A program made the translations under genes and the position numbers. This document shows, one piece after another, positions 1 to 64,000 of a DNA stretch of 64,000 nucleotides. Location: positions 24,110 through 88,109 of the forward strand of contig JANXMZ010000033.1 of assembly GCA_025354385.1 (NCBI GenBank), read 5' to 3'. The notes beneath the pieces are model-generated. The model did not search any database. It was not told where the DNA came from and saw only the letters and a list, made by a program, of their open reading frames with translations. Source of the stretch: Bacteroidota bacterium. Its GTDB lineage: Bacteria > Bacteroidota > Bacteroidia > NS11-12g > UBA955. Numbering within the stretch: the first letter of the stretch is position 1; every line of letters starts with the position of its first letter.

Positions 1-604
1 CAGCATCAAAAATAGAAAACAAACCAATGGAATGAAAAGGATTGTAAATGGTCATACCATCCAATAAAATTTTATTCATAATGGGACTACCTCCACGAAT
101 GTATAACTGCCCTCCTTGATCGCCACTAAACACAACGCCCGGTAAAATTTGAAGGTACTGAACCAAATCTGGGGTTCCACCAATAGTTGGTATTTTTGTA
201 AGTTGTTTGGCTGTAATTTTAGTTGTGCCTATATCCACGTCTTCTTTCTTTTTATTTTTTCCAACTTCTACAACCCTGCCAGAACCGATATTGTATAAAA
301 TGGGTTTTAAAAAAAAGTTTTGAGTAATCGTTTTATCTGCTACAATGGTAATATTAAATACAACCGTATCGTAACCAATACTAGTCGCTTCAATTTGATA
401 GTTACCTGGGGTTAATTTTGTGATGGTATAAAATCCTTCACTGTTACTGGAGGTTCCGATATTAATCGACCTAATGTTGACATTTGCATTGTCAATTTCA
501 ACACCAGTTGCAACATCCTTGACAGAACCTTTTACACTTCCTGATTGAGAATAATTTTTAAAAGAAACGAAAAGAAAAAACAATAAAATAAAATTTTTAA
601 ACAT
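1..604 (-). CDS. TonB-dependent receptor, N-terminal part (signal peptide, CarboxypepD_reg-like domain, plug); 3' end lies outside the window
   Basis: Not in the ORF track because it runs off the window. The reverse-strand ATG at 602-604 gives MFKNFILLFFLFVSFKNYSQSGSVKGSVKDVATGVEIDNANV...ITAKQLTKIPTIGGTPDLVQYLQILPGVVFSGDQGGQLYIRGG, the usual Bacteroidota TBDR N-terminus. Confidence 0.8.
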   Translation of the reverse strand, partial: MFKNFILLFFLFVSFKNYSQSGSVKGSVKDVATGVEIDNANVNIRSINIGTSSNSEGFYTITKLTPGNYQIEATSIGYDTVVFNITIVADKTITQNFFLKPILYNIGSGRVVEVGKNKKKEDVDIGTTKITAKQLTKIPTIGGTPDLVQYLQILPGVVFSGDQGGQLYIRGGSPIMNKILLDGMTIYNPFHSIGLFSIFDA

Positions 605-781
605 AAAAGGCAAAAATAATAAATTAAGCTTAAAACCTAAAATAAAAACAAATTTTATACACTATCTAATAAAAAAGCTTTACCAAAACTCAATTTATTG
701 GGTTTCCGAATGCCTTAAATACCAAAGACTAGTCATATTTTTAACAGAAACTACTCTGAAAATGTCCTTTTAAATCACTTA

Positions 782-1999
782 TCAATGATTAATCTCTAAT
801 AAAGTACGACTTACAACACCGACCCCATTGGTAACAGAAACCAGATAAAATCCTGGGACTTCAATTTGAAATTGAATAGTAGTACTATTCGATTTTTTTT
901 CTAAAATAAGTCTGCCCTGCATATCCATTACTTGAATGGTTGCACCTTGTATGTTACCATCTATATTAAATGACCCCAATGAAGGATTCGGGTAGATATT
1001 TATATCTGATTTTACTGCACTAGTAAGTGATAAGGGAGTTAAGGGTCCTCCATTATTATTAGTGCGTAAAATAGTTCCTCCATCGCCAACTATAATTCCA
1101 ATATTCTGACTGAAGGTGATTTTATTCAATGCGCTAGCGGTGCCTGTTAATTGCAATTTACGGTTATTGAAACCCGTATTCCATTTACTTATTAACCCAC
1201 TGCTGCCAATTATAAATCCCGAATCTGGGTTTGAGAAGAAGGCATTGTTAATAATTTTCATTTCACCTATTTTACCTTGCTGCCAGGTTTTTCCTGTATC
1301 ATAACTAAAGGCAAAAATATTGTGGTATTTGCCAATAATTAGCGTATCAGGATATCCTCCTCCTATCATCAAAATAGCATTGCCAAGATGAGAAATATGA
1401 GCGAGAGAAATGGAAGTTGGAGAATTCATTTTTTTCCATCTTTTTTCACTTACATGTTTGTGTATTATGTATCCACTATCGCCCACCGCCCAGCAATTGC
1501 CATCCGGCATAATGGTAAGTGCATTTAATTTTCTGAATTTTACTTGGGTAGTATCAACCGTCCAATTATCCCCAAAATCTGTAGAACTAATGGCTAGCAT
1601 ATCCTTTCCTATTGCCACTCCATGATTGTTGTAAAATGCCATATCATAGGCAAAGGCCGCAGTTTTAACATAGCGCTGAGTCCATGTTTTACCACCGTCT
1701 GTTGTTTTCATCATACGGGCATTTTCACCTGTTACAAATCCTGTAAGTGTATCCAAAAAATGCAGGGTCCTTAAATCAAATACAGGGTTAATGCTTAATT
1801 TTTTCCAAGAGTTTCCAGTATCGGTAGATTTAAGAACTACGCCAGAATTACCCAAGGTATAGGCGGTATTTCCAACAATTTGAATATCGTATAAATCGGC
1901 ATTATTAGTTGTGTATACTTTTTTCCATTGTGCATTGGCAAATTTTGCCGTTCCAACTAGTATTAGAAAACAAACTACAAATTTGAATTTTTTGAACAT
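782..1999 (-). CDS. Secreted Asp-box (BNR) beta-propeller protein with a T9SS type-A C-terminal sorting domain
   Basis: Signal peptide MFKKFKFVVCFLILVGTAKFANAQ. Repeated SxDxGxxW boxes (STDTGNSWKK, TTDGGKTWTQ, STDFGDNWTV, SYDTGKTWQQ). C-terminus IYPNPSLGSFNIDG...FYLVSVTN is typical of Por/T9SS CTDs. Confidence 0.85.
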   Translation of the reverse strand: MFKKFKFVVCFLILVGTAKFANAQWKKVYTTNNADLYDIQIVGNTAYTLGNSGVVLKSTDTGNSWKKLSINPVFDLRTLHFLDTLTGFVTGENARMMKTTDGGKTWTQRYVKTAAFAYDMAFYNNHGVAIGKDMLAISSTDFGDNWTVDTTQVKFRKLNALTIMPDGNCWAVGDSGYIIHKHVSEKRWKKMNSPTSISLAHISHLGNAILMIGGGYPDTLIIGKYHNIFAFSYDTGKTWQQGKIGEMKIINNAFFSNPDSGFIIGSSGLISKWNTGFNNRKLQLTGTASALNKITFSQNIGIIVGDGGTILRTNNNGGPLTPLSLTSAVKSDINIYPNPSLGSFNIDGNIQGATIQVMDMQGRLILEKKSNSTTIQFQIEVPGFYLVSVTNGVGVVSRTLLEINH

Positions 2000-2077
2000 A
2001 AAGACACAAATTTACACAAATGCGATTATTTTATTGTAACATAAGAATGTATTAATGTTAATTATTAAATTTGCGTA

Positions 2078-2251
2078 GTGCCAAATTCAATTGCTGAAGA
2101 GGATTATTATTTTAATACGAGTGGTCTCATGGTATTTACGACTAAATACCATTTGAAGCGAGGCACTTGTTGTGGCATGAAATGTCTCCACTGCCCATTC
2201 GAACATATCAATGTGAAGCCAAAGCGAGACAAAATTTCAACTAACAAATAA
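2078..2251 (+). CDS. Small Cys-rich protein, DUF5522-like (57 aa, GTG start)
   Basis: Below the ORF-track length cutoff. Translation VPNSIAEEDYYFNTSGLMVFTTKYHLKRGTCCGMKCLHCPFEHINVKPKRDKISTNK carries the YHLxRGxCCxxxCxHCP signature I associate with DUF5522. The start is uncertain; an in-frame ATG lies at 2129. Confidence 0.55.
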   Translation: MPNSIAEEDYYFNTSGLMVFTTKYHLKRGTCCGMKCLHCPFEHINVKPKRDKISTNK

Positions 2252-2288
2252 ACTTTCTCCTCAATTTATTGTTACAAATTAGATTATT

Positions 2289-2573
2289 ATGGAAGAGTTG
2301 AGTGATTTGGCGAAGGAAATTATTATGTTATTGATTTTCGAGGAAGAATTCAATAACATTATATCAGAAACTAAAGAACCCAATAAATATGCTGTTCGCG
2401 ATGAATTGAAAAATTTAATTGTTAAAGACTTCGCAAAACCAGCTGCTGAAATAGAAACAAGTATCCGCAAAGGCTTTACATATGATAGCGATAGAATGTT
2501 TGAATACAGTTATTGTTTAACAGCCAAGGGCTACAAAATTCTGGAAGACCTTTTGAAATACTTAAAAAAATAG
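2289..2573 (+). CDS. Hypothetical acidic protein (94 aa)
   Basis: Clean ORF in an otherwise empty intergenic space. No motif recognised. Confidence 0.45.
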   Translation: MEELSDLAKEIIMLLIFEEEFNNIISETKEPNKYAVRDELKNLIVKDFAKPAAEIETSIRKGFTYDSDRMFEYSYCLTAKGYKILEDLLKYLKK

Positions 2574-2660
2574 TTGATATCGCTCTCATATTCTTTAGAC
2601 ATGTTTTCTTCTAGAACTCTTCTGCGATTGGTTTAAATATTTATATATTTGCCACCAATA

Positions 2661-3236
2661 ATGTCAGACTATTTTGCTCATCCCACTGCTATCATAGACG
2701 AAGGCTGCACCATTGGCGCTGGCACTAAGATATGGCACTTCAGCCATATAATGCCCAATTGCACACTTGGCGAAAAATGCAATATTGGCCAAAATGTGGT
2801 GATATCTCCAGATGTTGTGTTAGGACAGAATGTAAAAGTTCAAAATAACGTTTCCATTTATACAGGTGTAATCTGCGAAGACGATGTTTTTTTGGGACCC
2901 AGCATGGTGTTTACCAATGTCATTAATCCAAGAAGTGCTGTTAACAGAAAGGAACAATATGCCAAAACAAAAGTTGGCAAAGGCGTAAGTATAGGAGCCA
3001 ATGCCACCATAGTTTGCGGACATGATATTGGCGAATATGCTTTTATTGGTGCAGGCGCTGTTGTTACTAAACATGTAGCCCCATTTGCTTTGCTTGTGGG
3101 TAATCCTGCTCGTCAAATCGGATGGATGAGCGAGTTCGGACATCGCTTAGAATTCAATCCAAAAGGCTTGGCCATTTGTCCGGAGAGTTTACAAGAATAT
3201 GCATTAGAAAACGGTTTTGTAAAACGAATAAAATAA
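2661..3236 (+). CDS. Hexapeptide-repeat (left-handed beta-helix) sugar N-acetyltransferase, WbpD/WxcM-C-like
   Basis: Repeated [LIV]G hexapeptide pattern (IGAGTKIWHFSHI, IGQNVVISPDVVLGQNVKVQNNVSIY, IGANATIVCG, IGAGAVV). The ATG at 2661 is preferred over the TTG at 2649. Confidence 0.85.
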   Translation: MSDYFAHPTAIIDEGCTIGAGTKIWHFSHIMPNCTLGEKCNIGQNVVISPDVVLGQNVKVQNNVSIYTGVICEDDVFLGPSMVFTNVINPRSAVNRKEQYAKTKVGKGVSIGANATIVCGHDIGEYAFIGAGAVVTKHVAPFALLVGNPARQIGWMSEFGHRLEFNPKGLAICPESLQEYALENGFVKRIK

Positions 3237-3239
3237 AAT

Positions 3240-4238
3240 ATGAAAAACATTCTGGTTACGGGAGGTTTGGGATATATAGGATCTCACACAGTTATAGAAT
3301 TAATAGCACATGGTTATTCGCCCATCATCATCGATGATTTAAGCAACACCAATATAGCGGTTCTTCAACAAATTCAAAAAATTACCAGCAAGGAAGTTCC
3401 TTTTTATAAAAACGATATTGCTGAACAAGGACTTTTGGAAAAAGTTTTACGCGCTCATGCCATTGATGGTGTTATTCATTTTGCTGCTTTTAAAGCGGTT
3501 GGAGAATCCGTAAAAGCACCATTGAAATATTACGACAATAATATTGGTGGATTAGTAGCTTTGCTAAAAGCAATGCAAAAATGCGACGTTAAAAATATCG
3601 TTTTTAGTTCTTCTTGTACCGTTTATGGAGAACCAGATGTTTCACCAGTAAACGAATTATCTCCTATAAAAAAAGCAAATTCACCTTATGGCAATACCAA
3701 ACAAATAGGAGAAGAAATTTTATTTGATTGTCCGTTTCTAAATACCGTTGCGTTGCGATATTTTAATCCTATTGGTGCGCACCCTAGCGCACTAATTGGC
3801 GAACTACCGCTTGGGGTACCCAATAATTTAGTGCCATTTATTACCCAAACAGCTGCTGGCATTCGCGAAAAACTTACAGTATATGGCAATGATTACAATA
3901 CCAAAGATGGCACCTGTGTTCGCGATTATATTCATGTTGTAGATTTGGCCAAAGCTCATGTAAAAGCTTTGGATTATATTCAGAAAAATGCAGGCAATAC
4001 ATTTGAAGTTTTTAATATAGGCACTGGCAATGGTTTTACTGTTTTAGAAATCATAGATACCTTCGAAAAAACCAATCATTTAAAATTGAATTACACCATT
4101 GGCGATAGAAGAGCTGGTGATGTAGAGAAGGTATGGGCTAACACTGATAAGGCTAAAAACGTACTCGGTTGGTCTGCCGAACTCGACTTGACTAGCATGG
4201 TAAAATCGGCTTGGGACTGGCAAAAAACCTTGTCCTAA
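3240..4238 (+). CDS. galE: UDP-glucose 4-epimerase
   Basis: N-terminal Rossmann motif VTGGLGYIGSHT, the YGNTK catalytic YxxxK, 332 aa, and full-length GalE-like pattern. Confidence 0.92.
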   Translation: MKNILVTGGLGYIGSHTVIELIAHGYSPIIIDDLSNTNIAVLQQIQKITSKEVPFYKNDIAEQGLLEKVLRAHAIDGVIHFAAFKAVGESVKAPLKYYDNNIGGLVALLKAMQKCDVKNIVFSSSCTVYGEPDVSPVNELSPIKKANSPYGNTKQIGEEILFDCPFLNTVALRYFNPIGAHPSALIGELPLGVPNNLVPFITQTAAGIREKLTVYGNDYNTKDGTCVRDYIHVVDLAKAHVKALDYIQKNAGNTFEVFNIGTGNGFTVLEIIDTFEKTNHLKLNYTIGDRRAGDVEKVWANTDKAKNVLGWSAELDLTSMVKSAWDWQKTLS

Positions 4239-4276
4239 ACACTCACTAAAAAAGGCATCTCTAACATAAAAAAATA

Positions 4277-5542
4277 ATGAATAAATTATCTCAACTTGCA
4301 GAAACGCTCATTCCTTCGGAAATAATAAAATTAGGCAATGAAATTTCGGAACGTATTAAGCAAGGGAATAAGATTTATAATTTTACAATTGGGGATTTTG
4401 ATCCTCATATTTTTTCAATTCCTCAAGAACTAGAAGATGAAATTGTTAAAGCCTATCGCGACAAAAAAACAAATTACCCACCAGCCAATGGCATTGTTGA
4501 ATTGCGAAAAGCTGTTGCTTCATTTATTAAAAATCATCAAGGACTTGATTACGATGCTAATTCGTTTTTAATTTCGGGTGGTGGTCGACCATTAATATAC
4601 GCTACTTACCGAACCATTTGCGACAGAGGCGAAAAAGTCATTTATCCTGTACCATCATGGAACAATAACCACTACACGCATTTTATAGAAGGCGAACATA
4701 TTTGCATAGAAACAAAAGTAGAAAACAATTTCTTGCCAACAGCAGAAGAATTGATTCCGCATTTTAAGGACGCTGTTCTTTTGGCATTGTGCTCTCCTTT
4801 GAATCCAACAGGCACTGTTTTTACAAAAGATCAACTTACTAAAATATGTGCCGCTGTGGTAGAAGAAAACAAAAAAAGAAGTGCTGGTCAAAAACCGTTA
4901 TACATACTTTATGATCAAATATACTGGACCCTTACCTATGGCAGTTCAGTGCATTACGATCCCGTAAGTTTATTTCCTGAGTTAAGAGATTACACCATTT
5001 ATATTGACGGCATAAGCAAAGCGTTTTGTGCCACTGGAGTTAGAGTGGGTTGGGCTTTCGGCCCTGTCAATGTTATAGACAAAATGAAAGGCATTCTCAG
5101 CCACATTGGTGCATGGAGCCCTATGGCAGAGCAAGTAGCTACTGCAAATTACATGCAACAATACGGTGCAGTAAATGCATTTTTGGATACCACTAGAAGC
5201 GCTTTGCATTTAAGATTGACTAAAATTTATGAAGGATTCATGCGCTTAAAACAAGATGGTTATCCTGTCGATGCAATAGAGCCGATGGCGGCCATGTATC
5301 TTACCATTCGTTTTTCTTTCAAATGCAAAATCAATGCTTCTGGCGAAACCATTCATAATACATCTGATATGACTTCTTATTTATTGAAAGAAGCATCACT
5401 GGCCATTGTGCCATTTGCGGCTTTTGGAGCCGACAAAGAGAGTGAGTGGTATCGGTTGAGTGTTGGCACTTGTAAGGTGGAAGAAATACCTGAAATGTTG
5501 GAAAAATTAAAGTCTGCTTTAGATGCTTTAAAAAATAATTAA
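4277..5542 (+). CDS. Pyridoxal-phosphate-dependent aminotransferase, class I/II (aspartate-aminotransferase-like)
   Basis: PLNPTG motif and the SKAFCATGVRVGW lysine/arginine motif typical of class I aminotransferases. 421 aa. Confidence 0.88.
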   Translation: MNKLSQLAETLIPSEIIKLGNEISERIKQGNKIYNFTIGDFDPHIFSIPQELEDEIVKAYRDKKTNYPPANGIVELRKAVASFIKNHQGLDYDANSFLISGGGRPLIYATYRTICDRGEKVIYPVPSWNNNHYTHFIEGEHICIETKVENNFLPTAEELIPHFKDAVLLALCSPLNPTGTVFTKDQLTKICAAVVEENKKRSAGQKPLYILYDQIYWTLTYGSSVHYDPVSLFPELRDYTIYIDGISKAFCATGVRVGWAFGPVNVIDKMKGILSHIGAWSPMAEQVATANYMQQYGAVNAFLDTTRSALHLRLTKIYEGFMRLKQDGYPVDAIEPMAAMYLTIRFSFKCKINASGETIHNTSDMTSYLLKEASLAIVPFAAFGADKESEWYRLSVGTCKVEEIPEMLEKLKSALDALKNN

Positions 5543-6303
5543 GACATCCAAATTTCCCAAGCTTTATCCGCCTGCAAATGCAGCATCTCCAAACCATTTT
5601 TTGCTTTGGCATCCATAATTTCAAACACACTCATGGTGGTTGTAAAATCGGGATTGTAAACCATATCAAAACAATGGTGTTCTTTATTTATCCAACCAGA
5701 AGGAATGGGCAATGTTGCATGCATGTATGGATAAGTTCCTAAAGGAGTACAATTAACAATTAAATCGGCCTGGGCAAAAACACTTTCATTTAAATCTCCT
5801 ATTAATAACTGATTTTCTTTTCTAATCGTTCGAACCACTTGCATGTAGTCAATTTTTAATTTTGTACAAATGTATTGTGCAGCTTTGGCGGCACCTCCAT
5901 CTCCAAAAATAAGGGCGCGCTTTTTATTGAAAGAATACCAATTGCTTAAACTCATTTCGAATCCAAACGCATCCGTATTATACCCAATCAACTCTATATC
6001 GCCATTGTTTCTAAACACCTTTACACAATTTACTGCACCAATAGTGGCGGCCTCTTCCGATATAACATCACACAAAGTCATCACATTTAATTTATGGGGA
6101 ATGGTAACATTAAAACCAATTAAATCTGGTTCGTTTTTAATGCGGTCTTTCAAGCTGTTTAATTTATCCATATCCCATAGCTCATAAGTCGCGTTTAGTA
6201 AACCAAGTTGACTAAATTTTAATTCGAAATAAGACTTTGAAAAAGAATGCGCCAGTGGATGTCCAACAAGTGCCAACTTAAAGTTTTGAGAAATTGGGGG
6301 CAT
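5539..6303 (-). CDS. aroE: Shikimate dehydrogenase
   Basis: GHPLAHSFSKSYF and NVTIPHK substrate-site motifs and the GDGGAAKAA NADP loop. 254 aa. Its 3' end overlaps the convergent aminotransferase stop by 4 nt. Confidence 0.9.
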   Translation of the reverse strand: MPPISQNFKLALVGHPLAHSFSKSYFELKFSQLGLLNATYELWDMDKLNSLKDRIKNEPDLIGFNVTIPHKLNVMTLCDVISEEAATIGAVNCVKVFRNNGDIELIGYNTDAFGFEMSLSNWYSFNKKRALIFGDGGAAKAAQYICTKLKIDYMQVVRTIRKENQLLIGDLNESVFAQADLIVNCTPLGTYPYMHATLPIPSGWINKEHHCFDMVYNPDFTTTMSVFEIMDAKAKNGLEMLHLQADKAWEIWMS

Positions 6304-6473
6304 ACGAATTATTTTGTTGTTATCTATGAAGCTTTACTTTTTTAAGGTTGATTTATTCTTTATTTGTGAATAGCAGTTTATTGGAGGAGCAGGCGGCAAG
6401 TTGTTTGAACTCTATTCACTCCTTGCTGTAATATACTTTCAAACATTCAATAGAAATTACAGAATTATGCCAG

Positions 6474-7136
6474 CTACCCCATATTCGCAGCTTGTTTCTT
6501 CTCGTTCTTAGCTTTTATAATCCCTATTAAAATTGGTAAAATAGAAAATCCAATAATTGCAAAAATAACGATTTCAAAATTGTTTTTAATGATTGGAATA
6601 TTGCCGCACAAATAGCCTAATAAACTAACCCCAGCTACCCATAAAATAGCCCCTAAGACACAATTTACAATGTACTTTTTGTATTTCATACTACCCGCTC
6701 CTGCTACGAAAGGGGCCACAGTTCTAACAATTGGAACAAAGCGCGCAATAATAACCGTTTTGCCACCATACTTTTCATAGTACTTCTCTGTTTTTTCTAT
6801 GTGCTCCTGTTTCAGAAAGAGGAGTTTTTTCTTGCTCTTAATCCATGCACCTAATTTATGTCCTACAAAATAATTCAGATTATCTCCCATCAAAGCAGCA
6901 ACAATTAGCAAGGGAATTAATATCAAAATATTCAAACTCCCATCTGCAGCAGCTAAAGCGCCTGCGGCAAACAAAAGAGAATCACCTGGCAATAACGGCA
7001 TCACCACAAATCCCGTTTCTACAAAAATTATGAGGAACATAATACCATATATCCAAACCCCATATTCAGAAATCCAGACTTTCAAATATTCGTCTAGATG
7101 CATAAGAATCTTAAGTCCTTGTTCTAATACTTCCAT
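6474..7136 (-). CDS. DedA/SNARE-associated family membrane protein
   Basis: LPGDSLLFAAG and ARFVPIVRTVAPFVAGAGSMKY motifs with multiple TM helices. The start is taken at the internal ATG (MEVLEQG); the ORF is open to 7157. Confidence 0.88.
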   Translation of the reverse strand: MEVLEQGLKILMHLDEYLKVWISEYGVWIYGIMFLIIFVETGFVVMPLLPGDSLLFAAGALAAADGSLNILILIPLLIVAALMGDNLNYFVGHKLGAWIKSKKKLLFLKQEHIEKTEKYYEKYGGKTVIIARFVPIVRTVAPFVAGAGSMKYKKYIVNCVLGAILWVAGVSLLGYLCGNIPIIKNNFEIVIFAIIGFSILPILIGIIKAKNEKKQAANMG

Positions 7137-7379
7137 AAAGCAAAAGTAAGGATACATGTGGTAAAAAAAAATTTATCTGCTATGTGTATCTCATAAATAG
7201 ATTGGACTTCGAATACTTGAAAAACATTATTCAATTTAAGCTATTGCAAGACCCTACATTTTATTTAAAGGTAAACACAACTGATCTGCTTGCCTTAAAC
7301 AGCGGATATTTTAAACATTTTAGACGAACAAATGAAGTGTATATAATATTTTTGACTTATTTTCGTTTCTTCTATAATC

Positions 7380-7499
7380 ATGAAGACCAAAATATTTTTC
7401 TCATTTTTGTTATTACTATTGGTGTCTACATCGGCCTGTGGCAGTAAGAAAAGTGTGGGTGGTGGCAAATCAAACAGAGGTTGTAATTGCAAATTCTAA
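7380..7499 (+). CDS. Possible small lipoprotein (39 aa)
   Basis: Below the ORF-track cutoff. MKTKIFFSFLLLLLVSTSACGSKKSVGGGKSNRGCNCKF has a signal peptide plus lipobox (STSAC) and sits 72 nt upstream of the POT transporter gene. Confidence 0.3.
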   Translation: MKTKIFFSFLLLLLVSTSACGSKKSVGGGKSNRGCNCKF

Positions 7500-7571
7500 G
7501 AATACAACTTTAAGTGATCCAAGTCATTTAAAAATAAACTTATTTTCTTATTCTTGTAGTCATCTAATTTT

Positions 7572-9248
7572 ATGGCTCAAAAGAATCAACACCCGAAGGC
7601 TTTGCCTTATTTGTTTTTTACTGAAATGTGGGAACGTTTCGGGTACTATTTAATGATTGGTATCTTTACCCAATACCTCATGGAAAAATGGGATGGCATT
7701 AATGGAGGATTTGCCATGTCTAAGAAAGAAGCCTATGATATTTTTGGCACTTTTATCGCCTTTGTATTTTTAACTCCCTTTGTTGGAGGCTTGCTGGCCG
7801 ACCGCAAACTCGGCTATGTAAAATCCATCCTTATTGGAGGCTTACTCATGGGCATTGGGTATTGTGCATTATCCGTGCATGACCTACCCATTTTTTACGC
7901 TGGCTTGTTTCTTATAATTCTAGGCAATGGATTTTTCAAACCCAATATTTCAACACTCTTGGGCAATCTTTACAACCAAGAGGCATACAAAGCTGGAAAA
8001 GATTCTGGTTACAATATTTTTTACATGGGAATCAATGTAGGGGCATTAATTTGTAATTTCATTGCCGCTTATTTGCGCAACAAATACGGTTGGGGCTATG
8101 CATTTCTTGGCGCTGGTATAGGAATGTTCGTGGGCTTAATTGTTTTTTTAATTGGCATGAAACACTATGCGGTGGGCAATGTTATAAAACCAGTGACAGC
8201 AGAGGATACACCTCTTTCCAAAATATTCATTACAATTTTTTTACCCGCCATTATTTTTGGAATATTGGGCTGGTTTATCAAAGGTATTACAGGTCCTGAA
8301 AATTTACATGGCAATATTTTTGGCTCGGATAGTTCGGATGCTTTTATTTTTGCTACCCTCCCTATTATTTATTATTACATTTCGGTTTATTTCAAGGCAA
8401 ATGCAAACGATAAAAAACCCATTTCAGCCTTATTAGTTGTTTTTTTGGTATCTATCATGTTTTGGGCGGTATTCAAACAAAATGGAACTGCACTTACAAC
8501 TTGGGCCAAGTTTTACACCAATAGAGGAGTGCCAACGGCTGTTGAACCTGTTTTAGATAATCTAAAACTAATGGAAACTATTCCTTCTGGTGTAAGCATT
8601 GTAGATAAATTTGACAAAAATTTTAATTTGATAAAAGACGATTCGGGAAAGGCTGTTAAAGAATTGGGACGTTCTATTTATTTCAGAAATTTACCCGCAA
8701 AAGATGCACCACCTATGGATCAGCCAGCAAAGATTATCAATACCGAATTGTACCAGTCTGTAAACCCTTTTTGGGTAGTGGCCTTAACACCTTTGGTGGT
8801 AGCCTTTTTTATGTATTTAAAAAGAAGAAACAAGGAACCCTCCACCCCTTCTAAAATTGCATGGGGATTACTTATTTCGGCCTTATCACCACTGGTGATG
8901 GTAGCTGCTGTTTACGCCTGCAACAATGGTGCCACCAAGGCTAGCGATGCTTGGCTATGGGGCACTTATGGGGTTATAACAATTGGTGAATTATTTTTAA
9001 GTCCTATGGGATTGAGTTTGGTCTCTAAATTAAGTCCCCCACGCTTAACTTCTTTAATGATGGGTGGTTGGTTTTTGAGTACTTCTATTGGCAATAAACT
9101 ATCAGGAATATTGGCTTCTTTGTGGGATGGTTATGAAAACAAAGCGAATTTCTTTCTCACCAATTCATTGTTATTGCTTATGGCAGCCATTGCCATTTTT
9201 GTGATGTTGAAATGGTTAAATAAGATTTTCAGGGAGTATGTTAACTAA
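7572..9248 (+). CDS. Proton-dependent oligopeptide transporter (POT/PTR2 family, MFS)
   Basis: ERFGYY, GGLLADRKLG and FYMGINVGA PTR2 signatures with about 14 TM segments. 558 aa. Confidence 0.9.
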   Translation: MAQKNQHPKALPYLFFTEMWERFGYYLMIGIFTQYLMEKWDGINGGFAMSKKEAYDIFGTFIAFVFLTPFVGGLLADRKLGYVKSILIGGLLMGIGYCALSVHDLPIFYAGLFLIILGNGFFKPNISTLLGNLYNQEAYKAGKDSGYNIFYMGINVGALICNFIAAYLRNKYGWGYAFLGAGIGMFVGLIVFLIGMKHYAVGNVIKPVTAEDTPLSKIFITIFLPAIIFGILGWFIKGITGPENLHGNIFGSDSSDAFIFATLPIIYYYISVYFKANANDKKPISALLVVFLVSIMFWAVFKQNGTALTTWAKFYTNRGVPTAVEPVLDNLKLMETIPSGVSIVDKFDKNFNLIKDDSGKAVKELGRSIYFRNLPAKDAPPMDQPAKIINTELYQSVNPFWVVALTPLVVAFFMYLKRRNKEPSTPSKIAWGLLISALSPLVMVAAVYACNNGATKASDAWLWGTYGVITIGELFLSPMGLSLVSKLSPPRLTSLMMGGWFLSTSIGNKLSGILASLWDGYENKANFFLTNSLLLLMAAIAIFVMLKWLNKIFREYVN

Positions 9249-9489
9249 GTTATAATATTACTAAACAACAAATGGTTGATAATAATTAAGGTATCAAAAA
9301 ATGTTGACTGATTGATTGTTGCTCATGATAATTGGAAAAAATTTACCAAAAATTGATGGGCAAATACAGAAATTGATATCGGGAATTATAGAAATAGACC
9401 ATCATCAATTCTGAAATAATATTTTAAATACCAACGAATTTAAGCGCTAAGAATATTAATCTAAACTCAATTTTTACAAATAAATTTGC

Positions 9490-9531
9490 GTAACCAAATT
9501 GTTACACATATTTTTGTAACCGAACAGTTAC
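9490..9531. promoter_or_regulatory. Two GTAAC-N6-GTTAC inverted repeats, candidate ArsR-family operator
   Basis: GTAACCAAATTGTTAC (9490-9505) and GTAACCGAACAGTTAC (9516-9531) lie 26 bp apart. The second ends 15 nt before the ArsR start codon. Confidence 0.5.
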
Positions 9532-9545
9532 ATATATTTTCATAA

Positions 9546-9887
9546 ATGAGAAGAGACGTATTTCAGGCACTTGCCGACCCCACCAGAAGAGAAATCATTG
9601 GTTTGATTGCACGCCAATCGCTGAACCTAAATGCGGTAGCGGAGCAATTTGACATTAGTAGACCCGCCATTTCCAAACACATTAAAATTCTGAGCGAATG
9701 TGGTTTGATTAGTGTGCGTAAAGAGGGCAGAGAGCGCTACTGTATTGCTCAGCTAGACAAACTACAAGAAGTATCTGACTGGGTAGAGCAATACAAAATA
9801 TTTTGGACCAAGCGATTTGATGCGCTTGATTTGTATTTAAAACAATTAAAAAAAGCACCGACCAAAACAAACAAAAATAAAAAATGA
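9546..9887 (+). CDS. ArsR/SmtB-family winged-helix transcriptional regulator
   Basis: ALADPTRREIIGLI...LNAVAEQFDISRPAISKHIKILSECGLI is a classic ArsR HTH. Confidence 0.9.
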   Translation: MRRDVFQALADPTRREIIGLIARQSLNLNAVAEQFDISRPAISKHIKILSECGLISVRKEGRERYCIAQLDKLQEVSDWVEQYKIFWTKRFDALDLYLKQLKKAPTKTNKNKK

Positions 9888-10321
9888 ACAATCAAGCATT
9901 TACAATCGAAAGAACCTTTGATGCTCCTATTCAAACTTTATGGAAAGCCATAACCGATAAATCTGAAATGAAAAAATGGTATTTTGATTTAGCCGAATTT
10001 AAACCAGAATTGGATTTTGAATTTCAATTTACCGGGGGCCATGAAGATGGTATTCAATACCTACACTTATGCAAAGTAACGGAGGTAATAGCAGGCAGAA
10101 AAATTACTTATAGTTGGCGTTACGATGGTTATCCAGGCATTTCGTACGTTACCTTCGAATTGTTCGAACAAGGCAGCGAAACCTCGTTGGTTTTAACCCA
10201 CGCAGGACTCGAATCATTTGACACCAATAATCCAGACTTTGCAAAAGAAAATTTTGCCGAAGGGTGGAATCAGATAATCAATAATTCGTTGTTTCAATAC
10301 GCGTCCGATATGGACAAATAA
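9884..10321 (+). CDS. SRPBCC-superfamily protein (AHSA1/START-like)
   Basis: ATGA overlap with the ArsR gene. TFDAPIQTLWKAITD...KITYSWRY...THAG... matches the Aha1-domain pattern. Confidence 0.8.
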   Translation: MNNQAFTIERTFDAPIQTLWKAITDKSEMKKWYFDLAEFKPELDFEFQFTGGHEDGIQYLHLCKVTEVIAGRKITYSWRYDGYPGISYVTFELFEQGSETSLVLTHAGLESFDTNNPDFAKENFAEGWNQIINNSLFQYASDMDK

Positions 10322-10355
10322 ACTTCATATATTCGCAATTTAATTACCAAATAGC

Positions 10356-11768
10356 GTGGAACCCGAGATACAAAATAAAACTTCTAATAAAGTACCATTC
10401 AATACCATTTATAAAGCCATCAAACTTTCTTTGAATGGGGAAGAGCAAGATTATACGCAGGGCAGTGTGCGCAAGGCTATTTTTTTATTGGCCATTCCTA
10501 TGATACTTGAACTGAGTTTGGAAAGTGTATTTGCCTTGGTAGATATGTTTTTTGTTGGCAAACTAGGTGAAAATGCCATTGCCACAGTTGGGCTTACTGA
10601 GTCTGTAATTACCATTGTATATTCTGTAGCCATTGGCTTAAGCACAGCAGCCACCGCAATAGTGGCGAGGAGAATAGGAGAAAAAAATACGGAGGATGCC
10701 GCACATGCCGGAGCACAATCATTATTGATTTCTTTTCTTATCATCATTATTACAAGCATTGCTGGGTTCATTTTTGCCTCAGATATTTTAGTCTTAATGG
10801 GTGCCAATAAAGAGGTCGTTGAGCAAGGTGCTATTTTCACAAAAATAATGTTTGCTGGAAGTGCAGGCATCATGCTTTTATTTTTAATCAATGGTATTTT
10901 TAGAGGTGCCGGCAATGCCGCCATGGCCATGAAAAGTTTATGGCTGGCCAGCATCATCAATATCATTTTATGTCCTATTCTCATTCATTTTTATGGATTA
11001 AAAGGCGCAGCAATTGCCACTGTTATTGGTCGCTGCTCAGGTGTGGCTTATCAGTGTTTTCATTTATTTAAAGGCAGTGGTATTTTAAAATTCCATGCCA
11101 TCCATTTTAAGTTTGATAAAGCTATTGTGCAATCCATCATCAAAATTGCTTGGCCAGCTACTTTTCAATTTATAATTGCGAGCGGAAGTTGGATTGTTTT
11201 AGCGAGACTGGTGGCAGAAACTGGCGGCACTACAGCTTCTGCAGGATATCAAATAGCCATTCGCAATGTCGTATTTTTTATATTACCTGCTTGGGGACTC
11301 AGCAATGCTGCGGCCACTTTGGTCGGTCAGAATTTAGGTGCACAACAAATAGAAAGAGCTGAAAAAAGTGTATTGATGGTAACAAAGTACAATGCTATTT
11401 TTATGGCCTTTGTAATGGCCCTATTTATTTTCATGGCCCACCCTATCATCAGTCTCTTTTCTAATGATGAAGCCGTCATTGGCTTTGGAGAAGAGGCCTT
11501 GCAAATAATTGGCTGCGGCTATATTTTTTATGGCATTGGCATGGTAATGACACAATCATTAAATGGTGCTGGCGATACAAAAACACCCACCATTATTAAC
11601 TTTATTGGGTTCTGGTTGTTTCAAATTCCGCTGGCTTATTTATTGGCGAAAGGGTTAGACTTAAAAACCACAGGCGCCTTTATTGCCATTCCTGCAGCAG
11701 AAGCATTGATTGCCCTTGCAGCTTGGTATTTTTTCAAGCAAGGAAAATGGAAAACCATCAAGGTGTGA
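10356..11768 (+). CDS. MATE-family efflux transporter
   Basis: 12-TM protein with AIPMILE...VDMFFVGKLG and the NGAGDTKTP motif. GTG start. Confidence 0.9.
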   Translation: MEPEIQNKTSNKVPFNTIYKAIKLSLNGEEQDYTQGSVRKAIFLLAIPMILELSLESVFALVDMFFVGKLGENAIATVGLTESVITIVYSVAIGLSTAATAIVARRIGEKNTEDAAHAGAQSLLISFLIIIITSIAGFIFASDILVLMGANKEVVEQGAIFTKIMFAGSAGIMLLFLINGIFRGAGNAAMAMKSLWLASIINIILCPILIHFYGLKGAAIATVIGRCSGVAYQCFHLFKGSGILKFHAIHFKFDKAIVQSIIKIAWPATFQFIIASGSWIVLARLVAETGGTTASAGYQIAIRNVVFFILPAWGLSNAAATLVGQNLGAQQIERAEKSVLMVTKYNAIFMAFVMALFIFMAHPIISLFSNDEAVIGFGEEALQIIGCGYIFYGIGMVMTQSLNGAGDTKTPTIINFIGFWLFQIPLAYLLAKGLDLKTTGAFIAIPAAEALIALAAWYFFKQGKWKTIKV

Positions 11769-11906
11769 AATATTTATTACTAACGTTCAAAGTCTAATTC
11801 ACTTAATAGCAAAATATTTAAACGCCTAAGCACATATTTAGGATTATTACATGTCGGTAGGAACTTTGATAAATTATCCTATAATTGTAAAAATAAAGTC
11901 CCTATT

Positions 11907-12911
11907 ATGCAGCACGGATATAGTCAAAAGCTTCAAAGTCTTGTATTGTTAAGGGCAATTGCCGTATTGTCTGTTTGCTGTTGTCATTTTTCAAAACCCT
12001 TGTCAGAAGGATTTGAATATTCATATATATTTAGATTCCTTAATAATTACGGCAAATATGGTGTAGAGATATTTTTTGTAATCTCAGGTTTTGTAATCCC
12101 CTTAAGTTTAGAAAAAGGAGGCTATGCCATTCAACATTATATAAAATTTTTATACAAGCGCTTAATTCGTTTACATCCGGCTTACTTGTGTTCTATTGTG
12201 CTAACCCTAATTGTAACCTATGTTTCTTTTAAACAAAAACATGAACCTTTTCCCGAAACGACCAGTACAATTTCTGAAAGCATTTTTCTATTTCAAAACC
12301 TTGGATTAAATCCTGTTTATTGGACCTTGAGAGTTGAGGCGGAGTATTATCTTTTCATTGGACTATTTTTTGTTCTACTTAAAAAGCATACCCATTTATC
12401 TTACCTTGTTTTTATTCCTCTTTTACTAATCGCCAGTCAATTTACCATTGCTAACCATATTGAATTATTGCACCATTTGGTTTATTTTTTCATTGGGGCC
12501 GTCGGTTGCTTAATTTATATTAAACACGGCAATTCTACCATCCATTATATTTTTCTTGTAGCTCTCATTATTTTTTCATTTTTTTACGGTGGATTAACCA
12601 GAATTGTTGAGGCAGTGCCGGCTACCATTGCTGCTGTTATAGCCATTACTACCATTTTATTTTATAAAAAAACTATTTCAAAAACACCAGTCTTCCTTGG
12701 CAAAATTTCTTATTCACTTTACCTAATCCACTACCCTGTAAGCAAGCAAATCATAAGGTTATTTATGAAATTATTACCTCAAAATATTGCATGGCTCCTG
12801 TTTATAATCGCCTTTATAATTGTAATACCAATTGCATGGTTATTATACAAATTTGTTGAAGTACCTTCTGAAAATGCTTCCCAGATAATAAAATACAAGA
12901 CAAGCATTTAG
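11907..12911 (+). CDS. Acyltransferase family 3 membrane protein (likely O-acyltransferase)
   Basis: LRAIAVLSVCCCH...GVEIFFVISGFVI...YWTLRVEAEYYLF...SYSLYLIHYPV are acyltransferase_3 hallmarks. Confidence 0.85.
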   Translation: MQHGYSQKLQSLVLLRAIAVLSVCCCHFSKPLSEGFEYSYIFRFLNNYGKYGVEIFFVISGFVIPLSLEKGGYAIQHYIKFLYKRLIRLHPAYLCSIVLTLIVTYVSFKQKHEPFPETTSTISESIFLFQNLGLNPVYWTLRVEAEYYLFIGLFFVLLKKHTHLSYLVFIPLLLIASQFTIANHIELLHHLVYFFIGAVGCLIYIKHGNSTIHYIFLVALIIFSFFYGGLTRIVEAVPATIAAVIAITTILFYKKTISKTPVFLGKISYSLYLIHYPVSKQIIRLFMKLLPQNIAWLLFIIAFIIVIPIAWLLYKFVEVPSENASQIIKYKTSI

Positions 12912-12938
12912 GACTGCTTTTATTACCTTTGTTAGGGA

Positions 12939-13487
12939 ATGGACTATAGTATAGAACAAGGATTATCATTCAGAAAAATAAAGGAAGAGGACTTTGTTTT
13001 TTTGTTTCTGTTATGGCATGACCTAGATCTTATAAAATATACCTATCACCAATACCAAAAAGATTTGGAAGCGGCTCAGCAAAAAGTATTGAAAGTATTA
13101 AATAGATATGCGCAGCTAGGAATTGGAGCCGGTCCCTTTCTCTTCTTCAAAGATGAAACATTTATTGGTTATGCTGGCATGGAACTCAAATCAGAAACAT
13201 TGAAAGAATTTGAAATTTGGTATATCATTCCGCGCAATGAGCATGGCAAAGGTTATGCTACAAGCATTGCAAAAATATTGACAACCATGGCGTTTAATAC
13301 ATTAATGGCACAGCGCGTTTTAGCAGATGTAGTTGCCATCAATATTCCAAGTATGCGGGTTCTTGAAAAAACAGGATTACATCAAGTAGGTCGCTTGTCT
13401 AATCAATTTTCAAAAAATGACCTTGTGCTCGACCTATTAATTTATGGCCTTAGCAGAGCCCAATGGCTGGAAATGCAGAAGCCGTAA
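12939..13487 (+). CDS. GNAT-family N-acetyltransferase
   Basis: WYIIPRNEHGKGYATSIAKIL (acetyl-CoA loop Q/RxxGxG/A-like) and an RimJ/L-like size of 182 aa. Confidence 0.75.
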   Translation: MDYSIEQGLSFRKIKEEDFVFLFLLWHDLDLIKYTYHQYQKDLEAAQQKVLKVLNRYAQLGIGAGPFLFFKDETFIGYAGMELKSETLKEFEIWYIIPRNEHGKGYATSIAKILTTMAFNTLMAQRVLADVVAINIPSMRVLEKTGLHQVGRLSNQFSKNDLVLDLLIYGLSRAQWLEMQKP

Positions 13488-13529
13488 ATTTTTCTTACTT
13501 TTGTCGCCTAATCATTAAAACAAAGTGTT

Positions 13530-13739
13530 ATGGATGTAAAAGACAGCAATGGTACAAGCCTTCAAGAGGGTGATACTGTTCAAATTATAAAAGATTTAAA
13601 AGTGAAAGGTTCTTCCTCTGTTTTAAAAAGAGGTACCATGGTAAAAAATATCAAATTGACAGATGATAACGAAGCCATAGAAGGCAAAGTTGAAAAAACA
13701 ATGATGGTTCTAAAAACCATGTTTCTTAAAAAAGTATAA
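13530..13739 (+). CDS. PhnA/YjdM C-terminal-domain protein
   Basis: DSNGTSLQEGDTVQIIKDLKVKGSSSVLKRGTMVKNIKL...IEGKV matches the PhnA C-terminal SH3-like domain pattern. Confidence 0.7.
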   Translation: MDVKDSNGTSLQEGDTVQIIKDLKVKGSSSVLKRGTMVKNIKLTDDNEAIEGKVEKTMMVLKTMFLKKV

Positions 13740-13743
13740 AGCT

Positions 13744-14208
13744 ATGACAACTCTATTTGTTAACAGTACCATTCGTATGAAGGCAGATGCTGCTCAAGTT
13801 TGGGATGCCCTCACCAACCCCGAGCAAACTAAGAAATACATGTTTGGTTGCGAAACAATTTCCGACTGGAAAGTTGGCAGTAGCTTGCTTTGGCAAATGG
13901 TCTACGAAGGCAAAGATTTTGTTGCGGTAAAGGGATATATCACGCATATTGAACTCAATAAAAAATTATCATACACTGTTTTCGACCCGAACTCAAGTAT
14001 ACCTGACATTCCAGAAAATTACCTAACGGTTACTTATGAATTAAATGCAGAAAACGGATTCACAGAACTATTGGTAACCCAAGCTGATTATGCGACTGTT
14101 GCAGAAGGTGAGCGGAGGTATCAAGAAGCATGGAACAATGGTGAAGGATGGAATCCTATACTGATACAAATTAAAAAATTGGTAGAAACTACAAAAGAAG
14201 CATCCTAA
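13744..14208 (+). CDS. SRPBCC-superfamily protein (second copy in the islet)
   Basis: VWDALTNPEQTKKYMFG...LSYTV...VTQA... gives an Aha1/START-like pattern. 154 aa. Confidence 0.75.
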   Translation: MTTLFVNSTIRMKADAAQVWDALTNPEQTKKYMFGCETISDWKVGSSLLWQMVYEGKDFVAVKGYITHIELNKKLSYTVFDPNSSIPDIPENYLTVTYELNAENGFTELLVTQADYATVAEGERRYQEAWNNGEGWNPILIQIKKLVETTKEAS

Positions 14209-14217
14209 TTTCAAGTT

Positions 14218-14736
14218 ATGCTCAACAAGGAAATACTTTTCGAACAATTGGATCAGAACACCGATGACGCAATGACCCTTTTAAAAAACGTTTCGGCAGA
14301 TGACCTTTTAAAACATCCTGATAATAAATGGTCCGTCATTCAAATCATGGAACATATATTACTTACAGATCAGGTTGTTATTATACTTATTCAAAGAACT
14401 CCAAAAGCCTATGCAGAGCAAGAAGAACTGCATGGCAGAGAGCGATTGCATAAATTTGTGGTAACGCATAGAAACAGAACTGTGGAGGCTCCAAGCACCT
14501 TGCATCCCAAAGGCAATATCCAAAACTTTCAAGATTTCAGCAAAGTATTTCTTCAGCAAAGAGATCAATTGAAAAATCAAATCAATAGTGGCCAAATTGC
14601 CCTAGACAATGCCATACACCAGCATCCATATTTAGGAGATATGACGACTATAGACTGGTTGCATTTTATCTCCCTACATACTCAAAGGCATTTGGAACAG
14701 ATTAAAGAAATTTTGGGTTTCAAAGCAACAGAATAA
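14218..14736 (+). CDS. DinB-family (four-helix bundle, metal-binding) protein
   Basis: WSVIQIMEHILLTD...HTQRHLEQI gives the His triad spacing typical of DinB_2. Confidence 0.75.
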   Translation: MLNKEILFEQLDQNTDDAMTLLKNVSADDLLKHPDNKWSVIQIMEHILLTDQVVIILIQRTPKAYAEQEELHGRERLHKFVVTHRNRTVEAPSTLHPKGNIQNFQDFSKVFLQQRDQLKNQINSGQIALDNAIHQHPYLGDMTTIDWLHFISLHTQRHLEQIKEILGFKATE

Positions 14737-14974
14737 TAAAAATTATATGGTCAACTTAGTTGACTAATTATAGGTTCAATTTTGCTCATTTTTAAAGGCA
14801 ATAACAGGCTTGATTCTATTGTTATTAATTACCCATTTGATTCTGTAAATTTAATTGTAGTACTTTTAAATTCAATTACTTAAAAGCGCTTCAAATATAA
14901 TTTTATTGTCATATTTTTATCATAATTTATGTTTAAAGGCAATAACCTATATATTTGCCGAAATTCTGTGTAAT

Positions 14975-15850
14975 ATGGCTCAAAATATTAACGATGATGT
15001 TGAACTTAACGAAATAAAAAATTACTTTTCCAACGTACAAAATTTTTATATTCAAATCAGCAACTGGTTGTTTAAAGGTTTCTTAAGTTATTGGTATATT
15101 CTTCTTATTGGAGTTATTGGTGGAGGAATGTTTGGATACCTTCAGTTTCAAAAAAAGACACCCTATTTTGAGGTGCAGGCTTCTTTTACATTTAATGAAT
15201 TGCACAAAAAAATTTATGGTGAGATGACGGACAAGTTGCAGCAGCTTGTGAGTACTCACTCTAACAAAACCCTTTCTGAATTGCTCAAATTAAAAGAGCA
15301 AGAAGCAATGAACATTTTAGATATTCAGGCATTAACAGTAAGTGGCACTCCCCTTTCCGAAGACTTGAGTATTGGCAAATTGCCATTTTACATAAAGGTT
15401 AAATTAAAAGACCGCAATGTGGCGGCTCCACTTTTAATTAGTTTAGAGAATTATTACAATAATAATCCACAAGCCAAAACCATCATTGAAAACAGCACCC
15501 TTCAAATGAAATCTAGAATTACTTATCTAAATTCTGAATTACAAAAGTTGGATTCTTTGAAACGTGCCTATCAGTTTTATCTAATGCAACAACCTCTGAA
15601 TTCAAATACTACCGTTAATACATTTAATCCCATAGAACTTTACAAAGAATCTGAAAAATTATTCAATATCAAATCTGATTTAGAGTCTGCCATTACCAAT
15701 TTTAAAGCCGTTAAAATTTTAGATCAGTTTGTGGTGAATGATACCCCTATCCAACCGATTCTTTCGAAAGATTTGATAAAGTACATGGGCATTGGACTCA
15801 TGTTCTCCGCGGTACTTTGTTTATTATTAATGGTTTTCAAAAAACGTTAA
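14975..15850 (+). CDS. Polysaccharide chain-length-determinant (Wzz-like) protein without a kinase domain
   Basis: Two TM segments (after residue ~35 and at the C-terminus) bracket a coiled-coil-rich periplasmic region, and the gene is first in the polysaccharide locus. The ATG at 14975 is preferred over the TTG at 14906. Confidence 0.6.
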   Translation: MAQNINDDVELNEIKNYFSNVQNFYIQISNWLFKGFLSYWYILLIGVIGGGMFGYLQFQKKTPYFEVQASFTFNELHKKIYGEMTDKLQQLVSTHSNKTLSELLKLKEQEAMNILDIQALTVSGTPLSEDLSIGKLPFYIKVKLKDRNVAAPLLISLENYYNNNPQAKTIIENSTLQMKSRITYLNSELQKLDSLKRAYQFYLMQQPLNSNTTVNTFNPIELYKESEKLFNIKSDLESAITNFKAVKILDQFVVNDTPIQPILSKDLIKYMGIGLMFSAVLCLLLMVFKKR

Positions 15851-15851
15851 A

Positions 15852-17315
15852 TTGGCTGCATTCAACCTTTCGCGCAATTTCAAAAACTCACTGTGGAATT
15901 TGGTGGATATTTTTGCTTATCCCCTAATTTTTTTGGTAAGTACACCCTTCTTTATTGACAGATTGGGTGAAAAAGAATTTGGTGTCTGGATGCTGGTGAA
16001 TAGCCTGATGATTGCTATGCAAATTTTCAATTTAGGATTGGGCACAGCTACCTTTAAACATGTGGCTGCACATGCAGGATTGAAAGATTTTGAAAAGGTA
16101 AGTTCTACAATCAATACCAATTTTTCATTAAGCAGTCTGCTCCATATTTTATGTGTATTAAGTGGGCTTAGCATTTCAATAGCGATGCGCTATTTTTCAT
16201 TGTTTAAAATAGAACCAGCTTATATTGATTTGGTATGTGCAGGGACTTTATTAGGCAGTATTTTGGTTGGCTTTAAATTTTACGAACAAATTATTGGTTA
16301 TACTTTTAAGGCGCTAGAGCGCTTTGATTTAGACACTTTTTTAAGCACAGGACTAAAGCTAAGCGTACTTACCATTAATATTCTCCTTGTATTCTTAGGG
16401 TTCGGATTAGTGGCACTTTTTATAGCTTCTATTGCTTGTTCTTTTATCAATTTAATTATCAGTTTCGTTGTTATCAAAAAACAAATACCTGGTTTTGAAT
16501 GGCGTTTTAAACTGAACAAAATCAATATTATGCAAGAACTTAATTTTGCTATTTGGCCCTGGTTTCAAACTTTGGCCATCATTATTACTTTTCAATGCGA
16601 CCGTTTTTTTGTGGTTACCTTTGTTGGTCTCGCCACTCTGACCTATTATGGCTTAGCGGCCACCATGTTTAACCATATACACATGGGATTTAATGCCATT
16701 GTACCTTGGCTTGCACCTAAAATTACCAAAATGAAAACCATAGGTGAAGACCCTGAAGCATTGTACCGAAGTGCCCGCAACTTTTCACTTTTATTGTCTT
16801 TGAGTGCCTTATTAATATTCAGTTTGGTGAACGAACCAATTCTAAGTTTATTGCTAAGCAAAACGAAATATGCAGCAGCATCAGAATTTATAAGGCTATT
16901 CACTGTTTTTGAAATATTTTTTGTTTTCAGCATCGTGCCAAATTATTTTTTGAATGCCGCAGGTTTTGAGAAAATGTATTTTAAAATCGTGCTGTTTTAT
17001 TGCATCAGTATTATGAGTGGCATGGCCATTGGATATTTTACAACCCACACTGCTGGTGGAATTATTATGGGCATGACTGCTTCAACAGCCCTTACAATGT
17101 TCATACAAAACTGGATTATTAGCCAACAAATATTTAAAGGCAATGGATTGAAAGAAGCTTTCATTTTGTATTTACCACCTTTCCTTCTTTCATGGGCTAT
17201 TATGAGTAGTGATAAATGGTTGCAATTTAGCCTTTATGGCCTTACTATTTTAAGTTTGCATTTCGTATTTACAAGGCATCAAAAAATCAACTTTAATTTA
17301 TTAAAAATTGACTGA
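15852..17315 (+). CDS. Oligosaccharide flippase (Wzx/polysaccharide biosynthesis protein family)
   Basis: 487 aa with about 12-14 TM helices. TTG start abuts the upstream stop. Context supports the call. Confidence 0.75.
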   Translation: MAAFNLSRNFKNSLWNLVDIFAYPLIFLVSTPFFIDRLGEKEFGVWMLVNSLMIAMQIFNLGLGTATFKHVAAHAGLKDFEKVSSTINTNFSLSSLLHILCVLSGLSISIAMRYFSLFKIEPAYIDLVCAGTLLGSILVGFKFYEQIIGYTFKALERFDLDTFLSTGLKLSVLTINILLVFLGFGLVALFIASIACSFINLIISFVVIKKQIPGFEWRFKLNKINIMQELNFAIWPWFQTLAIIITFQCDRFFVVTFVGLATLTYYGLAATMFNHIHMGFNAIVPWLAPKITKMKTIGEDPEALYRSARNFSLLLSLSALLIFSLVNEPILSLLLSKTKYAAASEFIRLFTVFEIFFVFSIVPNYFLNAAGFEKMYFKIVLFYCISIMSGMAIGYFTTHTAGGIIMGMTASTALTMFIQNWIISQQIFKGNGLKEAFILYLPPFLLSWAIMSSDKWLQFSLYGLTILSLHFVFTRHQKINFNLLKID

Positions 17316-18531
17316 TTCAAAAACCATAGCGCTGAATAAATATATTCCCTTCGTGCTGATTTATTTCTTCATGAACAGTTTATTCTTGCCTGAAGGTTTG
17401 TTGTATACTACCCTGCTAACACCTTTGTTTTTTTATGAATTGGAGAAGAATAAAATGCTGAATACACTTGCACTTATTTTGGGCATAGCGCTTGTATTTT
17501 TTATCCTACATCTGTTTATTGGTGTGCAGTTGGCATCCTACCTCAAATCATTTGTTCTATTAATAACGGTTGTCATTTTTTGCCTATGGTTTATCGGTTT
17601 TTGTAAAAAAGTCAACCATATTGACTATTTATTTAAAGTTATTTTATATACGAATACTGTGCTTACTGTTTTTGCATTACTATCTCTTAAATTTGGTTTT
17701 CTTCAATCTTATTTTTGGTACATGGTGCCCATTTCGCCCGGTATACCAATAGTACCGCGTTTAAAAATGTTTACTTACGAAGCCTCTTATTATTCATTGC
17801 TTTTAACACCCTTGGTATTTTATTATTTGTGGCAATTTTTAAATTTTCGCAAACGCATTAATACACTGTATTTAGTCCTAGTGCTTCTACCTTTGGCCCT
17901 TTCATTTTCTATGGGTGTTATTGCGGGCATTTTAATAACAATGGCCTTGGCAATTTTACTTAATATTTCTTCTTTATCACGAAATACACGTTTAATGCTT
18001 TATGGAGTATTGGGTTGTCTGGCGCTTTTGGCAGGGTTTGAAATACTCTACCATTTTTATCCTAATAATCCATTGGTGGCTCGCTTAAAAAATATTCCTG
18101 CAGGCAAGGATACATCTGCTAGAGGCAGAACATACGAGGCATTGCAAATTGCCTTTCAGATTGCCGCACAAAAAAGTTTATGGCTTGGTGCAGGGCTTGG
18201 ACAGATTAAAGAAATTGGCCGTGATATCATTATCAATTTTTACCAATTTATTAAAATGCCAAATGCCGCTCGCATACCCAATGCCGTTGGCGAAACAATG
18301 GCCATGTATGGCTTTTTAGGATTATTAATTCGATTCAGCTTGATAGTATACTGTTTCTTTAAAACAACGGTTTATAAAAATTATTACCGTTTATCTCTGT
18401 TTATTTTTATATTCATTTATCAATTTACAGGATCTTATTTTTTCAATATTGCAGAATACGTCATTTGGATTTTAGCCTTTAGTGCTTTGTTTCCGGAATT
18501 TAACAAACCTTACACCCAAGCCCATGAATAA
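17308..18531 (+). CDS. O-antigen polymerase/ligase-like (Wzy_C-type) membrane protein, copy 1
   Basis: Polytopic membrane protein with a large loop containing GRTYEALQIAF...GAGLGQ...NAVGETMAMYGFLGL, a Wzy_C-like pattern. Confidence 0.7.
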   Translation: MTDSKTIALNKYIPFVLIYFFMNSLFLPEGLLYTTLLTPLFFYELEKNKMLNTLALILGIALVFFILHLFIGVQLASYLKSFVLLITVVIFCLWFIGFCKKVNHIDYLFKVILYTNTVLTVFALLSLKFGFLQSYFWYMVPISPGIPIVPRLKMFTYEASYYSLLLTPLVFYYLWQFLNFRKRINTLYLVLVLLPLALSFSMGVIAGILITMALAILLNISSLSRNTRLMLYGVLGCLALLAGFEILYHFYPNNPLVARLKNIPAGKDTSARGRTYEALQIAFQIAAQKSLWLGAGLGQIKEIGRDIIINFYQFIKMPNAARIPNAVGETMAMYGFLGLLIRFSLIVYCFFKTTVYKNYYRLSLFIFIFIYQFTGSYFFNIAEYVIWILAFSALFPEFNKPYTQAHE

Positions 18532-19645
18532 TCCATTGCGCGTTTTATATATCCTAAGGGCTACCCTTGTTTCGGTAAAAGGGGGCGATACCATTCAAGC
18601 CATTAGAACAGCAGATGCATTGAGAAATTTAGGCGTCAAAATCGACATCCATTTGTGCAACGATTCAGATATTGTATATGCTCATTACGATTTCATTCAT
18701 TTTTTTAATATCATTCGTCCTGCGGATATTTTACCACACATCAAAAAAAGTGGATTGCCATATGTTATCTCTACCATCTATGTAGATTATAGCTACTATG
18801 AAAAAAGCGACCACAGCATTAAAGGGCGTATACTTAATTTATTTGGTAGCAATACCCGAGAATATCTAAAGGCCCTTGCACGAATGTTGTTTAATGGCGA
18901 AAAAATTAGACCATCGCAATATCTTTTTTGGGGTCACAAAAAATCCATACAAACCATTCTGAAAAATGCGCTGTGGTTATTGCCCAATTCGGAAAGCGAA
19001 TACCAGCGATTGTTAAAAAATTACGGCATTGCGAATGACTACACCGCAGTAAACAATGCCGCAGATACTCACTTATTTCATTGCACAGAAACCGACATAC
19101 AAAATAAAGATTCAAAAATGGTATTGTGTGTTGCAAGAATTGAAGGCCGAAAGAATCAACTCAATTTAATAAAGGCGCTTAATCATTCATAATATGAATT
19201 GTACCTTATTGGCAACCCCGCGCCCAACCATTTAAGATATTACAATACCTGCAAACAAACTGCCGCCTCCAATATTCATTTTATTTCGGAACTTCCACAA
19301 TTAGAATTAGTGGATTATTACAAAAAAGCTAAGGTGCATATTTTACCGAGTTGGTTTGAAACCACTGGCTTATCCTCTTTGGAAGCTTTATTTTCTGGAT
19401 GCACAATTGTTGCAACAAAATTTGGAGATACACAAGATTATTTCAAAGATAAAATATTGTATTGCCAACCCAACTCTCCCGAATCTATTAGATTAGCTAT
19501 AGACAAGGCCGCTAATAGTGTAACCAACCAGGCATATTTAGAAAAAATGCGAACTACATGCAACTGGGAATACACTGCAGAAACAACATTACTAATATAC
19601 AAAAAAGCAATTACCAAACATGAAGATTGGCATCATAGGGACTAG
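18524..19645 (+). pseudogene. Glycosyltransferase family 4 (GT-B) interrupted by an in-frame TAA at 19190-19192
   Basis: ORFs 18482-19192 and 19199-19645 are in the same frame. The reading across the junction is ...ARIEGRKNQLNLIKALNHS*YELYLIGNPAP...SWFETTGLSSLEALFSGC, which is a continuous GT4 sequence (the EX7E region lies in the second half). Confidence 0.7.
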
Positions 19646-20729
19646 AGGAATACCTAATAATTACGGAGGTTTTGAGCAATTTGCCGAAAATTTTGCCCTT
19701 TATCTCAAAGAACAAGGACATGATGTATCGGTGTATAATTCATCGCTGCACCCTTACAAACAAAAACAATACAAAGGCGTGACAATTATTCACTGTTTCG
19801 ACCCCGAAAATAAAATAGGTACTGCCGGTCAGTTCGCATACGATTTGTGCTGTATACTCAACAGTAGAAGCAAAAAATTTGACATTATTTTACAATTGGG
19901 ATACACCAGCAGTTCTATCTTCAGTTTTCTTTTTCCGACATCGGCTACCATTGTTACCAATATGGATGGATTGGAATGGAAACGCAGCAAATATTCTCCG
20001 AAGGTTCAGAATTTTTTATTAAAAGCCGAAAAATGGGCCGTTAAAAATAGTGATACCTTGATTGCCGATTCCACTGAAATTCAAAATTATTTGATGCGCA
20101 CTTATCAGGCACCTGCCACTTATATTCCATATGGAGCAGATGTTTTTAACACCGCTGATATGCAAGAATTAATGCCCTATGAAGTGCAAGCGTATCGTTA
20201 TAATATTTTGATTGCGCGACTTGAACCAGAGAACAATATAGAGACTGTTATAAAAGCCCATTTGGAAAGTCATCACCCTTACCCCCTCTTGGTTATTGGC
20301 AATTATCACACGCACTACGGACAACAATTGAATAGAAAATATGCTTCAGATACCATCAGATTTTTAGGGGCTATTTACAATCAAAATACTTTGAACAATT
20401 TGCGCTATTATTCATCCATATATTTTCATGGGCATTCCGTTGGAGGCACTAACCCTTCTCTTATAGAAGCAATGGCAAGCAGCAGTTTTGTTTTTGCACA
20501 TAACAATGTTTTCAATCGCAATATTCTCGGGCCAGACGCCTTTTATTTTGACGAGGTAGAGTCATTAATAAAACTGCTTGAAAAAAATTATCAAAAAAAA
20601 GAAAATGTATCTTTCATAGAAAATAATATCCTAAAGGTCAAAGAAATTTACAGTTTAAAAAGCATACATGAACAAGTTGAAAATTTGTTCTTCCAATGCC
20701 TCAAAAATGCTCAAACAAGAACAACATAA
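19620..20729 (+). CDS. Glycosyltransferase with a DUF1972-type N-terminus (GT4/GT1 family)
   Basis: MKIGIIGTRGIPNNYGGFEQFAENFALYL is the DUF1972 signature. The C-terminal half has GGTNPSLIEAMAS. Confidence 0.85.
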   Translation: MKIGIIGTRGIPNNYGGFEQFAENFALYLKEQGHDVSVYNSSLHPYKQKQYKGVTIIHCFDPENKIGTAGQFAYDLCCILNSRSKKFDIILQLGYTSSSIFSFLFPTSATIVTNMDGLEWKRSKYSPKVQNFLLKAEKWAVKNSDTLIADSTEIQNYLMRTYQAPATYIPYGADVFNTADMQELMPYEVQAYRYNILIARLEPENNIETVIKAHLESHHPYPLLVIGNYHTHYGQQLNRKYASDTIRFLGAIYNQNTLNNLRYYSSIYFHGHSVGGTNPSLIEAMASSSFVFAHNNVFNRNILGPDAFYFDEVESLIKLLEKNYQKKENVSFIENNILKVKEIYSLKSIHEQVENLFFQCLKNAQTRTT

Positions 20730-21990
20730 CGCTCTGTACAAATACCTGCTGATGCTTGTAGGCATTAGTCTTCCATTGAACATACACATCAATGTTGCTT
20801 GCATTGTTTTGCTTTTTGTGAACTGGCTATTGGAAGGCGACTTTAGAAATAAAATAAATACACTTAAGGAATCGCCTTTTGCACTACTTTCTATTGCTTT
20901 ATTTATTTGGATTTGCATACAATTACTACTTACGGATGATGCCAACATGGGAAGATTTGCTATAGAAAAAAAGGGTGCACTTCTCATCATACCTCTTATC
21001 ATTCACAGTAAAAAATATTTATTCAAGAAATTCCTTGGCGATTTTTTGCGCGCCTTTACCATTGGCATTATTGACGCCATGCTTTTCTGTTTTGCAATGG
21101 CCTTGTGGCATTATTCAAAAGACCATCAAAGCAATCATTTAGTATACCACCAATTGGCCAGTGGTTTGCAACAATCTGCTATTTATATGTCGCTATTGTG
21201 CATGTTGGCGGCTACTTTCCTTATTTATAATTTAACTCATGGTGTACGGGGAATAAAAATCATAAATATTATTATGCTTTCTTTTCTTTGCTTGTGCATA
21301 CTACTCTTAAGTTCAAAATTACATATTGTTGTATTTTTTACGCTGGGAATTATAATCATTTATCCAGTTTTCAAAAAACAAAAACTTGTTTTCATTGGCG
21401 GTATTATTTTGCTTATCACAATGCTACTTGTTGGCATATTTACTAATAATTCCATAAAAAGAAGATATGCCGATATACATTTAGACCGCTTGCAAATGTT
21501 ACAACAACAACAGTACTCACGAGATGTGTATTTCGATGGACTGGCATTGCGTTTGGTGTTTATTCGATTTGGCTATGAAATTTTAAATGAAAATCATGCT
21601 TGGGTTTTAGGCGTTAGTCCGGGTAATAATCAAAACCTATTGAATCAAAAGATTGTAGATTATCATTTGTATACAGGAGATACTAAAGCAGGAAATACAG
21701 GATATCTAAATTATGAATATCACAACCAATACATGGAAACCTTGGTTGGTTGCGGGCTAATAGGCCTTTCTATTTTAATCGCATTGCTTTTTGTGGCCTA
21801 TAAGAACGGTAGGCAAAACAAGCACACACTTTTAATGGTTTATACTTCTATTTTTAGCATCTGCTTTTTAACGGAATCAATGCTCGAAATGGAAATAGGC
21901 ATTGTCAGTTTTACACTCTTTCTCTCCTTGCTTTCATTATACTCTCCAGCGACAAGCGAAGTTGCAGAACCTATTCAGTATTACGCATAA
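20668..21990 (+). CDS. O-antigen ligase/polymerase-like (Wzy_C-type) membrane protein, copy 2
   Basis: Polytopic membrane protein. YEYHNQYMETLVGCGLIGL matches the HNxYLxxLxExGxxG Wzy_C motif. An alternative start lies at 20707. Confidence 0.75.
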   Translation: MNKLKICSSNASKMLKQEQHNALYKYLLMLVGISLPLNIHINVACIVLLFVNWLLEGDFRNKINTLKESPFALLSIALFIWICIQLLLTDDANMGRFAIEKKGALLIIPLIIHSKKYLFKKFLGDFLRAFTIGIIDAMLFCFAMALWHYSKDHQSNHLVYHQLASGLQQSAIYMSLLCMLAATFLIYNLTHGVRGIKIINIIMLSFLCLCILLLSSKLHIVVFFTLGIIIIYPVFKKQKLVFIGGIILLITMLLVGIFTNNSIKRRYADIHLDRLQMLQQQQYSRDVYFDGLALRLVFIRFGYEILNENHAWVLGVSPGNNQNLLNQKIVDYHLYTGDTKAGNTGYLNYEYHNQYMETLVGCGLIGLSILIALLFVAYKNGRQNKHTLLMVYTSIFSICFLTESMLEMEIGIVSFTLFLSLLSLYSPATSEVAEPIQYYA

Positions 21991-22884
21991 ATGAACACCA
22001 ATCATACAGACTTAAGGAATGAAATATTAAAAGTGGTGAGTTATTATGCGCTTTTTAAACACCCATTATTAATGGATGAAATATACAGGTTGTTGCAAAT
22101 TAAAACAGAGCGAGAAGTATTCGACATTTGCTTTAACGAAATGCTTGCAGATGGCTATTTATATATGCACCACAATTATTACTCAACCATAGATGAAGCC
22201 AACCTCGTAACGAAAAGAGTAATGGGTGAAAAGAAAGCCGCAGAATTAATGCCCAAAGCGATTCTTTGTGCTCGCTTTATTTCAATTTTTCCGTTTGTGA
22301 AATTTGTTGGCATTTCGGGCTCACTTTCCAAATGTTATGCAGATACCAAAACTGATTTTGATTTTTTTATAGTTACTTCCACAAACAGATTATGGATATG
22401 TAGAACGCTGTTACATCTATTTAAAAAATGCACGTTCGTAATAAACAGACAACATTATTTTTGCATGAATTATTTTATTGATGAAAGCAGTTATGCTATC
22501 GAAGATAAAAATTTATTTGTGCGTTATGAATTAGCTCATTTAGTGCCCGTTTATAACAGCGAGAATTATCAAAAATTAATGTTGGCTAATGCTTGGGTAA
22601 AAAGTGAAATGCCTCAGTTTATGTTCTATGAAAAAGCATTGACAAATTATCAATCTGTTTTAAAAACAATTGCCGAAATTTGTTTGAGAATTTTGCCATT
22701 GAATAAATTGAATACATTTCTGATGCGATTAACAGACAATAAGTGGAGACGGAAATGGAAATACGCCAATTACCCAATGGAAGACTACGAACTGGCTTTT
22801 AGAACCCGCATCAATATTTCTAAAAACCATCCCATGAACCATCAGAAATCCATACTCACACAACTCTCAAAATTTGAAAAATAA
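21991..22884 (+). CDS. Hypothetical protein with a possible nucleotidyltransferase-fold core
   Basis: TAAATG junction with the upstream gene. GISGSLSKCYADTKTDFDFFIV resembles a GS...DxD pol-beta-type NTase motif. No family name recognised. Confidence 0.6.
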   Translation: MNTNHTDLRNEILKVVSYYALFKHPLLMDEIYRLLQIKTEREVFDICFNEMLADGYLYMHHNYYSTIDEANLVTKRVMGEKKAAELMPKAILCARFISIFPFVKFVGISGSLSKCYADTKTDFDFFIVTSTNRLWICRTLLHLFKKCTFVINRQHYFCMNYFIDESSYAIEDKNLFVRYELAHLVPVYNSENYQKLMLANAWVKSEMPQFMFYEKALTNYQSVLKTIAEICLRILPLNKLNTFLMRLTDNKWRRKWKYANYPMEDYELAFRTRINISKNHPMNHQKSILTQLSKFEK

Positions 22885-22890
22885 ACGCCT

Positions 22891-24330
22891 TTGAAAATCC
22901 TGTTCACACATTCTTACTTTTTGCAATTCGACCCCAAACAGGTTCAACATGCCATGCCCTACGCCCCCTTGGGAACTTTATTTGCCGCTGCATTATTAAG
23001 AGAAAATGGCATGGATGTGAGTTTGTTTGACACCATGTTTGCCCAAACACCAGAAGAAATTATTCCGAGTATTAAAAGTTTTAAACCAGATGTTTTGGCA
23101 ATTTATGATGATGGGTTCAATTACCTTACTAAAATGTGCTTAAGCAATATGCGCGAGGCTGCATTTAAAATGCTAGGATACGCCAAAATTGAAGGGTGCA
23201 AAGTAATAGTAGCCAGTTCGGATGCGACAGATCATTATGAGAAATATTTGAACAAGGGTGCAGATTTTGTAATTATCGGTGAAGCCGAATACACTTTATT
23301 GGAATTGTTGCAAAGCATGGCCAACCCAATAAATGATTACAAAAATATTGCAGGTATTGCTTATAAGGAAAAAGATAGCGTTGTGAAAAGCGATAAACGC
23401 GTTATCAAAAAAGATTTGGATGCTTTTCCTCTTCCTGCTTGGGATCTTATCAATATAGCGCCTTACAAAAAAGTATGGATGGAGAAGCATGGTTATTTTT
23501 CCGTAAACATTGCTACCACCCGCGGCTGTCCATATAAATGCAATTGGTGTGCTAAACCTATTTACGGTAATATTTACAACATGCGCAGTCCCCAAAATGT
23601 GATTAACGAAATGAAATTAATAAAAACTTATTTCGATTTCGATCATGTTTGGTTCTGCGATGATATTTTTGGATTGAAGCCAATTTGGGTTGAAGAATTC
23701 TCGGAATTGGTGAAAGAAGAAGGATTTAAATTTAAGTATAAAATTCAATCAAGAGCCGATTTACTCGTGATGGATAGATATGTAGAAAGTTTGGCTGCAT
23801 CTGGTTGCGATGATGTTTGGATGGGTGCAGAAAGCGGCTCACAGAAAATACTGGATGCTATGGACAAGGGCACAACGGTGGAACAAATTAAAAAAGCGCG
23901 ACAACTTTTAAAACAAAAAGGCATTAAAGCATCTTTCTTTTTGCAATTTGGATATTTAGGCGAAGACATGGAGGACATTCAAAAAACCATTGCACTCGTT
24001 GAGGAATGTATGCCTGATGATATTGGTATTTCTATTTCCTATCCTTTACCTGGAACTTCTTTTTTTGAAAAAGTTAAACACGATTTGATTAGTAAAACCA
24101 ATTGGACCGACTCAGATGAACTGGCGATGATGTTTAAGAATACCTATCCTCCTGCCTTTTATAAGACATTGCACCGCCTGATGCACAGCATTTATAGAAG
24201 GAGAATAGCATTGAATAAATTAAGTGGTAATGCTAAACTCTCAGAGAAAACAAAAGCCGTTGCTAGTTATATAAAATATAATTTAAAAGGTCGCATTCAA
24301 AAATACCAATTGCAAAAAAACAAAGCGTAA
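22891..24330 (+). CDS. B12-binding-domain radical SAM enzyme
   Basis: N-terminal B12-binding-like Rossmann region (PLGTLFAAALL...DVLAIYDDG...VIVASSDATD) followed by TTRGCPYKCNWCAKP (CxxxCxxC). TTG start. Confidence 0.88.
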   Translation: MKILFTHSYFLQFDPKQVQHAMPYAPLGTLFAAALLRENGMDVSLFDTMFAQTPEEIIPSIKSFKPDVLAIYDDGFNYLTKMCLSNMREAAFKMLGYAKIEGCKVIVASSDATDHYEKYLNKGADFVIIGEAEYTLLELLQSMANPINDYKNIAGIAYKEKDSVVKSDKRVIKKDLDAFPLPAWDLINIAPYKKVWMEKHGYFSVNIATTRGCPYKCNWCAKPIYGNIYNMRSPQNVINEMKLIKTYFDFDHVWFCDDIFGLKPIWVEEFSELVKEEGFKFKYKIQSRADLLVMDRYVESLAASGCDDVWMGAESGSQKILDAMDKGTTVEQIKKARQLLKQKGIKASFFLQFGYLGEDMEDIQKTIALVEECMPDDIGISISYPLPGTSFFEKVKHDLISKTNWTDSDELAMMFKNTYPPAFYKTLHRLMHSIYRRRIALNKLSGNAKLSEKTKAVASYIKYNLKGRIQKYQLQKNKA

Positions 24331-24373
24331 AAAATGAACGCTACAACAAATGGCATATCACCTTTAATAATCA

Positions 24374-24591
24374 TGACCCCGAAGGGGTCACATGTATATA
24401 ACCCCCGACTTCAGTTGGGGACCCCAATCCTCTCGTGCATTATAGTTTGGCGACTTATTACAAAAAGACTCATAACACTTTTCAAAACTATTACATATTC
24501 AAAATTGACCCCAGAGGGGTCATATATCTCTAACCCCCGAATGAGGTCGGGGGTCAATAATAACCCAAGCATGATGGTTTGGCGACTTATT
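24374..24591. repeat. Two ~86-bp structured repeat units (period 132 bp), each with two GC-rich hairpins plus a conserved GTTTGGCGACTTATT tail
   Basis: - Unit A, 24374-24459: TGACCCCGAAGGGGTCA...CCCCGACTTCAGTTGGGG...GTTTGGCGACTTATT.
- Unit B, 24506-24591: TGACCCCAGAGGGGTCA...ACCCCCGAATGAGGTCGGGGGT...GTTTGGCGACTTATT. Confidence 0.8.
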
Positions 24592-24650
24592 TGTGCTCTG
24601 ACAAATAAGATGACAAACCATCTACCACACTCAACTCATCTGGTATACTA

Positions 24651-25451
24651 ATGGATCACAATGTACATAAAGTAAGCGATGCATTCTCGAAACAATCTGT
24701 TGTGTTTGATAATTTGTATACGACCAATTTATTATCTGAGTACATGCGTCAAAAATTCAGAGAGGAATTAGTCTTACACCTTAAACCACAATCGCATATC
24801 CTCGAATTGAATTGTGGTACTGGCATGGATACTTTGTACATTGCAGGATTAGGTCATACCATACTCGCCACCGACAATGCAGATGGTATGCTGAAACACA
24901 TTAAAGAAAAGGTAGATAAATACCAATTGCAAGACAGCATTAAAATACAGAAATGCAACTTCGAACATTTGGAACAATTGCAACCCGAAAAATTCGACCA
25001 TATTTATTCTAATTTTAGCGGACTGAATTGCACTGAACAACTCGACAAGGTATTACAATCCATGACACCCTTATTGAACGACAAAGGAAAAATAAGCATG
25101 GTCATCATGCCAAAAATTTGTCCTTGGGAATTGATCATGTTATTCAAAGGTCAATTTAAAACAGCCTTTCGCAGATTTAAAAAAGGTGGCACTGATGCAC
25201 ATATTGAAGGAACAGTTTTTAAATGCTTTTACTACAATCCCAACTATGTTATTAAGGCTCTTAAAAAAGACTTTAAAATAGTATCACTTAAAGGTATTTG
25301 TATTACAGTGCCTCCGCCATTTATAGAAAATTTTGTTGAGCATAATCCTCGTTTATTTAAGTGGCTGAGTAAAATTGATTCCAAAATTGAAAAATACTTT
25401 CCTTTTACAGTTTGCTGTGATCAATTTATGATAACGCTGGAAAAAATATGA
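24651..25451 (+). CDS. Class I SAM-dependent methyltransferase
   Basis: ILELNCGTGMDT (motif I, GxGxG-like) and an overall Methyltransf_11/25-like layout. 266 aa. Confidence 0.85.
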   Translation: MDHNVHKVSDAFSKQSVVFDNLYTTNLLSEYMRQKFREELVLHLKPQSHILELNCGTGMDTLYIAGLGHTILATDNADGMLKHIKEKVDKYQLQDSIKIQKCNFEHLEQLQPEKFDHIYSNFSGLNCTEQLDKVLQSMTPLLNDKGKISMVIMPKICPWELIMLFKGQFKTAFRRFKKGGTDAHIEGTVFKCFYYNPNYVIKALKKDFKIVSLKGICITVPPPFIENFVEHNPRLFKWLSKIDSKIEKYFPFTVCCDQFMITLEKI

Positions 25452-25583
25452 GACAAATCACTCCTTAAAAATCATATTATCCACAGCGAGATAGCCTTCC
25501 TTATTGTTGGGTAAAAACCAACTGCACTTTTTTATTGGAGGAAACTCCACCCAAGGTGCGAGTCTAAGGATGCCAATTTTCCG

Positions 25584-27914
25584 TTACTTGCCCACCACCT
25601 CGAATTTCACTTGTTGCGAAAAACCATTCTCGTCCGTCAACAACAACACATGCTCTCCTATTACAGGATTCAATGCCATTTGATGAATCTCTCTGGTTTC
25701 ACCCAAATACACTTCATCTAAATGCCAGTATATTTTAACGCCCGAATTGCGATGTACTGCCTCAAATATTGTTTGCCCTACAGTTCCATCTATCTCAATG
25801 GGCACATATATTTTCGCTCGCGGCCTTGGCGATAAAATCGCCATAGATTTATCGCTTATTTTAGCCAAACACTCTGGCTTATAATCGGGCAATACTTTAT
25901 AATCGGGATGGTTATATTTATAGTATTTTTCTATGGCGGGTGGTAAAACATACCAAGTGGTATGTAAAATTTCAAATGGATTTTCACAATCGGCATCTAC
26001 GCGTTTTAAACTGTGTTTGTTTAAATGCACCAATTGATGATAAGGGCAAACTGTTGTATTCAAACAAGTAGTAGGCACCGTAACATTGTCGGCATGCTCG
26101 CATAATTCTCCTGCTCTGTAACCGCTTTCTCTGCATATTTTTATTTCAGTCATATCCTGCAATGGTTTTGAAAACCAAGATACCGACTTAGGCAATTGCT
26201 GAAACACATTGAACATTAATGGAGCTGCGGCTCTAATACCTGTGAGTCCTGGCCTACCTTCGCCATCGGCATTGCCCACCCATACCGCTACCACATAATC
26301 GGGTGTTATGCCTATGGCCCACGCATCTCTAAAACCAAAACTGGTACCTGTTTTCCAAGCTACTTTTTGTGCCCCAGCAAACACTTGCCAATTGCCATCT
26401 TCATCGGGTCGATTCACTTCGGTCATGGCCTCAAAGGTGGCATAAACACAGGCCTTACTCATAGGTTTAATTGTAGATATTGAATTATTTCTTTTAATCA
26501 ATAAGCTAATGGACTTGCATTCATTCATACTTAATTGCTGAGCCATGTTGGTGTAAATTTTATTTAAGTCCCACAGCTTTACTTCCGCTCCTCCTAGTAT
26601 CAACGATAAACCATAATGCCTGGCCGATTGGTTCAAGGTAGAAATCCCACAGCATTTTAAATGATGGTGAAATTTTTCGAGACCATACTCATTTAACAGA
26701 CGTACAAATGGAATATTCAAACTGCGAGACAATGCTTGATTAGCTGGCAAGGCCCCATCGTATTCTCTGCTGAAATTCTTAGGCGAAAAATTACCAAAAT
26801 GCGAAGGCACATCGAGCAATAAAGTTTTGGGATTTATTATACCATCTTCCATTGCCGCTTCGTATAACAAGGGTTTTAAAATACTGCCCGAACTACGAGG
26901 CGCCACTAGACAATCTACATTGCTGCTATTCTCCACCCCTTCCGAAAAAGTGTTTCCCACATAGGCTAACACCTGACCTGTTTTTATTGAAGTTACAACT
27001 ACTGCTCCATTAAAAATTTTATTATCTCGCAATTGCAAACTATGCTGTTTTAAAATGGCAGCTACTTTTTCTTGTAATACATAATCAATACTGGTAGTAA
27101 TGGTTTGTCCTTTCTTACCTTCTTTAATTAAGCGAACCAATAGATGCGGAGCCAATTGAGGCAAGGGCAAAGGCTTATCGGGCAACTGCTCGCTCAAAGC
27201 CAATTGAAAAGCGGTTTCATCTAATACACCAATGCTAAGCAAACGCCTTAATAAACGATTGCGCTTCGCCAATAATCGCTCGTGATTTTTACCCGGATAA
27301 ATTAAACCAGGTGTATTCGGCAATACAGCAAGGGTAGCACTTTCGGCCCAACTTAAACTCGAAGCACTTCGTCCAAAGTAGCGCCAGCTGGCCGCTTCAA
27401 GTCCTACCACATTGTTGCCAAAGGGAGCATGCCCTGTATAAAAACAGAGTATCTCCTTTTTTGAATATCGCCACTCTAGTCGAGTAGCAATAATCATTTC
27501 TATAATTTTTTCTAAGAATGTACGCCTCGGATTTTTTTTCATAATGCGCACAACCTGCATCGTAAGGGTGCTGCCTCCACTCACAATTTTCCTATTCTTG
27601 AAATTTTGCACCACCGAACGACCAATGCCTTGAATACTAACACCCGGGTGCTTATAAAAATTCCTATCCTCGAATTGAATGATACAGGTCTTGAATTTAT
27701 AAGGAACACTATCGGACTCGGCAAAGCGCCACTGCCCATCTTCAGCAATCTTAGCACCCAATAATTTTCCATTTCTATCAAGTACAACTGTGGCTGTCGA
27801 ATCGTTAAACAACTGTTTAGGCAGACAGAAGGCATACCAAATTAAAAACAAAATGAGAAGCAAAATACTTATCCATTTAAGTTGTGAGCGGTGTGCTTTG
27901 ATAAATTGTTTCAT
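25584..27914 (-). CDS. pbpC: Penicillin-binding protein 1C
   Basis: Glycosyltransferase-51 motifs (EDRNFYKHPGVS, GGSTLTMQ), a transpeptidase SGSILKP (SxxK) and KTGTS, plus a long C-terminal PBP1C-type extension. 776 aa. Confidence 0.9.
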   Translation of the reverse strand: MKQFIKAHRSQLKWISILLLILFLIWYAFCLPKQLFNDSTATVVLDRNGKLLGAKIAEDGQWRFAESDSVPYKFKTCIIQFEDRNFYKHPGVSIQGIGRSVVQNFKNRKIVSGGSTLTMQVVRIMKKNPRRTFLEKIIEMIIATRLEWRYSKKEILCFYTGHAPFGNNVVGLEAASWRYFGRSASSLSWAESATLAVLPNTPGLIYPGKNHERLLAKRNRLLRRLLSIGVLDETAFQLALSEQLPDKPLPLPQLAPHLLVRLIKEGKKGQTITTSIDYVLQEKVAAILKQHSLQLRDNKIFNGAVVVTSIKTGQVLAYVGNTFSEGVENSSNVDCLVAPRSSGSILKPLLYEAAMEDGIINPKTLLLDVPSHFGNFSPKNFSREYDGALPANQALSRSLNIPFVRLLNEYGLEKFHHHLKCCGISTLNQSARHYGLSLILGGAEVKLWDLNKIYTNMAQQLSMNECKSISLLIKRNNSISTIKPMSKACVYATFEAMTEVNRPDEDGNWQVFAGAQKVAWKTGTSFGFRDAWAIGITPDYVVAVWVGNADGEGRPGLTGIRAAAPLMFNVFQQLPKSVSWFSKPLQDMTEIKICRESGYRAGELCEHADNVTVPTTCLNTTVCPYHQLVHLNKHSLKRVDADCENPFEILHTTWYVLPPAIEKYYKYNHPDYKVLPDYKPECLAKISDKSMAILSPRPRAKIYVPIEIDGTVGQTIFEAVHRNSGVKIYWHLDEVYLGETREIHQMALNPVIGEHVLLLTDENGFSQQVKFEVVGK

Positions 27915-28028
27915 TATAATTCTATATTCAAAGTTGCAACCTATCCTTCTATTTTTTTGAGCATTCTATTATTCGTATGGTATTTAATTGGAAATGTTTT
28001 TTACCTTTGATTAATTGAAATTACATCC

Positions 28029-31000
28029 TTGAAAAAAATTGCATTGTTATTACTGCTTATCCTTTCCTTGGCTCAAAAGCCATTGCAGGCTCAGCAATAC
28101 AATTTTAAAAACTATTCTGTAAAAGAAGGTGTAGCACAATCGCAGGTTTATAGCTTATTGCAAGATGCACGTGGTTATTTATGGATGGGCACCCGTGGTG
28201 GAGGAATCTCCCGATTTGATGGCGTAAATTTTAAAACCTATACCATCAAAGATGGTCTTTGCAATAACTATGTTTATTGCATAAAACAAGATGCCAAAAA
28301 AAATTTATGGATAGGTACCAACAATGGCATCTCTTGCTTCAATGGTTTGCAATTTAAAAATTATACAATTGCCGAAGATTCAGCGCAACTTTCTGTACTC
28401 GATATGGCTTTCGATGCGAACGGAAGTATTTGGTTGGCCACAAATTATGGGGTGCTGTTGTTTGAAAACGGCCAATTTAAAAACATCACACGCCTATTAA
28501 AAGACCGCATCAGCCTTATAAATTGCATTTACGTTGACAATAAAAATACCGTTTGGTATGGCAATGCCATGGGCCTTGCAAAAATCACGCAGAATAAACA
28601 ACAATACAAGCAACACCGCTATTACAAGAACAATCTGTTTGTGAAAAATTCCGTCAATGCCATTGAAGAAAATAATGACGGTAGTTTATGGATAGGCACC
28701 TATAACGATGGTCTATATATTTTTAGGAATGATAGTTTTTTTCGTTTGGCAAATATACCCGAATTAGACAAACAGAGTATTTTCGACATTTGCTTTGATC
28801 ATAACAACATTGCTTATTTCGCCACTTTGAGCAAGGGCATCTGTATATACAATCCGCTTACCCAAATCAGTACATGGTTAGGAGAAAATGAAGGATTAAG
28901 CAACAATCATGTGCGCAGTATTTTGCAGGATAAGAGCGGCAATTATTGGTTTGGCACTTCGGGTGGAGGTGTCTGTAATTACTCAGGAAAACAGTTCACG
29001 ACTTACGATAAAAGCGCTGGTTTGGGAGGCAATTTCATATATAGTATATACAGGGATAGTAAACAAAGATTACTAATTGGAACTTCAGATAAAGGCTTGA
29101 CAATTATGGACAGTGGGCGTTTTAAACAATACAATGCAGGCAATGGTTTTCTTGATTTGAAAATAAAATGCATACTCGAGGACCATGCTCAAAACATCTA
29201 TTTAGGTACAGAGGGTAATGGTCTTTATTTGTTCAAAGATTCTAGCTTTCAACCCCTACCCCTTTTCGCGAAAAAATACATACGCAGCATGGTAAAAGAC
29301 CAAGATGGCAATATTTATGTGGCCACTGCTGGAACTGGTATTTTCAAAATTAATAAAAATATTAAAGACACTTCCACCATTCAATTCAGTATGGGCAATG
29401 GATTATTGAGCAATCGCATCAATTGTATTTACTACGACAAAAAAGGACAATTGTGGTATGGCACCGAGAACAACGGCATAGGCATTATTGCCAATAACAA
29501 AGTTATACCTCAAAGTTTTAATTCTAGAAATGGTTTGCCTTCTAATGCCGTTCGATGCATGACAGCGGACCAAAATGGATTGCTATGGATAGGCACTGCT
29601 GGTAATGGTATAGCCTCCATCGCTTTGTATCAAGGCGACTACAAAATTAATGCTTATGATTATAACAACGGGCTAACTTCTTCTAATATTTATTTACTCA
29701 CTACAGATGCTTCCAATCATTTATATGCAGGTTCTGAAACTGGTTTGGATTGTATTACACTCAATGCCATGGGAGAACCAGAAAACGTAAAACACTACGG
29801 CAAGGGAGAGGGTTTTACAGGCATAGAAACCTGCCAGAATGCCGTTTTCAACGATGCCAATGGCAGCATATGGTTTGGCACCATCAATGGATTAACAAGG
29901 TATATTGCGGCAGACAATTTTAAAAATAAAAACGAGCCGATTACCTCCATCACAGATATTCGTTTGTTTTATGAGCCCATTGCTAAAACTGCTTATAAAA
30001 AATTTGCAGGCAATTGGAATCAGATTCAAAGTTTGGTATTGCCTTATTATCAAAATCACCTGACCTTCGATTTTCAATCCATCAATTTTAGCAATCCAGA
30101 AGCTGTCGATTTCCAATGGAAATTAGAAGGATTTGATGCAGATTGGTCGCCTGTTTCTAAACAACATACCGTTACTTACTCTAACCTACCTTATGGCGAT
30201 TATAAATTTTTGGTGAAAGCATGCAATGAAGATGGCGTTTGGAATAAAACACCTCAAAGTTTTCATTTTAGTATTACCCCACCATTTTGGTTGCGCTGGT
30301 GGGTCATTGTACTTTTTATTTTCTCTTTAGGAGGCATTATCTATTTTTCTGTTCGTTGGCGCATTAAAACAATTCGCAAAAAAGCAATGGAACAACAGCA
30401 AAAAATACAACTCGAAAAAGAAGTATTAGAGTTGGAACAAAAGGCCTTGCGCTTGCAAATGAATCCTCATTTTATTTTCAACGCACTCAATTCTATTCAA
30501 TCCCAAATAGGCACAGATAATGAACAAACTGCTAGGTATTATTTAGCCAAATTCTCGCGCTTAATGCGACAGATACTCGACCACTCTCGCAATACTACTA
30601 TAAGCCTCGAGGAGGAAATTAGCACATTGGAAAATTATTTACTGATAGAGAAATTTTGCAACGGAGAGCGCTTTGATTACGCCATTGAAGTAGATGAAAA
30701 TATAGAAACCGACTATATTCAAACCCCCCCCATGTTATTGCAACCCTTTATCGAAAATGCGATTAAACACGGTCTAAGACATATGGAAGAAAAACGAGGT
30801 AAAATTACCATTAGCATTCAAGAAAAAGCAGGTGTATTGGAATGTGCTGTCATAGACAATGGTATTGGCAGGGTAAGATCTGCCGAATTGAATAAGAATA
30901 GTAAAGAAACCTATCATAAATCGATGGCCTTAATCGTAACGCAAGAGCGTTTAGATTTAATGAAGATGAACAAGCAAATTATACCGCTTGAAATCATAGA

Positions 31001-31061
31001 TTTGTACGATGAAAAAGGACAGGCTTCGGGTACACGAGTCATCATAAGAATTCCATTATAA
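28029..31061 (+). CDS. Sensor histidine kinase with periplasmic two-component-regulator propeller repeats and a Y_Y_Y domain (LytS/His_kinase type)
   Basis: - Many repeats of the type LWIGTxxGGIxxFDG.
- YSNLPYGDYKFLVKACNEDGVWN is the Y_Y_Y domain.
- One TM segment, then NPHFIFNALNSIQ (His_kinase) and an HATPase region.
- TTG start. Confidence 0.9.
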   Translation: MKKIALLLLLILSLAQKPLQAQQYNFKNYSVKEGVAQSQVYSLLQDARGYLWMGTRGGGISRFDGVNFKTYTIKDGLCNNYVYCIKQDAKKNLWIGTNNGISCFNGLQFKNYTIAEDSAQLSVLDMAFDANGSIWLATNYGVLLFENGQFKNITRLLKDRISLINCIYVDNKNTVWYGNAMGLAKITQNKQQYKQHRYYKNNLFVKNSVNAIEENNDGSLWIGTYNDGLYIFRNDSFFRLANIPELDKQSIFDICFDHNNIAYFATLSKGICIYNPLTQISTWLGENEGLSNNHVRSILQDKSGNYWFGTSGGGVCNYSGKQFTTYDKSAGLGGNFIYSIYRDSKQRLLIGTSDKGLTIMDSGRFKQYNAGNGFLDLKIKCILEDHAQNIYLGTEGNGLYLFKDSSFQPLPLFAKKYIRSMVKDQDGNIYVATAGTGIFKINKNIKDTSTIQFSMGNGLLSNRINCIYYDKKGQLWYGTENNGIGIIANNKVIPQSFNSRNGLPSNAVRCMTADQNGLLWIGTAGNGIASIALYQGDYKINAYDYNNGLTSSNIYLLTTDASNHLYAGSETGLDCITLNAMGEPENVKHYGKGEGFTGIETCQNAVFNDANGSIWFGTINGLTRYIAADNFKNKNEPITSITDIRLFYEPIAKTAYKKFAGNWNQIQSLVLPYYQNHLTFDFQSINFSNPEAVDFQWKLEGFDADWSPVSKQHTVTYSNLPYGDYKFLVKACNEDGVWNKTPQSFHFSITPPFWLRWWVIVLFIFSLGGIIYFSVRWRIKTIRKKAMEQQQKIQLEKEVLELEQKALRLQMNPHFIFNALNSIQSQIGTDNEQTARYYLAKFSRLMRQILDHSRNTTISLEEEISTLENYLLIEKFCNGERFDYAIEVDENIETDYIQTPPMLLQPFIENAIKHGLRHMEEKRGKITISIQEKAGVLECAVIDNGIGRVRSAELNKNSKETYHKSMALIVTQERLDLMKMNKQIIPLEIIDLYDEKGQASGTRVIIRIPL

Positions 31062-31071
31062 TAAAACAAGC

Positions 31072-31815
31072 ATGATAAAAGCAATACTCATAGATGATAT
31101 AGAACAAGCACGTGTAACACTCAAAAAAGACTTACAGGTGTATGCACCCGATGTAGCAATAATTGCGGAAGCAGCAGGCGTTATTGAAGGCGCTAAACTT
31201 CTCAAAACAATGCAACCAGATGTTCTATTTCTCGATATTCAAATGCAAGATGGCAGTGGGTTCGATCTATTGGACATACTACCTGAAATTCCTTTTAAAA
31301 TTATTTTTATAACTGCTTCTGATGCTCATGCCATTAAAGCCTTTCGCTATGCCGCCATCGATTATCTTCTAAAGCCTGTAGATCCTGATGAATTAGTAGC
31401 AGCCATGGATAAATTGCGAAAAGAAGGTATGAATGAAAATGAAAAATACAAGTTACTCAATCAATCCTTAAAAAACCACCATCAACCGCACACCAAATTG
31501 GCGTTGCACACCCACGATAAAATTCATGTGGTGAATATCAGCGATATTGTGCGTTGCGAAAGCAGTGTTAATTACACAGAATTTTTCTTTGCAGATGGCA
31601 AGAAATTATTGGTAACCAAAACACTCAAAGAGTTTGAAGATTTATTGGTTGGTCATGGCTTTTACAGAGTACATCAGTCGCACCTAATAAACACCAAATT
31701 CATCAAAGAATTCATCAAAGCAGATGGGGGCTATATTCTTATGAACAATGGCAGTAATATACCCGTATCCTCGCGCAAGCGAGCCCAGGTGGTAGAAATG
31801 TTGGAACGTTTATAG
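31072..31815 (+). CDS. LytTR-family response regulator
   Basis: Receiver domain (DVLFLDIQMQDGSGFDLL, ...FITASD..., YLLKP) plus a C-terminal LytTR DNA-binding domain (IVRCESSVNYTEFFF...FYRVHQSHLIN). Confidence 0.92.
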   Translation: MIKAILIDDIEQARVTLKKDLQVYAPDVAIIAEAAGVIEGAKLLKTMQPDVLFLDIQMQDGSGFDLLDILPEIPFKIIFITASDAHAIKAFRYAAIDYLLKPVDPDELVAAMDKLRKEGMNENEKYKLLNQSLKNHHQPHTKLALHTHDKIHVVNISDIVRCESSVNYTEFFFADGKKLLVTKTLKEFEDLLVGHGFYRVHQSHLINTKFIKEFIKADGGYILMNNGSNIPVSSRKRAQVVEMLERL

Positions 31816-31880
31816 ATTTTTTTGTTGGTAGTTTTAAATTTACCTTTATTTGCCTATAAACATACCAACTAGTATTTTTT

Positions 31881-32468
31881 ATGAAAAAATCGGAAGCAAC
31901 AAGACAGGACATTTTAGAAAAAGCATTTGAGTGTATTTATAACAATGGCTATAAGACAACAAGCATTGATGATATTATCACTGCAAGTAGATTAACCAAA
32001 GGGGCATTTTATTACCATTTCAAAAACAAAGATGATATGGGGTTAGCGGTTATTAATGAGGTTTTGTATCCATACTTGCACGAAACCATGGTTCAACCTT
32101 TGCAAAACGCTTTGAGTCCAGCCGATGATTTATACGGCATGGTATCGTATTTACTGCTTGATGAAACCTATTTCCAACCTGAATTTGGATGCCCATTGGG
32201 GAATTTAATGGTAGAACTTTCACCTGCTCATGAAGAATTCAATTCTATTTTGCTAGGCATTTCGAATGAATGGGAAGAAGCCATTGTAAAATGTGTGAAC
32301 CACGGCAAAAAAACTGGTTTAGTAAAAACTGAAACCAAGCCCAAACAAGTTGCTAATTTTATCATGTCAGGTTATTGGGGAACCCGATTAATGGGCAAAA
32401 TGGAGAATAGCAATGCGCCCTATAAAATCTTTTTAAAAGAACTCAAGCAATACCTGAAAGGCATTTAA
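31881..32468 (+). CDS. TetR/AcrR-family transcriptional regulator
   Basis: N-terminal HTH ILEKAFECIYNNGYKTTSIDDIITASRLTKGAFYYHFKNKDD. Confidence 0.9.
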   Translation: MKKSEATRQDILEKAFECIYNNGYKTTSIDDIITASRLTKGAFYYHFKNKDDMGLAVINEVLYPYLHETMVQPLQNALSPADDLYGMVSYLLLDETYFQPEFGCPLGNLMVELSPAHEEFNSILLGISNEWEEAIVKCVNHGKKTGLVKTETKPKQVANFIMSGYWGTRLMGKMENSNAPYKIFLKELKQYLKGI

Positions 32469-32478
32469 CCCAAATACA

Positions 32479-32524
32479 AATTCGTGATAAGAACATACCT
32501 AGTGGTATGTTCTTATCACGAATT
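32479..32524. terminator. 21-bp perfect-stem hairpin (AATTCGTGATAAGAACATACC-tagt-GGTATGTTCTTATCACGAATT)
   Basis: I paired the arms base by base: 32479-32499 pairs perfectly with 32504-32524. It starts 11 nt after the TetR stop and shares the ACATACC-N4-GGTATGT core with hairpins at 33301, 34052 and 42614. Confidence 0.6.
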
Positions 32525-32537
32525 AAAATACTCTCCA

Positions 32538-32606
32538 GTCCCGTAGGGACGACATTCCGGTAGCCTTACGGCAAACCCATAAGGCAGAATCCCGTAGGGA
32601 TGTCAT
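32538..32606. repeat. Two REP hairpins (GTCCCGTAGGGACGACAT and ATCCCGTAGGGATGTCAT), left flank of the RAYT gene
   Basis: Copies at 32538-32555 and 32589-32606. They are the reverse complement of the copies at 33267 and 34022. Confidence 0.75.
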
Positions 32607-32615
32607 ATTAGGGAT

Positions 32616-33077
32616 TTAAACCAATTCGTTGAACACATATTTCAAATCGTAATCGATTTCGAATTTTTCAAGATGTTCAATATATTCCTCGCGGAAGGAT
32701 TTTTTTGCATGGTGTTTTTCCTGGTTATTGATATAAGCAATCACATTTTTTAATTGAGATTTAGCATATGAAAAGGCACCATAACCTTCTTGCCATTCAA
32801 ACCTATTATTTTTAATCTTGTTTTTATTTATCCAAGCCGAAGAACCCGATTTTACAAATTGCATTAAATCCGAAATGGATTGGGTAGGACGCAATCCAAC
32901 GAGAATATGTATATGGTCCTCCATGCCGTTCATGGTAATTAATTTATGTCCATATGATTGAATTATAATGGTCATATATTTATACAATTCCTCTTTCCAT
33001 GACGCATGAATCATAGCCTTTCGGTATTTTACAGCGAATACAAATTGAATATGAATTTGTGTATATGTGTTTGGCAT
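32616..33077 (-). CDS. REP-associated tyrosine transposase (IS200/IS605 TnpA-like HUH/Y1 enzyme), no TnpB partner
   Basis: MPNTYTQIHIQFVFAVKYR..., the HUH motif in EDHIHILVG, and the catalytic-Tyr region AYINNQEKHH. The ATG at 33077 is preferred; the ORF is open to 33128. Confidence 0.85.
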   Translation of the reverse strand: MPNTYTQIHIQFVFAVKYRKAMIHASWKEELYKYMTIIIQSYGHKLITMNGMEDHIHILVGLRPTQSISDLMQFVKSGSSAWINKNKIKNNRFEWQEGYGAFSYAKSQLKNVIAYINNQEKHHAKKSFREEYIEHLEKFEIDYDLKYVFNELV

Positions 33078-33266
33078 AAACACAAATATATAATGCCCAA
33101 AACACCTCTTCCTAAAAAATTCAAACAAAAATATTTTTCGAATTTTTGTCTTTTGATTTTGAAATAAATATGAAAATTGTACGATTTGATTTTGGGAAGG
33201 TAATTTTCATTATTGGCTACTTCGATTGTGAATTGAGATTGGATTAACGAATTACATCCTACTGGA

Positions 33267-33320
33267 ATGCCGTCCCTATGGGACTAGGGGACATTTAAAA
33301 ACATACCATGCGGTATGCAA
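33267..33320. repeat. REP + hairpin composite, right flank of the RAYT gene
   Basis: ATGCCGTCCCTATGGGACTAGGGGACATTTAAAAACATACCATGCGGTATGC. Confidence 0.7.
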
Positions 33321-33333
33321 TCACAATATTAAT

Positions 33334-33939
33334 TCATTTTAAAAAAATAGCTGGTATAGAATCATACTTGGCGGCAGTGCCATACTCCTTTTGACAGATA
33401 ATTTTATTACTCGCTGTATCGTAAAAAAAATCATCGTATTCAACATCTGTGACTACTTCGCCATTGACATGTAGCAAACCCCAAGAGCAAATTTCATTAA
33501 TATTTCTTTTATCGCGCGAAAAGCTGTAGAAACCATTAATTACAGGTTGCCAATATTTGAAGGATGGATAAATTACAATCTCTCCACTAAAATCGGCCAC
33601 GCCATATACTGCATATTTTTTGGGACCTTTTGGGAAATATATACCCTTAAAATCCTTATTTGGCAACACCAATGGTAAATACAAAAAACTATCCGCAATG
33701 ATGTATTTTCTATATTCAACAAGCGTATCTACAATGGTAAAACTATCAATTGTCTTTCTCACAGAATCAAGCCCATCAGACCTATCTATGTATTCATACA
33801 TCACCATTCCATGTTTAAATATGTAACCCTTTTTTAGGTCATCAAAATTATCAGCTGGCTTTAAAATACCATTGCATCCTAAACCCATAAACATTAGAAG
33901 GAAAATAAATTTAAATCGAAAATGGCTTGGAATCTGCAT
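33334..33939 (-). CDS. WG-repeat (KWG-like) lipoprotein
   Basis: Lipoprotein signal MQIPSHFRFKFIFLLMFMGLGC. Repeats of the type YGVADFSGEIVIYPSFKY and WGLLHVNGEVVTDVEYDD. Confidence 0.65.
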   Translation of the reverse strand: MQIPSHFRFKFIFLLMFMGLGCNGILKPADNFDDLKKGYIFKHGMVMYEYIDRSDGLDSVRKTIDSFTIVDTLVEYRKYIIADSFLYLPLVLPNKDFKGIYFPKGPKKYAVYGVADFSGEIVIYPSFKYWQPVINGFYSFSRDKRNINEICSWGLLHVNGEVVTDVEYDDFFYDTASNKIICQKEYGTAAKYDSIPAIFLK

Positions 33940-34021
33940 TGTTTCAAATATACCTTTTTTGATATAAAACAAAAATTGGACCCACATAAATACATTTTAA
34001 CGGAATTTCATTCCTACCGAT

Positions 34022-34077
34022 ATGTCGTCCCTACGGGACTCGGGGCAATTTAAAAACATACCTTTCGGTATGTTTTT
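34022..34077. repeat. REP + hairpin composite, second forward copy
   Basis: ATGTCGTCCCTACGGGACTCGGGGCAATTTAAAAACATACCTTTCGGTATGTTTTT, nearly identical to 33267-33320. Confidence 0.75.
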
Positions 34078-34086
34078 TTGGGAGTT

Positions 34087-34118
34087 TTGCCAACTGCCAA
34101 CTTTCCTCTTGCCAACTG
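34087..34118 (+). promoter_or_regulatory. Perfect 10-bp direct repeat TTGCCAACTG-N12-TTGCCAACTG upstream of the giant adhesin gene (candidate LytTR-type operator)
   Basis: Copies at 34087-34096 and 34109-34118 with a 12-nt spacer CCAACTTTCCTC. An inverted GTTGGCA lies at about 34154. Confidence 0.35.
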
Positions 34119-34182
34119 GCATTGCTTTTGTCATTTTATTATCATAGTTGCCCGTTGGCATTGGCTTTTGCCTGATATTGAG

Positions 34183-34190
34183 TATTTTTG
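34183..34190 (+). promoter_or_regulatory. Candidate Bacteroidota -7 promoter box (TATTTTTG, matching TAnnTTTG)
   Basis: Lies 49 nt upstream of the TTG start at 34239. Confidence 0.3.
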
Positions 34191-34238
34191 ATACTGTTAA
34201 AGAAACACTTTCCAACTTTTTTACGTCTATTGTAATAC

Positions 34239-37200
34239 TTGAAACTTATTGTGCACTATATCCTTTTGGCACTTTGCTGCTTTGCTTTAAATACCGCATT
34301 GGGTCAGTGCAGTGCTAATTTCACAAGTTCGAAAACTAAGTACTGCTTGCACGATACATCTCGTTTTACAGCTATTGGCAGCAATTTATCACCCTCTTAT
34401 AGCTGGGATTTTGACGACCCTTATAGTGGCAGCGAAAATACCGACACTAGCAATCAACCCAAACATATTTTTAGTCATACTGGTTGGTTTAATGTTAGCT
34501 TAATTGTAAACGATGGCACTTGTAAAGATACCATCACACACACCATTCTTATTTTAGATTTACCAATTGCTAAAATAAAAGTGCTCTCCCCTTGCCTTGC
34601 CAGCAGCACCTCTTTGGCGAGTCTTTCTAGCTCCGACACCCTCGACCAGATTAGTTCTTATTCCTGGCAATATGGAGACGGCACAACGGGTACTGGAGCA
34701 TCCACTCTTCACACTTATGCTGCAACTGGAAATAATACCGTTCTTTTAAAAATTACCACCACCAATGGATGTATTGATAGTGCTAATAAAAGCATCAGCA
34801 TTTTTGACAAATTGACTTTAATTAAAAGTTTCGATTCTCTTTGTCAAGAAGATGAGATTGATTTTGATGTAAATACTGGCACTTCAACGGCTGCACAATG
34901 GCAATGGGATTTTGGAGACTCAACCACAGGCAACATATCTAACCCGTTGCACCAATACAGTAAAAGTGGTTTATTCAAACCACAAATTACAGTGACCTAT
35001 TCTAATGGAGCCAAATGTTCTGCTGCAGACGCCGTATACGTTTATGCCTTGCCCGATGCTAGTTTTTACATTATTTCAGATAGTATTCAATGTTATAAAA
35101 ACAATCAAGTATGTATTAAACTTAATAATCCCAATCAATTATTAACCAGGCGTTCGGTTGCTTTTGACGATGGTTTTGTTGATGATTTTTCTCCTTTAAC
35201 AGATAGTATTGTTTGTCATACATACACCGATGCTGGTGGTAGCAAATACACCCTTTCCATTTCCATACTAGACAATCACTTTTGCGCAGCCAGCTACAAT
35301 GTAAAACAAAAAGTAACCATACATCCATTATTAATTGCCAACTTCGACAACAAAGCCTCGAATGGTTGTTTTGGTACACCGGTTACCATTAATAACCTTT
35401 CAAATTTTAGACCCCCATTTGTAAAAAAATTTAAATGGACTTTTGGTGATGGGGCTGTCGACTCTAGCACCTGGTCTTCCGTTTACCACAAATATGTAGC
35501 AGATGGTCAATTTAGCATTAAACTTTTTTTGAAAGACACATACAATTGTATCGATTCAATGACGAGCAGCAATACCATTCGGAACACCACTTTTGTGATA
35601 GATGCCAAACGCGATAGTATGAACGGACATTGTTACTCGCGCAACCGTTTGTATTATTCACAAACTCCAATTGCCGGTGCTGGTGTTCGCTGGTATTTAG
35701 GAAGTCAGGATTCTTCTTTTGGATGGAAGACGGCAGCTTATATCAGAAGCACTGGTACATTTAAAAGTTATATTCGCATTGACAAAAATGGTTGTGATAG
35801 TATAACCTATATAGACACCTTTGTTATCAATGGACCTATTGCTCGTTATGGGTTGGTAAGCAACCAATACCAATGTCAGATCAAGGACACTGTTGAACTA
35901 ACTAACAGCTCAATTACTTTTAGAAATGGCCCCTTATCCATTCACTGGGATGCCGTAGATATATTTGCCAATAATTGCACCATTGATACTAAAAATGGCA
36001 ACAATCTCAATATGAATTGTCGCTATTCTATCGATTCGCTCATCTTTCGACACATGTATAAACCTGGCAAAGAAAATTGTTATTACCCAAAAATTGTTGT
36101 TTCAGATTCATTAACTGGCTGCAATGATTCTGTGACAATAAATTTACCGCTTCGCCCGCCAGATGCCAGTCAAGGTTTACCCTTTTTCCGTTCTATAGGT
36201 TGTATAGGTCCAGAGCAATATAAAACCATTACCCTCGACTTAAGTCGCACCCAACCTATTTGCGGACGCGAGGCTGCATGGACCATGTGGGATAGTACTT
36301 GCGCTGCTAATTCAGGTAATTTTAATGCCTACTGGAACTTAAATTCACGCACCCATAATTATGGATATGATAATCAACCCTGCGATTCAAATGGGTTTGT
36401 TACCATTGGTATTATTATACAAAATGGAAAAGATAGTTTTGGTAGAACCTGCCGCGACACCGCTTTTTATCACAATGTTCTACAATTTCAAAAAGTCGAC
36501 CCAAGATTTACTTCCAACTATAACCCTAATATTCACTATTGCAAAAATTCCACAATAACATTTTTTCCAGATACAAAATATCAGGATTCAATAGGCTCTA
36601 TGGTTTGGGATTGGGGCGATGGCAGCAGTACCAATGGCATTAATTTTTCGCCAACACCACATACTTTTAAGCAATCCGGATTCTATAAAGTAGTATTAAC
36701 CATTACGATGATCAATGGCTGTGCAGCAATAGATTCTACAAGAATAAAAATAGGACTCAGTGAGAATATTGGATTTTTGAAAGGCGAAATTTGCTTGGAT
36801 GATACCGTTCAATTACTAGAACATATTAATTACTGGGGCGATGCATACCCATGGTGGAGCAATGCCTCTCGAGCTGGTCAAAACAAAGAGACACTTAAGT
36901 GGGATATTGGTGATGGCAATGGATTTAGTGTGAGCGGTGGTAACCCATTTATTCAATACAATAAAATTGGCAACTACAGTTTAAGAGTCGCCATAAAAGA
37001 CAGTATGGATTGCCTTGACACCATCGGACTAAAAAACGCCATAAGGGTATTTAATATCAAATCTAATTTTACTGTTTTAAAAGATACATTTGTTTGCGAC
37101 CAACTTATTGCCTTTAAATCCACTGCATCTGTCTATGATTCTATTCATCATTTTGGACATCCAGATGATTATGTCGCCTCTTTCATTTGGAGATTCAAAC

Positions 37201-40200
37201 CTGGCACTTCATTTAGTACACTTAAAAATCCATATAAATTTTTAAAAGCAGGAACCCATTTGGTGAGTTATACCGCCACTAATTCTAGAGGGTGTAAAGA
37301 CTCGACAGTTAAAAATGTAGTGGTTATTGGCCCTACTTCTCAATACGAATTTATTGGCGATACAATTGGTTGTCAACCACTGACTGTTCAATTTAAAAAC
37401 AGCAGCAAAGATGCCAACTCTTATACATGGAGTTTCAAAGATTCAAGTAACAATACTTATAGCACCAATGCAGATACAAATGTTAGTTACCAATTCAAAA
37501 GTTATGGCAAGTTTTATCCTGTACTTACAGCACGTGGTAAATTTAAGAGTAATGGATTTCCTGTAACCTGTCAAACAGTTTTTCCGGACACTACAATTGC
37601 TGGCTTTCGAGAAGTAACAGTTTATGAGACCCCTCAACCTAATTTTACCTATAGCACTAACTGCAATACAAATACTACTGCATTTACAAATACTTCAAAA
37701 ATGAAGAGTGCTGTTATTGATCGTTTCGAATGGGATTTTGGCGATGGCGACACCTCTATGCAGACCAATCCTATTCATCAATTTACAGATACTGGCCGCT
37801 ATGTTATCATTTTAAAAGCTTATTCTCCCAAAGGTTGTACAGATACCATTATACGAAAAATTGTGATCTCTCCATTTCCTGTTACCCGTTTTTCGTATAA
37901 CTTAACATGTTTAGGTAAAACAACTTTTTTCATCGATTCAACTGTTGCATTTAATGATAGAATTTTTAAATGGAGTTGGGACTTTGGAGACAGTACTTTT
38001 TCCAATTTAAGAAACCCTTCTAAAAAATATTTCAAAGACAGCAGTTACAATGTAAAATTAACGACCACTAATTTAGCAGGCTGCAGTGGCACCCTCACCA
38101 AAACAGTTGTGGTGCATCCTCAACCAAAAGCTAATTTTACTTTTGTGAATACTTGCCTAGAGAAAGCCATAGAATTGAAAGATTCAACCAATTCGAAAGA
38201 CACGCCTTTAAAATTGTTGTGGCGCCTAGGCGATAACAGTACTGATAGCACAGCAATTGTATTAAAAAAATATGCCGGCGCGGGAAATAAAACTGTTAAA
38301 ATAATTTGCACCACAGCCAGTGGTTGTATGGATTCTGTTATTAAAACAATTCATATTTATGCAAAACCTTTATCTGATTTTAGCATTGCTAAAAAAGAAC
38401 AATGTTTGAGAAACAACTTATTTGTTTTTAAAAATAATAGCACCACTGACACTGGAAGTTTAACCTATCATTGGACATTTGGAAATGGTTTAGCAAGTAT
38501 TGCAAAAGATACTACTCTTACCTATGCAGCTATTGGTTCATATACCATTCAATTAATTACAAATACCGCCAATAACTGTAAGGATACTGCTACCGATTCC
38601 GTACTGCTCGACCCACATCCTGCAACAGGTTTTCAGATTAACAACATTGCACAATGTTATAACATCAACCATTTTATTTTTATAGATACTTCACATATTT
38701 CTAAAGGAAGTTTTACGCGCAAGTGGAATACAGGCGACAATCAAAATTACACCGATTCTTTTTTACTTCATCGCTATAACGACTCGGGTAATTACAGTGT
38801 ACAACTTTCATTATTGAGCGATAAAGGTTGTGCAGATACTTTGCAAAAAAATGTTCGTGTTCATCCTCAACCATCGGCACAATTCACCATTGACTCAATT
38901 GCGAAATGTTTAAGAAATAATCTTTTCAAATTCACCAATACTTCAACCACTCCTTATGGCTCTAATACCTATCGCTGGTTTTTTGGCGATGGAGACTCTT
39001 TGCAATCCACAAATGCTACGCACAGCTATATCAGTTTCGATACATTTGCCATCCAACTAATTGCTACCAATAGCAATTTATGCAGAGACACCATTTCTAA
39101 AACGGTTATTGTTCACCCTATGCCAAATGCACAATTTAGTATTGATGATAGCTTACAATGTACCTATGCCAATGCATTTAGTTTCACAAATCGTTCCAAC
39201 ATACAGCTTGGTATGTTAACATATAATTGGAATACTGGAGATGGCAATGGTTATAACAATAAAGACTTGCAACACAGTTACACAAAGTATGGCAATTACA
39301 AGGTTACTTTAACCGCTACCAGCAATCAAAACTGTATCGATTCCACTGTCCATCCGCTTGAAGTTTATGCCATGCCATTGCCAGCTTTTACTATCAATGA
39401 TGCAGGGCAGTGCGAGAAGAACAATAATTTTATTTTTACTGATTCATCAAAGATTGGCTTGGGCACCTATAGCATCTATTGGAATTTGGGAGACAATAGC
39501 AATTCCAATTTAAGCAAAGTTTCAAAAACATATAATACAGCAGGTACTTATCTCATTAAATTAACACTCACCAGCAATCAAGGTTGCAAGGATTCATTGT
39601 CAAAGTCTATTACACTTTTCCCAAAGCCAACGCCTCTTTTTATTATTGATAAAGACAAACAATGTGAGAGAAATAATTTATTCAATTTTACAAATCAATC
39701 GAGCATTATAACAGGTCGTTTTAATAACACGTGGGAATTTGGTGATGGCAAAAAAACGACTTCACAAAATGCCATACATACTTATGATACATTTGGCGTT
39801 TACTTCGTCAAATTGATTACAGAATCTGATTCTGCATGCAGCGATTCTATTACAAAAAATATTACTGTAGAGCCAATGCCTTTGCCTGCTTTTGCAGTAA
39901 ATAAAATCGCCCAATGCTTGAACGACCAATTATTTAAATTTACCGATACCAGCAAAATCGGCTTGGGTACTTATCAAAGACTTTGGACCTTAGGAGAACT
40001 TGATAGCTCTGCATTAGCAAATCCCAATAAACTATTCAAAGCATTTGGCTTGTATACCATTTGGTTAAAATTAACTTCAGATAAAGGATGTTTTGATTCT
40101 ACCAAAATGGATATTGAAGTCTATCCAAAACCTTTACCTTCTTTTTCAATTAATGATTCTACGCAATGTATCAATACCAACCATTTTATTTTTAAAAGCA

Positions 40201-42608
40201 CCTCCAACATACCAAACGGTATGTTAAAAACCTATTGGAATTTTGGCGATGCTATAACCGATAGTTTAAATTTGGTTACCCATAATTACAAGCAATATGG
40301 TATCTACCGAATTCAACTCACTTCTGTATCAGATAAGGGCTGCACAGATAGTACATTCAAACCTGTGGAGGTGTATCCAAAACCAACAAGTGCTATAGTT
40401 GCCAATGACAGTTCTCAATGCGAAAATACCAACTGGTATGTTTTTAACAGCATTATCAGTATACCCTATACAAACATTACTAAACAATACTGGAATCTCG
40501 ATAATATTTATATCCAAGGCAGCTCAGATACATTCAAGCATTATAATAATTATGGTCCTTACATTTCAGGGTTAATAGCCGAGAGCGAATATGGCTGTCG
40601 AGACACTTCGCTATTAAAAATTGATGTATTGCCAATTCCAACTGCAGGATTCTCTATTAACAAAGCCAACCAATGTGAAAACGACAATCAATATATTTTT
40701 ACCAATTCTTCTACTGTGCCTTATGGCAAATTGAGTTACTTATGGAACTTTGGCAATGGAGAAACTGACACTACCCAATCGCCAAAGAAAATATTTACAA
40801 TTTATGATTCACTTGATGTTACTTTAATTGCTCGCACTGTTCCTGGTTGCGAGGATACAGCTATATTACCAGTCGTTATTTATCCTAAACCATTGCCACA
40901 ATTTTCTATCAGCGATTCAACGCAATGTGTAAATGGCAATCTATTAATTTTAACCAATAACAGCAGCATTCCAATTGGAACCTATTCTTCCTTCTGGACA
41001 TTTGGTGATGGCAATTCTTCTAACGCCAAAGACACCTCCTATGCTTACGCACAATTTGGATTGTATAAAGTAAGACTTAACCTTCTATCCGATCAAGGTT
41101 GCCGCGATTCTTTAGATAAGACAATAACTATTTACCCCAAACCCATCCCTGAATTTAGTATTAACGATACAGGGCAATGCCTCAACAATCAGAGTTTTGT
41201 TTTCGAAAATTTAAGTACCATCAGTTACGGACCAATTCACAATGAATGGCGTTTTGGAGATTTTACAAAAGATACTACCACTTCACCCATTCATCAATAT
41301 GCAAGTTATGGTAATTTTATTGTTGAATTAATGACACAATCGCAATATGATTGTAGAGATTCAATTAAAATTCCCGTTCGTGTTTTTGCATCGCCATTCT
41401 CTCAGTTCAGTGTGAATGATACTGACCAATGCGTAAACACACAAATATTTAATTTTACTTCCAATTCTAAGATACCACAAGGCAAAATTATTCAACAAAA
41501 TTGGTTCTTTACAGATAATGGTATAGCAGCAGGTTTAACAGCAAAAAATCATTTCAAAAAACCGGGTTATTACAATGCATTACTAGTTGTAAAATCAGAC
41601 AGTAATTGTATTGATAGTTTTATAAAACCTTTACGGGTGTATCCAAAACCAATTGCAAAATTCATGGTGAATGATTCGGCACAATGTCTATATGAAAATG
41701 CTTATGTATTTACAGAAACTGCCTTTGATTCGATAGGTGTGAGCACCTATGAATGGGATATCAATTCGGAGAAAAAAGTAAGCACAACATCTGTTAATCA
41801 CATCTTTAAAACTGTTGGTTATAAATATGCTAATCTCATTGTTACATCTGTAGTTGGCTGCAAAGACACCACGCAGAGAGATGTATACGTAAAAGCCATG
41901 CCCGACCCTTTGTTCAACAAATTGAAATCATACTATTGCAGAGGCGAAATGGCCTTTAATTTAATTCCAAAGACTTTAGGTGGCACTTTCTTTGGCAAAA
42001 ATATCCTTGCCTCCGATTTTGTTGCTCAACACTTATGGAAAGATACTGTTAAGTATGTTGTTACCGTGAATGGCTGCACCGATAGTAGCTTCCAATATAC
42101 CAATGTGTATCCAAAACCGGAGGTACATTTAGGCAATGATACTCTACTGTGTAAATATGAATATTTTGAAAAAAATATTTCATTTTGGAATTCAACTTAC
42201 AAATGGAATACCTTAAGAGATGATTCCGTTTTCCGTTTTAATAGACCTGGCATATTTTGGGTAACTGTTTCAAATATTTGCGGCACGGCTTCCGACACCA
42301 TTGAAATAACTTTCCGCGATTATAATTGCCATTTCTATATGCCTAATGCCTTCTCACCAAATGGAGATGGCATCAATGATTTTTTCATGCCAATTTTATA
42401 TGGGGTAGATCGTCTTGAATTCGAAATATACAATCGCTGGGGTGAAAAAGTATACATGGGTGATATTAACAGCAAAGGTTGGGACGGCAATTACCAGAAC
42501 GAGCCCGCCCAGCAAGAAGTATACCTATGGCGGGTTGGCTATAGTTTTATGGCTGGCAATCAGAGAGTCAATTTGTATGAGAAGGGTATGTTTACTTTAT
42601 TAAGATAA
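34239..42608 (+). CDS. Giant cell-surface protein: about 25-30 PKD-like Ig repeats with a T9SS type-B (gliding-motility-associated) C-terminal sorting domain
   Basis: - 2789 aa with signal peptide MKLIVHYILLALCCFALNTALGQ.
- Repeating units of about 80-85 aa of the form F..........C....F.F.N.S......Y.W.FGDG..S....P.H.Y...G.Y.V.L......GC.D.
- C-terminus YMPNAFSPNGDGINDFF...EIYNRWGEKVY...GWDGNYQ. Confidence 0.92.
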   Translation: MKLIVHYILLALCCFALNTALGQCSANFTSSKTKYCLHDTSRFTAIGSNLSPSYSWDFDDPYSGSENTDTSNQPKHIFSHTGWFNVSLIVNDGTCKDTITHTILILDLPIAKIKVLSPCLASSTSLASLSSSDTLDQISSYSWQYGDGTTGTGASTLHTYAATGNNTVLLKITTTNGCIDSANKSISIFDKLTLIKSFDSLCQEDEIDFDVNTGTSTAAQWQWDFGDSTTGNISNPLHQYSKSGLFKPQITVTYSNGAKCSAADAVYVYALPDASFYIISDSIQCYKNNQVCIKLNNPNQLLTRRSVAFDDGFVDDFSPLTDSIVCHTYTDAGGSKYTLSISILDNHFCAASYNVKQKVTIHPLLIANFDNKASNGCFGTPVTINNLSNFRPPFVKKFKWTFGDGAVDSSTWSSVYHKYVADGQFSIKLFLKDTYNCIDSMTSSNTIRNTTFVIDAKRDSMNGHCYSRNRLYYSQTPIAGAGVRWYLGSQDSSFGWKTAAYIRSTGTFKSYIRIDKNGCDSITYIDTFVINGPIARYGLVSNQYQCQIKDTVELTNSSITFRNGPLSIHWDAVDIFANNCTIDTKNGNNLNMNCRYSIDSLIFRHMYKPGKENCYYPKIVVSDSLTGCNDSVTINLPLRPPDASQGLPFFRSIGCIGPEQYKTITLDLSRTQPICGREAAWTMWDSTCAANSGNFNAYWNLNSRTHNYGYDNQPCDSNGFVTIGIIIQNGKDSFGRTCRDTAFYHNVLQFQKVDPRFTSNYNPNIHYCKNSTITFFPDTKYQDSIGSMVWDWGDGSSTNGINFSPTPHTFKQSGFYKVVLTITMINGCAAIDSTRIKIGLSENIGFLKGEICLDDTVQLLEHINYWGDAYPWWSNASRAGQNKETLKWDIGDGNGFSVSGGNPFIQYNKIGNYSLRVAIKDSMDCLDTIGLKNAIRVFNIKSNFTVLKDTFVCDQLIAFKSTASVYDSIHHFGHPDDYVASFIWRFKPGTSFSTLKNPYKFLKAGTHLVSYTATNSRGCKDSTVKNVVVIGPTSQYEFIGDTIGCQPLTVQFKNSSKDANSYTWSFKDSSNNTYSTNADTNVSYQFKSYGKFYPVLTARGKFKSNGFPVTCQTVFPDTTIAGFREVTVYETPQPNFTYSTNCNTNTTAFTNTSKMKSAVIDRFEWDFGDGDTSMQTNPIHQFTDTGRYVIILKAYSPKGCTDTIIRKIVISPFPVTRFSYNLTCLGKTTFFIDSTVAFNDRIFKWSWDFGDSTFSNLRNPSKKYFKDSSYNVKLTTTNLAGCSGTLTKTVVVHPQPKANFTFVNTCLEKAIELKDSTNSKDTPLKLLWRLGDNSTDSTAIVLKKYAGAGNKTVKIICTTASGCMDSVIKTIHIYAKPLSDFSIAKKEQCLRNNLFVFKNNSTTDTGSLTYHWTFGNGLASIAKDTTLTYAAIGSYTIQLITNTANNCKDTATDSVLLDPHPATGFQINNIAQCYNINHFIFIDTSHISKGSFTRKWNTGDNQNYTDSFLLHRYNDSGNYSVQLSLLSDKGCADTLQKNVRVHPQPSAQFTIDSIAKCLRNNLFKFTNTSTTPYGSNTYRWFFGDGDSLQSTNATHSYISFDTFAIQLIATNSNLCRDTISKTVIVHPMPNAQFSIDDSLQCTYANAFSFTNRSNIQLGMLTYNWNTGDGNGYNNKDLQHSYTKYGNYKVTLTATSNQNCIDSTVHPLEVYAMPLPAFTINDAGQCEKNNNFIFTDSSKIGLGTYSIYWNLGDNSNSNLSKVSKTYNTAGTYLIKLTLTSNQGCKDSLSKSITLFPKPTPLFIIDKDKQCERNNLFNFTNQSSIITGRFNNTWEFGDGKKTTSQNAIHTYDTFGVYFVKLITESDSACSDSITKNITVEPMPLPAFAVNKIAQCLNDQLFKFTDTSKIGLGTYQRLWTLGELDSSALANPNKLFKAFGLYTIWLKLTSDKGCFDSTKMDIEVYPKPLPSFSINDSTQCINTNHFIFKSTSNIPNGMLKTYWNFGDAITDSLNLVTHNYKQYGIYRIQLTSVSDKGCTDSTFKPVEVYPKPTSAIVANDSSQCENTNWYVFNSIISIPYTNITKQYWNLDNIYIQGSSDTFKHYNNYGPYISGLIAESEYGCRDTSLLKIDVLPIPTAGFSINKANQCENDNQYIFTNSSTVPYGKLSYLWNFGNGETDTTQSPKKIFTIYDSLDVTLIARTVPGCEDTAILPVVIYPKPLPQFSISDSTQCVNGNLLILTNNSSIPIGTYSSFWTFGDGNSSNAKDTSYAYAQFGLYKVRLNLLSDQGCRDSLDKTITIYPKPIPEFSINDTGQCLNNQSFVFENLSTISYGPIHNEWRFGDFTKDTTTSPIHQYASYGNFIVELMTQSQYDCRDSIKIPVRVFASPFSQFSVNDTDQCVNTQIFNFTSNSKIPQGKIIQQNWFFTDNGIAAGLTAKNHFKKPGYYNALLVVKSDSNCIDSFIKPLRVYPKPIAKFMVNDSAQCLYENAYVFTETAFDSIGVSTYEWDINSEKKVSTTSVNHIFKTVGYKYANLIVTSVVGCKDTTQRDVYVKAMPDPLFNKLKSYYCRGEMAFNLIPKTLGGTFFGKNILASDFVAQHLWKDTVKYVVTVNGCTDSSFQYTNVYPKPEVHLGNDTLLCKYEYFEKNISFWNSTYKWNTLRDDSVFRFNRPGIFWVTVSNICGTASDTIEITFRDYNCHFYMPNAFSPNGDGINDFFMPILYGVDRLEFEIYNRWGEKVYMGDINSKGWDGNYQNEPAQQEVYLWRVGYSFMAGNQRVNLYEKGMFTLLR

Positions 42609-42613
42609 ACGAT

Positions 42614-42643
42614 AAAACATACCGATTGGTATGTTTTTATTTG
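42614..42643. terminator. Bidirectional intrinsic terminator between convergent genes
   Basis: AAAACATACC-gatt-GGTATGTTTT followed by TATTT, and A-rich on the other strand. It sits between the stops at 42608 (+) and 42648 (-). Confidence 0.7.
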
Positions 42644-42647
42644 AAGA

Positions 42648-43814
42648 TTAATTAATAACAATTTTTTTATGAATCAAATTATCATTTGAATAAAATTCCA
42701 AGGTATAAACACCCACTGGTAAATTATATTGATTTAATTCTACACACCCATTGGCACTCATAAAAGTTGACTCATAAACCTTTACCCCATGCAAATTATA
42801 AATACTTATTCTATCAAAATTATTAAAGCCCTTAATTCTAAAATTTCCGTGATTAGGATTTGGGAATACCCCAATTTCATTTGCCGTTACAACATCCACA
42901 CTAGAAACCATCTCATTAATGGGTCGCATCCATAACCCTGAACCATTAACTCCCACCAAAACATAATCTCCACTAATACCTATTGCTTGGGTATATACAG
43001 TAGGTAAGTTTTCAGTAACTTTTTGCCAACTACTGCCCGCATTTGAAGATGAGAGCACACCTGAACCAAACGATGAAGCGAATACATAGTTCCCTTTTAC
43101 TGCAAGTGAATATACATTTTTGATACTTGAATTTAATTTCACCCAGTTGCGACCATTATCGGTCGATTTAAATACACCCGTTAGGCTACCGGCATAAAGA
43201 GTTGATCCATTTATAGCAAGCGAATAAATAATTGTATCTGTTAATCCAACATTCACTGGAGTCCAATTATCACCATAGTCTGAAGAACTGAAAACACCTC
43301 CCCCATTTGTTGCGGCAAAAATATTACTATCATTTGATGCCATTGAATTGATCAAGGTGTTTGTCAAACCCTTAATAATAGTACTCCAAGTTTTACCTTC
43401 ATTTGCCGAGCGAAACATTCCTCCAACACCATTTGTACCTGCAAGCAAATAAGGACCTTTTATAAGTAAACTTTTTACAAAAGGATTCGATAATCCATAA
43501 CTACGCCATGTCCAATTATCTCCACTGTCTAAAGAAAGATAAACTCCAAAGCCCGAGGTACCCACAACTATTTTAGGCCCATCAACAGCTATCCCAAATA
43601 AATCTCTCTGCGTAAGTTGTATATCAATATCAGTCCAACTAAGTCCTAAATTAGATGAATAATGAACGATGGCATTATCTGAACCTACTGCTGTGGAATT
43701 ACCATTCGATGCTATACAATAAATATTCGTGCCGTATGCCTTTAATTCCCATTGTGCTTTTAGAACATTTGACAAAGAAAACAAAAGAAAGATGATGACC
43801 GTAATTTTTCTCAT
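42648..43814 (-). CDS. Secreted Asp-box (BNR/sortilin-type) beta-propeller protein with a T9SS type-A C-terminal sorting domain
   Basis: Signal peptide MRKITVIIFLLFSLSNVLKAQ. Six SxxxGxxW boxes (SSNLGLSWTD, SLDSGDNWTW, SANEGKTWST, SSDYGDNWTP, STDNGRNWVK, SSNAGSSWQK). CTD VFPNPNHGNFRIKG...VYTLEFYS. Confidence 0.85.
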   Translation of the reverse strand: MRKITVIIFLLFSLSNVLKAQWELKAYGTNIYCIASNGNSTAVGSDNAIVHYSSNLGLSWTDIDIQLTQRDLFGIAVDGPKIVVGTSGFGVYLSLDSGDNWTWRSYGLSNPFVKSLLIKGPYLLAGTNGVGGMFRSANEGKTWSTIIKGLTNTLINSMASNDSNIFAATNGGGVFSSSDYGDNWTPVNVGLTDTIIYSLAINGSTLYAGSLTGVFKSTDNGRNWVKLNSSIKNVYSLAVKGNYVFASSFGSGVLSSSNAGSSWQKVTENLPTVYTQAIGISGDYVLVGVNGSGLWMRPINEMVSSVDVVTANEIGVFPNPNHGNFRIKGFNNFDRISIYNLHGVKVYESTFMSANGCVELNQYNLPVGVYTLEFYSNDNLIHKKIVIN

Positions 43815-44005
43815 TGTCGATAGTTTTTTAAATTATCAACCAAACTTAATAGCTACCATTAGAATTACCAAAAACCTTTATTAATATTACAGAACTATGA
43901 CAAAATAACTATTTTAATCCTTAAAATTTTAATAGTTATTATTTTGCCAATCAAATTTACTAAATAACACGCCTTACCTTTATATTATTTGAAAACTGAA
44001 ACAAA

Positions 44006-47000
44006 CTAGCGCCTGCCTAAAGCAGCCAAGCCAACCGGATCCTTAATCACTTCCACCCATTTGCCCGGTATGCGGGCGTTGATGGCATGGTTGTACATGG
44101 CCTCTGTATAAACGGTTGGCAAGTAAAATTTACCCAAATAGGTAGCATTTAATTTTACTGTAAATACTTTGGTGTGTTTAGACATTAAATCATAATAACT
44201 GTATATTCTATCATCGCGAATATCTTGATAACGCGAATCATTAACGCCTGAATTTTGTCCATCCATTCTGTTGTTGTGTATCTCCCAACCAGATGCAAAT
44301 ATTTGGTTCAATGCCATTTCATAATAGTTGCCTTTATTGCCCGGGTTTGTAATGCTTATCTCTGCGATAAAATCTGTTCCTTGCACAATTTTATCGGGTT
44401 GTATTATCTGCCCTTTAATAGTTTTATAAACGATATTCATACTCAGTTCATTCGATACAAGGGTTTGGTCGCCTAACAACGGAATACCTTCTGTCATTAA
44501 CTTTACGTACAACGTAGTATTGCCCTTATTGGCAATTTTTACATTACTATTACTTTTTATTTCCTTATCGTTATAACTAAATTTACTAATGGCTTTGCGA
44601 CTTTGCTCTTGTATTGGGGCACCATTGTTTAAAGAATAACTATAACTAAAACCGTTGCCATTTTTATCTGCACCAGTATATTTACAAATGGCCAACAAAT
44701 TATAAGCAGTTTCCTGCGTGCTCATCCATTCGCTGTTGTTCAATTTTTGAATAATATTTTTAGAAAGTTGAGCAGCTTTGGCATCCTCTTTCATTAATGT
44801 GAGTGTTTCCAAAATCATGGCCTCATCGCGCATATCAGAACCATAGCTGAAGGCGAGTTCTTTGTAAGGCTCTATTCTAATACTTAACTTCCCTATTAAC
44901 TGTTTGGCAACTTCCGTTTGACCCACCAACTGATAAGCAGCAGCCAAGCGCCATTTAGAAGCTTCCCCTAAACCTCGCTCTTCACGAATTCTGTTCATAG
45001 CGCCCAACTCTGCATTGCCAGAGAGGGCCAATACGAATAAGCGATAAGTTTGTGTAAGTTGATAAGATTCATCACCATGCGGTTGATTGTAAACTGAGTT
45101 TTTCATATCCCAATTCCTTGCTTCATTTATTTGATATTTGAGCCATTTGTTTTTCATATTAAAAGGCAAACTATAGCCCATTTTTTCTGCTTCTATCATA
45201 AAATGTCCAGCATAATTACTTCCCCATTCACTTTCATAAGATTCTCCTGGCCAATAAGAAAAACCACCATTAGACGTTTGGAACAATTGTAATCTTTTTA
45301 TACCTGCTTTTATATTTTTTGCGATCTGATCCTTCTGCGAAGCTTTTAAATCCATTAAATTACTCACGAACAATTGCGGAAAAACAGAAGACGTTGTTTG
45401 TTCGATACAACCATGCGGATATTTTATTAAATAATCCAATCTTTTATCCAATCCAAGCGAAGGAATATTAGATACCTCCACCACAAATTTATTGGTACCA
45501 CTTAAACCAATGAAATTAATTTGCTGTGATACAGATTGGCCTGCAGCCATTGTAAATTCTTTGGCATCGGTAACTTTCGGATTCGCAATTCTTACTTCTA
45601 CTTCTATTTCCTGTGTAGCCCTTTCTTTACCACTTGTTGCCACAATTTTTATTTTAGCTACACCAATTCTTGGCGCTACATTCAATTTAAAATTCAAAAC
45701 CTCATCCCCTGTTTTTCTAAAAGTTATGCTTTGCTTTACCACACCATCTACGCTCAATAAATCATTCACTTCAATTTCTACTTTCACATCTTTAACATGG
45801 CTCTCCATTGCAAATACATCCACAGGCAAGTAAATACTTTCCGAAGGACCCAATACTCTCGGCAATGTGGCCAGTACCATCAAAGGTTTTTTAACCGCTA
45901 TTGTTTTTTCTGTGCTGCCATAAGCGCCATTATTTTCTGCCACTACCATCACTCTTACCGAACCTACATAATTGGGAATTTCTATGCTGTGATTTTTTTG
46001 CTGACCTGCACCTAAAGTATACGGTCCCATAAACTTTACCATGGGTTTAAAACGATTAGCTTTTACGCCCTTTCCTGCTAGGCCATCGCCATCGCCACCT
46101 ACACTTAACAATTTATCCAACCTGCCTGCATACGCTCCAATAACTTGATCGTACATGTCCCAAGTTTTTACACCCAATGCTTCTTTCGCATAAAATGACT
46201 GCCATGGTTGTGGAGTTTTAAATCTTGTTAAATCTAACAAACCATCATCTACAATGGCCAAAGTATAAGTCATGGGTTTTCCCAATTCCTCTTTTACCAA
46301 AACATTCACTTTGCTTTCGGGTTTCCAAACATCGGCCATTACCATTAGAGGCTTTAAATGAGTTTTAGGATCATCTATGTTTAATGAAATAACACCATAC
46401 ATGCGAATTGGTAGATCATTTTTTGTATTGGCATGAGGTTGTAATAGGGTAACATGCACATAGGCATTCGGACTCATATCTGAACTTGCAACAAAAGTTG
46501 TTTTGGTTTCTCCTTTAATGGTATTCACCCAGAATTTTTTGATGACTTTCGAACCTGTTTCTATGCTTATCAAAGCCTTTCCATCTGCCGGAGAAGGGAA
46601 TGACAATTTAATATTTTCACCTACAGTATATTGTGTTTTATCGCAAGAAAAATTAAGCATAGTAGAATTATCGCGGTTGGTATTATTTCCTCTGCTCCAA
46701 TAAGGCCAGTCTACTTTAATTATTTTTCCTGTTTGATGACCCCCTTTTAAATCTGTAAGTGTAATTAAATATCTGCCGTAATTATTATTATCCATTCTAA
46801 AACGATAATTATTTTTACCGTTTACAATTTTCAACAAAGTATCTTTTAAAACAATTGCACTTGAGCGAGACACGTATGAGGCCAAATCTTCTTCATCATT
46901 TTCGTACCACCAACGCCACTGTAATTTATAAATTTTCAATTGCACCTGTTCCATATTAACGGCCTTTCCATTGGCATCTACACTGGCAATTTCAAACAAA

Positions 47001-49648
47001 TGATTGACATCTGTAGACAAACCTTCGTATTCATTTTTTGTTTCTGGTGTTCTTAATCCCACATAATTTTTATATGGTGAATAGGGTGCGCTAAAACGAT
47101 CGATACTAAAATCGCCACCCTCCTCGAATACACGCGTTACAAAATTAGCCCTCAATAAACCCGGTGCATTTTTTCCAGCCGAAAATACCGATCGAATAGA
47201 GGCTTCTCCATCTTGATTTAGCGAACCATCGAACACGGTCATTTCATCTCCATAATAAGTACGCAATGGCGAATCAAACACATAATTTTTACATCCATCA
47301 AATTTTGTTTCTGTTTGACTGAGTGAAACATTCACTACCGTTTTTAAATTGCGAGCAATTGCGCCATGCAACCATTGAACACGCAACTTACCGACCGTAT
47401 CGTTTTCATGTTCTGAAATTTTCGAATTTTTTAAATCAAAATAAATTTTTAAACGATTGGGTTTTACCGTTTCAATCTTAATAGTATGCGAGAATGATTG
47501 ACTTCCTACACGCGCTACTGCCATATAATTTCCCGTCATAGCTTCGTCTACTGTAACGGTTCTAAAATCGTATAAGCCATTTATATTTTCCGATTTTGTT
47601 TGTTGATAAACAACGGTACCATCAGGATTTTGCAACTCAAATTTTACAGGATAGTTAGCAGGCAATCTTTTTTCTTTATCTTCCAAAATAAAATTTAAAT
47701 ACAGGGAATCGCCAGGGCGCCAAACACCGCGTTCGCCATAAATAAACCCTTTAATACCCTTTTGCACTATTTCTCCTTCTATATCATATTTGCTCAAAGA
47801 ATTGGCATGACCGTCTTGTAGTTTTAAGTACCCTTTTTGGGCACCAAAACTAGCCACCATCAAAAATGGTTTCTGTTTCAAATGTGTTTCCATCATCCCA
47901 TTTTTATCTGTTACACCTTTTGCAATAAGCTGCTTGGTATAATCGTAATAAGCTACTTCACAATTTGCCAAAGGTTGCGCGGTAATCATATTGGTTATAA
48001 AGGCATGTGCTTTTTTATCTTCATCCAATTTATATATCATGCCAATATCTGAGGCCAATATATTGCGACTTTCGGCCTTGCCTTCATAATATTCATCTGT
48101 GCAAGGTGAATATTGATCATTGTAATAGTCATCCCAGTTTTCATAACCTCCATCAAAACTATAACTATTCCATTGATCCTCGTTCCAATTTTTATCTGTA
48201 TGAAAAAAATCCATAATAGAAGATTGTTGATTCTCCAAATTTTCACTACTTGTTGCAGTCTCTTCCTCATCATCACAATTGCATAAGGCGTATGATTTAT
48301 TAAATTTAATACTAACCCTATAAATAGCACCTTGCTCAGGTTTAATCAAATGAGCCAAATCAATTACATGTGCATTCCATTGTTTCAAATTTTTTGATTT
48401 GTCGTAAGTTAGATCAATTTTTTTCTCAACTATCACTTTACCAACCCTGGTCAATCCATCCTCCCCATTCAAATTATTAACTTGCAAAAACTGGTGTACA
48501 TTGTTTTGAAAAATTTTAATAATACGCACATCTACTGCTTTTAAACTAATGGCTTTAAACGGAAATATGAGTCCGCCTGAATTCGGCAAAATACTACCAT
48601 CGCCAAACAATCTAACCCTTGGCAAAGGCGCTTCAAAATTAACGGCTTCAGAAAATGCTTCATTCATATGAAACCCCTTTTGACTTTTAATACCAGTGCT
48701 TACTTTAATAGTTTTAACCCCTTCTAATCTCAGTCCAGGATATACTTTCACCACATTACCCTCTACAGAATAGGTTAAATTATCGGCCCCCTCTAATGTT
48801 ACAATTCCCTTCAAATTTTGATTATAAGCAATGGGTTCCGTAAAATTTAAGACCATGGTTTGATCATCTTCATCTATTACTTTCACCTCCGAAACAGAAA
48901 AATCTCCCATGGCAGAAATTTCTATTTTTTGATTGCCGCTAGACAGGGCCTGTATGGGCTTACCATTCCAATTAACAAGCACTTCACCCTTATTCATGCC
49001 GCGTTTAATACTGTCTATATAAAAATAGAAATCGTTGTTATTATACGAATTGCTCCAATTAATCTTAGCTTCTTTTTGATTGACCAATGCAGAAATGGTT
49101 TTTTTTATAAGCGCAGTGTCAGCAAAATCTGAAGTGGTAATTCTACCAGTTAATTTTCGCCATTCCGTATTATTATCATCATAAGTTCTTAATCCATCTA
49201 TCACCACATTCATATTTTGAGGATAAGAAGCAAACTGAAATTGAAATTCTTCAAAATCATTTTTTACGATGGCTACTTTTTCCAACTGAAATGTAGCGGT
49301 GTAAAATTGATTGGCAGGCAACGGCCTATCGGGAATAAACTCAATAACCCTCTCATTTACCCATTGGCTTCTCCCTTTAATTTCTGGTTCGAATTCAAAG
49401 ATATCTTTCAGTAAATTTGAATCGGGCAATAATTTTTTATTATCATTGTTCGCTCCTTTAAACGGCTCTGCAAGTTCTATGCGAATAGCTTGTTGGCTGC
49501 TAATATTGCCTGATGTATAGCCAGAAACATATTTGGCGTATTCTGGGTTTACAGTTATCATTTGCGGTCTTTTGTTAAGACAAGAGTTCAAAAAGATGAG
49601 CACTCCGGCTAAAAAAAGAAGCATAAGAAGTTTGATTTGATGTATCAT
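44006..49648 (-). CDS. Bacterial alpha-2-macroglobulin family lipoprotein (YfhM-like) with an intact thioester motif
   Basis: 1880 aa. Lipobox LIFLNSC. The thioester CIEQ in YPHGCIEQTTSSVFPQL is encoded at 45398-45409. The repeated MG-domain architecture and size fit bacterial A2M. Confidence 0.9.
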   Translation of the reverse strand: MIHQIKLLMLLFLAGVLIFLNSCLNKRPQMITVNPEYAKYVSGYTSGNISSQQAIRIELAEPFKGANNDNKKLLPDSNLLKDIFEFEPEIKGRSQWVNERVIEFIPDRPLPANQFYTATFQLEKVAIVKNDFEEFQFQFASYPQNMNVVIDGLRTYDDNNTEWRKLTGRITTSDFADTALIKKTISALVNQKEAKINWSNSYNNNDFYFYIDSIKRGMNKGEVLVNWNGKPIQALSSGNQKIEISAMGDFSVSEVKVIDEDDQTMVLNFTEPIAYNQNLKGIVTLEGADNLTYSVEGNVVKVYPGLRLEGVKTIKVSTGIKSQKGFHMNEAFSEAVNFEAPLPRVRLFGDGSILPNSGGLIFPFKAISLKAVDVRIIKIFQNNVHQFLQVNNLNGEDGLTRVGKVIVEKKIDLTYDKSKNLKQWNAHVIDLAHLIKPEQGAIYRVSIKFNKSYALCNCDDEEETATSSENLENQQSSIMDFFHTDKNWNEDQWNSYSFDGGYENWDDYYNDQYSPCTDEYYEGKAESRNILASDIGMIYKLDEDKKAHAFITNMITAQPLANCEVAYYDYTKQLIAKGVTDKNGMMETHLKQKPFLMVASFGAQKGYLKLQDGHANSLSKYDIEGEIVQKGIKGFIYGERGVWRPGDSLYLNFILEDKEKRLPANYPVKFELQNPDGTVVYQQTKSENINGLYDFRTVTVDEAMTGNYMAVARVGSQSFSHTIKIETVKPNRLKIYFDLKNSKISEHENDTVGKLRVQWLHGAIARNLKTVVNVSLSQTETKFDGCKNYVFDSPLRTYYGDEMTVFDGSLNQDGEASIRSVFSAGKNAPGLLRANFVTRVFEEGGDFSIDRFSAPYSPYKNYVGLRTPETKNEYEGLSTDVNHLFEIASVDANGKAVNMEQVQLKIYKLQWRWWYENDEEDLASYVSRSSAIVLKDTLLKIVNGKNNYRFRMDNNNYGRYLITLTDLKGGHQTGKIIKVDWPYWSRGNNTNRDNSTMLNFSCDKTQYTVGENIKLSFPSPADGKALISIETGSKVIKKFWVNTIKGETKTTFVASSDMSPNAYVHVTLLQPHANTKNDLPIRMYGVISLNIDDPKTHLKPLMVMADVWKPESKVNVLVKEELGKPMTYTLAIVDDGLLDLTRFKTPQPWQSFYAKEALGVKTWDMYDQVIGAYAGRLDKLLSVGGDGDGLAGKGVKANRFKPMVKFMGPYTLGAGQQKNHSIEIPNYVGSVRVMVVAENNGAYGSTEKTIAVKKPLMVLATLPRVLGPSESIYLPVDVFAMESHVKDVKVEIEVNDLLSVDGVVKQSITFRKTGDEVLNFKLNVAPRIGVAKIKIVATSGKERATQEIEVEVRIANPKVTDAKEFTMAAGQSVSQQINFIGLSGTNKFVVEVSNIPSLGLDKRLDYLIKYPHGCIEQTTSSVFPQLFVSNLMDLKASQKDQIAKNIKAGIKRLQLFQTSNGGFSYWPGESYESEWGSNYAGHFMIEAEKMGYSLPFNMKNKWLKYQINEARNWDMKNSVYNQPHGDESYQLTQTYRLFVLALSGNAELGAMNRIREERGLGEASKWRLAAAYQLVGQTEVAKQLIGKLSIRIEPYKELAFSYGSDMRDEAMILETLTLMKEDAKAAQLSKNIIQKLNNSEWMSTQETAYNLLAICKYTGADKNGNGFSYSYSLNNGAPIQEQSRKAISKFSYNDKEIKSNSNVKIANKGNTTLYVKLMTEGIPLLGDQTLVSNELSMNIVYKTIKGQIIQPDKIVQGTDFIAEISITNPGNKGNYYEMALNQIFASGWEIHNNRMDGQNSGVNDSRYQDIRDDRIYSYYDLMSKHTKVFTVKLNATYLGKFYLPTVYTEAMYNHAINARIPGKWVEVIKDPVGLAALGRR

Positions 49649-49828
49649 AATGGATGAATTAATGAAACAAAATTGAAGTGCCGAGACTGCTATTTTTTGA
49701 CAATCTATAAAATGCAGGGAATTAATTATTATGCGCAGATGAATGGAAATTATTTGAATTGCCCATGTCTTCAGTCATGGTTCATTCATTTTTAATTTTC
49801 CATATCTTTGAATCCAATATAAATTACA

Positions 49829-50608
49829 ATGTCAAAAATTGGGTTGGTCTTATCTGGCGGAGGCACGCGATGTGTAGCGCATTTGGGCATCGTCAAAGCG
49901 CTGAATGAATATGACATACATTTCGACATGATTTCAGGCACCAGCGGAGGAGCAGCCATTGGCGCCTTTCTTACCAAAGGTTATTCTCCTGAAAAAATTA
50001 CTGACATTATTAAGAATGGTAAATTATTTGACTTTAAACATTTTTTATTTGGCAAGGCTGGTTTATTTAATATGAGCCTTTTCGAAAATTTAATATTGGA
50101 ACATTTCCCCGAAAATACTTTCGAAAGTTTGAATATACCATTGGTGGTAACAGCTACCGATATTATAAATGGAGAACCTGTTTATTTTTCGAAAGGCAAA
50201 TTATCTACAGCAATTATAGCATCTTCTTGCATTCCCGTTATTTTCGAACCTATTACCTATCAACATTATTTATTGGTGGATGGTGGCGTGTTAAACAATT
50301 TGCCCATTGAACCAATTAAAGATAAATGCGACAAAATTATTGGCATACATGTTAACTCGGTAAGCACGCGCAAAAAAGATTTGCGCATGAAAGATATGTT
50401 AGACCGCAGTTTTCATTTTGCCTTGCGCAGCTCTGTAACTCAAAAACTACATTTATGTGATTTGTTTTTGGAACCGCCCCACATGACCCAATACGGTATG
50501 TTTGATTTCGACAAGAGCGAAGAAATATTTGAATATGCATATCGATATGCGCTTTCCAAAAAAGAAAGTATATTGGCATTTAAAGCAGGTTTCTCACCAA
50601 ATAATTAA
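49829..50608 (+). CDS. Patatin-like phospholipase
   Basis: GLVLSGGGTRCVAHLG (oxyanion GGG), GTSGGA (GxSxG) and VDGGVLNNLP (the catalytic Asp in DGG). Confidence 0.9.
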   Translation: MSKIGLVLSGGGTRCVAHLGIVKALNEYDIHFDMISGTSGGAAIGAFLTKGYSPEKITDIIKNGKLFDFKHFLFGKAGLFNMSLFENLILEHFPENTFESLNIPLVVTATDIINGEPVYFSKGKLSTAIIASSCIPVIFEPITYQHYLLVDGGVLNNLPIEPIKDKCDKIIGIHVNSVSTRKKDLRMKDMLDRSFHFALRSSVTQKLHLCDLFLEPPHMTQYGMFDFDKSEEIFEYAYRYALSKKESILAFKAGFSPNN

Positions 50609-51430
50609 GCCTTCTAATCCTATTTTAGATAACATACCAAAAAGTTTGTTTTTTACAGCTATGTTCTTTATGGAACCCCATTTTTTGTGAAATTTCAAAT
50701 GCCCATCCAGTAATTTTTCATTTTTTAAAATCCAATTATACCCCTCTGTATATAAATAATCTGGCAAGTCTGATCTTCTTCTTTTCAAATTGTTAAAAGC
50801 CTCTGCACCTTCTTCTTTTTTTGTGGCAGTGTTTTCGCCACCTATATGTTCAACGATAGAATGAGATACCAAGGCATGTCGCACATGGTATTTTTTGAGG
50901 GTCATGGCGTAATCATCATCGGCATAATAAAAGTCGAATTGCTCATCCAATAATCCAATACTATCAAAAAGTTTTTTATCTGCCACCAAGCACCAACCTT
51001 TGATATGTCTGCGCACCTCGTAACCTTGCAAAAACATACCAACTGGTATTTTTTCTTTGGGTTGAACAGGGCAAAAGGACAAAAAATCAGGGTATTGCTT
51101 TTTTACTCTCAATATAGCACTGAACCAAGCATTATGAAAAATCAAATCGTTATTACACAGAGCTACCATGGATTGACTTGCCAATTTTATGCCTTCGTTT
51201 AGGTAGGCATGGAAATTAAAGGTTTGCTCTGGCACAATTACTTTAACATTATCTGGATAAGCAAAACCTTCAGATAAATAATTGTGATTACTTTCTATCA
51301 AAAGAATTTCGAGTTCATAGGTATTTATAAAATCTTCCGATTGAATAAGGGTGCGAATACAATTCAATGTCATGCGGTGTATTTTTTCACTACGCGTATA
51401 ACTGAGAATTACAACCGAAAGCCCTTGCAT
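50594..51430 (-). CDS. Glycosyltransferase family 2
   Basis: LSVVILSYTRSEK N-terminus and the CNNDLIF / ADDDY acidic motifs. 278 aa. Confidence 0.8.
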   Translation of the reverse strand: MQGLSVVILSYTRSEKIHRMTLNCIRTLIQSEDFINTYELEILLIESNHNYLSEGFAYPDNVKVIVPEQTFNFHAYLNEGIKLASQSMVALCNNDLIFHNAWFSAILRVKKQYPDFLSFCPVQPKEKIPVGMFLQGYEVRRHIKGWCLVADKKLFDSIGLLDEQFDFYYADDDYAMTLKKYHVRHALVSHSIVEHIGGENTATKKEEGAEAFNNLKRRRSDLPDYLYTEGYNWILKNEKLLDGHLKFHKKWGSIKNIAVKNKLFGMLSKIGLEGLIIW

Positions 51431-51509
51431 AGGTGCAATATTAAATCATTTTTGTTAGATATACGTGAGGAGACTAGCGTATGGGTTTGTCAGCTTACAA
51501 AGAAAAATA

Positions 51510-51926
51510 TCAAGATTCCTCTAATCTTTGATAATACTCATTCACAAAAGTCTTTTGACCTTCATGGTAAAGATTTACAACATTAAAATTTACTAACATA
51601 CCTTTGGGAGCTTTTGTCAACTTCATATAAGTTAATAATTGTGCTTCATGAATGGGCATAAATTCAGCAACTGATTTCAATTCTAAAACCATGCAGTTTT
51701 CAACATATAAATCACATTTCAAATTTGGATTAAAATCACAACCCTTGAAATTCAGTGGCACCCACATTTCAGAGACAAAATTCACGCCTCTTAATCTAAG
51801 CTCATGCTTTAGACAATGGTGATAAACACTTTCGAGTAAACCAGGCCCTAGCGCCTTATGTACCTCAATTGCAGCTCCATTAACTTGATAAGTAAGATTT
51901 CGAAGAAAAGATTTAGTAATTTCCAT
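51510..51926 (-). CDS. GxxExxY protein (PD-(D/E)XK-like family, often found in 23S rRNA intervening sequences)
   Basis: GAAIEVHKALGPGLLESVYHHCLKHEL contains the eponymous G-x-x-E-x-x-Y. 138 aa. Confidence 0.85.
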   Translation of the reverse strand: MEITKSFLRNLTYQVNGAAIEVHKALGPGLLESVYHHCLKHELRLRGVNFVSEMWVPLNFKGCDFNPNLKCDLYVENCMVLELKSVAEFMPIHEAQLLTYMKLTKAPKGMLVNFNVVNLYHEGQKTFVNEYYQRLEES

Positions 51927-52020
51927 AAGTAATAGTTTTCACCAAAAATCAATAGAAATAATGAGAAGAAAAAATTTCGCATCTAAAAAAATAGAAAATA
52001 GCTTTAAAGTGGTTCTATTA

Positions 52021-52453
52021 GAGGTATTTATTGCAAGCATTAAATTCAAAACCTTTTAACACAATAGTCACAATAGTTGGGGCAGATAAGTCACAGAAGT
52101 TTTTTTAAAAAAATTAATAATTTAATTGGCAAAAATTAATAATTCTTTTGTGACTTCTTGGCTTTCACTTTTGTGACTTTGTGTTTTATTCCCTTTCGAC
52201 TGAAAGTCGGAAGCATTTGTTCCCTTTGCGTCCTAAATAATTCTTTTGTGACGCCTTGGGAGGTATTTATTGCAAGCATTAAATTCAAAACCTTTTAACA
52301 CAATAGTCACAATAGTTGGGGCAGATTAGTCACAGAAGTTTTTTTTAAAAAATCAATAATTTAATTGGCAAAAATTAATAATTCTTTTGTGACTTCTTGG
52401 CTTTCACTTTTGTGACTTTGTGTTTTATTCCCTTTCGACTGAAAGTCGGAAGC
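52021..52453. repeat. Tandem duplication of a 194-bp unit (copies 52021-52214 and 52260-52453, period 239 bp, 3 substitutions)
   Basis: I aligned the two copies by eye and they have equal length. The differences are ATAAG/ATTAG, T7A7/T8A6 and TTAATAA/TCAATAA. Each copy ends in the hairpin CTTTCGACT-gaa-AGTCGGAAG and contains several GTGAC/GTCAC words. Confidence 0.9.
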
Positions 52454-52511
52454 CTTCTTTTCCTCGTGGTGTTTACCCCAACCCTTAAGCACCCTCTTTT
52501 TAATTTATTTT

Positions 52512-52529
52512 TGTTTCAATATTGAAACA
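52512..52529. promoter_or_regulatory. Perfect 18-bp palindrome TGTTTCAATATTGAAACA 20 nt upstream of gpsA
   Basis: Read directly from the sequence. Function unknown. Confidence 0.35.
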
Positions 52530-52549
52530 CATTAAATTCGCCCTGTATC

Positions 52550-53557
52550 GTGAATAATAAAATCAATAAAATTGCAGTCATAGGCAATGGTAGTTGGGCC
52601 ACTGCTCTTATAAAAATAATGACGGACAGTGGTGCACCTATCAGTATTCACTGGGCCCTTAGGAAGGAGGAAGATGTTATCTTTATTAATAATTATGGTC
52701 ATAACCCCCGTTATCTGGCAGATGTGCGCCTTAATTTCGACAAGGTAACCATTGGAAATAATTTAACAGAAATTGTAAAAGAAGCCGATACCATTTTGAT
52801 AGCGGTGCCCTCCGCATTTGTGCATACAGTGCTGAGCGAACTTGATCACTCTGCTTTTGAAAACAAAATAATTTTATCTGCTGTTAAAGGCGTCATTCCA
52901 GAAACACATCAAATTATTAGTCATTATTTGCATGAAACATGGGGAGTTGCCAAAGATAATATTGCAGCTGTTAGCGGACCCTGCCATGCAGAAGAAGTGG
53001 CCATGGAGAAGCTCAGTTTCTTAACCATAGCATCTGCAAATGAAGATACGGCAAGTATACTTGCACAAATTTTATCCTGTCATTATATTCATTGCAAAAC
53101 AACTACTGATATAGATGGTATTGAATATTCTTCGGTACTAAAAAATGTATATGCTATTGCCTGTGGCATTTGCCATGGCATTGGGTATGGCGATAATTTT
53201 CAGGCAGTAATGGTTTCGAGTGCTGCCCGCGAAATTGAACGTTTCTTAGATGCCAGTCACCAAACGCACCGCGATGTAAAAGAGAATGCTTACCTGGGCG
53301 ACTTATTGGTAACCGCTTATTCTCAATTCAGCAGAAATAGAACCTTCGGCAATATGTTGGGAAAGGGTTACAATGTAAAAAGTGCTCAAATGGAAATGAA
53401 CATGATAGCAGAAGGTTATTATGCTACTAAAACCATGCACGATATTAATGAGGAAGTAAAGTCGGATATGCCAATTCTAGATGCTGTTTTCGAAATCATT
53501 TACAAAAACGCCTCTACCAAAAAAACCATGGCAGCCCTTACTGAAAAATTAGTGTAA
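52550..53557 (+). CDS. gpsA: NAD(P)H-dependent glycerol-3-phosphate dehydrogenase
   Basis: KIAVIGNGSWATAL Rossmann loop, ...SGPCHAEEVA..., and the NMIAEGYYATK C-terminal domain. GTG start. 335 aa. Confidence 0.9.
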   Translation: MNNKINKIAVIGNGSWATALIKIMTDSGAPISIHWALRKEEDVIFINNYGHNPRYLADVRLNFDKVTIGNNLTEIVKEADTILIAVPSAFVHTVLSELDHSAFENKIILSAVKGVIPETHQIISHYLHETWGVAKDNIAAVSGPCHAEEVAMEKLSFLTIASANEDTASILAQILSCHYIHCKTTTDIDGIEYSSVLKNVYAIACGICHGIGYGDNFQAVMVSSAAREIERFLDASHQTHRDVKENAYLGDLLVTAYSQFSRNRTFGNMLGKGYNVKSAQMEMNMIAEGYYATKTMHDINEEVKSDMPILDAVFEIIYKNASTKKTMAALTEKLV

Positions 53558-53602
53558 CTATTTTTGATTATAAACAATCTACCGACTGTATACCTCGTGT
53601 CC

Positions 53603-53650
53603 TGTCACCCTGAGCTTGTCGAAGCGTGTCACCCTGAGCTTGTCGAAGGG
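53603..53650. repeat. 2 x 24-bp tandem repeat TGTCACCCTGAGCTTGTCGAAG(C/G)G
   Basis: Units at 53603-53626 and 53627-53650 with one mismatch. The second unit can fold as CACCCT-N11-AGGGTG. It lies between the convergent gpsA and the symporter gene. Confidence 0.8.
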
Positions 53651-53668
53651 TGCTTCCTCCCTCCTTCT

Positions 53669-54898
53669 CTAATGATGTATCACTTCCCCCTCCATTTTAC
53701 TTACAGCAACGGTTGCAATTGCATTGCCCACCACATTGGTGGCTGTTCTACCCATGTCTAAAAACTGATCTATTGGCAACAATAAAGCCAAACCCGCTTC
53801 GGGAATATTAAAGCCCGAAATGGTAGCGGCAATAACGACCAAAGAGGCTCGCGGCACACCGGCTATGCCCTTACTTGTTATCATCAACACTAAGAGCATT
53901 GTTATTTGCTGACTGATGCTTAAATCAACTCCATAAGCTTGTGCTATTAACAAAGAACCAAAAGTCATGTACATCATGCTGCCATCCAAATTGAATGAAT
54001 AACCCAATGGCAAAACAAAACTTGTAATTTTTTCTTTGATACCAAAACGATCGAGTTGATTCAATAATTTAGGATAAGCCGACTCGCTGCTTGCTGTGGC
54101 AAATGCCAACATCAAAGGTTCCTTAATATGACTCAACAAACTCCACACTTTGTTTTTTATAAATGCATAGCCAAAACTTAGTAAGACCACCCATAATAGT
54201 AGCAACCCAAAATAAAACATACCGATTAGTTTGCTATATTGCACCAGTATTCCTATGCCTTTTTCCGCTACCACAACAGATATAGAACTGAATACGGCCA
54301 ATGGCGCAATCCACATAATCATATTGGTTAATTTCAACATGGCATGAGCCAAGCTATCCATCAATTTTACTAAAGGCTCACCTCTCTCGCCTATGCCTGC
54401 TAAAGCCAAACCAAAAAAGATAGAGAACACTACTATTTGCAAAACCATTTTATGACTGGATAGGGCCACAAAAATATTTTCAGGAATTAATTGATCTACA
54501 AAATGTGCAATGGTAAATCCTTCAGTGGTTGGAATACTGCTGATGGATTGTGTTGGCAGCGACCCCGCAAACTGATCGCCAGGGCGCAATATATTCACCA
54601 ATATTAAACCCAATGTTAATGAAATTAGACTCGCAAAAATAAACCAACCAATGGTTTTAACACCCATGCGACCAACTGTTTTAGCATCGCCTATGCCTGC
54701 CACACCAACTATGAGGGTACTCAATACCAATGGACCAATAATCAATTTAATCAATTTTAAAAAAATGATAGAACCAAAAGCTGCAATTCCTGTATAGGTT
54801 TTAATAGTGGCCGCATCGGCATTCAAATTCACAAAGGTTCCAACTGCTATTCCTAGTAGCAATCCCAACATGATTAAATGGGTTAATTTTATTTTCAT
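53669..54898 (-). CDS. Dicarboxylate/amino-acid:cation symporter (DAACS/GltP-DctA family)
   Basis: 409 aa polytopic protein with SSESAYP, GIAGVP and DMGRTATNVVGN motifs typical of the SDF family. Confidence 0.9.
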   Translation of the reverse strand: MKIKLTHLIMLGLLLGIAVGTFVNLNADAATIKTYTGIAAFGSIIFLKLIKLIIGPLVLSTLIVGVAGIGDAKTVGRMGVKTIGWFIFASLISLTLGLILVNILRPGDQFAGSLPTQSISSIPTTEGFTIAHFVDQLIPENIFVALSSHKMVLQIVVFSIFFGLALAGIGERGEPLVKLMDSLAHAMLKLTNMIMWIAPLAVFSSISVVVAEKGIGILVQYSKLIGMFYFGLLLLWVVLLSFGYAFIKNKVWSLLSHIKEPLMLAFATASSESAYPKLLNQLDRFGIKEKITSFVLPLGYSFNLDGSMMYMTFGSLLIAQAYGVDLSISQQITMLLVLMITSKGIAGVPRASLVVIAATISGFNIPEAGLALLLPIDQFLDMGRTATNVVGNAIATVAVSKMEGEVIHH

Positions 54899-55347
54899 TC
54901 TTTTAAATTTTCTAAATCATTAATATCTCTTGGTCTTGCTGAAGCAGCCTTTGCTTTTTTTAAATCGTTGATGTGGATTACACGAACATCAAAGCCTTCT
55001 TCTTTATAAATACTAGAATTTTGATGTGCCCGTTCAAAAGACAAACCAAGAATATCGGTCATTAAGTCAATCCTCGAAGGGGGTAACCCAAATCTAAATA
55101 CCTCCTTTTTGGGATTGAGAAACTCTTCTAGGGTCATATCAAACACAGGCATTTGAAACATCTCAAAAGCCTTTACAATTTTTTTGTAATTATCTTCCGT
55201 TTTGTTGACCCAAATGTCCATATCACCTGTCGTTCTTGAATATCCATGAATGATTACAGAGTAACCACCTACAAGTATATATTCTACATTTGAATGATTT
55301 AGACTTTCAATAAATTCTTGGAAATCAGTATTAAAGAGATTACTCAT
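54895..55347 (-). CDS. Minimal nucleotidyltransferase-fold protein (AbiEii/DUF6036-like)
   Basis: ILVGGYSVIIHGYSRTTGDMDIWV (GG...G..R.T.D.D NTase motif) and C-terminal KAASARPRDINDLENL. ATGA overlap with the symporter gene and an 8-nt overlap with the upstream 65-aa ORF. Confidence 0.7.
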   Translation of the reverse strand: MSNLFNTDFQEFIESLNHSNVEYILVGGYSVIIHGYSRTTGDMDIWVNKTEDNYKKIVKAFEMFQMPVFDMTLEEFLNPKKEVFRFGLPPSRIDLMTDILGLSFERAHQNSSIYKEEGFDVRVIHINDLKKAKAASARPRDINDLENLKE

Positions 55348-55537
55348 TTCTAATTAAGATTGAAAAAACGGTTCTATCAACTTTAGGTGGATGGTTGACA
55401 TCATAACCATAAGCAATACTGTTTAAATAAGCCGCAGCATTTAATCTTTCGGCAACAGTTTTACTTTGCCAATATTTAAAATCATTGGGCTCCTCCTCCT
55501 TTTTAAAGGAACTAAAAACAGTTTTATCCATTTTCAT
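55340..55537 (-). CDS. Small hypothetical protein (65 aa), translationally coupled partner of the mini-NTase
   Basis: MKMDKTVFSSFKKEEEPNDFKYWQSKTVAERLNAAAYL... The stop overlaps the NTase start (ATGAGTAA). Confidence 0.55.
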   Translation of the reverse strand: MKMDKTVFSSFKKEEEPNDFKYWQSKTVAERLNAAAYLNSIAYGYDVNHPPKVDRTVFSILIRNE

Positions 55538-55563
55538 AATTTACAAATTTAATTAAAATAAAT

Positions 55564-56925
55564 TTACCCAAACAAATATTCAAAAGCTTCTTCGATTTTG
55601 CCAATCGTGATAACCTTCATTTTGGTTTTCATTTCTTCAATGCCTTTGTTGTATTTACTCACCATTATTTCTTTAAAACCCAATTTCTCGGCTTCGCTTA
55701 CCCTTTGTTCTATGCGCGATACAGCTCGCACCTCACCACTCAACCCAACCTCACCTGCAAATGCAATATCTGGACTTACTGGTAAATTTTCGTATGAAGA
55801 AAGAATGGCCGCTATAATGCCCAAATCCAATCCTGGATCTTCCATTTTCATACCTCCTGCTATGTTCACAAAAACATCTTTAGCACCCAATTGAAAACCA
55901 CATCTTTTTTCTAATACAGCCAACAACATGCTCAGTCTGCGCAAATCGAAACCATTGCTGGTTCTTTGTGGTGTACCATACACTGCACTGCTTACCAATG
56001 CTTGTGTTTCCAGCAAAATAGGGCGTATGCCTTCTACCGCACAACTGATGGTGATACCACTTAAATTCTCTTCGCGCTCGCTTATTAATATTTCTGAAGG
56101 ATTTTCTATTTCGCGCAAACCACTGCCGCGCATTTCATAAATACCAATTTCGCTGGCCGAACCAAAACGATTTTTCAAGGTTCTTAATATTCTGTAATTA
56201 TAATGTCTATCGCCTTCGAATTGCAATACTGTATCCACCATGTGTTCCAACACCTTTGGACCAGCAATATTGCCGTCCTTATTGATATGCCCAATCAAAA
56301 AAACAGGCACATTAGTAGCTTTGGCAAAACGCAATAATTCTGCCGTACATTCTTTAATCTGACTGATGCTCCCAGGAGGTGAATCAATATTTTCTGAAGA
56401 CAAGGTTTGAACAGAATCAATGATTAAAATTTCGGGTTCATCGTGCTGCAAATAACTCAATAAATTACTTAAAGAAGTTTCACACATTACATAACAATTG
56501 TCGTTGTGAATACCAATTCGCTCGGCACGCATTTTCAATTGCGACTCGCTTTCTTCGCCACTGATGTACAAAACTTTTTTCTGAACATTTAAAGCCAATT
56601 GTAACAATAAAGTAGATTTACCAATACCTGGCTCTCCTCCTATCAGTGTTATTGAACCCGTTACCAACCCACTCCCTAAAACTCTATTCAACTCATTGTC
56701 CGGCAATATCAAGCGGGTTTCATGTCCCTCTATAATTTCTTTTATTTTTTTAGGCTCAGCCCTTTGTTGCGGATTTTTACCCCATAGTTTTTTCTCTGTA
56801 CCTCCTTTGTTCACCACCTCTTCTGTAAAACTATTCCAAGCCTCGCATGAAGGGCATTTACCCAACCATTTATTGGCCACATGACCACATTCTTTACAAA
56901 AATACTTTACTATTGCCTTTGCCAT
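55564..56925 (-). CDS. radA: DNA repair protein RadA/Sms
   Basis: Zn finger CKECGHVANKWLGKCPSCEAW, Walker A GGEPGIGKST, KNRFG motif (LKNRFGSASEIG) and a Lon-like C-terminal domain. Confidence 0.95.
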   Translation of the reverse strand: MAKAIVKYFCKECGHVANKWLGKCPSCEAWNSFTEEVVNKGGTEKKLWGKNPQQRAEPKKIKEIIEGHETRLILPDNELNRVLGSGLVTGSITLIGGEPGIGKSTLLLQLALNVQKKVLYISGEESESQLKMRAERIGIHNDNCYVMCETSLSNLLSYLQHDEPEILIIDSVQTLSSENIDSPPGSISQIKECTAELLRFAKATNVPVFLIGHINKDGNIAGPKVLEHMVDTVLQFEGDRHYNYRILRTLKNRFGSASEIGIYEMRGSGLREIENPSEILISEREENLSGITISCAVEGIRPILLETQALVSSAVYGTPQRTSNGFDLRRLSMLLAVLEKRCGFQLGAKDVFVNIAGGMKMEDPGLDLGIIAAILSSYENLPVSPDIAFAGEVGLSGEVRAVSRIEQRVSEAEKLGFKEIMVSKYNKGIEEMKTKMKVITIGKIEEAFEYLFG

Positions 56926-57025
56926 TCTATGAATGCAAATGTGAGATTTTAATCAGACATATTTTGCATCGTGCATAATTATTTATCAAGTAAAAATATC
57001 CTTTCCATCTAATAATCCATGCCAT

Positions 57026-57880
57026 TTAAGAACAAGTTCTCAATGCAATAAATATCAAATATATTACTACCCATAACCACCTGTACTGGCTGTGCTCCTC
57101 ACTCAAACCATTAAAAGCCTTGTTATTTGATTTAATCAATTGCTTATGCTCTGGTTCACAATCTACGTATAAAAGATTATTGCTAACGTGATTCACAAAC
57201 TTAATATCCGTTTTTTGTAACCGTACAGTAAGGTTAATAAGCTCTACTACAATACAAGTTCTGTGATATTCCAATTCATCGGGCAACCAGTTGAGATAGC
57301 TATAAAAATCAGCATCCTCTAAAAACTCTAGTCTGGAAATACTAGGTTGATTATAATTGTCCTTATCAAGTTCATTTATAAAATCAGCCATGTGTCGCAA
57401 ATTATCATCAAGCAATCCAAAAACATGATCAGCCCCAACATATTTTATGGCCTCTAAAAATTTAAGAATTTCGTGAGGCCAATGGTAATGATTATTTTTT
57501 AGATTTATTTTTAATGCTGTTAATTCAGCATCTATGACAATGTCCTTAAAATTATCTGTAGTTTCCGGTTCATCAAAAACTACCTTTAAATTCTTTACGG
57601 GATTGGGTGCCTTTTTCGGTTGTTCACAAAAAGAAAGTATTTCCTTGTTTTTATACAATTGTAGGTGGGACTCTAAATCATCCAAATTTTTCAGTGTATC
57701 TATCTGTCCAATTATTTCATCTTTGGTATATTCCCTTTTATTAATATCAATGGTTGTAGAGCCGCTGAGATTAAACTCCGCCAACAATTTCTTCCTCAAA
57801 CGAATAATTTCCTGATGGCTCAATTGAATAGCATCTATATCAAAACTTTCTAAAATGTGTAGTGGTGACTTGTAACTCAA
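57026..57880 (-). CDS. Hypothetical tail-anchored membrane protein, third gene of the Hsp70-like operon
   Basis: 284 aa. TTG start 11 nt after the Hsp70-like stop. The only hydrophobic segment is at the extreme C-terminus (YRWLWVVIYLIFIALRTCS). The N-terminus SPLHILESFDIDAIQLSHQEIIRLRKKLLAEFNL is loosely J-domain-helix-like but has no HPD. Confidence 0.65.
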   Translation of the reverse strand: MSYKSPLHILESFDIDAIQLSHQEIIRLRKKLLAEFNLSGSTTIDINKREYTKDEIIGQIDTLKNLDDLESHLQLYKNKEILSFCEQPKKAPNPVKNLKVVFDEPETTDNFKDIVIDAELTALKINLKNNHYHWPHEILKFLEAIKYVGADHVFGLLDDNLRHMADFINELDKDNYNQPSISRLEFLEDADFYSYLNWLPDELEYHRTCIVVELINLTVRLQKTDIKFVNHVSNNLLYVDCEPEHKQLIKSNNKAFNGLSEEHSQYRWLWVVIYLIFIALRTCS

Positions 57881-57891
57881 ATTTTTACTAA

Positions 57892-60402
57892 TTATGACCC
57901 CAACCCAGTACCTTTAATTTTTTCAATTTCACTTCTCTCCTCTTTCAACTCAGCCCACATTTCTTTGCAGATAGATAACAACTCATTGTGATTACCTTTT
58001 TCCATGGCCTTATCACCTTTATCGAAGAGTTTCTTTACCTTGTTAAAATTATTGTAGTGACTGGCATCTAAGTCGCGGTGATGTAAAAAATTGCTAATTA
58101 AAAGTGAAGGGGTGGCATATACTAATTTACCATAAAACTTATCCAACTTTAAATAATAGGCATTCAATTGAAAATGATTGGTAGACTTTACAACATCACT
58201 ATTGGACAATTTCATGGCAATATATTCTTCCTTTAAGTTTCCGGGAACATCATTGTGCATTTCGATTACAAAGTCTAGCACATTTTTTATATTTTGAATT
58301 TTTTCTTTCTTTTCAAACACTGGACTGTTGTTCAATCCAATATTATAATATTGTGTAGCCAATCGCCTTTTTTTCTCATCCAGTTGATAACGACTTTCAT
58401 CCATATCGGTTTCTTTTAATTTGCCAACTTCTTTTATTAAAGTTTGAACCGATTCTAGTAAATCATTTAAAAATGCTGCCTTTTCATAATCATCTGTATC
58501 TAACGTTTTAGTAATAGATGCGTTAATTTCATTCTGCAGAGTCTTCAATTCATCGCGCAGTTTGGATAAGCTCACATATTTTACTTTTGGATTAAATACT
58601 TGCTGAAAAGTTTGATTGGTAAAATTAAGAATGGCATTTACTTTAATCTCCCTGCTTTCGGAAATTTCCAAGGTAATTTCAACATCCGAACCATATACCA
58701 AATCACTACTAATCATGTTTCCATTTACTTCTATTACACCAATTACTTTATTGGCACTTGGATGCACCGCTTGATTGCCTTCTAAAATATTAATAATGAC
58801 ACTATCATCTGACCCTTTTTTGATGGTTCTAGACAACTCTTTGAAAATGGTTTTCTTCAAAGGCAATAGGCTGTTTCTCGAAAAAATGACTTCGCTAAGG
58901 GTGGTATTGTTATTTGTATCATCTACTTCAATGCAGATATCTTCTGGCAGTGTTTGACCGTAAAGAGAAAATAAACCTTGTGTTATTTCTATCACTTGCG
59001 TGTTGAGCGAAATTTCATTCCCCGTTGCATCCAATAATTTAATGCTAAAAAAATTGACGGTATTCGGTTTCAACATTAAGAATTCACCTATTTTAACCGT
59101 TGCGTTTTTTAAACCACTGTCATAACCACCATCGTGTCGAACAATTCTATAGCGGCAATTGTCTGGCAAATTTTCAAAAACAGCAGTTATATACTCTTCC
59201 ATATCCTTGGTTGTTTTATTATAGGCTGTTTTTATTGTTAAACTCTCTGCATTATTTTCCAAAAACGGTCTATTTTCTTGCTCACTTTGCAACAACCTTA
59301 GTTTTGAACCCGCGTAATATGCTGCACCAACGGCAACTGCTGTTGTTGGATCTGCAGAATAATTAACGGGTATACCAGTACTTTCTTCAACTCTTTTTCT
59401 TACATAAGGAATTAGAGTACTTCCGCCAATCAAAATAATATTCTTTATGTCTTCTTGCTGAATGCTATTGCGTTCAAATATCTTTTGAATAAAGGCAATT
59501 GTATATTGAATCTTATCTTCTATTAGGGCTTCAAAATCTGTTCTGCTAATTTCAAAATAAATTTCTTTGGTCTCACTCCCCTCTGCTTCAAAAGTAAATT
59601 CCACCTCCACATTGTCCTTGAAACTTAATTCCTTTTTCGCTTCTTCTGCTTTTAACAACAACACATAATACAATTTCTCGTATGGCCCATTGCGCTGATT
59701 AATGAGACGCACTAGATCTGTTTTCCCAGTTATCTGTTCCAAGCGAGGCAGAATTAAATGGCGAACCATCAGCTGATCAAAATCCACACCTCCCAAAAAA
59801 TTATCACCTTCGTGATCTATCACACGCATCTCATCCTCATCAATCGTAATAAGAGCAACATCAAAAGTACCACCACCCAAATCGTACACCAACCATTTTC
59901 CGAAGCTTTCTAAATCGTTCATTTTTTCATTAAAAAAAGCCAAAGATGCTGCTATGGGCTCTTGCAATAAAACCACTTCTTCAAATCCTGCTTCTAATCC
60001 TGCCTCTTTGGTGGCATTGCATTGCACGGTATCAAAACTTGCAGGTATGGTAACCACTATGCTCCTTGGCTTTTCGCCCGAAGGAATAAAATTCTTGAGT
60101 TCCTTCAATACAAGCGCTGATAAATTTGCTGGTGAATAATAACTCATGAGCGAAGGAATGAGATATTTTTCTGAAGTGCCCATCTTTCTTTTGAAAGATG
60201 AAAAAACATTCAAAGGGTCTTTAACAATATATTCTCTGGCCTTATCGCCAATGAGTATTCTTTCGCCCCTAAACCCAACGCAACTTGGCAAGGTTTCTTT
60301 AAAGCCAATGGGGTTTTTGTATACTTCCACCTTGCCTTTGTCAAATTTTGCAATTAAGGAATTAGTAGTTCCTAAATCAATGCCGTAATCAATTGTTTTC
60401 AT
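57892..60402 (-). CDS. Atypical Hsp70-family protein (836 aa): canonical actin-like NBD, an inserted domain, an SBD-beta-like region and a long helical C-terminus
   Basis: NBD motifs GIDLGTTNS, VVTIPASF, DLGGGTFDV and IILIGGSTLIPYV. After residue ~375 there is a ~120-aa segment with no DnaK counterpart. LPEDICIEVDD...INILEGNQAVHPSANKVIG...EITLEISESREIKV then resembles SBD-beta. Confidence 0.88.
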   Translation of the reverse strand: MKTIDYGIDLGTTNSLIAKFDKGKVEVYKNPIGFKETLPSCVGFRGERILIGDKAREYIVKDPLNVFSSFKRKMGTSEKYLIPSLMSYYSPANLSALVLKELKNFIPSGEKPRSIVVTIPASFDTVQCNATKEAGLEAGFEEVVLLQEPIAASLAFFNEKMNDLESFGKWLVYDLGGGTFDVALITIDEDEMRVIDHEGDNFLGGVDFDQLMVRHLILPRLEQITGKTDLVRLINQRNGPYEKLYYVLLLKAEEAKKELSFKDNVEVEFTFEAEGSETKEIYFEISRTDFEALIEDKIQYTIAFIQKIFERNSIQQEDIKNIILIGGSTLIPYVRKRVEESTGIPVNYSADPTTAVAVGAAYYAGSKLRLLQSEQENRPFLENNAESLTIKTAYNKTTKDMEEYITAVFENLPDNCRYRIVRHDGGYDSGLKNATVKIGEFLMLKPNTVNFFSIKLLDATGNEISLNTQVIEITQGLFSLYGQTLPEDICIEVDDTNNNTTLSEVIFSRNSLLPLKKTIFKELSRTIKKGSDDSVIINILEGNQAVHPSANKVIGVIEVNGNMISSDLVYGSDVEITLEISESREIKVNAILNFTNQTFQQVFNPKVKYVSLSKLRDELKTLQNEINASITKTLDTDDYEKAAFLNDLLESVQTLIKEVGKLKETDMDESRYQLDEKKRRLATQYYNIGLNNSPVFEKKEKIQNIKNVLDFVIEMHNDVPGNLKEEYIAMKLSNSDVVKSTNHFQLNAYYLKLDKFYGKLVYATPSLLISNFLHHRDLDASHYNNFNKVKKLFDKGDKAMEKGNHNELLSICKEMWAELKEERSEIEKIKGTGLGS

Positions 60403-60711
60403 TTAGTTTTTATTGGCCTCCACCATAACGATGCCTTGTTGAACAATGATGTGATTGTGGTAAATAACAGGTTTTACAATTTGTGTAATGCGCATATCTT
60501 CTCCAATTTCTCCAACAATATTGGCCACTACATCCGTTCGGGTATCGTTGTATTTTTCGCCAATCGGCAAACTGTATTCATAGCCAATGCCCTGCCACTC
60601 CAACTTTATCCTATGAATAATTCTTTGAATACTCTCATCCGTATTGTCCTTTTTTAATTTCATTTCGAGCAGGGCAAATTGGTTAATAATTGATATGGTT
60701 TCCTTTATCAT
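60403..60711 (-). CDS. Truncated GrpE-like protein (102 aa; four-helix-bundle end plus beta-domain, no long N-terminal coiled coil)
   Basis: The stop abuts the Hsp70-like start (TAAATG). GIGYEYSLPIGEKYNDTRTDVVANIVGEIGEDMRITQIVKPVIYHNHIIVQQGIVMVEA follows the GrpE C-terminal pattern (G.E.I...G..FDP..H.A......V..V...GY......R.A.V.V). This call rests on alignment by eye. Confidence 0.6.
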   Translation of the reverse strand: MIKETISIINQFALLEMKLKKDNTDESIQRIIHRIKLEWQGIGYEYSLPIGEKYNDTRTDVVANIVGEIGEDMRITQIVKPVIYHNHIIVQQGIVMVEANKN

Positions 60712-60887
60712 AATCCAATTTCAAACATACAAATTGAAATGGTAATAAAAAAGCCTTTCAACCCCATAAAACTTTATTTTATTGGCATAAAGCTCCAATG
60801 AATCTCATCTTGTTATCAACCCCATTGCAATAATTTCGCTCAAATTGCTTTGTTTTGAAGTTGAATTTCAAGTTTAACCAAGCAAAT

Positions 60888-62072
60888 ATGTCTATTATAC
60901 TTTTTGACGATGCAACGACCGAACATCTAAGCCCATTTACATTGACGCGGGCTGCAGCTGATATTCGCTGTGGTATACTCACCATTGCAGAAAAATGGGA
61001 GAAACATTTATTGCAAGATATTGGCATAATGGCACAAGCTCATTTAGTAAAAAAGTACCATTCAACACTTGGCGAAGACAATCTTTTTATCAATGGTCGC
61101 TTATTACCTCAGGCACATCTTATTAGCGAAATACAAGCTTTACAATTGGGAGAAGCTCTGCTACAAGACGATATTGTATTGGCATACAGGGCTGAGCATG
61201 TTTCGCAAAATTTCCAACAAACATTTCAATACAAGGAGGCCCTTTTAATCAATCGCATTCACAATATTTTTTCTTACAACCAACAAGAAATCGTCAATGA
61301 TTTTTTATTATTAACTAAAGATAGAACCACTTTTACATTGAGCGAAAGCAACAAACAATTCGGTGCCTTCCCTGTGTTTGTGGAAGCTGGAGTAAAAGCA
61401 GAAGCCGCTATTTTTAATACAACAGAAGGCCCTATTTATTTAGGCATAGACAGCGAAGTAATGGAAGGCGCTATGATACGCGGACCATTTGCTTTATGCG
61501 AGCATTCAACTGTAAAAATGGGTGCTAAAATTTATACAGGTACCACCATTGGTCCTCATAGTAAAGTGGGTGGCGAAGTTAGCAACTCTGTTATTTTTGG
61601 ATACTCTAACAAAGGTCACGATGGCTTCTTGGGCAATTCCGTTTTAGGTGAGTGGTGCAACCTAGGAGCCGATACTAATAACAGCAATCTTAAAAATAAT
61701 TACGAAGATGTAAAGCTTTGGAATTATGCTACTGGTAATTTCGAAAAAACTGGTTTGCAATTTTGTGGACTGATGATGGGCGACCATAGCAAATGTGGCA
61801 TCAATACCATGTTTAATACTGGTACTGTTGTTGGCGTTTCGGCCAATATTTTTGGTTCAGGTTTTCCGCGCAATTTTGTACCTTCATTTGCATGGGGCGG
61901 TGCTACTGGTTTTGAAACTTACGCTCCTAAAAAAGCATTCCAAACTGCCGAAAAAGTAATGCAACGCAGAGGCCTATCACTCACAGAAATTGATAAAGAA
62001 ATTTTAGAAAGTATATTTGCAAAAGAATCAGGATACAGGTCGTGGGAGACCATTACAAACAAAAATCTTTAA
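60888..62072 (+). CDS. GlmU-like putative sugar nucleotidyltransferase / left-handed beta-helix protein
   Basis: MSIILFDDATTEHLSPFTLTRAAADIRCGILT N-terminus plus C-terminal hexapeptide repeats (IGPHSKVGGEVSNSVIFGYSNKGHDGFLGNSVLGEWCNLGA). The ATG at 60888 is preferred over the TTG at 60855. Confidence 0.8.
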   Translation: MSIILFDDATTEHLSPFTLTRAAADIRCGILTIAEKWEKHLLQDIGIMAQAHLVKKYHSTLGEDNLFINGRLLPQAHLISEIQALQLGEALLQDDIVLAYRAEHVSQNFQQTFQYKEALLINRIHNIFSYNQQEIVNDFLLLTKDRTTFTLSESNKQFGAFPVFVEAGVKAEAAIFNTTEGPIYLGIDSEVMEGAMIRGPFALCEHSTVKMGAKIYTGTTIGPHSKVGGEVSNSVIFGYSNKGHDGFLGNSVLGEWCNLGADTNNSNLKNNYEDVKLWNYATGNFEKTGLQFCGLMMGDHSKCGINTMFNTGTVVGVSANIFGSGFPRNFVPSFAWGGATGFETYAPKKAFQTAEKVMQRRGLSLTEIDKEILESIFAKESGYRSWETITNKNL

Positions 62073-62101
62073 GGATAGATTACTAAGAAATTTAAACAAC
62101 C

Positions 62102-62860
62102 ATGAACAGAAAAAAAATAGCCGCAGGCAATTGGAAAATGCACAAGACCTTCACAGAGGGTCAAGGTTTGGTTCAAGAAATTAGAACCATGGCAGAAACA
62201 GAACTAATGAACAACGCACAACTTCTGATTTTTCCGCCCTACATTCACTTACAAAGTTTAGCCAAACAACTAGAAGGTTCTAATATTGGCATAGGTGCGC
62301 AAAACATACATCAAAATGAACAAGGTGCTTATACTGGTGAAATATCTGCAGCCATGCTTACTTCTATCGGCATTCATTACACTTTGGTGGGCCATAGCGA
62401 ACGCAGACAATATTACAACGAAACCAACGAGAGCTGTGCCGCAAAAATTGTAACCGCTTTAAAACACAATATTGTTCCGGTATATTGTATTGGAGAAACA
62501 TTGGCAGAACGCGAAGCCAATCAACATTTCAGCATTGTAGAAACACAGTTAGGCGCTTTAAAAGGATTGAGTAACGAAGGCATAACAATTTGCATTATTG
62601 CCTACGAACCCGTTTGGGCCATTGGCACAGGAGTTACAGCCTCTTCTGCACAAGCCAACGAAATGCATATTCACATTAGAAAAGTGATAGCGGGATTATT
62701 TACCGAAAATGTTGCCCAAGGCATCTCTATTTTGTATGGAGGCAGTGTAAAACCAGAAAATGCGAAAGAATTATTTGCACAATCTGATATTGATGGTGCG
62801 CTTATTGGCGGTGCGGCCTTGGCCTCCCGCGATTTCATCAACATCGCTAAATCGTTTTAA
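62102..62860 (+). CDS. tpiA: Triose-phosphate isomerase
   Basis: AAGNWKMHKT, VGHSERR, AYEPVWAIGTG and GGSVKPEN motifs. Confidence 0.95.
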   Translation: MNRKKIAAGNWKMHKTFTEGQGLVQEIRTMAETELMNNAQLLIFPPYIHLQSLAKQLEGSNIGIGAQNIHQNEQGAYTGEISAAMLTSIGIHYTLVGHSERRQYYNETNESCAAKIVTALKHNIVPVYCIGETLAEREANQHFSIVETQLGALKGLSNEGITICIIAYEPVWAIGTGVTASSAQANEMHIHIRKVIAGLFTENVAQGISILYGGSVKPENAKELFAQSDIDGALIGGAALASRDFINIAKSF

Positions 62861-62863
62861 GTT

Positions 62864-63502
62864 TTGCCTCAATTTCCTGGCATTAAAGATTTACAGTATT
62901 TTGAGGTCGTATTCTTCGACCTCGACAATACACTTTATGCCTACGATCCTGCTCATAAAACTGCTTTAGACAGAGCACTCATGCATTTTGCAATGCAATA
63001 CGACATGACGGTTGAAAACACCCTTAACTTGTATAAAAATGCTCGCAAAGAAATTAATCACCGCTTGCATGGACAGGCCGCCTCTCACAGTCGTCTATTA
63101 TACTTTAAAGAAATGATTCAGGCTTTAAAAAATACACGCGTATTATCCGAAGCTCTGAAATTTGAAAAGCTATATTGGCAATATTTTTTATCGGAAATAA
63201 CCATCAATAAAGAGGCTTTAAAGCTCATTAAACAATTGGAAAGAAAAGGAATTCGAATGGGTATAATTACAGACCTTACCACCCAAATTCAATTGCAGAA
63301 AATGAAAAAACTAAAGATTGAAAATTATTTTGAGCATTTGATAACCTCTGAAGAAGTTGGGGTAGAAAAACCACATCCTGTGATTTTTAATTATGCACTT
63401 GAAAAATTTAATGCAGATGCAGAAAATTGCGCCATCGTTGGCGATAACATAAAAACAGATGGTGGTGCCGAGCATGTAGGCATAAAGTGTTTTCTTATTT
63501 AA
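62864..63502 (+). CDS. HAD-superfamily hydrolase (subfamily IA-like)
   Basis: VVFFDLDNTLY (DxD motif I), ITDLT (motif II) and VGDNIKTD (motif IV). The start codon is uncertain (TTG at 62864). Confidence 0.8.
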   Translation: MPQFPGIKDLQYFEVVFFDLDNTLYAYDPAHKTALDRALMHFAMQYDMTVENTLNLYKNARKEINHRLHGQAASHSRLLYFKEMIQALKNTRVLSEALKFEKLYWQYFLSEITINKEALKLIKQLERKGIRMGIITDLTTQIQLQKMKKLKIENYFEHLITSEEVGVEKPHPVIFNYALEKFNADAENCAIVGDNIKTDGGAEHVGIKCFLI

Positions 63503-63514
63503 AAAAGTAAATTT

Positions 63515-64000
63515 ATGAAATCTGATTCTGAAGCAAGCTATTTAAAACTAATAGATTATTTTGAAAAGAAGACCACTTTAACCGAAGGTGAAAAAACTGC
63601 CATCAAGTCTTCCTACAAAATAAAAAAGATTAAGAAGAAAGAATACCTTTTTCAACAAGGCGAAATTTGCAAATACGAGGGCTTCGTTTCCCAAGGTTCT
63701 TTTCGCACTTATTATACGGATGATAAAGACTTAGAACATGTGCTCTATTTTGCTTTCGAAAATTGGTGGGTAGGCGATATTGCTTCTTTTAATGAAGAAG
63801 AAGCTTCTGGCCAAAATGTACAAGCATTGCAAGACAGCGAACTTTTAGTCATAGATAAACCTGCGAAAGAAAAATTATTCAAATCCATTCCTGCACTCGA
63901 AAAAGTATTCAGAGTAATTACCCAAAAGCATTTAACCGTATTGCAAAAAAGATTTTTAATGACAGTAAGTTCTAATGCCGAGGCCCGTTTTAATGAACTG
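63515..64000 (+). CDS. Crp/Fnr-family regulator (cyclic-nucleotide-binding domain); 3' end lies outside the window
   Basis: ATG at 63515. KKKEYLFQQGEICKYEGFVSQGSFRTYY...LYFAFENWWVGD...ELLVI gives a cNMP-binding beta-barrel pattern. The ORF is open to the window end. Confidence 0.8.
   Translation, partial: MKSDSEASYLKLIDYFEKKTTLTEGEKTAIKSSYKIKKIKKKEYLFQQGEICKYEGFVSQGSFRTYYTDDKDLEHVLYFAFENWWVGDIASFNEEEASGQNVQALQDSELLVIDKPAKEKLFKSIPALEKVFRVITQKHLTVLQKRFLMTVSSNAEARFNEL

Follow-up and report, generated by a model that had tools for sequence, protein, structure and literature searches.

A probable REPtron-like locus built on an IS200-type enzyme in a Bacteroidota bacterium

Described systems and the enzyme of the locus

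The partnership of REP sequences and RAYT enzymes is the standard example of how a transposase can be domesticated and sustain a population of short repeats. To our knowledge it has so far been tied to class 2 enzymes, mostly from Proteobacteria. In the class 2 REPtrons and REPIN-RAYT systems of E. coli, Pseudomonas, Stenotrophomonas and Marinomonas (PMC8266576, PMC3116915) a single- or low-copy HUH/Y1 gene is placed between inverted cognate hairpins with a conserved GTAG, gene-less hairpin doublets are dispersed in the genomes and the repeats co-occur with the gene, features which recur in the system described here. The REPs of the Marinomonas REPtron Mb are 5-bp hairpins concentrated near the gene (PMC8266576, PMC3116915), the same arrangement as at our locus.

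A second described group is the TnpA-Y1 subclass 1.2 (Quentin, Siguier, Chandler and Fichant 2018, BMC Genomics 19:475, PMC6006769), which is characterised by the motifs DH[IV]H, WQ and YIKNQKEHH, a median length of about 148 aa and a conserved C-terminal domain of about 30 aa. These genes occur in Bacteroidetes, have few copies per genome, which share little identity, and, according to that survey, show no IS properties; they are generally without terminal IS200-type secondary structures and are entered in its Table 1 as "REP: no".

The gene tnpA (32616-33077, minus strand) lies in the window, by which we mean the whole 64,000-nucleotide stretch that was analysed. It is intact and encodes a predicted HUH/Y1 single-stranded DNA endonuclease/ligase of 153 aa. 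The preliminary description regarded it as a solo HUH/Y1 gene lacking TnpB, and rightly so, as the ORF matches Pfam Y1_Tnp at 102.6 bits and no tnpB-sized ORF was found nearby. It contains both HIHIL and YINNQEKHH, and the HUH and tyrosine residues, which had been named as a point to check in a proper alignment, are in place: D54, H55, H57, W95, Q96, Y115, Q119, H122 and H123 are all invariant in one alignment (A1) and, apart from a nearly invariant H57, also in a second (A2). The subclass 1.2 motifs of Table 1 (PMC6006769) are represented by EDHIHIL, EWQEGYG and YINNQEKHH, and a C-terminal tail of 30 aa, SF(R/K)xEYxxxLxKFxIxYDxKY, is conserved in the homologues. Three copies of the gene exist in the genome, with 64% and 40% identity and none above 64%; each relative has 1-3 copies and five further genomes have 1-6. 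On these sequence features (motifs, length, tail, low copy number and low identity between copies) the predicted protein fits TnpA-Y1 subclass 1.2. An exact-protein look-up of the tnpA product returned nothing.

By the same kind of evidence the predicted protein is not a canonical RAYT. It scores 31 bits against NCBIfam NF047646 (REP_Tyr_transpos), under the cut-off of 80 bits, and its tyrosine motif is Y-x3-Q-x2-HH, not Y-x3-NP. The E. coli RAYT 4ER8 gave no sequence match at E<=1 and appeared only at rank 30 in the fold comparison, in which the TnpA proteins of IS608 and ISDra2 are the closest. These two (PDB 2VJV, 2XMA) are also the best sequence matches and share the HUH, tyrosine and glutamine catalytic residues; Y127 and Q131 of IS608 TnpA (numbering partly after the legend of Fig. 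1, PMC6006769) have the same spacing as Y115 and Q119 of our protein. NCBIfam classes the protein as an IS200/IS605 transposase (IS200 model, 81.4 bits, cut-off 55). The locus nevertheless differs from IS200/IS605 elements in being without tnpB and without multi-copy identical elements, in having mirror-image ends where those elements have distinct left and right ends, and in the extra C-terminal tail of the protein.

Hairpin modules at the locus and in the family

Four hairpin modules were located. The outer downstream module, REP-L1 (32538-32563, plus strand), is formed by GTCCC-GTA-GGGAC (32538-32550), a 9-nt spacer and GTAG (32560-32563), with the tail toward tnpA. It lies 55 nt from the tnpA stop codon, which is the canonical position in the family, and a covariance model (R1) scores it at 34.3 bits (C22:56643-56674). 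The inner downstream module, REP-L2 (32589-32614, plus strand), is formed by ATCCC-GTA-GGGAT (32589-32601), the 9-nt spacer and GGGA (32611-32614) in place of GTAG, and ends 1 nt short of the tnpA stop codon triplet. Upstream of the gene are 181 nt of AT-rich DNA (33078-33258, minus strand), common to the related lineage L136 and without the family's canonical inner hairpin, followed by REP-M (33259-33284, minus strand; GTCCC-ATA-GGGAC at 33272-33284, 9-nt spacer, GTAG at 33259-33262), whose tail is again toward tnpA (29.6 bits; C22:57366-57397). The downstream pair is thus canonical and the upstream module displaced by 181 nt. A fourth copy, REP-R (34014-34039, minus strand), is found beyond the neighbouring lipoprotein gene, with its tail toward that gene (GTCCC-GTA-GGGAC at 34027-34039, 9-nt spacer, GTAG at 34014-34017; 37.5 bits, C22:58121-58152). 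The motif positions of the preliminary description were all correct, that is GTCCCGTAGGGACGACAT at 32538 (REP-L1), ATCCCGTAGGGATGTCAT at 32589 (REP-L2), ATGCCGTCCCTATGGGAC at 33267 (REP-M) and the ORF at 32616-33077.

A repeat search recovered a 61-nt direct repeat (33257-33317 and 34012-34072, 84% identity, 755 bp apart) on either side of the ORF at 33334-33939, in agreement with the two forward copies reported earlier as bracketing this gene. It also recovered 41-nt inverted matches between 32523-32563 and both 61-nt copies (78-80% complementary), so that the REPs are indeed inverted about tnpA. The sequence GTCCCKTAGGGAC occurs in the 3.67-Mb assembly at this locus alone, where about 0.1 chance matches would be expected, and for this reason the locus hairpins are not attributable to chance. 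Exact hairpin copies number four in the assembly, all of them local, and therefore this tnpA copy has no dispersed population of its own in the draft assembly. The preliminary description had made its reading depend on the REP motif recurring elsewhere in the genome: the exact REP does not, but hairpin-N9-GTAR modules with other stems do, with 18 covariance-model matches. A strict scan for hairpin plus tail gave 14 matches in the source genome against 1-8 for control tails; a loose tail-only pattern was too unspecific, and the covariance model gives clearer counts than the strict scan. Neither the CCCAAT-rich direct repeat of L136 nor AATTCCGTTAA formed a family in the source genome.

The modules are a property of the whole gene family and not a local accident. 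Of 80 homologous loci across Bacteroidota, 69 have one or more modules no farther than 400 bp from the gene, and the density is 4.2 per kb close to the gene, 0.23 per kb more than 700 bp away and 0 within it. Pairs face inward in 29 loci and outward in 4. The hairpin has a 5-bp GC-rich stem and a loop of GTA, GTTA or ATA, and in 201 of 242 sites the spacer to GTAG or GTAA is exactly 9 nt. When sites were anchored on the tail, the stem was fully paired at the fixed register in 73 of 87, compared with 3 of 87 at a control register, with 17 different stems represented; the stem sequences covary with the tnpA paralogue. The canonical layout consists of the outer hairpin, GGTAG, about 25 nt, the inner hairpin, about 12 nt and the ORF, with the mirror image after the stop codon.

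These observations bear on the alternative that a segment around the lipoprotein gene was simply duplicated and left the local repeats behind, with no element biology involved, an alternative which the preliminary description had itself raised against its reading. The restriction of the exact hairpin to this locus and the 84% identity of the two forward copies over 61 nt, spacer and terminator included, are what such a duplication would leave. It is however largely refuted by the family-wide module geometry, which recurs at homologous genes (69 of 80 unrelated loci), by the 9-nt spacer and by the canonical layout; moreover the left copies are inverted, not direct, and REP-R is present in the sister lineage L135 without the rest. 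A duplication of this kind is therefore extremely improbable.

The modules also accompany the gene between genomes. Covariance-model matches were found in 15 of 19 genomes with the gene (203 matches) and in 5 of 22 without it (12 matches), although these genomes are not independent of each other and part of the training set of the model came from the same relatives. The few matches in the five genomes without the gene are a caveat in their own right. In complete genomes of homologues 30 and 16 strict-pattern sites were counted against 0 for control patterns, and a single-copy gene stands alongside dozens of dispersed gene-less modules; thus Bernardetia sp. OM2101 has one tnpA and 30 strict-pattern sites (0 control-pattern), many of them within a recurring gene-less composite unit of about 230 bp.

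Our locus accordingly shares with subclass 1.2 the motifs, the length, the tail and the copy profile of the enzyme, and differs in the flanking cognate hairpin-N9-GTAG modules, seen here and in the 69 of 80 loci. The modules contradict a descriptive property of the subclass and not a defining feature of its proteins. [quoted passage not shown]

Terminator-like hairpins and a resemblance to an RNA family

Three further hairpins lie near the modules. The first (32479-32524) is a perfect 21-bp stem with the core ACATACC-TAGT-GGTATGT, immediately 3' of the tetR stop codon; this core is also found 3' of tetR in the relatives G008, L139 and L136, all of which are without the REP there. The second (33301-33317, CATACC-ATGC-GGTATG) lies 16 nt past the stop codon of the lipoprotein gene as a terminator-like site on the minus strand, and a CATACC-type hairpin follows that stop codon in L136 too. 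The third (34052-34077, AAAAACATACC-TTTC-GGTATGTTTTT) is placed between REP-R and the upstream region of an adhesin gene, and is also present in L135. The pattern CATACC-N4-GGTATG has 26 sites genome-wide; the majority are framed by A-runs and T-runs, and the majority have no REP. The earlier proposal that each REP is joined to an ACATACC hairpin in a composite unit, if read as one mobile element, does not survive these counts and the occurrence of the hairpin after tetR in REP-less relatives. The two are juxtaposed, with the REPs beside pre-existing terminator-like hairpins.

No Rfam family was detected in the window at its gathering score. Below threshold, Acido-Lenti-1 (RF01687) matched 32537-32584 with 22.8 bits (gathering score 37): on the opposite strand, its two helices and linker align to REP-L1, the 9-nt spacer, CTAC and the next hairpin. 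The latter is an imperfect hairpin immediately 3' of the REP-L1 GTAG (32564-32584, plus strand, CCTTACG-gcaaacc-CATAAGG), aligned as the 7-bp helix of the family. Acido-Lenti-1 has been described as an RNA of unknown function (Weinberg et al. 2010, PMC2864571) rather than as a repeat at the DNA level; in this, and in the sub-threshold score, it differs from the locus. A search of 20 homologous loci gave no match to it at E<=0.01.

It could be argued from this match, and from the distance of only 13-30 nt between the REPs and the terminator-like hairpins, that the hairpins act at the RNA level, as terminators, mRNA stabilisers or a small RNA such as Acido-Lenti-1, that they are functionally unconnected with the enzyme, and that the gene merely sits in hairpin-rich intergenic DNA. 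The REP elements of E. coli do influence termination and mRNA stability (PMC6006769, background section). Against this, the modules are mirror images at fixed distances from start and stop codons (29 loci versus 4), their stems covary with the paralogue, the spacer to the conserved GTAG is fixed at 9 nt, the REP hairpins carry no T-run, module matches co-occur with the gene across genomes and the whole window gave no Rfam match at or above gathering score. We consider a purely RNA-level role improbable.

Neighbouring genes and rearrangement

The conserved left anchor for synteny is a TetR-family regulator gene (31881-32468, plus strand; Pfam TetR_N and TetR_C_13), whose orthologues in relatives have 66-74% identity and which in G008 and L139 is syntenic with histidine kinase and LytTR genes. 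On the other side of tnpA, and outside the element, lies a gene for a putative lipoprotein of 201 aa (33334-33939, minus strand), here called the WG gene. The lipoprotein assignment of the preliminary description can be kept as putative; its WG repeats amount to a weak similarity, Pfam WG_beta_rep scoring 23 bits, below the curated cut-off of 25.6. The gene is lineage-restricted: it was found in 0 of 40 relatives, the protein has only three homologues among 5.8 billion proteins, and an exact-protein look-up returned nothing.

Three related lineages differ in the order of tetR, tnpA and the WG gene, and what varies between lineages is where the tnpA segment and the REPs lie. The segment common to L136 (32613-33257) ends at the hairpin-N9-tetranucleotide positions of REP-L2 and REP-M, leaving the REP hairpins outside, and the WG segment starts immediately after the GTAG of REP-R, its homology to L136 ending at 34012. 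The locus is a rearrangement hot spot with breakpoints at the GTAG ends. In the sister lineage (L135/L139) the adhesin gene, terminator, REP and WG gene are in place with no tnpA nearby, L135 having the same REP as REP-R upstream of the WG gene without the rest. The suggestion that the WG gene had been captured or inserted between REPs is not supported by this synteny, and the gene looks to be a resident one.

The gene tnpA itself lies on one side of the WG gene in the source genome and on the other in L136, and it could therefore be mobile. It is absent from the syntenic site of G008 and from the L139 lineage, and in the genus it is patchy (12 of 24 genomes). All this, together with the NCBIfam IS200 equivalog match (81 bits) and a compact unit of stereotyped layout whose modules adjoin the ORF, would suit an ordinary autonomous IS200-like insertion sequence, in which the flanking modules are the ends, a unit of about 650 bp transposes and gene-less copies are MITE derivatives. 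Against such an element, no two copies are identical or nearly so (identity among paralogues is 40-64%, and Bernardetia has a single copy), and the ends are mirror images in place of the asymmetric left and right ends of IS200/IS605. Moreover, the segment shared between lineages leaves out the hairpins, and the subclass was described without IS properties (PMC6006769). In addition, tnpA is under strong purifying selection within the same neighbourhood as its L136 orthologue (dN/dS = 0.07 at dS 0.45). An autonomous insertion sequence is for these reasons an unlikely explanation.

A REPtron-like partnership and its significance

The locus is probably REPtron-like, built on an IS200-type enzyme, with tnpA as a resident and functional gene and the modules as its cognate sequences. 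The RAYT/REPtron reading of the preliminary description is retained as regards inverted cognate hairpins round the gene and is abandoned as regards a canonical RAYT. From the RAYT systems the locus differs in enzyme class (class 1, Y-x3-Q, versus class 2, Y-x3-NP), in the position of the tetranucleotide (GTAG 9 nt 3' of the hairpin versus GT[AG]G at the 5' foot of the hairpin) and in the number of module copies, which is in the tens and not the hundreds and for the REP of tnpA itself is four, all local. At the right end of IS608, as in our modules, the hairpin is followed 3' by a tetranucleotide at constant spacing.

If the right ends of IS608 and ISDra2 are taken as the model, TnpA may bind the module hairpin on single-stranded DNA. 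The cognate module would be the 5-bp hairpin, exactly 9 nt and GTAG or GTAA, present on both sides of tnpA with the GTAG ends inward, and the enzyme would cut and rejoin DNA at or next to the GTAG, a site of cleavage and joining proposed because the local breakpoints suggest it. TnpA would act in trans on gene-less modules, the gene being retained by selection. The inward GTAG ends are on opposite strands, which is no simple fit to the same-strand peel-and-paste of IS608.

More broadly, and only tentatively, we propose that the pairing of subclass 1.2 genes with hairpin-N9-GTAG modules is a REPIN/RAYT-like partnership, widespread in Bacteroidota and present in some Acidobacteriota. It would descend from the IS200 branch, with an origin separate from that of the RAYTs of Proteobacteria. 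The GTAG that follows the hairpin at 9 nt would mark where DNA is cut and joined, and Acido-Lenti-1 would be a DNA module of this kind and not an RNA gene.

The geometry of hairpin, 9 nt and GTAG, together with the natural breakpoints at this locus, provides a testable prediction of the cleavage site. If the proposal is true, it would account for many unannotated intergenic hairpins in Bacteroidota and probably for one orphan "RNA family" or more. The system would be an intermediate between insertion sequences and REPtrons, and a parallel one on the IS200-like branch, common in Bacteroidota, which would mean that this life style has evolved more than once.

The tnpA locus and its enzyme

The tnpA gene (32616-33077, minus strand) is intact and encodes a protein of 153 aa with the motifs HIHIL and YINNQEKHH. 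To its left, past the stop codon, GTCCCGTAGGGAC (32538) and ATCCCGTAGGGAT (32589) were found in one shared orientation, and to its right GTCCCTATGGGAC (33272) and GTCCCTACGGGAC (34027) are placed in the opposite one. The preliminary description of a HUH/Y1 ORF between inverted hairpins was accurate in motifs, coordinates and orientations. In a search of the 3.67-Mb, 85-contig assembly GTCCCKTAGGGAC was confined to the tnpA locus, and chance is therefore excluded. A repeat search gave a 61-nt direct repeat (33257-33317 and 34012-34072, 84% identity) either side of the ORF 33334-33939, a putative lipoprotein gene called WG here, as well as a 41-nt inverted match to both copies at 32523-32563.

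The gene had been described as a RAYT, which holds for the REPtron-like arrangement and fails for the class of the enzyme. The protein matched Pfam Y1_Tnp with 102.6 bits and NCBIfam IS200 with 81.4 bits (cut-off 55), and scored 31 bits with NCBIfam REP_Tyr_transpos, below the cut-off of 80. A PDB sequence search returned the TnpA of ISDra2, Sulfolobus and IS608; at E<=1 it did not return 4ER8, the RAYT of E. coli. Moreover, the top fold matches of its AlphaFold model (mean pLDDT 78) were 29 IS200/IS605 TnpA chains, 4ER8 coming at rank 30 with 12% identity in this comparison of a predicted structure. The enzyme is outside the RAYT class. It agrees with TnpA-Y1 subclass 1.2 in DHIH, WQ, YINNQEKHH, the 30-aa conserved tail and length (PMC6006769). 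This subclass, near IS200 and without IS properties in the survey of Quentin et al. 2018, belongs mostly to Cyanobacteria and Bacteroidetes and is given as 'REP: no' in their Table 1 (PMC6006769). The window's genome has three genes of this type (identities 64% and 40%), and its relatives have from none to three copies, all diverged.

Hairpin modules across the enzyme family

Hairpin modules, consisting of a hairpin, a short spacer and GTAG or GTAA (GTAR), are a family-wide partner of the subclass 1.2-type enzyme. In 18 loci of relatives every gene copy is flanked by a hairpin of its own, inverted between the sides, with stems ATCCC, GCCCC, GCTCC, GCCAC, ACCCC, GTCGC, GCCCT and others and a tail of type ATATCTGTAG. 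A further sample comprised 80 loci across Bacteroidota, plus two Pyrinomonadaceae, and at least one hairpin with a short spacer and a GTAG/GTAA site was present at most 400 bp from the gene in 69 of the 80. Modules numbered 4.2 per kb close to the gene against 0.23 per kb past 700 bp, with none inside the gene itself, and module pairs faced inward in 29 loci against outward in 4. Among 242 sites, 201 have a spacer of exactly 9 nt from the 5-bp core stem to GTAR, and the loops are for the most part GTA, GTTA or ATA. As a control for circularity, sites were anchored on the tail alone and stem pairing was then scored at a fixed register; the stem, of which there were 17 sequences, was fully paired in 73 of 87 tails compared with 3 of 87 at the control register.

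The canonical layout is an outer hairpin, 9 nt, GGTAG, ~25 nt, an inner hairpin, ~12 nt and ATG, mirrored past the stop codon. Downstream of tnpA it is canonical, with REP-L1 (32538-32563) as the outer and REP-L2 (32589-32614) as the inner hairpin; the upstream side is non-canonical, with REP-M (33259-33284) 181 nt from the ATG and the inner hairpin absent.

Rfam Acido-Lenti-1 (gathering score 37) also matched 32537-32584 (minus strand) over its full length at a sub-threshold 22.8 bits, one of its two helices aligning with the REP-L1 hairpin and the other with the hairpin past GTAG. This likeness hints that the orphan 'sRNA' family is a DNA repeat of the REP-module kind. The 64%-identical paralogue (G000:C47:169779-170459; L002/L023) carries five ATCCCGTAGGGAT modules upstream, with a period of ~50 bp, and two degenerate ones downstream. 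The ATCCCGTAGGGAT module is further found at C37:2290-2350 and at the ends of contigs C24 and C47, and because it sits at two contig ends, module arrays probably break the assembly. Downstream of the 40%-identical third paralogue (G000:C48:24544-24984; L003) the repeat differs, being present in two copies ~130 bp apart with CAACCACGAAGTGGTTGAATGT hairpins, and no obvious module was seen upstream. Elsewhere in the window, at 24334-24651, an otherwise tightly packed operon is interrupted by two double-hairpin units (GACCCC-loop-GGGGTC, 9 nt and TAAC, followed by another GC hairpin) of REP-module geometry with TAAC replacing GTAG. In Flavobacterium sp. J49 a Flavo-1 RNA (RF01705, L040:2109-2168, 58.6 bits, above threshold), unrelated in sequence to the REP module, lies ~155 nt downstream of the tnpA homologue.

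Modules are also dispersed without a gene. Bernardetia sp. OM2101, which has a single tnpA homologue, contains 30 strict-pattern sites across its chromosome and none of the reversed control pattern; for Mucilaginibacter sp. X4EP1 the figures are 16 and 0. In Bernardetia the sites fall within a repeated ~230-bp unit in which two modules run forward and two in reverse, with GTAG ends facing each other and no gene between; the unit is the REPIN-like equivalent of the flanks of the gene itself. When a covariance model built for the module was run on the window's genome and 40 relatives, hits came from 15 of 19 genomes with the gene (203 hits) versus 5 of 22 without it (12 hits), the relatives not being independent and part of the training sites coming from the same genomes. 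The tails are visibly different in the four gene-bearing genomes without hits. Only three of the 18 hits in the window's genome are at the tnpA locus.

Terminator-like hairpins and local history

Each REP had been taken to form a composite unit with an ACATACC hairpin. However, CATACC-N4-GGTATG occurs at 26 sites genome-wide (in the window at 32494-32509, 33302-33317, 34057-34072, 25949-25964, 40208-40223 and 42618-42633), nearly all with an A-run on one side and a T-run on the other and the majority without a REP, and such a hairpin lies 3' of the tetR stop codon in the relatives G008, L139 and L136, all without REP. The supposed unit is therefore a REP placed 13-30 nt away from a terminator-like hairpin that was already there. 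Since a REP-like hairpin of some sort is near at least 8 of the 26 sites, it is suggested that REPs favour terminator-like places, rather than being part of one mobile unit. The CATACC stem is fixed and its loops are variable, those after tetR differing among G008, L139 and L136; it is unusual for unrelated terminators to share a stem sequence, and the stem may point to a family of repeats or to a site of protein binding.

The WG gene was absent from all 40 relatives. Its protein resembles WG repeats only weakly, and a search of 5.8 billion proteins gave just three homologues, each from a close relative, on contigs that show two further gene orders. Lineage A (the window) has tetR (31881-32468), terminator, REP-L1, REP-L2, tnpA, REP-M, terminator, WG, REP-R (34014-34039), terminator and adhesin. 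Lineage B (L139 with L135) has tetR, terminator, four unrelated genes, WG, REP, terminator and adhesin, and tnpA is absent from this interval. Lineage C (L136 and L137) has tetR, one shared terminator, WG and tnpA, with no GTCCC hairpins; a ~33-nt CCCAAT-rich direct repeat (CCACAACCCAATTNCCCAANTGCAATTCC; L136:47-80 and 800-832, 753 bp apart), of which the window's genome has no copies, lies either side of tnpA. From these orders WG, instead of having been captured between REPs as earlier proposed, looks like a lineage-specific resident beside the adhesin gene, the positions of tnpA and the REPs being what varies.

The tnpA segment common to lineages A and C (32613-33257) ends within 2-3 nt of the REP-L2 GGGA (32611-32614) and the REP-M CTAC (33259-33262), and the WG segment starts at 34012, directly after the REP-R GTAG. 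The tnpA protein is 92% identical between lineages A and C (dN/dS 0.07, dS 0.45); tnpA is a selected resident gene, around which the neighbourhood rearranges. Moreover, the syntenic site of G008 downstream of tetR holds, without tnpA, a duplication (L037:660-900 and 1255-1500, copies ~600 bp apart) rich in other REP-like hairpins (CAACCACGAAGTGGTTG, GCCGCCGATAAAATCGGCGGC, and GACCCCAGAGGGGTC with a GTAA tail). At least two species have a hot spot in the DNA that follows tetR.

Proposed mechanism and known systems

The TnpA of IS608 and ISDra2 binds subterminal hairpins on ssDNA, and its cut falls 3' of a tetranucleotide whose distance from the hairpin is constant. Given that HUH, Tyr and Gln of the catalytic site are retained and the hairpin-9 nt-GTAG geometry is fixed, the tnpA enzyme would by analogy most likely use the same chemistry. 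The GTAG end would be the point of cleavage and joining, and gene-less modules would serve as substrates in trans. The mirror-image placement, with one GTAG end on each strand, is unexplained by the classical same-strand scheme.

The arrangement at the tnpA locus works like that of REPtrons and REPIN-RAYT systems, and in the Marinomonas REPtron Mb 5-bp hairpins are likewise clustered near the Mb gene (PMC8266576). It departs from RAYT systems in that the enzyme is outside the RAYT class and GTAG follows the hairpin on its 3' side after a spacer. No report of partner repeats for subclass 1.2 turned up in the papers searched, an absence that is not proof. The window adds a canonical downstream module, a REP family restricted to its own locus, and naturally occurring breakpoints of rearrangement where cleavage is predicted.

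Follow-up and report, generated by a model that had tools for sequence, protein, structure and literature searches.

What is encoded by three tightly packed genes that specify an atypical Hsp70, a very short GrpE-like protein and a partner with a C-terminal hydrophobic anchor? The genes lie on the minus strand of a 64,000-nt stretch of Bacteroidota DNA (the window), as consecutive open reading frames of 102, 836 and 284 aa spaced by 0 and 11 nt. The TAA of the 102-aa gene touches the ATG of the 836-aa gene at 60405-60400. The 284-aa gene, hereafter P3, begins at a TTG that lies 11 nt beyond the Hsp70 stop (intervening positions 57881-57891). These ORF coordinates agree with the packing, the TAAATG junction and the 11-nt gap described in a first-pass annotation of the same DNA. 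The TTG start of P3 is supported by its N-terminus, M-x-Y-x-S-P, which aligns with that of all homologues. The features of the locus are as follows.

60403..60711, minus strand: mini-GrpE gene, 102 aa, ATG start (ORF call, AlphaFold and Foldseek)
57892..60402, minus strand: Hsp70 gene, 836 aa, ATG start (ORF call)
59305..60402, minus strand: Hsp70 nucleotide-binding domain (NBD), aa 1-366 (Pfam HSP70; PDB phmmer to DnaK)
58942..59304, minus strand: insertion between NBD and SBD-beta, aa 367-487 (AlphaFold secondary structure, pLDDT, conservation)
58585..58941, minus strand: SBD-beta-like domain, aa 488-606 (Foldseek; weak BLASTP segment to the HscC SBD)
57940..58584, minus strand: extended lid and C-terminal bundle, nine helices in all, aa 607-821 (AlphaFold; Foldseek)
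57895..57939, minus strand: disordered C-terminal tail of the Hsp70, aa 822-836 (pLDDT <50; GTG[LI] motif)
57026..57880, minus strand: P3 gene, 284 aa, TTG start (ORF call)
57761..57880, minus strand: N-terminal conserved segment of P3, aa 1-40, YxSPLxxL ... LRKKLLAEFxLSG (homologue alignments)
57038..57085, minus strand: C-terminal hydrophobic anchor of P3, aa 266-281, YRWLWVVIYLIFIALR (read from the sequence)

The neighbourhoods of 82 loci were surveyed, and residue conservation was scored across 119 Hsp70 family members. Clustering of all ORFs in the 82 loci gave three families, found in 79, 58 and 58 loci; the next best family occurred in 6, and no fourth conserved gene was detected, with flanks varying between loci. 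The check on whether the triad is conserved as a unit, suggested in the first pass, thus identified these three as the only co-conserved genes. In 71 loci a member of the 102-aa family is found just upstream of the Hsp70 gene. Among the 72 loci whose Hsp70 ORF is complete, 67 have it directly upstream, mostly at gaps of -11 to +15 nt; the two genes are neighbours in nearly every case, and overlaps are frequent. P3 homologues adjoin the Hsp70 gene in 58 loci (71 ORFs), often as two or three tandem copies. Around ten loci with adequate flanks have no adjacent P3 gene, and three loci have no mini-GrpE. The triad is also found in a divergent lineage of 48% GC. Because it recurs in dozens of genomes, the arrangement exceeds what chance would produce. 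The module is chromosomal and vertically inherited. In the window its flanks are housekeeping genes, synteny is kept in a relative that is 73% identical, Hsp70 divergence tracks taxonomy, and the module was not found in viral contigs.

The 836-aa protein has all the parts of an Hsp70, namely NBD, SBD-beta and lid, and its ATPase site is intact. All three NBD signatures reported in the first pass (GIDLGTTNS, DLGGGTFDV and IGGSTLIPYV) are present. Pfam HSP70 (PF00012) matches at E=9e-70, spanning aa 7-403 only, and a phmmer search of the PDB aligns the NBD (aa 6-382) with DnaK at E=9e-52. The catalytic set is intact, with D9, K71, E148, D174 and T179 unchanged in 119/119 family members. The AlphaFold model (mean pLDDT 80) has clear domain boundaries, with the NBD at 1-366, disorder at 372-386, a beta domain at 389-475, SBD-beta at 488-603, helices at 612-817 and a disordered tail at 822-836; the arrangement of these domains is uncertain, as the pTM is 0.47. 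SBD-beta is invisible to HMMER, and BLASTP gave a weak segment against the HscC SBD in the expected register. Foldseek aligned 640-800 columns of the model with full-length DnaK and BiP, so the Hsp70 likeness reaches past the NBD. The SBD-beta and helical lid that define the Hsp70 superfamily are therefore seen at the fold level only (AlphaFold, Foldseek). The SBD-beta-like domain carries the motifs GQxLPxDIxxExDD, FxRNxxLPxKK, LEG and SESR.

The first-pass annotation had set this protein apart by an insertion and a 230-aa helical tail. The insertion, of about 120 aa, is real, as the AlphaFold domain boundaries show, and is composed of the variable disordered stretch (372-386) and a conserved beta domain of about 90 aa with the motifs EEY and YRI[TV]RxDGG[FY]DSG. 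It has no PDB match by sequence and no similarity to the SBD-beta of the same protein (hhalign P=0.5). The tail did not hold up as a wholly new feature; DnaK also has a helical lid, and the tail therefore amounts to a normal lid plus about 100 aa. At its very end the Hsp70 carries a family-invariant GTG[LI] motif, seen in the tabulated tails of the 119 members; the divergent lineage L084/L085 has it in the form TGIG. We propose this tail as a putative docking peptide.

Assignment to the known bacterial Hsp70 families was rejected in each case. As DnaK, the protein scores 234.6 bits against a cut-off of 648 and 233.8 against 822.55 (NCBIfam NF001413 and TIGR02350 equivalog cut-offs, respectively), and as HscA it scores 210.8 bits against the TIGR01991 equivalog cut-off of 708.55. 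HscC was rejected on the lengthened lid, the NBD identity of 30% and the lack of a linked J-domain. The separation from housekeeping DnaK claimed in the first pass is thus sound, with 234 bits falling far under the DnaK and HscA equivalog cut-offs.

The residues at the J-protein contact also differ. Arg167, Asn170 and Thr173 (DnaK numbering) are Val, Gln and Ile in the window Hsp70. Across the family, the Arg167 position is V, L, I or A in at least 116 of 119 members, Arg not being among the four commonest residues, while the N170 position is Gln in 119/119 and the T173 position is Ile in 117/119. Arg167 is kept in E. coli DnaK and in HscC, and in DnaK it pairs with Asp35 of the HPD motif (structure 5NRO, dnaK R167 genetics). 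No J-domain ORF occurs within 6 kb in the 82 loci; in one genome, a DnaJ-type gene lies 8 kb away.

P3 is an orphan family with a cytoplasmic domain of about 265-270 aa followed by a C-terminal hydrophobic anchor. A recognisable unrelated family, which the first pass had allowed for, was looked for in Pfam, NCBIfam, PADLOC, PHROGs and the PDB, and P3 matched nothing in any of them. The N-terminal end is the best-conserved part, with Y3, S5 and P6 nearly invariant. P3 had been described as lacking HPD and as reminiscent of J-domain helix II at its N-terminus. The first part stands, since the tripeptide is absent from P3 and from all of about 70 homologues. The second part found no statistical support: hhalign against a J-domain profile, with sequences that were partly approximate, aligned P3 in the J register at P=0.15-0.25 and prob <1%, which is not significant, and the Pfam J-domain (PF00226) did not match P3. 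Residues 1-40 resemble J-helix I/II in pattern only.

The anchor of the window P3 is short (W268-L280, 13 residues flanked by two Arg) and was missed by a Kyte-Doolittle scan at a threshold of 1.6. The same position is a clear TM helix in more than 50 aligned homologues, and a family-conserved Cys follows the helix. The single C-terminal TM helix proposed in the first pass is therefore well founded for the family and less so for the window protein. Family topology consists of an N-domain without a signal peptide and a TM helix at about residue 275-310, beyond which many relatives have an extracytoplasmic extension. In one of the 46 long P3 homologues, a protein of 627 aa (L089), a periplasmic TonB_C domain follows the TM helix (E=4e-15); this domain is absent from the window P3. 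Because the P3 of L084 has no TM helix and the window anchor is short, membrane tethering may not be universal. Overall, in the family that travels with the Hsp70 and the mini-GrpE, a cytoplasmic N-domain is followed by one TM helix and then by an outside part that varies.

P3 might act as a dedicated client and not as a co-chaperone, as IscU does for HscA or sigma-32 for DnaK. The Hsp70 would then bind a conserved P3 peptide and control its folding, tail-anchored insertion or activity, with the mini-GrpE resetting the cycle. The highly conserved N-terminus, with its hydrophobic SPLxxL, is like a short recognition peptide, the copy number and length of P3 vary as a client set might, and the similarity to J-domains is not significant. 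In addition, Hsp70s help insert tail-anchored proteins such as DjlC (Mayer 2021 review). However, an Hsp70 normally needs an ATPase trigger, and no other candidate is linked; the loss of R167 in a system whose partner lacks HPD agrees with a remodelled contact to a co-chaperone, and the loci without an adjacent P3 gene also weigh against a client. We consider a client role unlikely, while giving it real weight.

The modelled 102-aa protein folds like the C-terminal half of GrpE, with its bundle helices and beta domain. Its AlphaFold model (pLDDT 91.3, pTM 0.81) consists of two helices (aa 3-22 and 26-41) and a six-stranded beta domain. Foldseek against the PDB returned GrpE or GrpEL1 chains from five organisms at ranks 1-12 (prob 0.44-1.00, and 0.98-1.00 for ranks 1-10; TMq 0.46-0.61), followed by a sharp fall to prob <=0.1 at the first non-GrpE match. 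The GrpE alignments extend over about 100-111 columns, equivalent to the entire query, at modest E-values (5e-3 to 2e-2). In a control search of BFVD, a library without GrpE, the protein found nothing. By sequence, the window protein had no match to Pfam GrpE (PF01025) at E<=1, 3 of 94 family members reached sub-threshold scores (best E=0.017), and a profile search of the family against the PDB returned no GrpE. The resemblance to the C-terminal half of GrpE, noted by eye in the first pass, is thus borne out by AlphaFold and Foldseek and not by sequence methods. The protein begins at the bundle helices; the long N-terminal paired helix of GrpE, a source of contacts and of dimer stability, is missing. 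The family forms 209 clusters at 50% identity, nearly all of 95-130 aa, with the invariant polar residues E52, R58, D60, K80 and Q91 in the beta domain.

A GrpE-like fold is not proof of exchange activity, and a role of the 102-aa protein as exchange factor is suggested by its model. The likeness might be one of fold only, the protein serving as an inhibitor that locks the NBD, as an assembly factor or as an adaptor, while the Hsp70 would use the canonical GrpE and DnaJ of the cell. The missing long helix, the non-significant sequence similarity to GrpE and the modest Foldseek E-values all favor this, and the DnaJ-type gene 8 kb away in one genome indicates that canonical co-chaperones are available. 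Nevertheless, all confident structural matches are to GrpE and cover the whole protein, adjacency or overlap with the Hsp70 gene is strict across the family, and the loss of R167 speaks against canonical J-domains, making a non-exchange role improbable. An anti-phage or other conflict system, a role raised in the first pass, in which the Hsp70 would be a switch and P3 a set of diversifying sensors or effectors, is very hard to credit: P3 paralogue expansion and variable C-terminal parts would suit it, as would the Hsp70, GrpE and DnaJ modules of GAP1-N2 GTPase conflict systems (PMC7159879), but PADLOC-DB gave nothing beyond AbiEi (E=0.022, within the lid of the Hsp70) and no match for the 102-aa protein or P3, viral contigs hold no relatives, no linked gene encodes a nuclease, protease, pore toxin or GTPase, and both the syntenic housekeeping flanks and an Hsp70 divergence that follows taxonomy argue against it.

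With respect to known systems, HscC/DjlC/DjlB of E. coli is the nearest analogy, as the first pass had proposed, and the fit extends to gene layout: djlC is convergent with hscC, and about half of the P3 genes are likewise convergent with the hsp70 gene. Both systems place a specialised, non-housekeeping Hsp70 beside its own membrane partner. The tail-anchored paralogues DjlB and DjlC resemble P3 in their cytoplasmic functional N-domain, C-terminal anchor and duplicated, often convergent genes. In contrast to the window Hsp70, HscC (30% NBD identity) has 556 aa, a shortened lid, no insertion between NBD and SBD, and Arg167 retained. Unlike P3, DjlB and DjlC have a recognisable J-domain (HPE in E. 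coli), similarity between them and P3 is undetectable, and the HscC system encodes no dedicated exchange factor.

DnaK-DnaJ-GrpE shares with the triad the NBD, SBD-beta and lid, a GrpE-fold partner and identical catalytic residues. The triad differs in its sub-cut-off scores, the insertion of about 120 aa, the longer lid, the half-size GrpE-like protein, the lack of a J-domain partner and the replacement of R167, N170 and T173. The mitochondrial import motor comprises mtHsp70, Mge1, Tim44, Pam18 and the HPD-less J-like Pam16. It resembles the triad as a membrane-tethered Hsp70 with a GrpE-type factor and an HPD-less J-like partner, the J-likeness of P3 not being significant; P3 is compared with Tim44 and Pam16 by arrangement only. 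Unlike the motor, the triad has no linked true J-protein or translocon, and export from bacteria has the cytoplasm as its cis side. HscA, which has the J-protein HscB and is not known to use an exchange factor, is also a specialised Hsp70 encoded with its own partners, possibly including one dedicated client as in HscA-HscB-IscU. The triad is the reverse of HscA-HscB, with a GrpE-like factor and no J-protein, and no Fe-S genes are linked in the 82 loci. Finally, the GAP1-N2 GTPase-centred conflict systems of actinobacteria and firmicutes contain HSP70, full GrpE and DnaJ-domain fusions (Kaur et al. 2020, PMC7159879). They, too, bring together in a single neighbourhood a non-housekeeping Hsp70 and a GrpE of its own, whereas GTPase, full GrpE and DnaJ-domain fusions are all unlinked to the triad.

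On balance, we think it somewhat probable that the triad is a self-contained, specialised Hsp70 machine of Bacteroidota, separate from housekeeping DnaK, membrane-tethered and operating without a canonical J-domain. Fold, linkage and equivalog scores support the original proposal, in which a dedicated Hsp70 is paired with a GrpE-like factor of its own and with a membrane-anchored partner that lacks HPD. In such a machine, the mini-GrpE, probably dimeric through its two bundle helices, would insert its beta domain between lobes IB and IIB of the NBD and speed ADP release from the Hsp70. P3, whose role we infer from gene linkage only, would recruit the Hsp70 to the inner membrane, on its cytoplasmic side, and replace the J-protein through a non-canonical contact. 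P3 lacks HPD, and the Arg that pairs with the HPD Asp is gone from the Hsp70. The ATP cycle could then do conformational work, either on P3 or on polypeptides located there, and in lineages with long P3 forms the work of the Hsp70 may be linked to the envelope. The triad looks like a specialised chaperone machine not described before.

The module comprises three packed open reading frames (ORFs) on the minus strand:

60711-60403, minus strand: 102-aa gene (mini-GrpE), ORF with an ATG start
60402-57892, minus strand: 836-aa gene (Hsp70), ORF with an ATG start
57880-57026, minus strand: 284-aa gene (P3, the partner protein), ORF with a TTG start

The TAA of the mini-GrpE gene directly abuts the ATG of the Hsp70 gene, and 11 nt lie between the Hsp70 stop and the TTG of P3, exactly as the first-pass annotation had given. 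Translated from this TTG (57878-57880), P3 begins M-S-Y-K-S-P-L, which matches the N-termini of all homologues residue by residue and makes the start credible. The P3 start is also non-ATG in two homologous loci, L088 (10526) and L089 (10532), where the translations begin with L; such starts may keep P3 sub-stoichiometric. A consensus scan of both intergenic junctions revealed no terminator, and looking for sigma-70 promoters and terminators yielded nothing else informative. Located 10 nt upstream of the mini-GrpE ATG, TATGTTTG (60722-60729, minus strand) is a candidate promoter element that fits TAnnTTTG, the Bacteroidota -7 promoter motif. If used as a promoter, this element would give an almost leaderless transcript.

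Housekeeping genes flank the module: downstream, radA follows after 100 nt on the same strand; upstream is a divergent sugar nucleotidyltransferase gene; and tpiA, a HAD hydrolase gene, and gpsA are nearby. The minus strand at 54895-55537 holds a 65-aa ORF and, overlapping it on its downstream side, a gene for a DUF6036 nucleotidyltransferase of 150 aa (Pfam E=2e-7). This pair sits between radA and an SDF transporter gene, has no counterpart at that position in L088, the syntenic relative, and looks like an inserted toxin-antitoxin-type cassette. The window also holds two giant genes: one (34239-42608, plus strand) for a protein of 2789 aa that has PKD repeats and a CHU_C type IX secretion signal, and one (44006-49648, minus strand) for an 1880-aa bacterial alpha-2-macroglobulin.

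The 102-aa protein had no match in Pfam, NCBIfam, PADLOC, or PHROGs, its family profile matched nothing in the PDB, and hhalign gave no match between the family and E. coli GrpE; it was structure comparison alone that linked the protein to GrpE. When 1.84 billion representatives were scanned in full with HMMER, 209 clusters of the family were recovered, nearly all of 95-130 aa, with no GrpE of canonical length among the best 150 of the 209. An AlphaFold model built with 94 family sequences drawn from the matches of the representatives search was confident (pLDDT 91.3, pTM 0.81) and showed helices at residues 3-22 and 26-41 followed by a six-stranded beta domain. When this model was compared with the PDB using Foldseek, ranks 1-12 were solely GrpE or GrpEL1 chains, namely human 9bls/9blt, Thermus 3a6m, Geobacillus 4ani, Mycobacterium 8gb3, and E. 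coli 1dkg/9a81. Ranks 1-10 had probabilities of 0.98-1.00 and TMq of 0.46-0.61, and the alignments covered 92-111 columns, the entire query, at 10-19% identity; the E-values were modest (5e-3 to 2e-2), and the next fold in the list had a probability of at most 0.1. As a control, a search of BFVD, a library without GrpE, gave nothing above a probability of 0.11. A faint echo in sequence came from sub-threshold matches to Pfam GrpE in 3 of the 94 members. The predicted structure is that of a GrpE fold consisting of the bundle helices and the beta domain, without the long helix, and from the model we infer nucleotide-exchange activity. To our knowledge, this is the smallest GrpE-type protein.

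In the 836-aa protein, Pfam HSP70 matched residues 7-403 only (E=9e-70), and the NCBIfam DnaK and HscA equivalog models scored about 211-235 bits, so far under their cut-offs of 648-822 that the protein is neither DnaK nor HscA. Its nucleotide-binding domain (NBD) is 30% identical to that of E. coli HscC. At least 120 homologues of near-constant length (827-865 aa) were found, in the genera Spirosoma, Niastella, Chitinophaga, and Longitalea and in many metagenome-assembled genomes (MAGs) of Bacteroidota, where they are named, if at all, 'Hsp70 family protein'. An AlphaFold model based on an alignment of 19 homologues (mean pLDDT 80) divides the protein as follows:

aa 1-366: predicted NBD
aa 372-386: predicted disordered, sequence-variable stretch
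aa 389-475: predicted conserved beta domain with the motifs EEY and YRI[TV]RxDGG[FY]DSG
aa 488-603: predicted sandwich resembling the substrate-binding beta domain (SBD-beta)
aa 612-817: nine predicted helices
aa 822-836: predicted disordered tail

A profile search of the PDB with the C-terminal half gave no DnaK match, the SBD-beta and lid being invisible to HMMER. Because the Foldseek alignment of the model spans full-length DnaK and BiP (640-800 columns), both elements are present at the level of fold. The idea that the insertion is an internal duplicate of SBD-beta was rejected (hhalign P=0.5). All C-terminal tails tabulated for family members share a final GTG[LI] preceded by a disordered linker, a pattern that would be typical of a docking peptide.

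Across 119 Hsp70 family members the catalytic residues are invariant. At the position of R167 in E. coli DnaK, which pairs with the Asp of the J-domain HPD, at least 116 of the 119 carry V, L, I, or A, with Arg absent from the common residues. The position of N170 is Gln in all 119, and that of T173 is Ile in 117. As read from this alignment, the residues with which DnaK contacts the J-domain are replaced in this family.

The third protein, P3, had no match in Pfam, NCBIfam, PADLOC, PHROGs, or the PDB. Its family has an N-domain, conserved over about 270 aa and lacking a signal peptide, and a single hydrophobic helix at about residue 275-310. Some members, the window protein among them, have nothing beyond this helix; others continue with an extension that can reach 300 aa. 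In the window protein the hydrophobic stretch consists of 13 residues flanked by two arginines and falls below the Kyte-Doolittle threshold, so that its putative membrane anchor is assigned from the homologues. The 627-aa homologue in L089 (10532-12415) has, beyond the extension, a bona fide TonB_C domain (Pfam E=4e-15), which establishes an N-in, C-out topology. Since TonB_C occurs in only 1 of 46 long members, it is a lineage-specific addition. Apart from this one TonB_C, the long extensions matched nothing in Pfam, and the shared extension gave only weak matches in the PDB, to designed Ig-like proteins (E=0.008).

The absence of HPD from the 284-aa protein, reported in the first-pass annotation, was confirmed and extends to all family members. 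The same annotation had likened the P3 N-terminus to J-domain helix II. When P3 was compared by hhalign with a small J-domain profile, built partly from manually entered sequences, the same register was recovered repeatedly, with helix I, helix II, and 'NLS' under 'HPD'; the matches were insignificant (P=0.15-0.25). We treat this possibly J-like N-terminus as a lead, not a finding. HMM and hhalign comparisons of P3 with DjlB, DjlC, YbeR, and YbeU gave nothing.

A pattern scan for the C-terminal half of the Hsp70, run on one genome per GTDB species, found it in at least 236 species. Of the best 80 loci, all but one 'Bosea' MAG and one unclassified MAG carry a Bacteroidota label. Among the 72 loci whose Hsp70 ORF is complete, 67 have the mini-GrpE gene immediately upstream in the same orientation, mostly at gaps of -11 to +15 nt, and 2 of the 5 remaining loci are cut by contig ends. 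P3 homologues amount to 71 ORFs in 58 loci, many of which hold two or three tandem copies. About half of the P3 genes are downstream on the Hsp70 strand, where an overlap of 8 or 29 nt with the Hsp70 stop is frequent, and about half are convergent, immediately after that stop; at about 10 loci with adequate flanks P3 was not found. In all-against-all clustering of ORFs, the three were the sole co-conserved families (79, 58, and 58 loci; next best 6), leaving no fourth conserved neighbour. No J-domain ORF was found within 6 kb of the module; a DnaJ+DnaJ_C gene is present at the edge of the L089 locus, about 8 kb away.

A divergent lineage of 48% GC (L084 406-4841, L085 56-4057) retains the triad. 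Its GrpE-like protein has an acidic low-complexity tail of about 130 aa, its P3 homologue (405 aa) is without a TM helix, and a very hydrophobic 136-aa ORF comes after the triad. In the 'Bosea' MAG, whose locus nevertheless looks Bacteroidota (L018), an HtpG (Hsp90)-like 619-aa ORF (2524-4383) immediately precedes the mini-GrpE gene. In L088, a relative at 73% identity, the housekeeping synteny of the window is retained on both sides; a vWA/DUF1194 gene (L088 11391-12527, minus strand), absent from the window, lies there between P3 and radA. The module is vertically inherited and chromosomal, not an island. According to the abstract of one paper, dnaK is present in 98.9% of bacteria.

Among described systems, E. 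coli HscC with DjlB and DjlC comes closest; the first-pass annotation had drawn this analogy with DjlC, and it held. Both systems have a tail-anchored, duplicated, convergent partner layout. Unlike the module, the HscC system has a real J-domain, keeps Arg167, has a short lid, and lacks an exchange factor. In the E. coli K-12 comparison locus (L083, 676000-688000), a DUF1266 gene (ybeR, ybeU) precedes each of djlB and djlC, a Sel1-repeat gene (ybeQ, ybeT) accompanies each of them, and the J-domains of DjlB and DjlC read HPE, not HPD. Myxococcus SglK was rejected as a member of the Hsp70 family described here, being a close DnaK paralogue.

In the model that we favour, the module would run a dedicated Hsp70 cycle in which mini-GrpE serves as exchange factor and P3 brings the Hsp70 to the inner membrane. 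P3 would probably also trigger the Hsp70, by a contact that has dispensed with HPD and Arg167, and the cycle would act on P3 itself or on polypeptides at P3. The structure and genetics of DnaK-DnaJ provide the basis for reading the loss of these elements. By analogy with that pair, the joint loss of HPD from the partner and Arg167 from the Hsp70 is the strongest hint of a re-wired trigger.

The main rival to this trigger model is that P3 is a dedicated client of the Hsp70, like IscU for HscA, a role that the nearly invariant N-terminal peptide of P3 would suit. A conflict system, one option raised in the first-pass annotation, is unlikely given the lack of a PADLOC match, of a linked fourth family in neighbourhood clustering, and of any family member on viral contigs, together with the synteny kept in the relative.

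Returning to the trigger model, its boldest extension, to which we assign only a small chance, is a fourth, J-domain-free class of prokaryotic Hsp70 system. Here an N-terminal element of P3, degenerate J-like or wholly new, would trigger an Hsp70 with a re-wired J-contact surface (R167 to V), the minimal GrpE would reset it, and the cytoplasmic ATP cycle would do mechanical work on bitopic P3. Where P3 has a periplasmic domain or TonB_C, the result would be an ATP-powered trans-envelope transducer or a membrane-protein extraction motor.

A literature search for this triad found no description. GAP1-N2 GTPase conflict systems, which have Hsp70+GrpE+DnaJ modules, were considered as a prior description and are a different system (PMC7159879). 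A major review lists DnaK, HscA, and HscC as the only prokaryotic Hsp70 types (PMC8215388), and reviews describe other prokaryotic Hsp70s as unexplored. Against this background, the module is a clean, widespread, and compact example with its own partners, present in no fewer than those 236 species genomes; two of its three families are at present without any annotation, and P3 would be an orphan partner replacing the J-protein. If these interpretations hold, the module would reveal which half of GrpE suffices for exchange and how an Hsp70 is triggered without HPD and Arg167, and would be a sign that Bacteroidota have a membrane-linked process not yet recognised.
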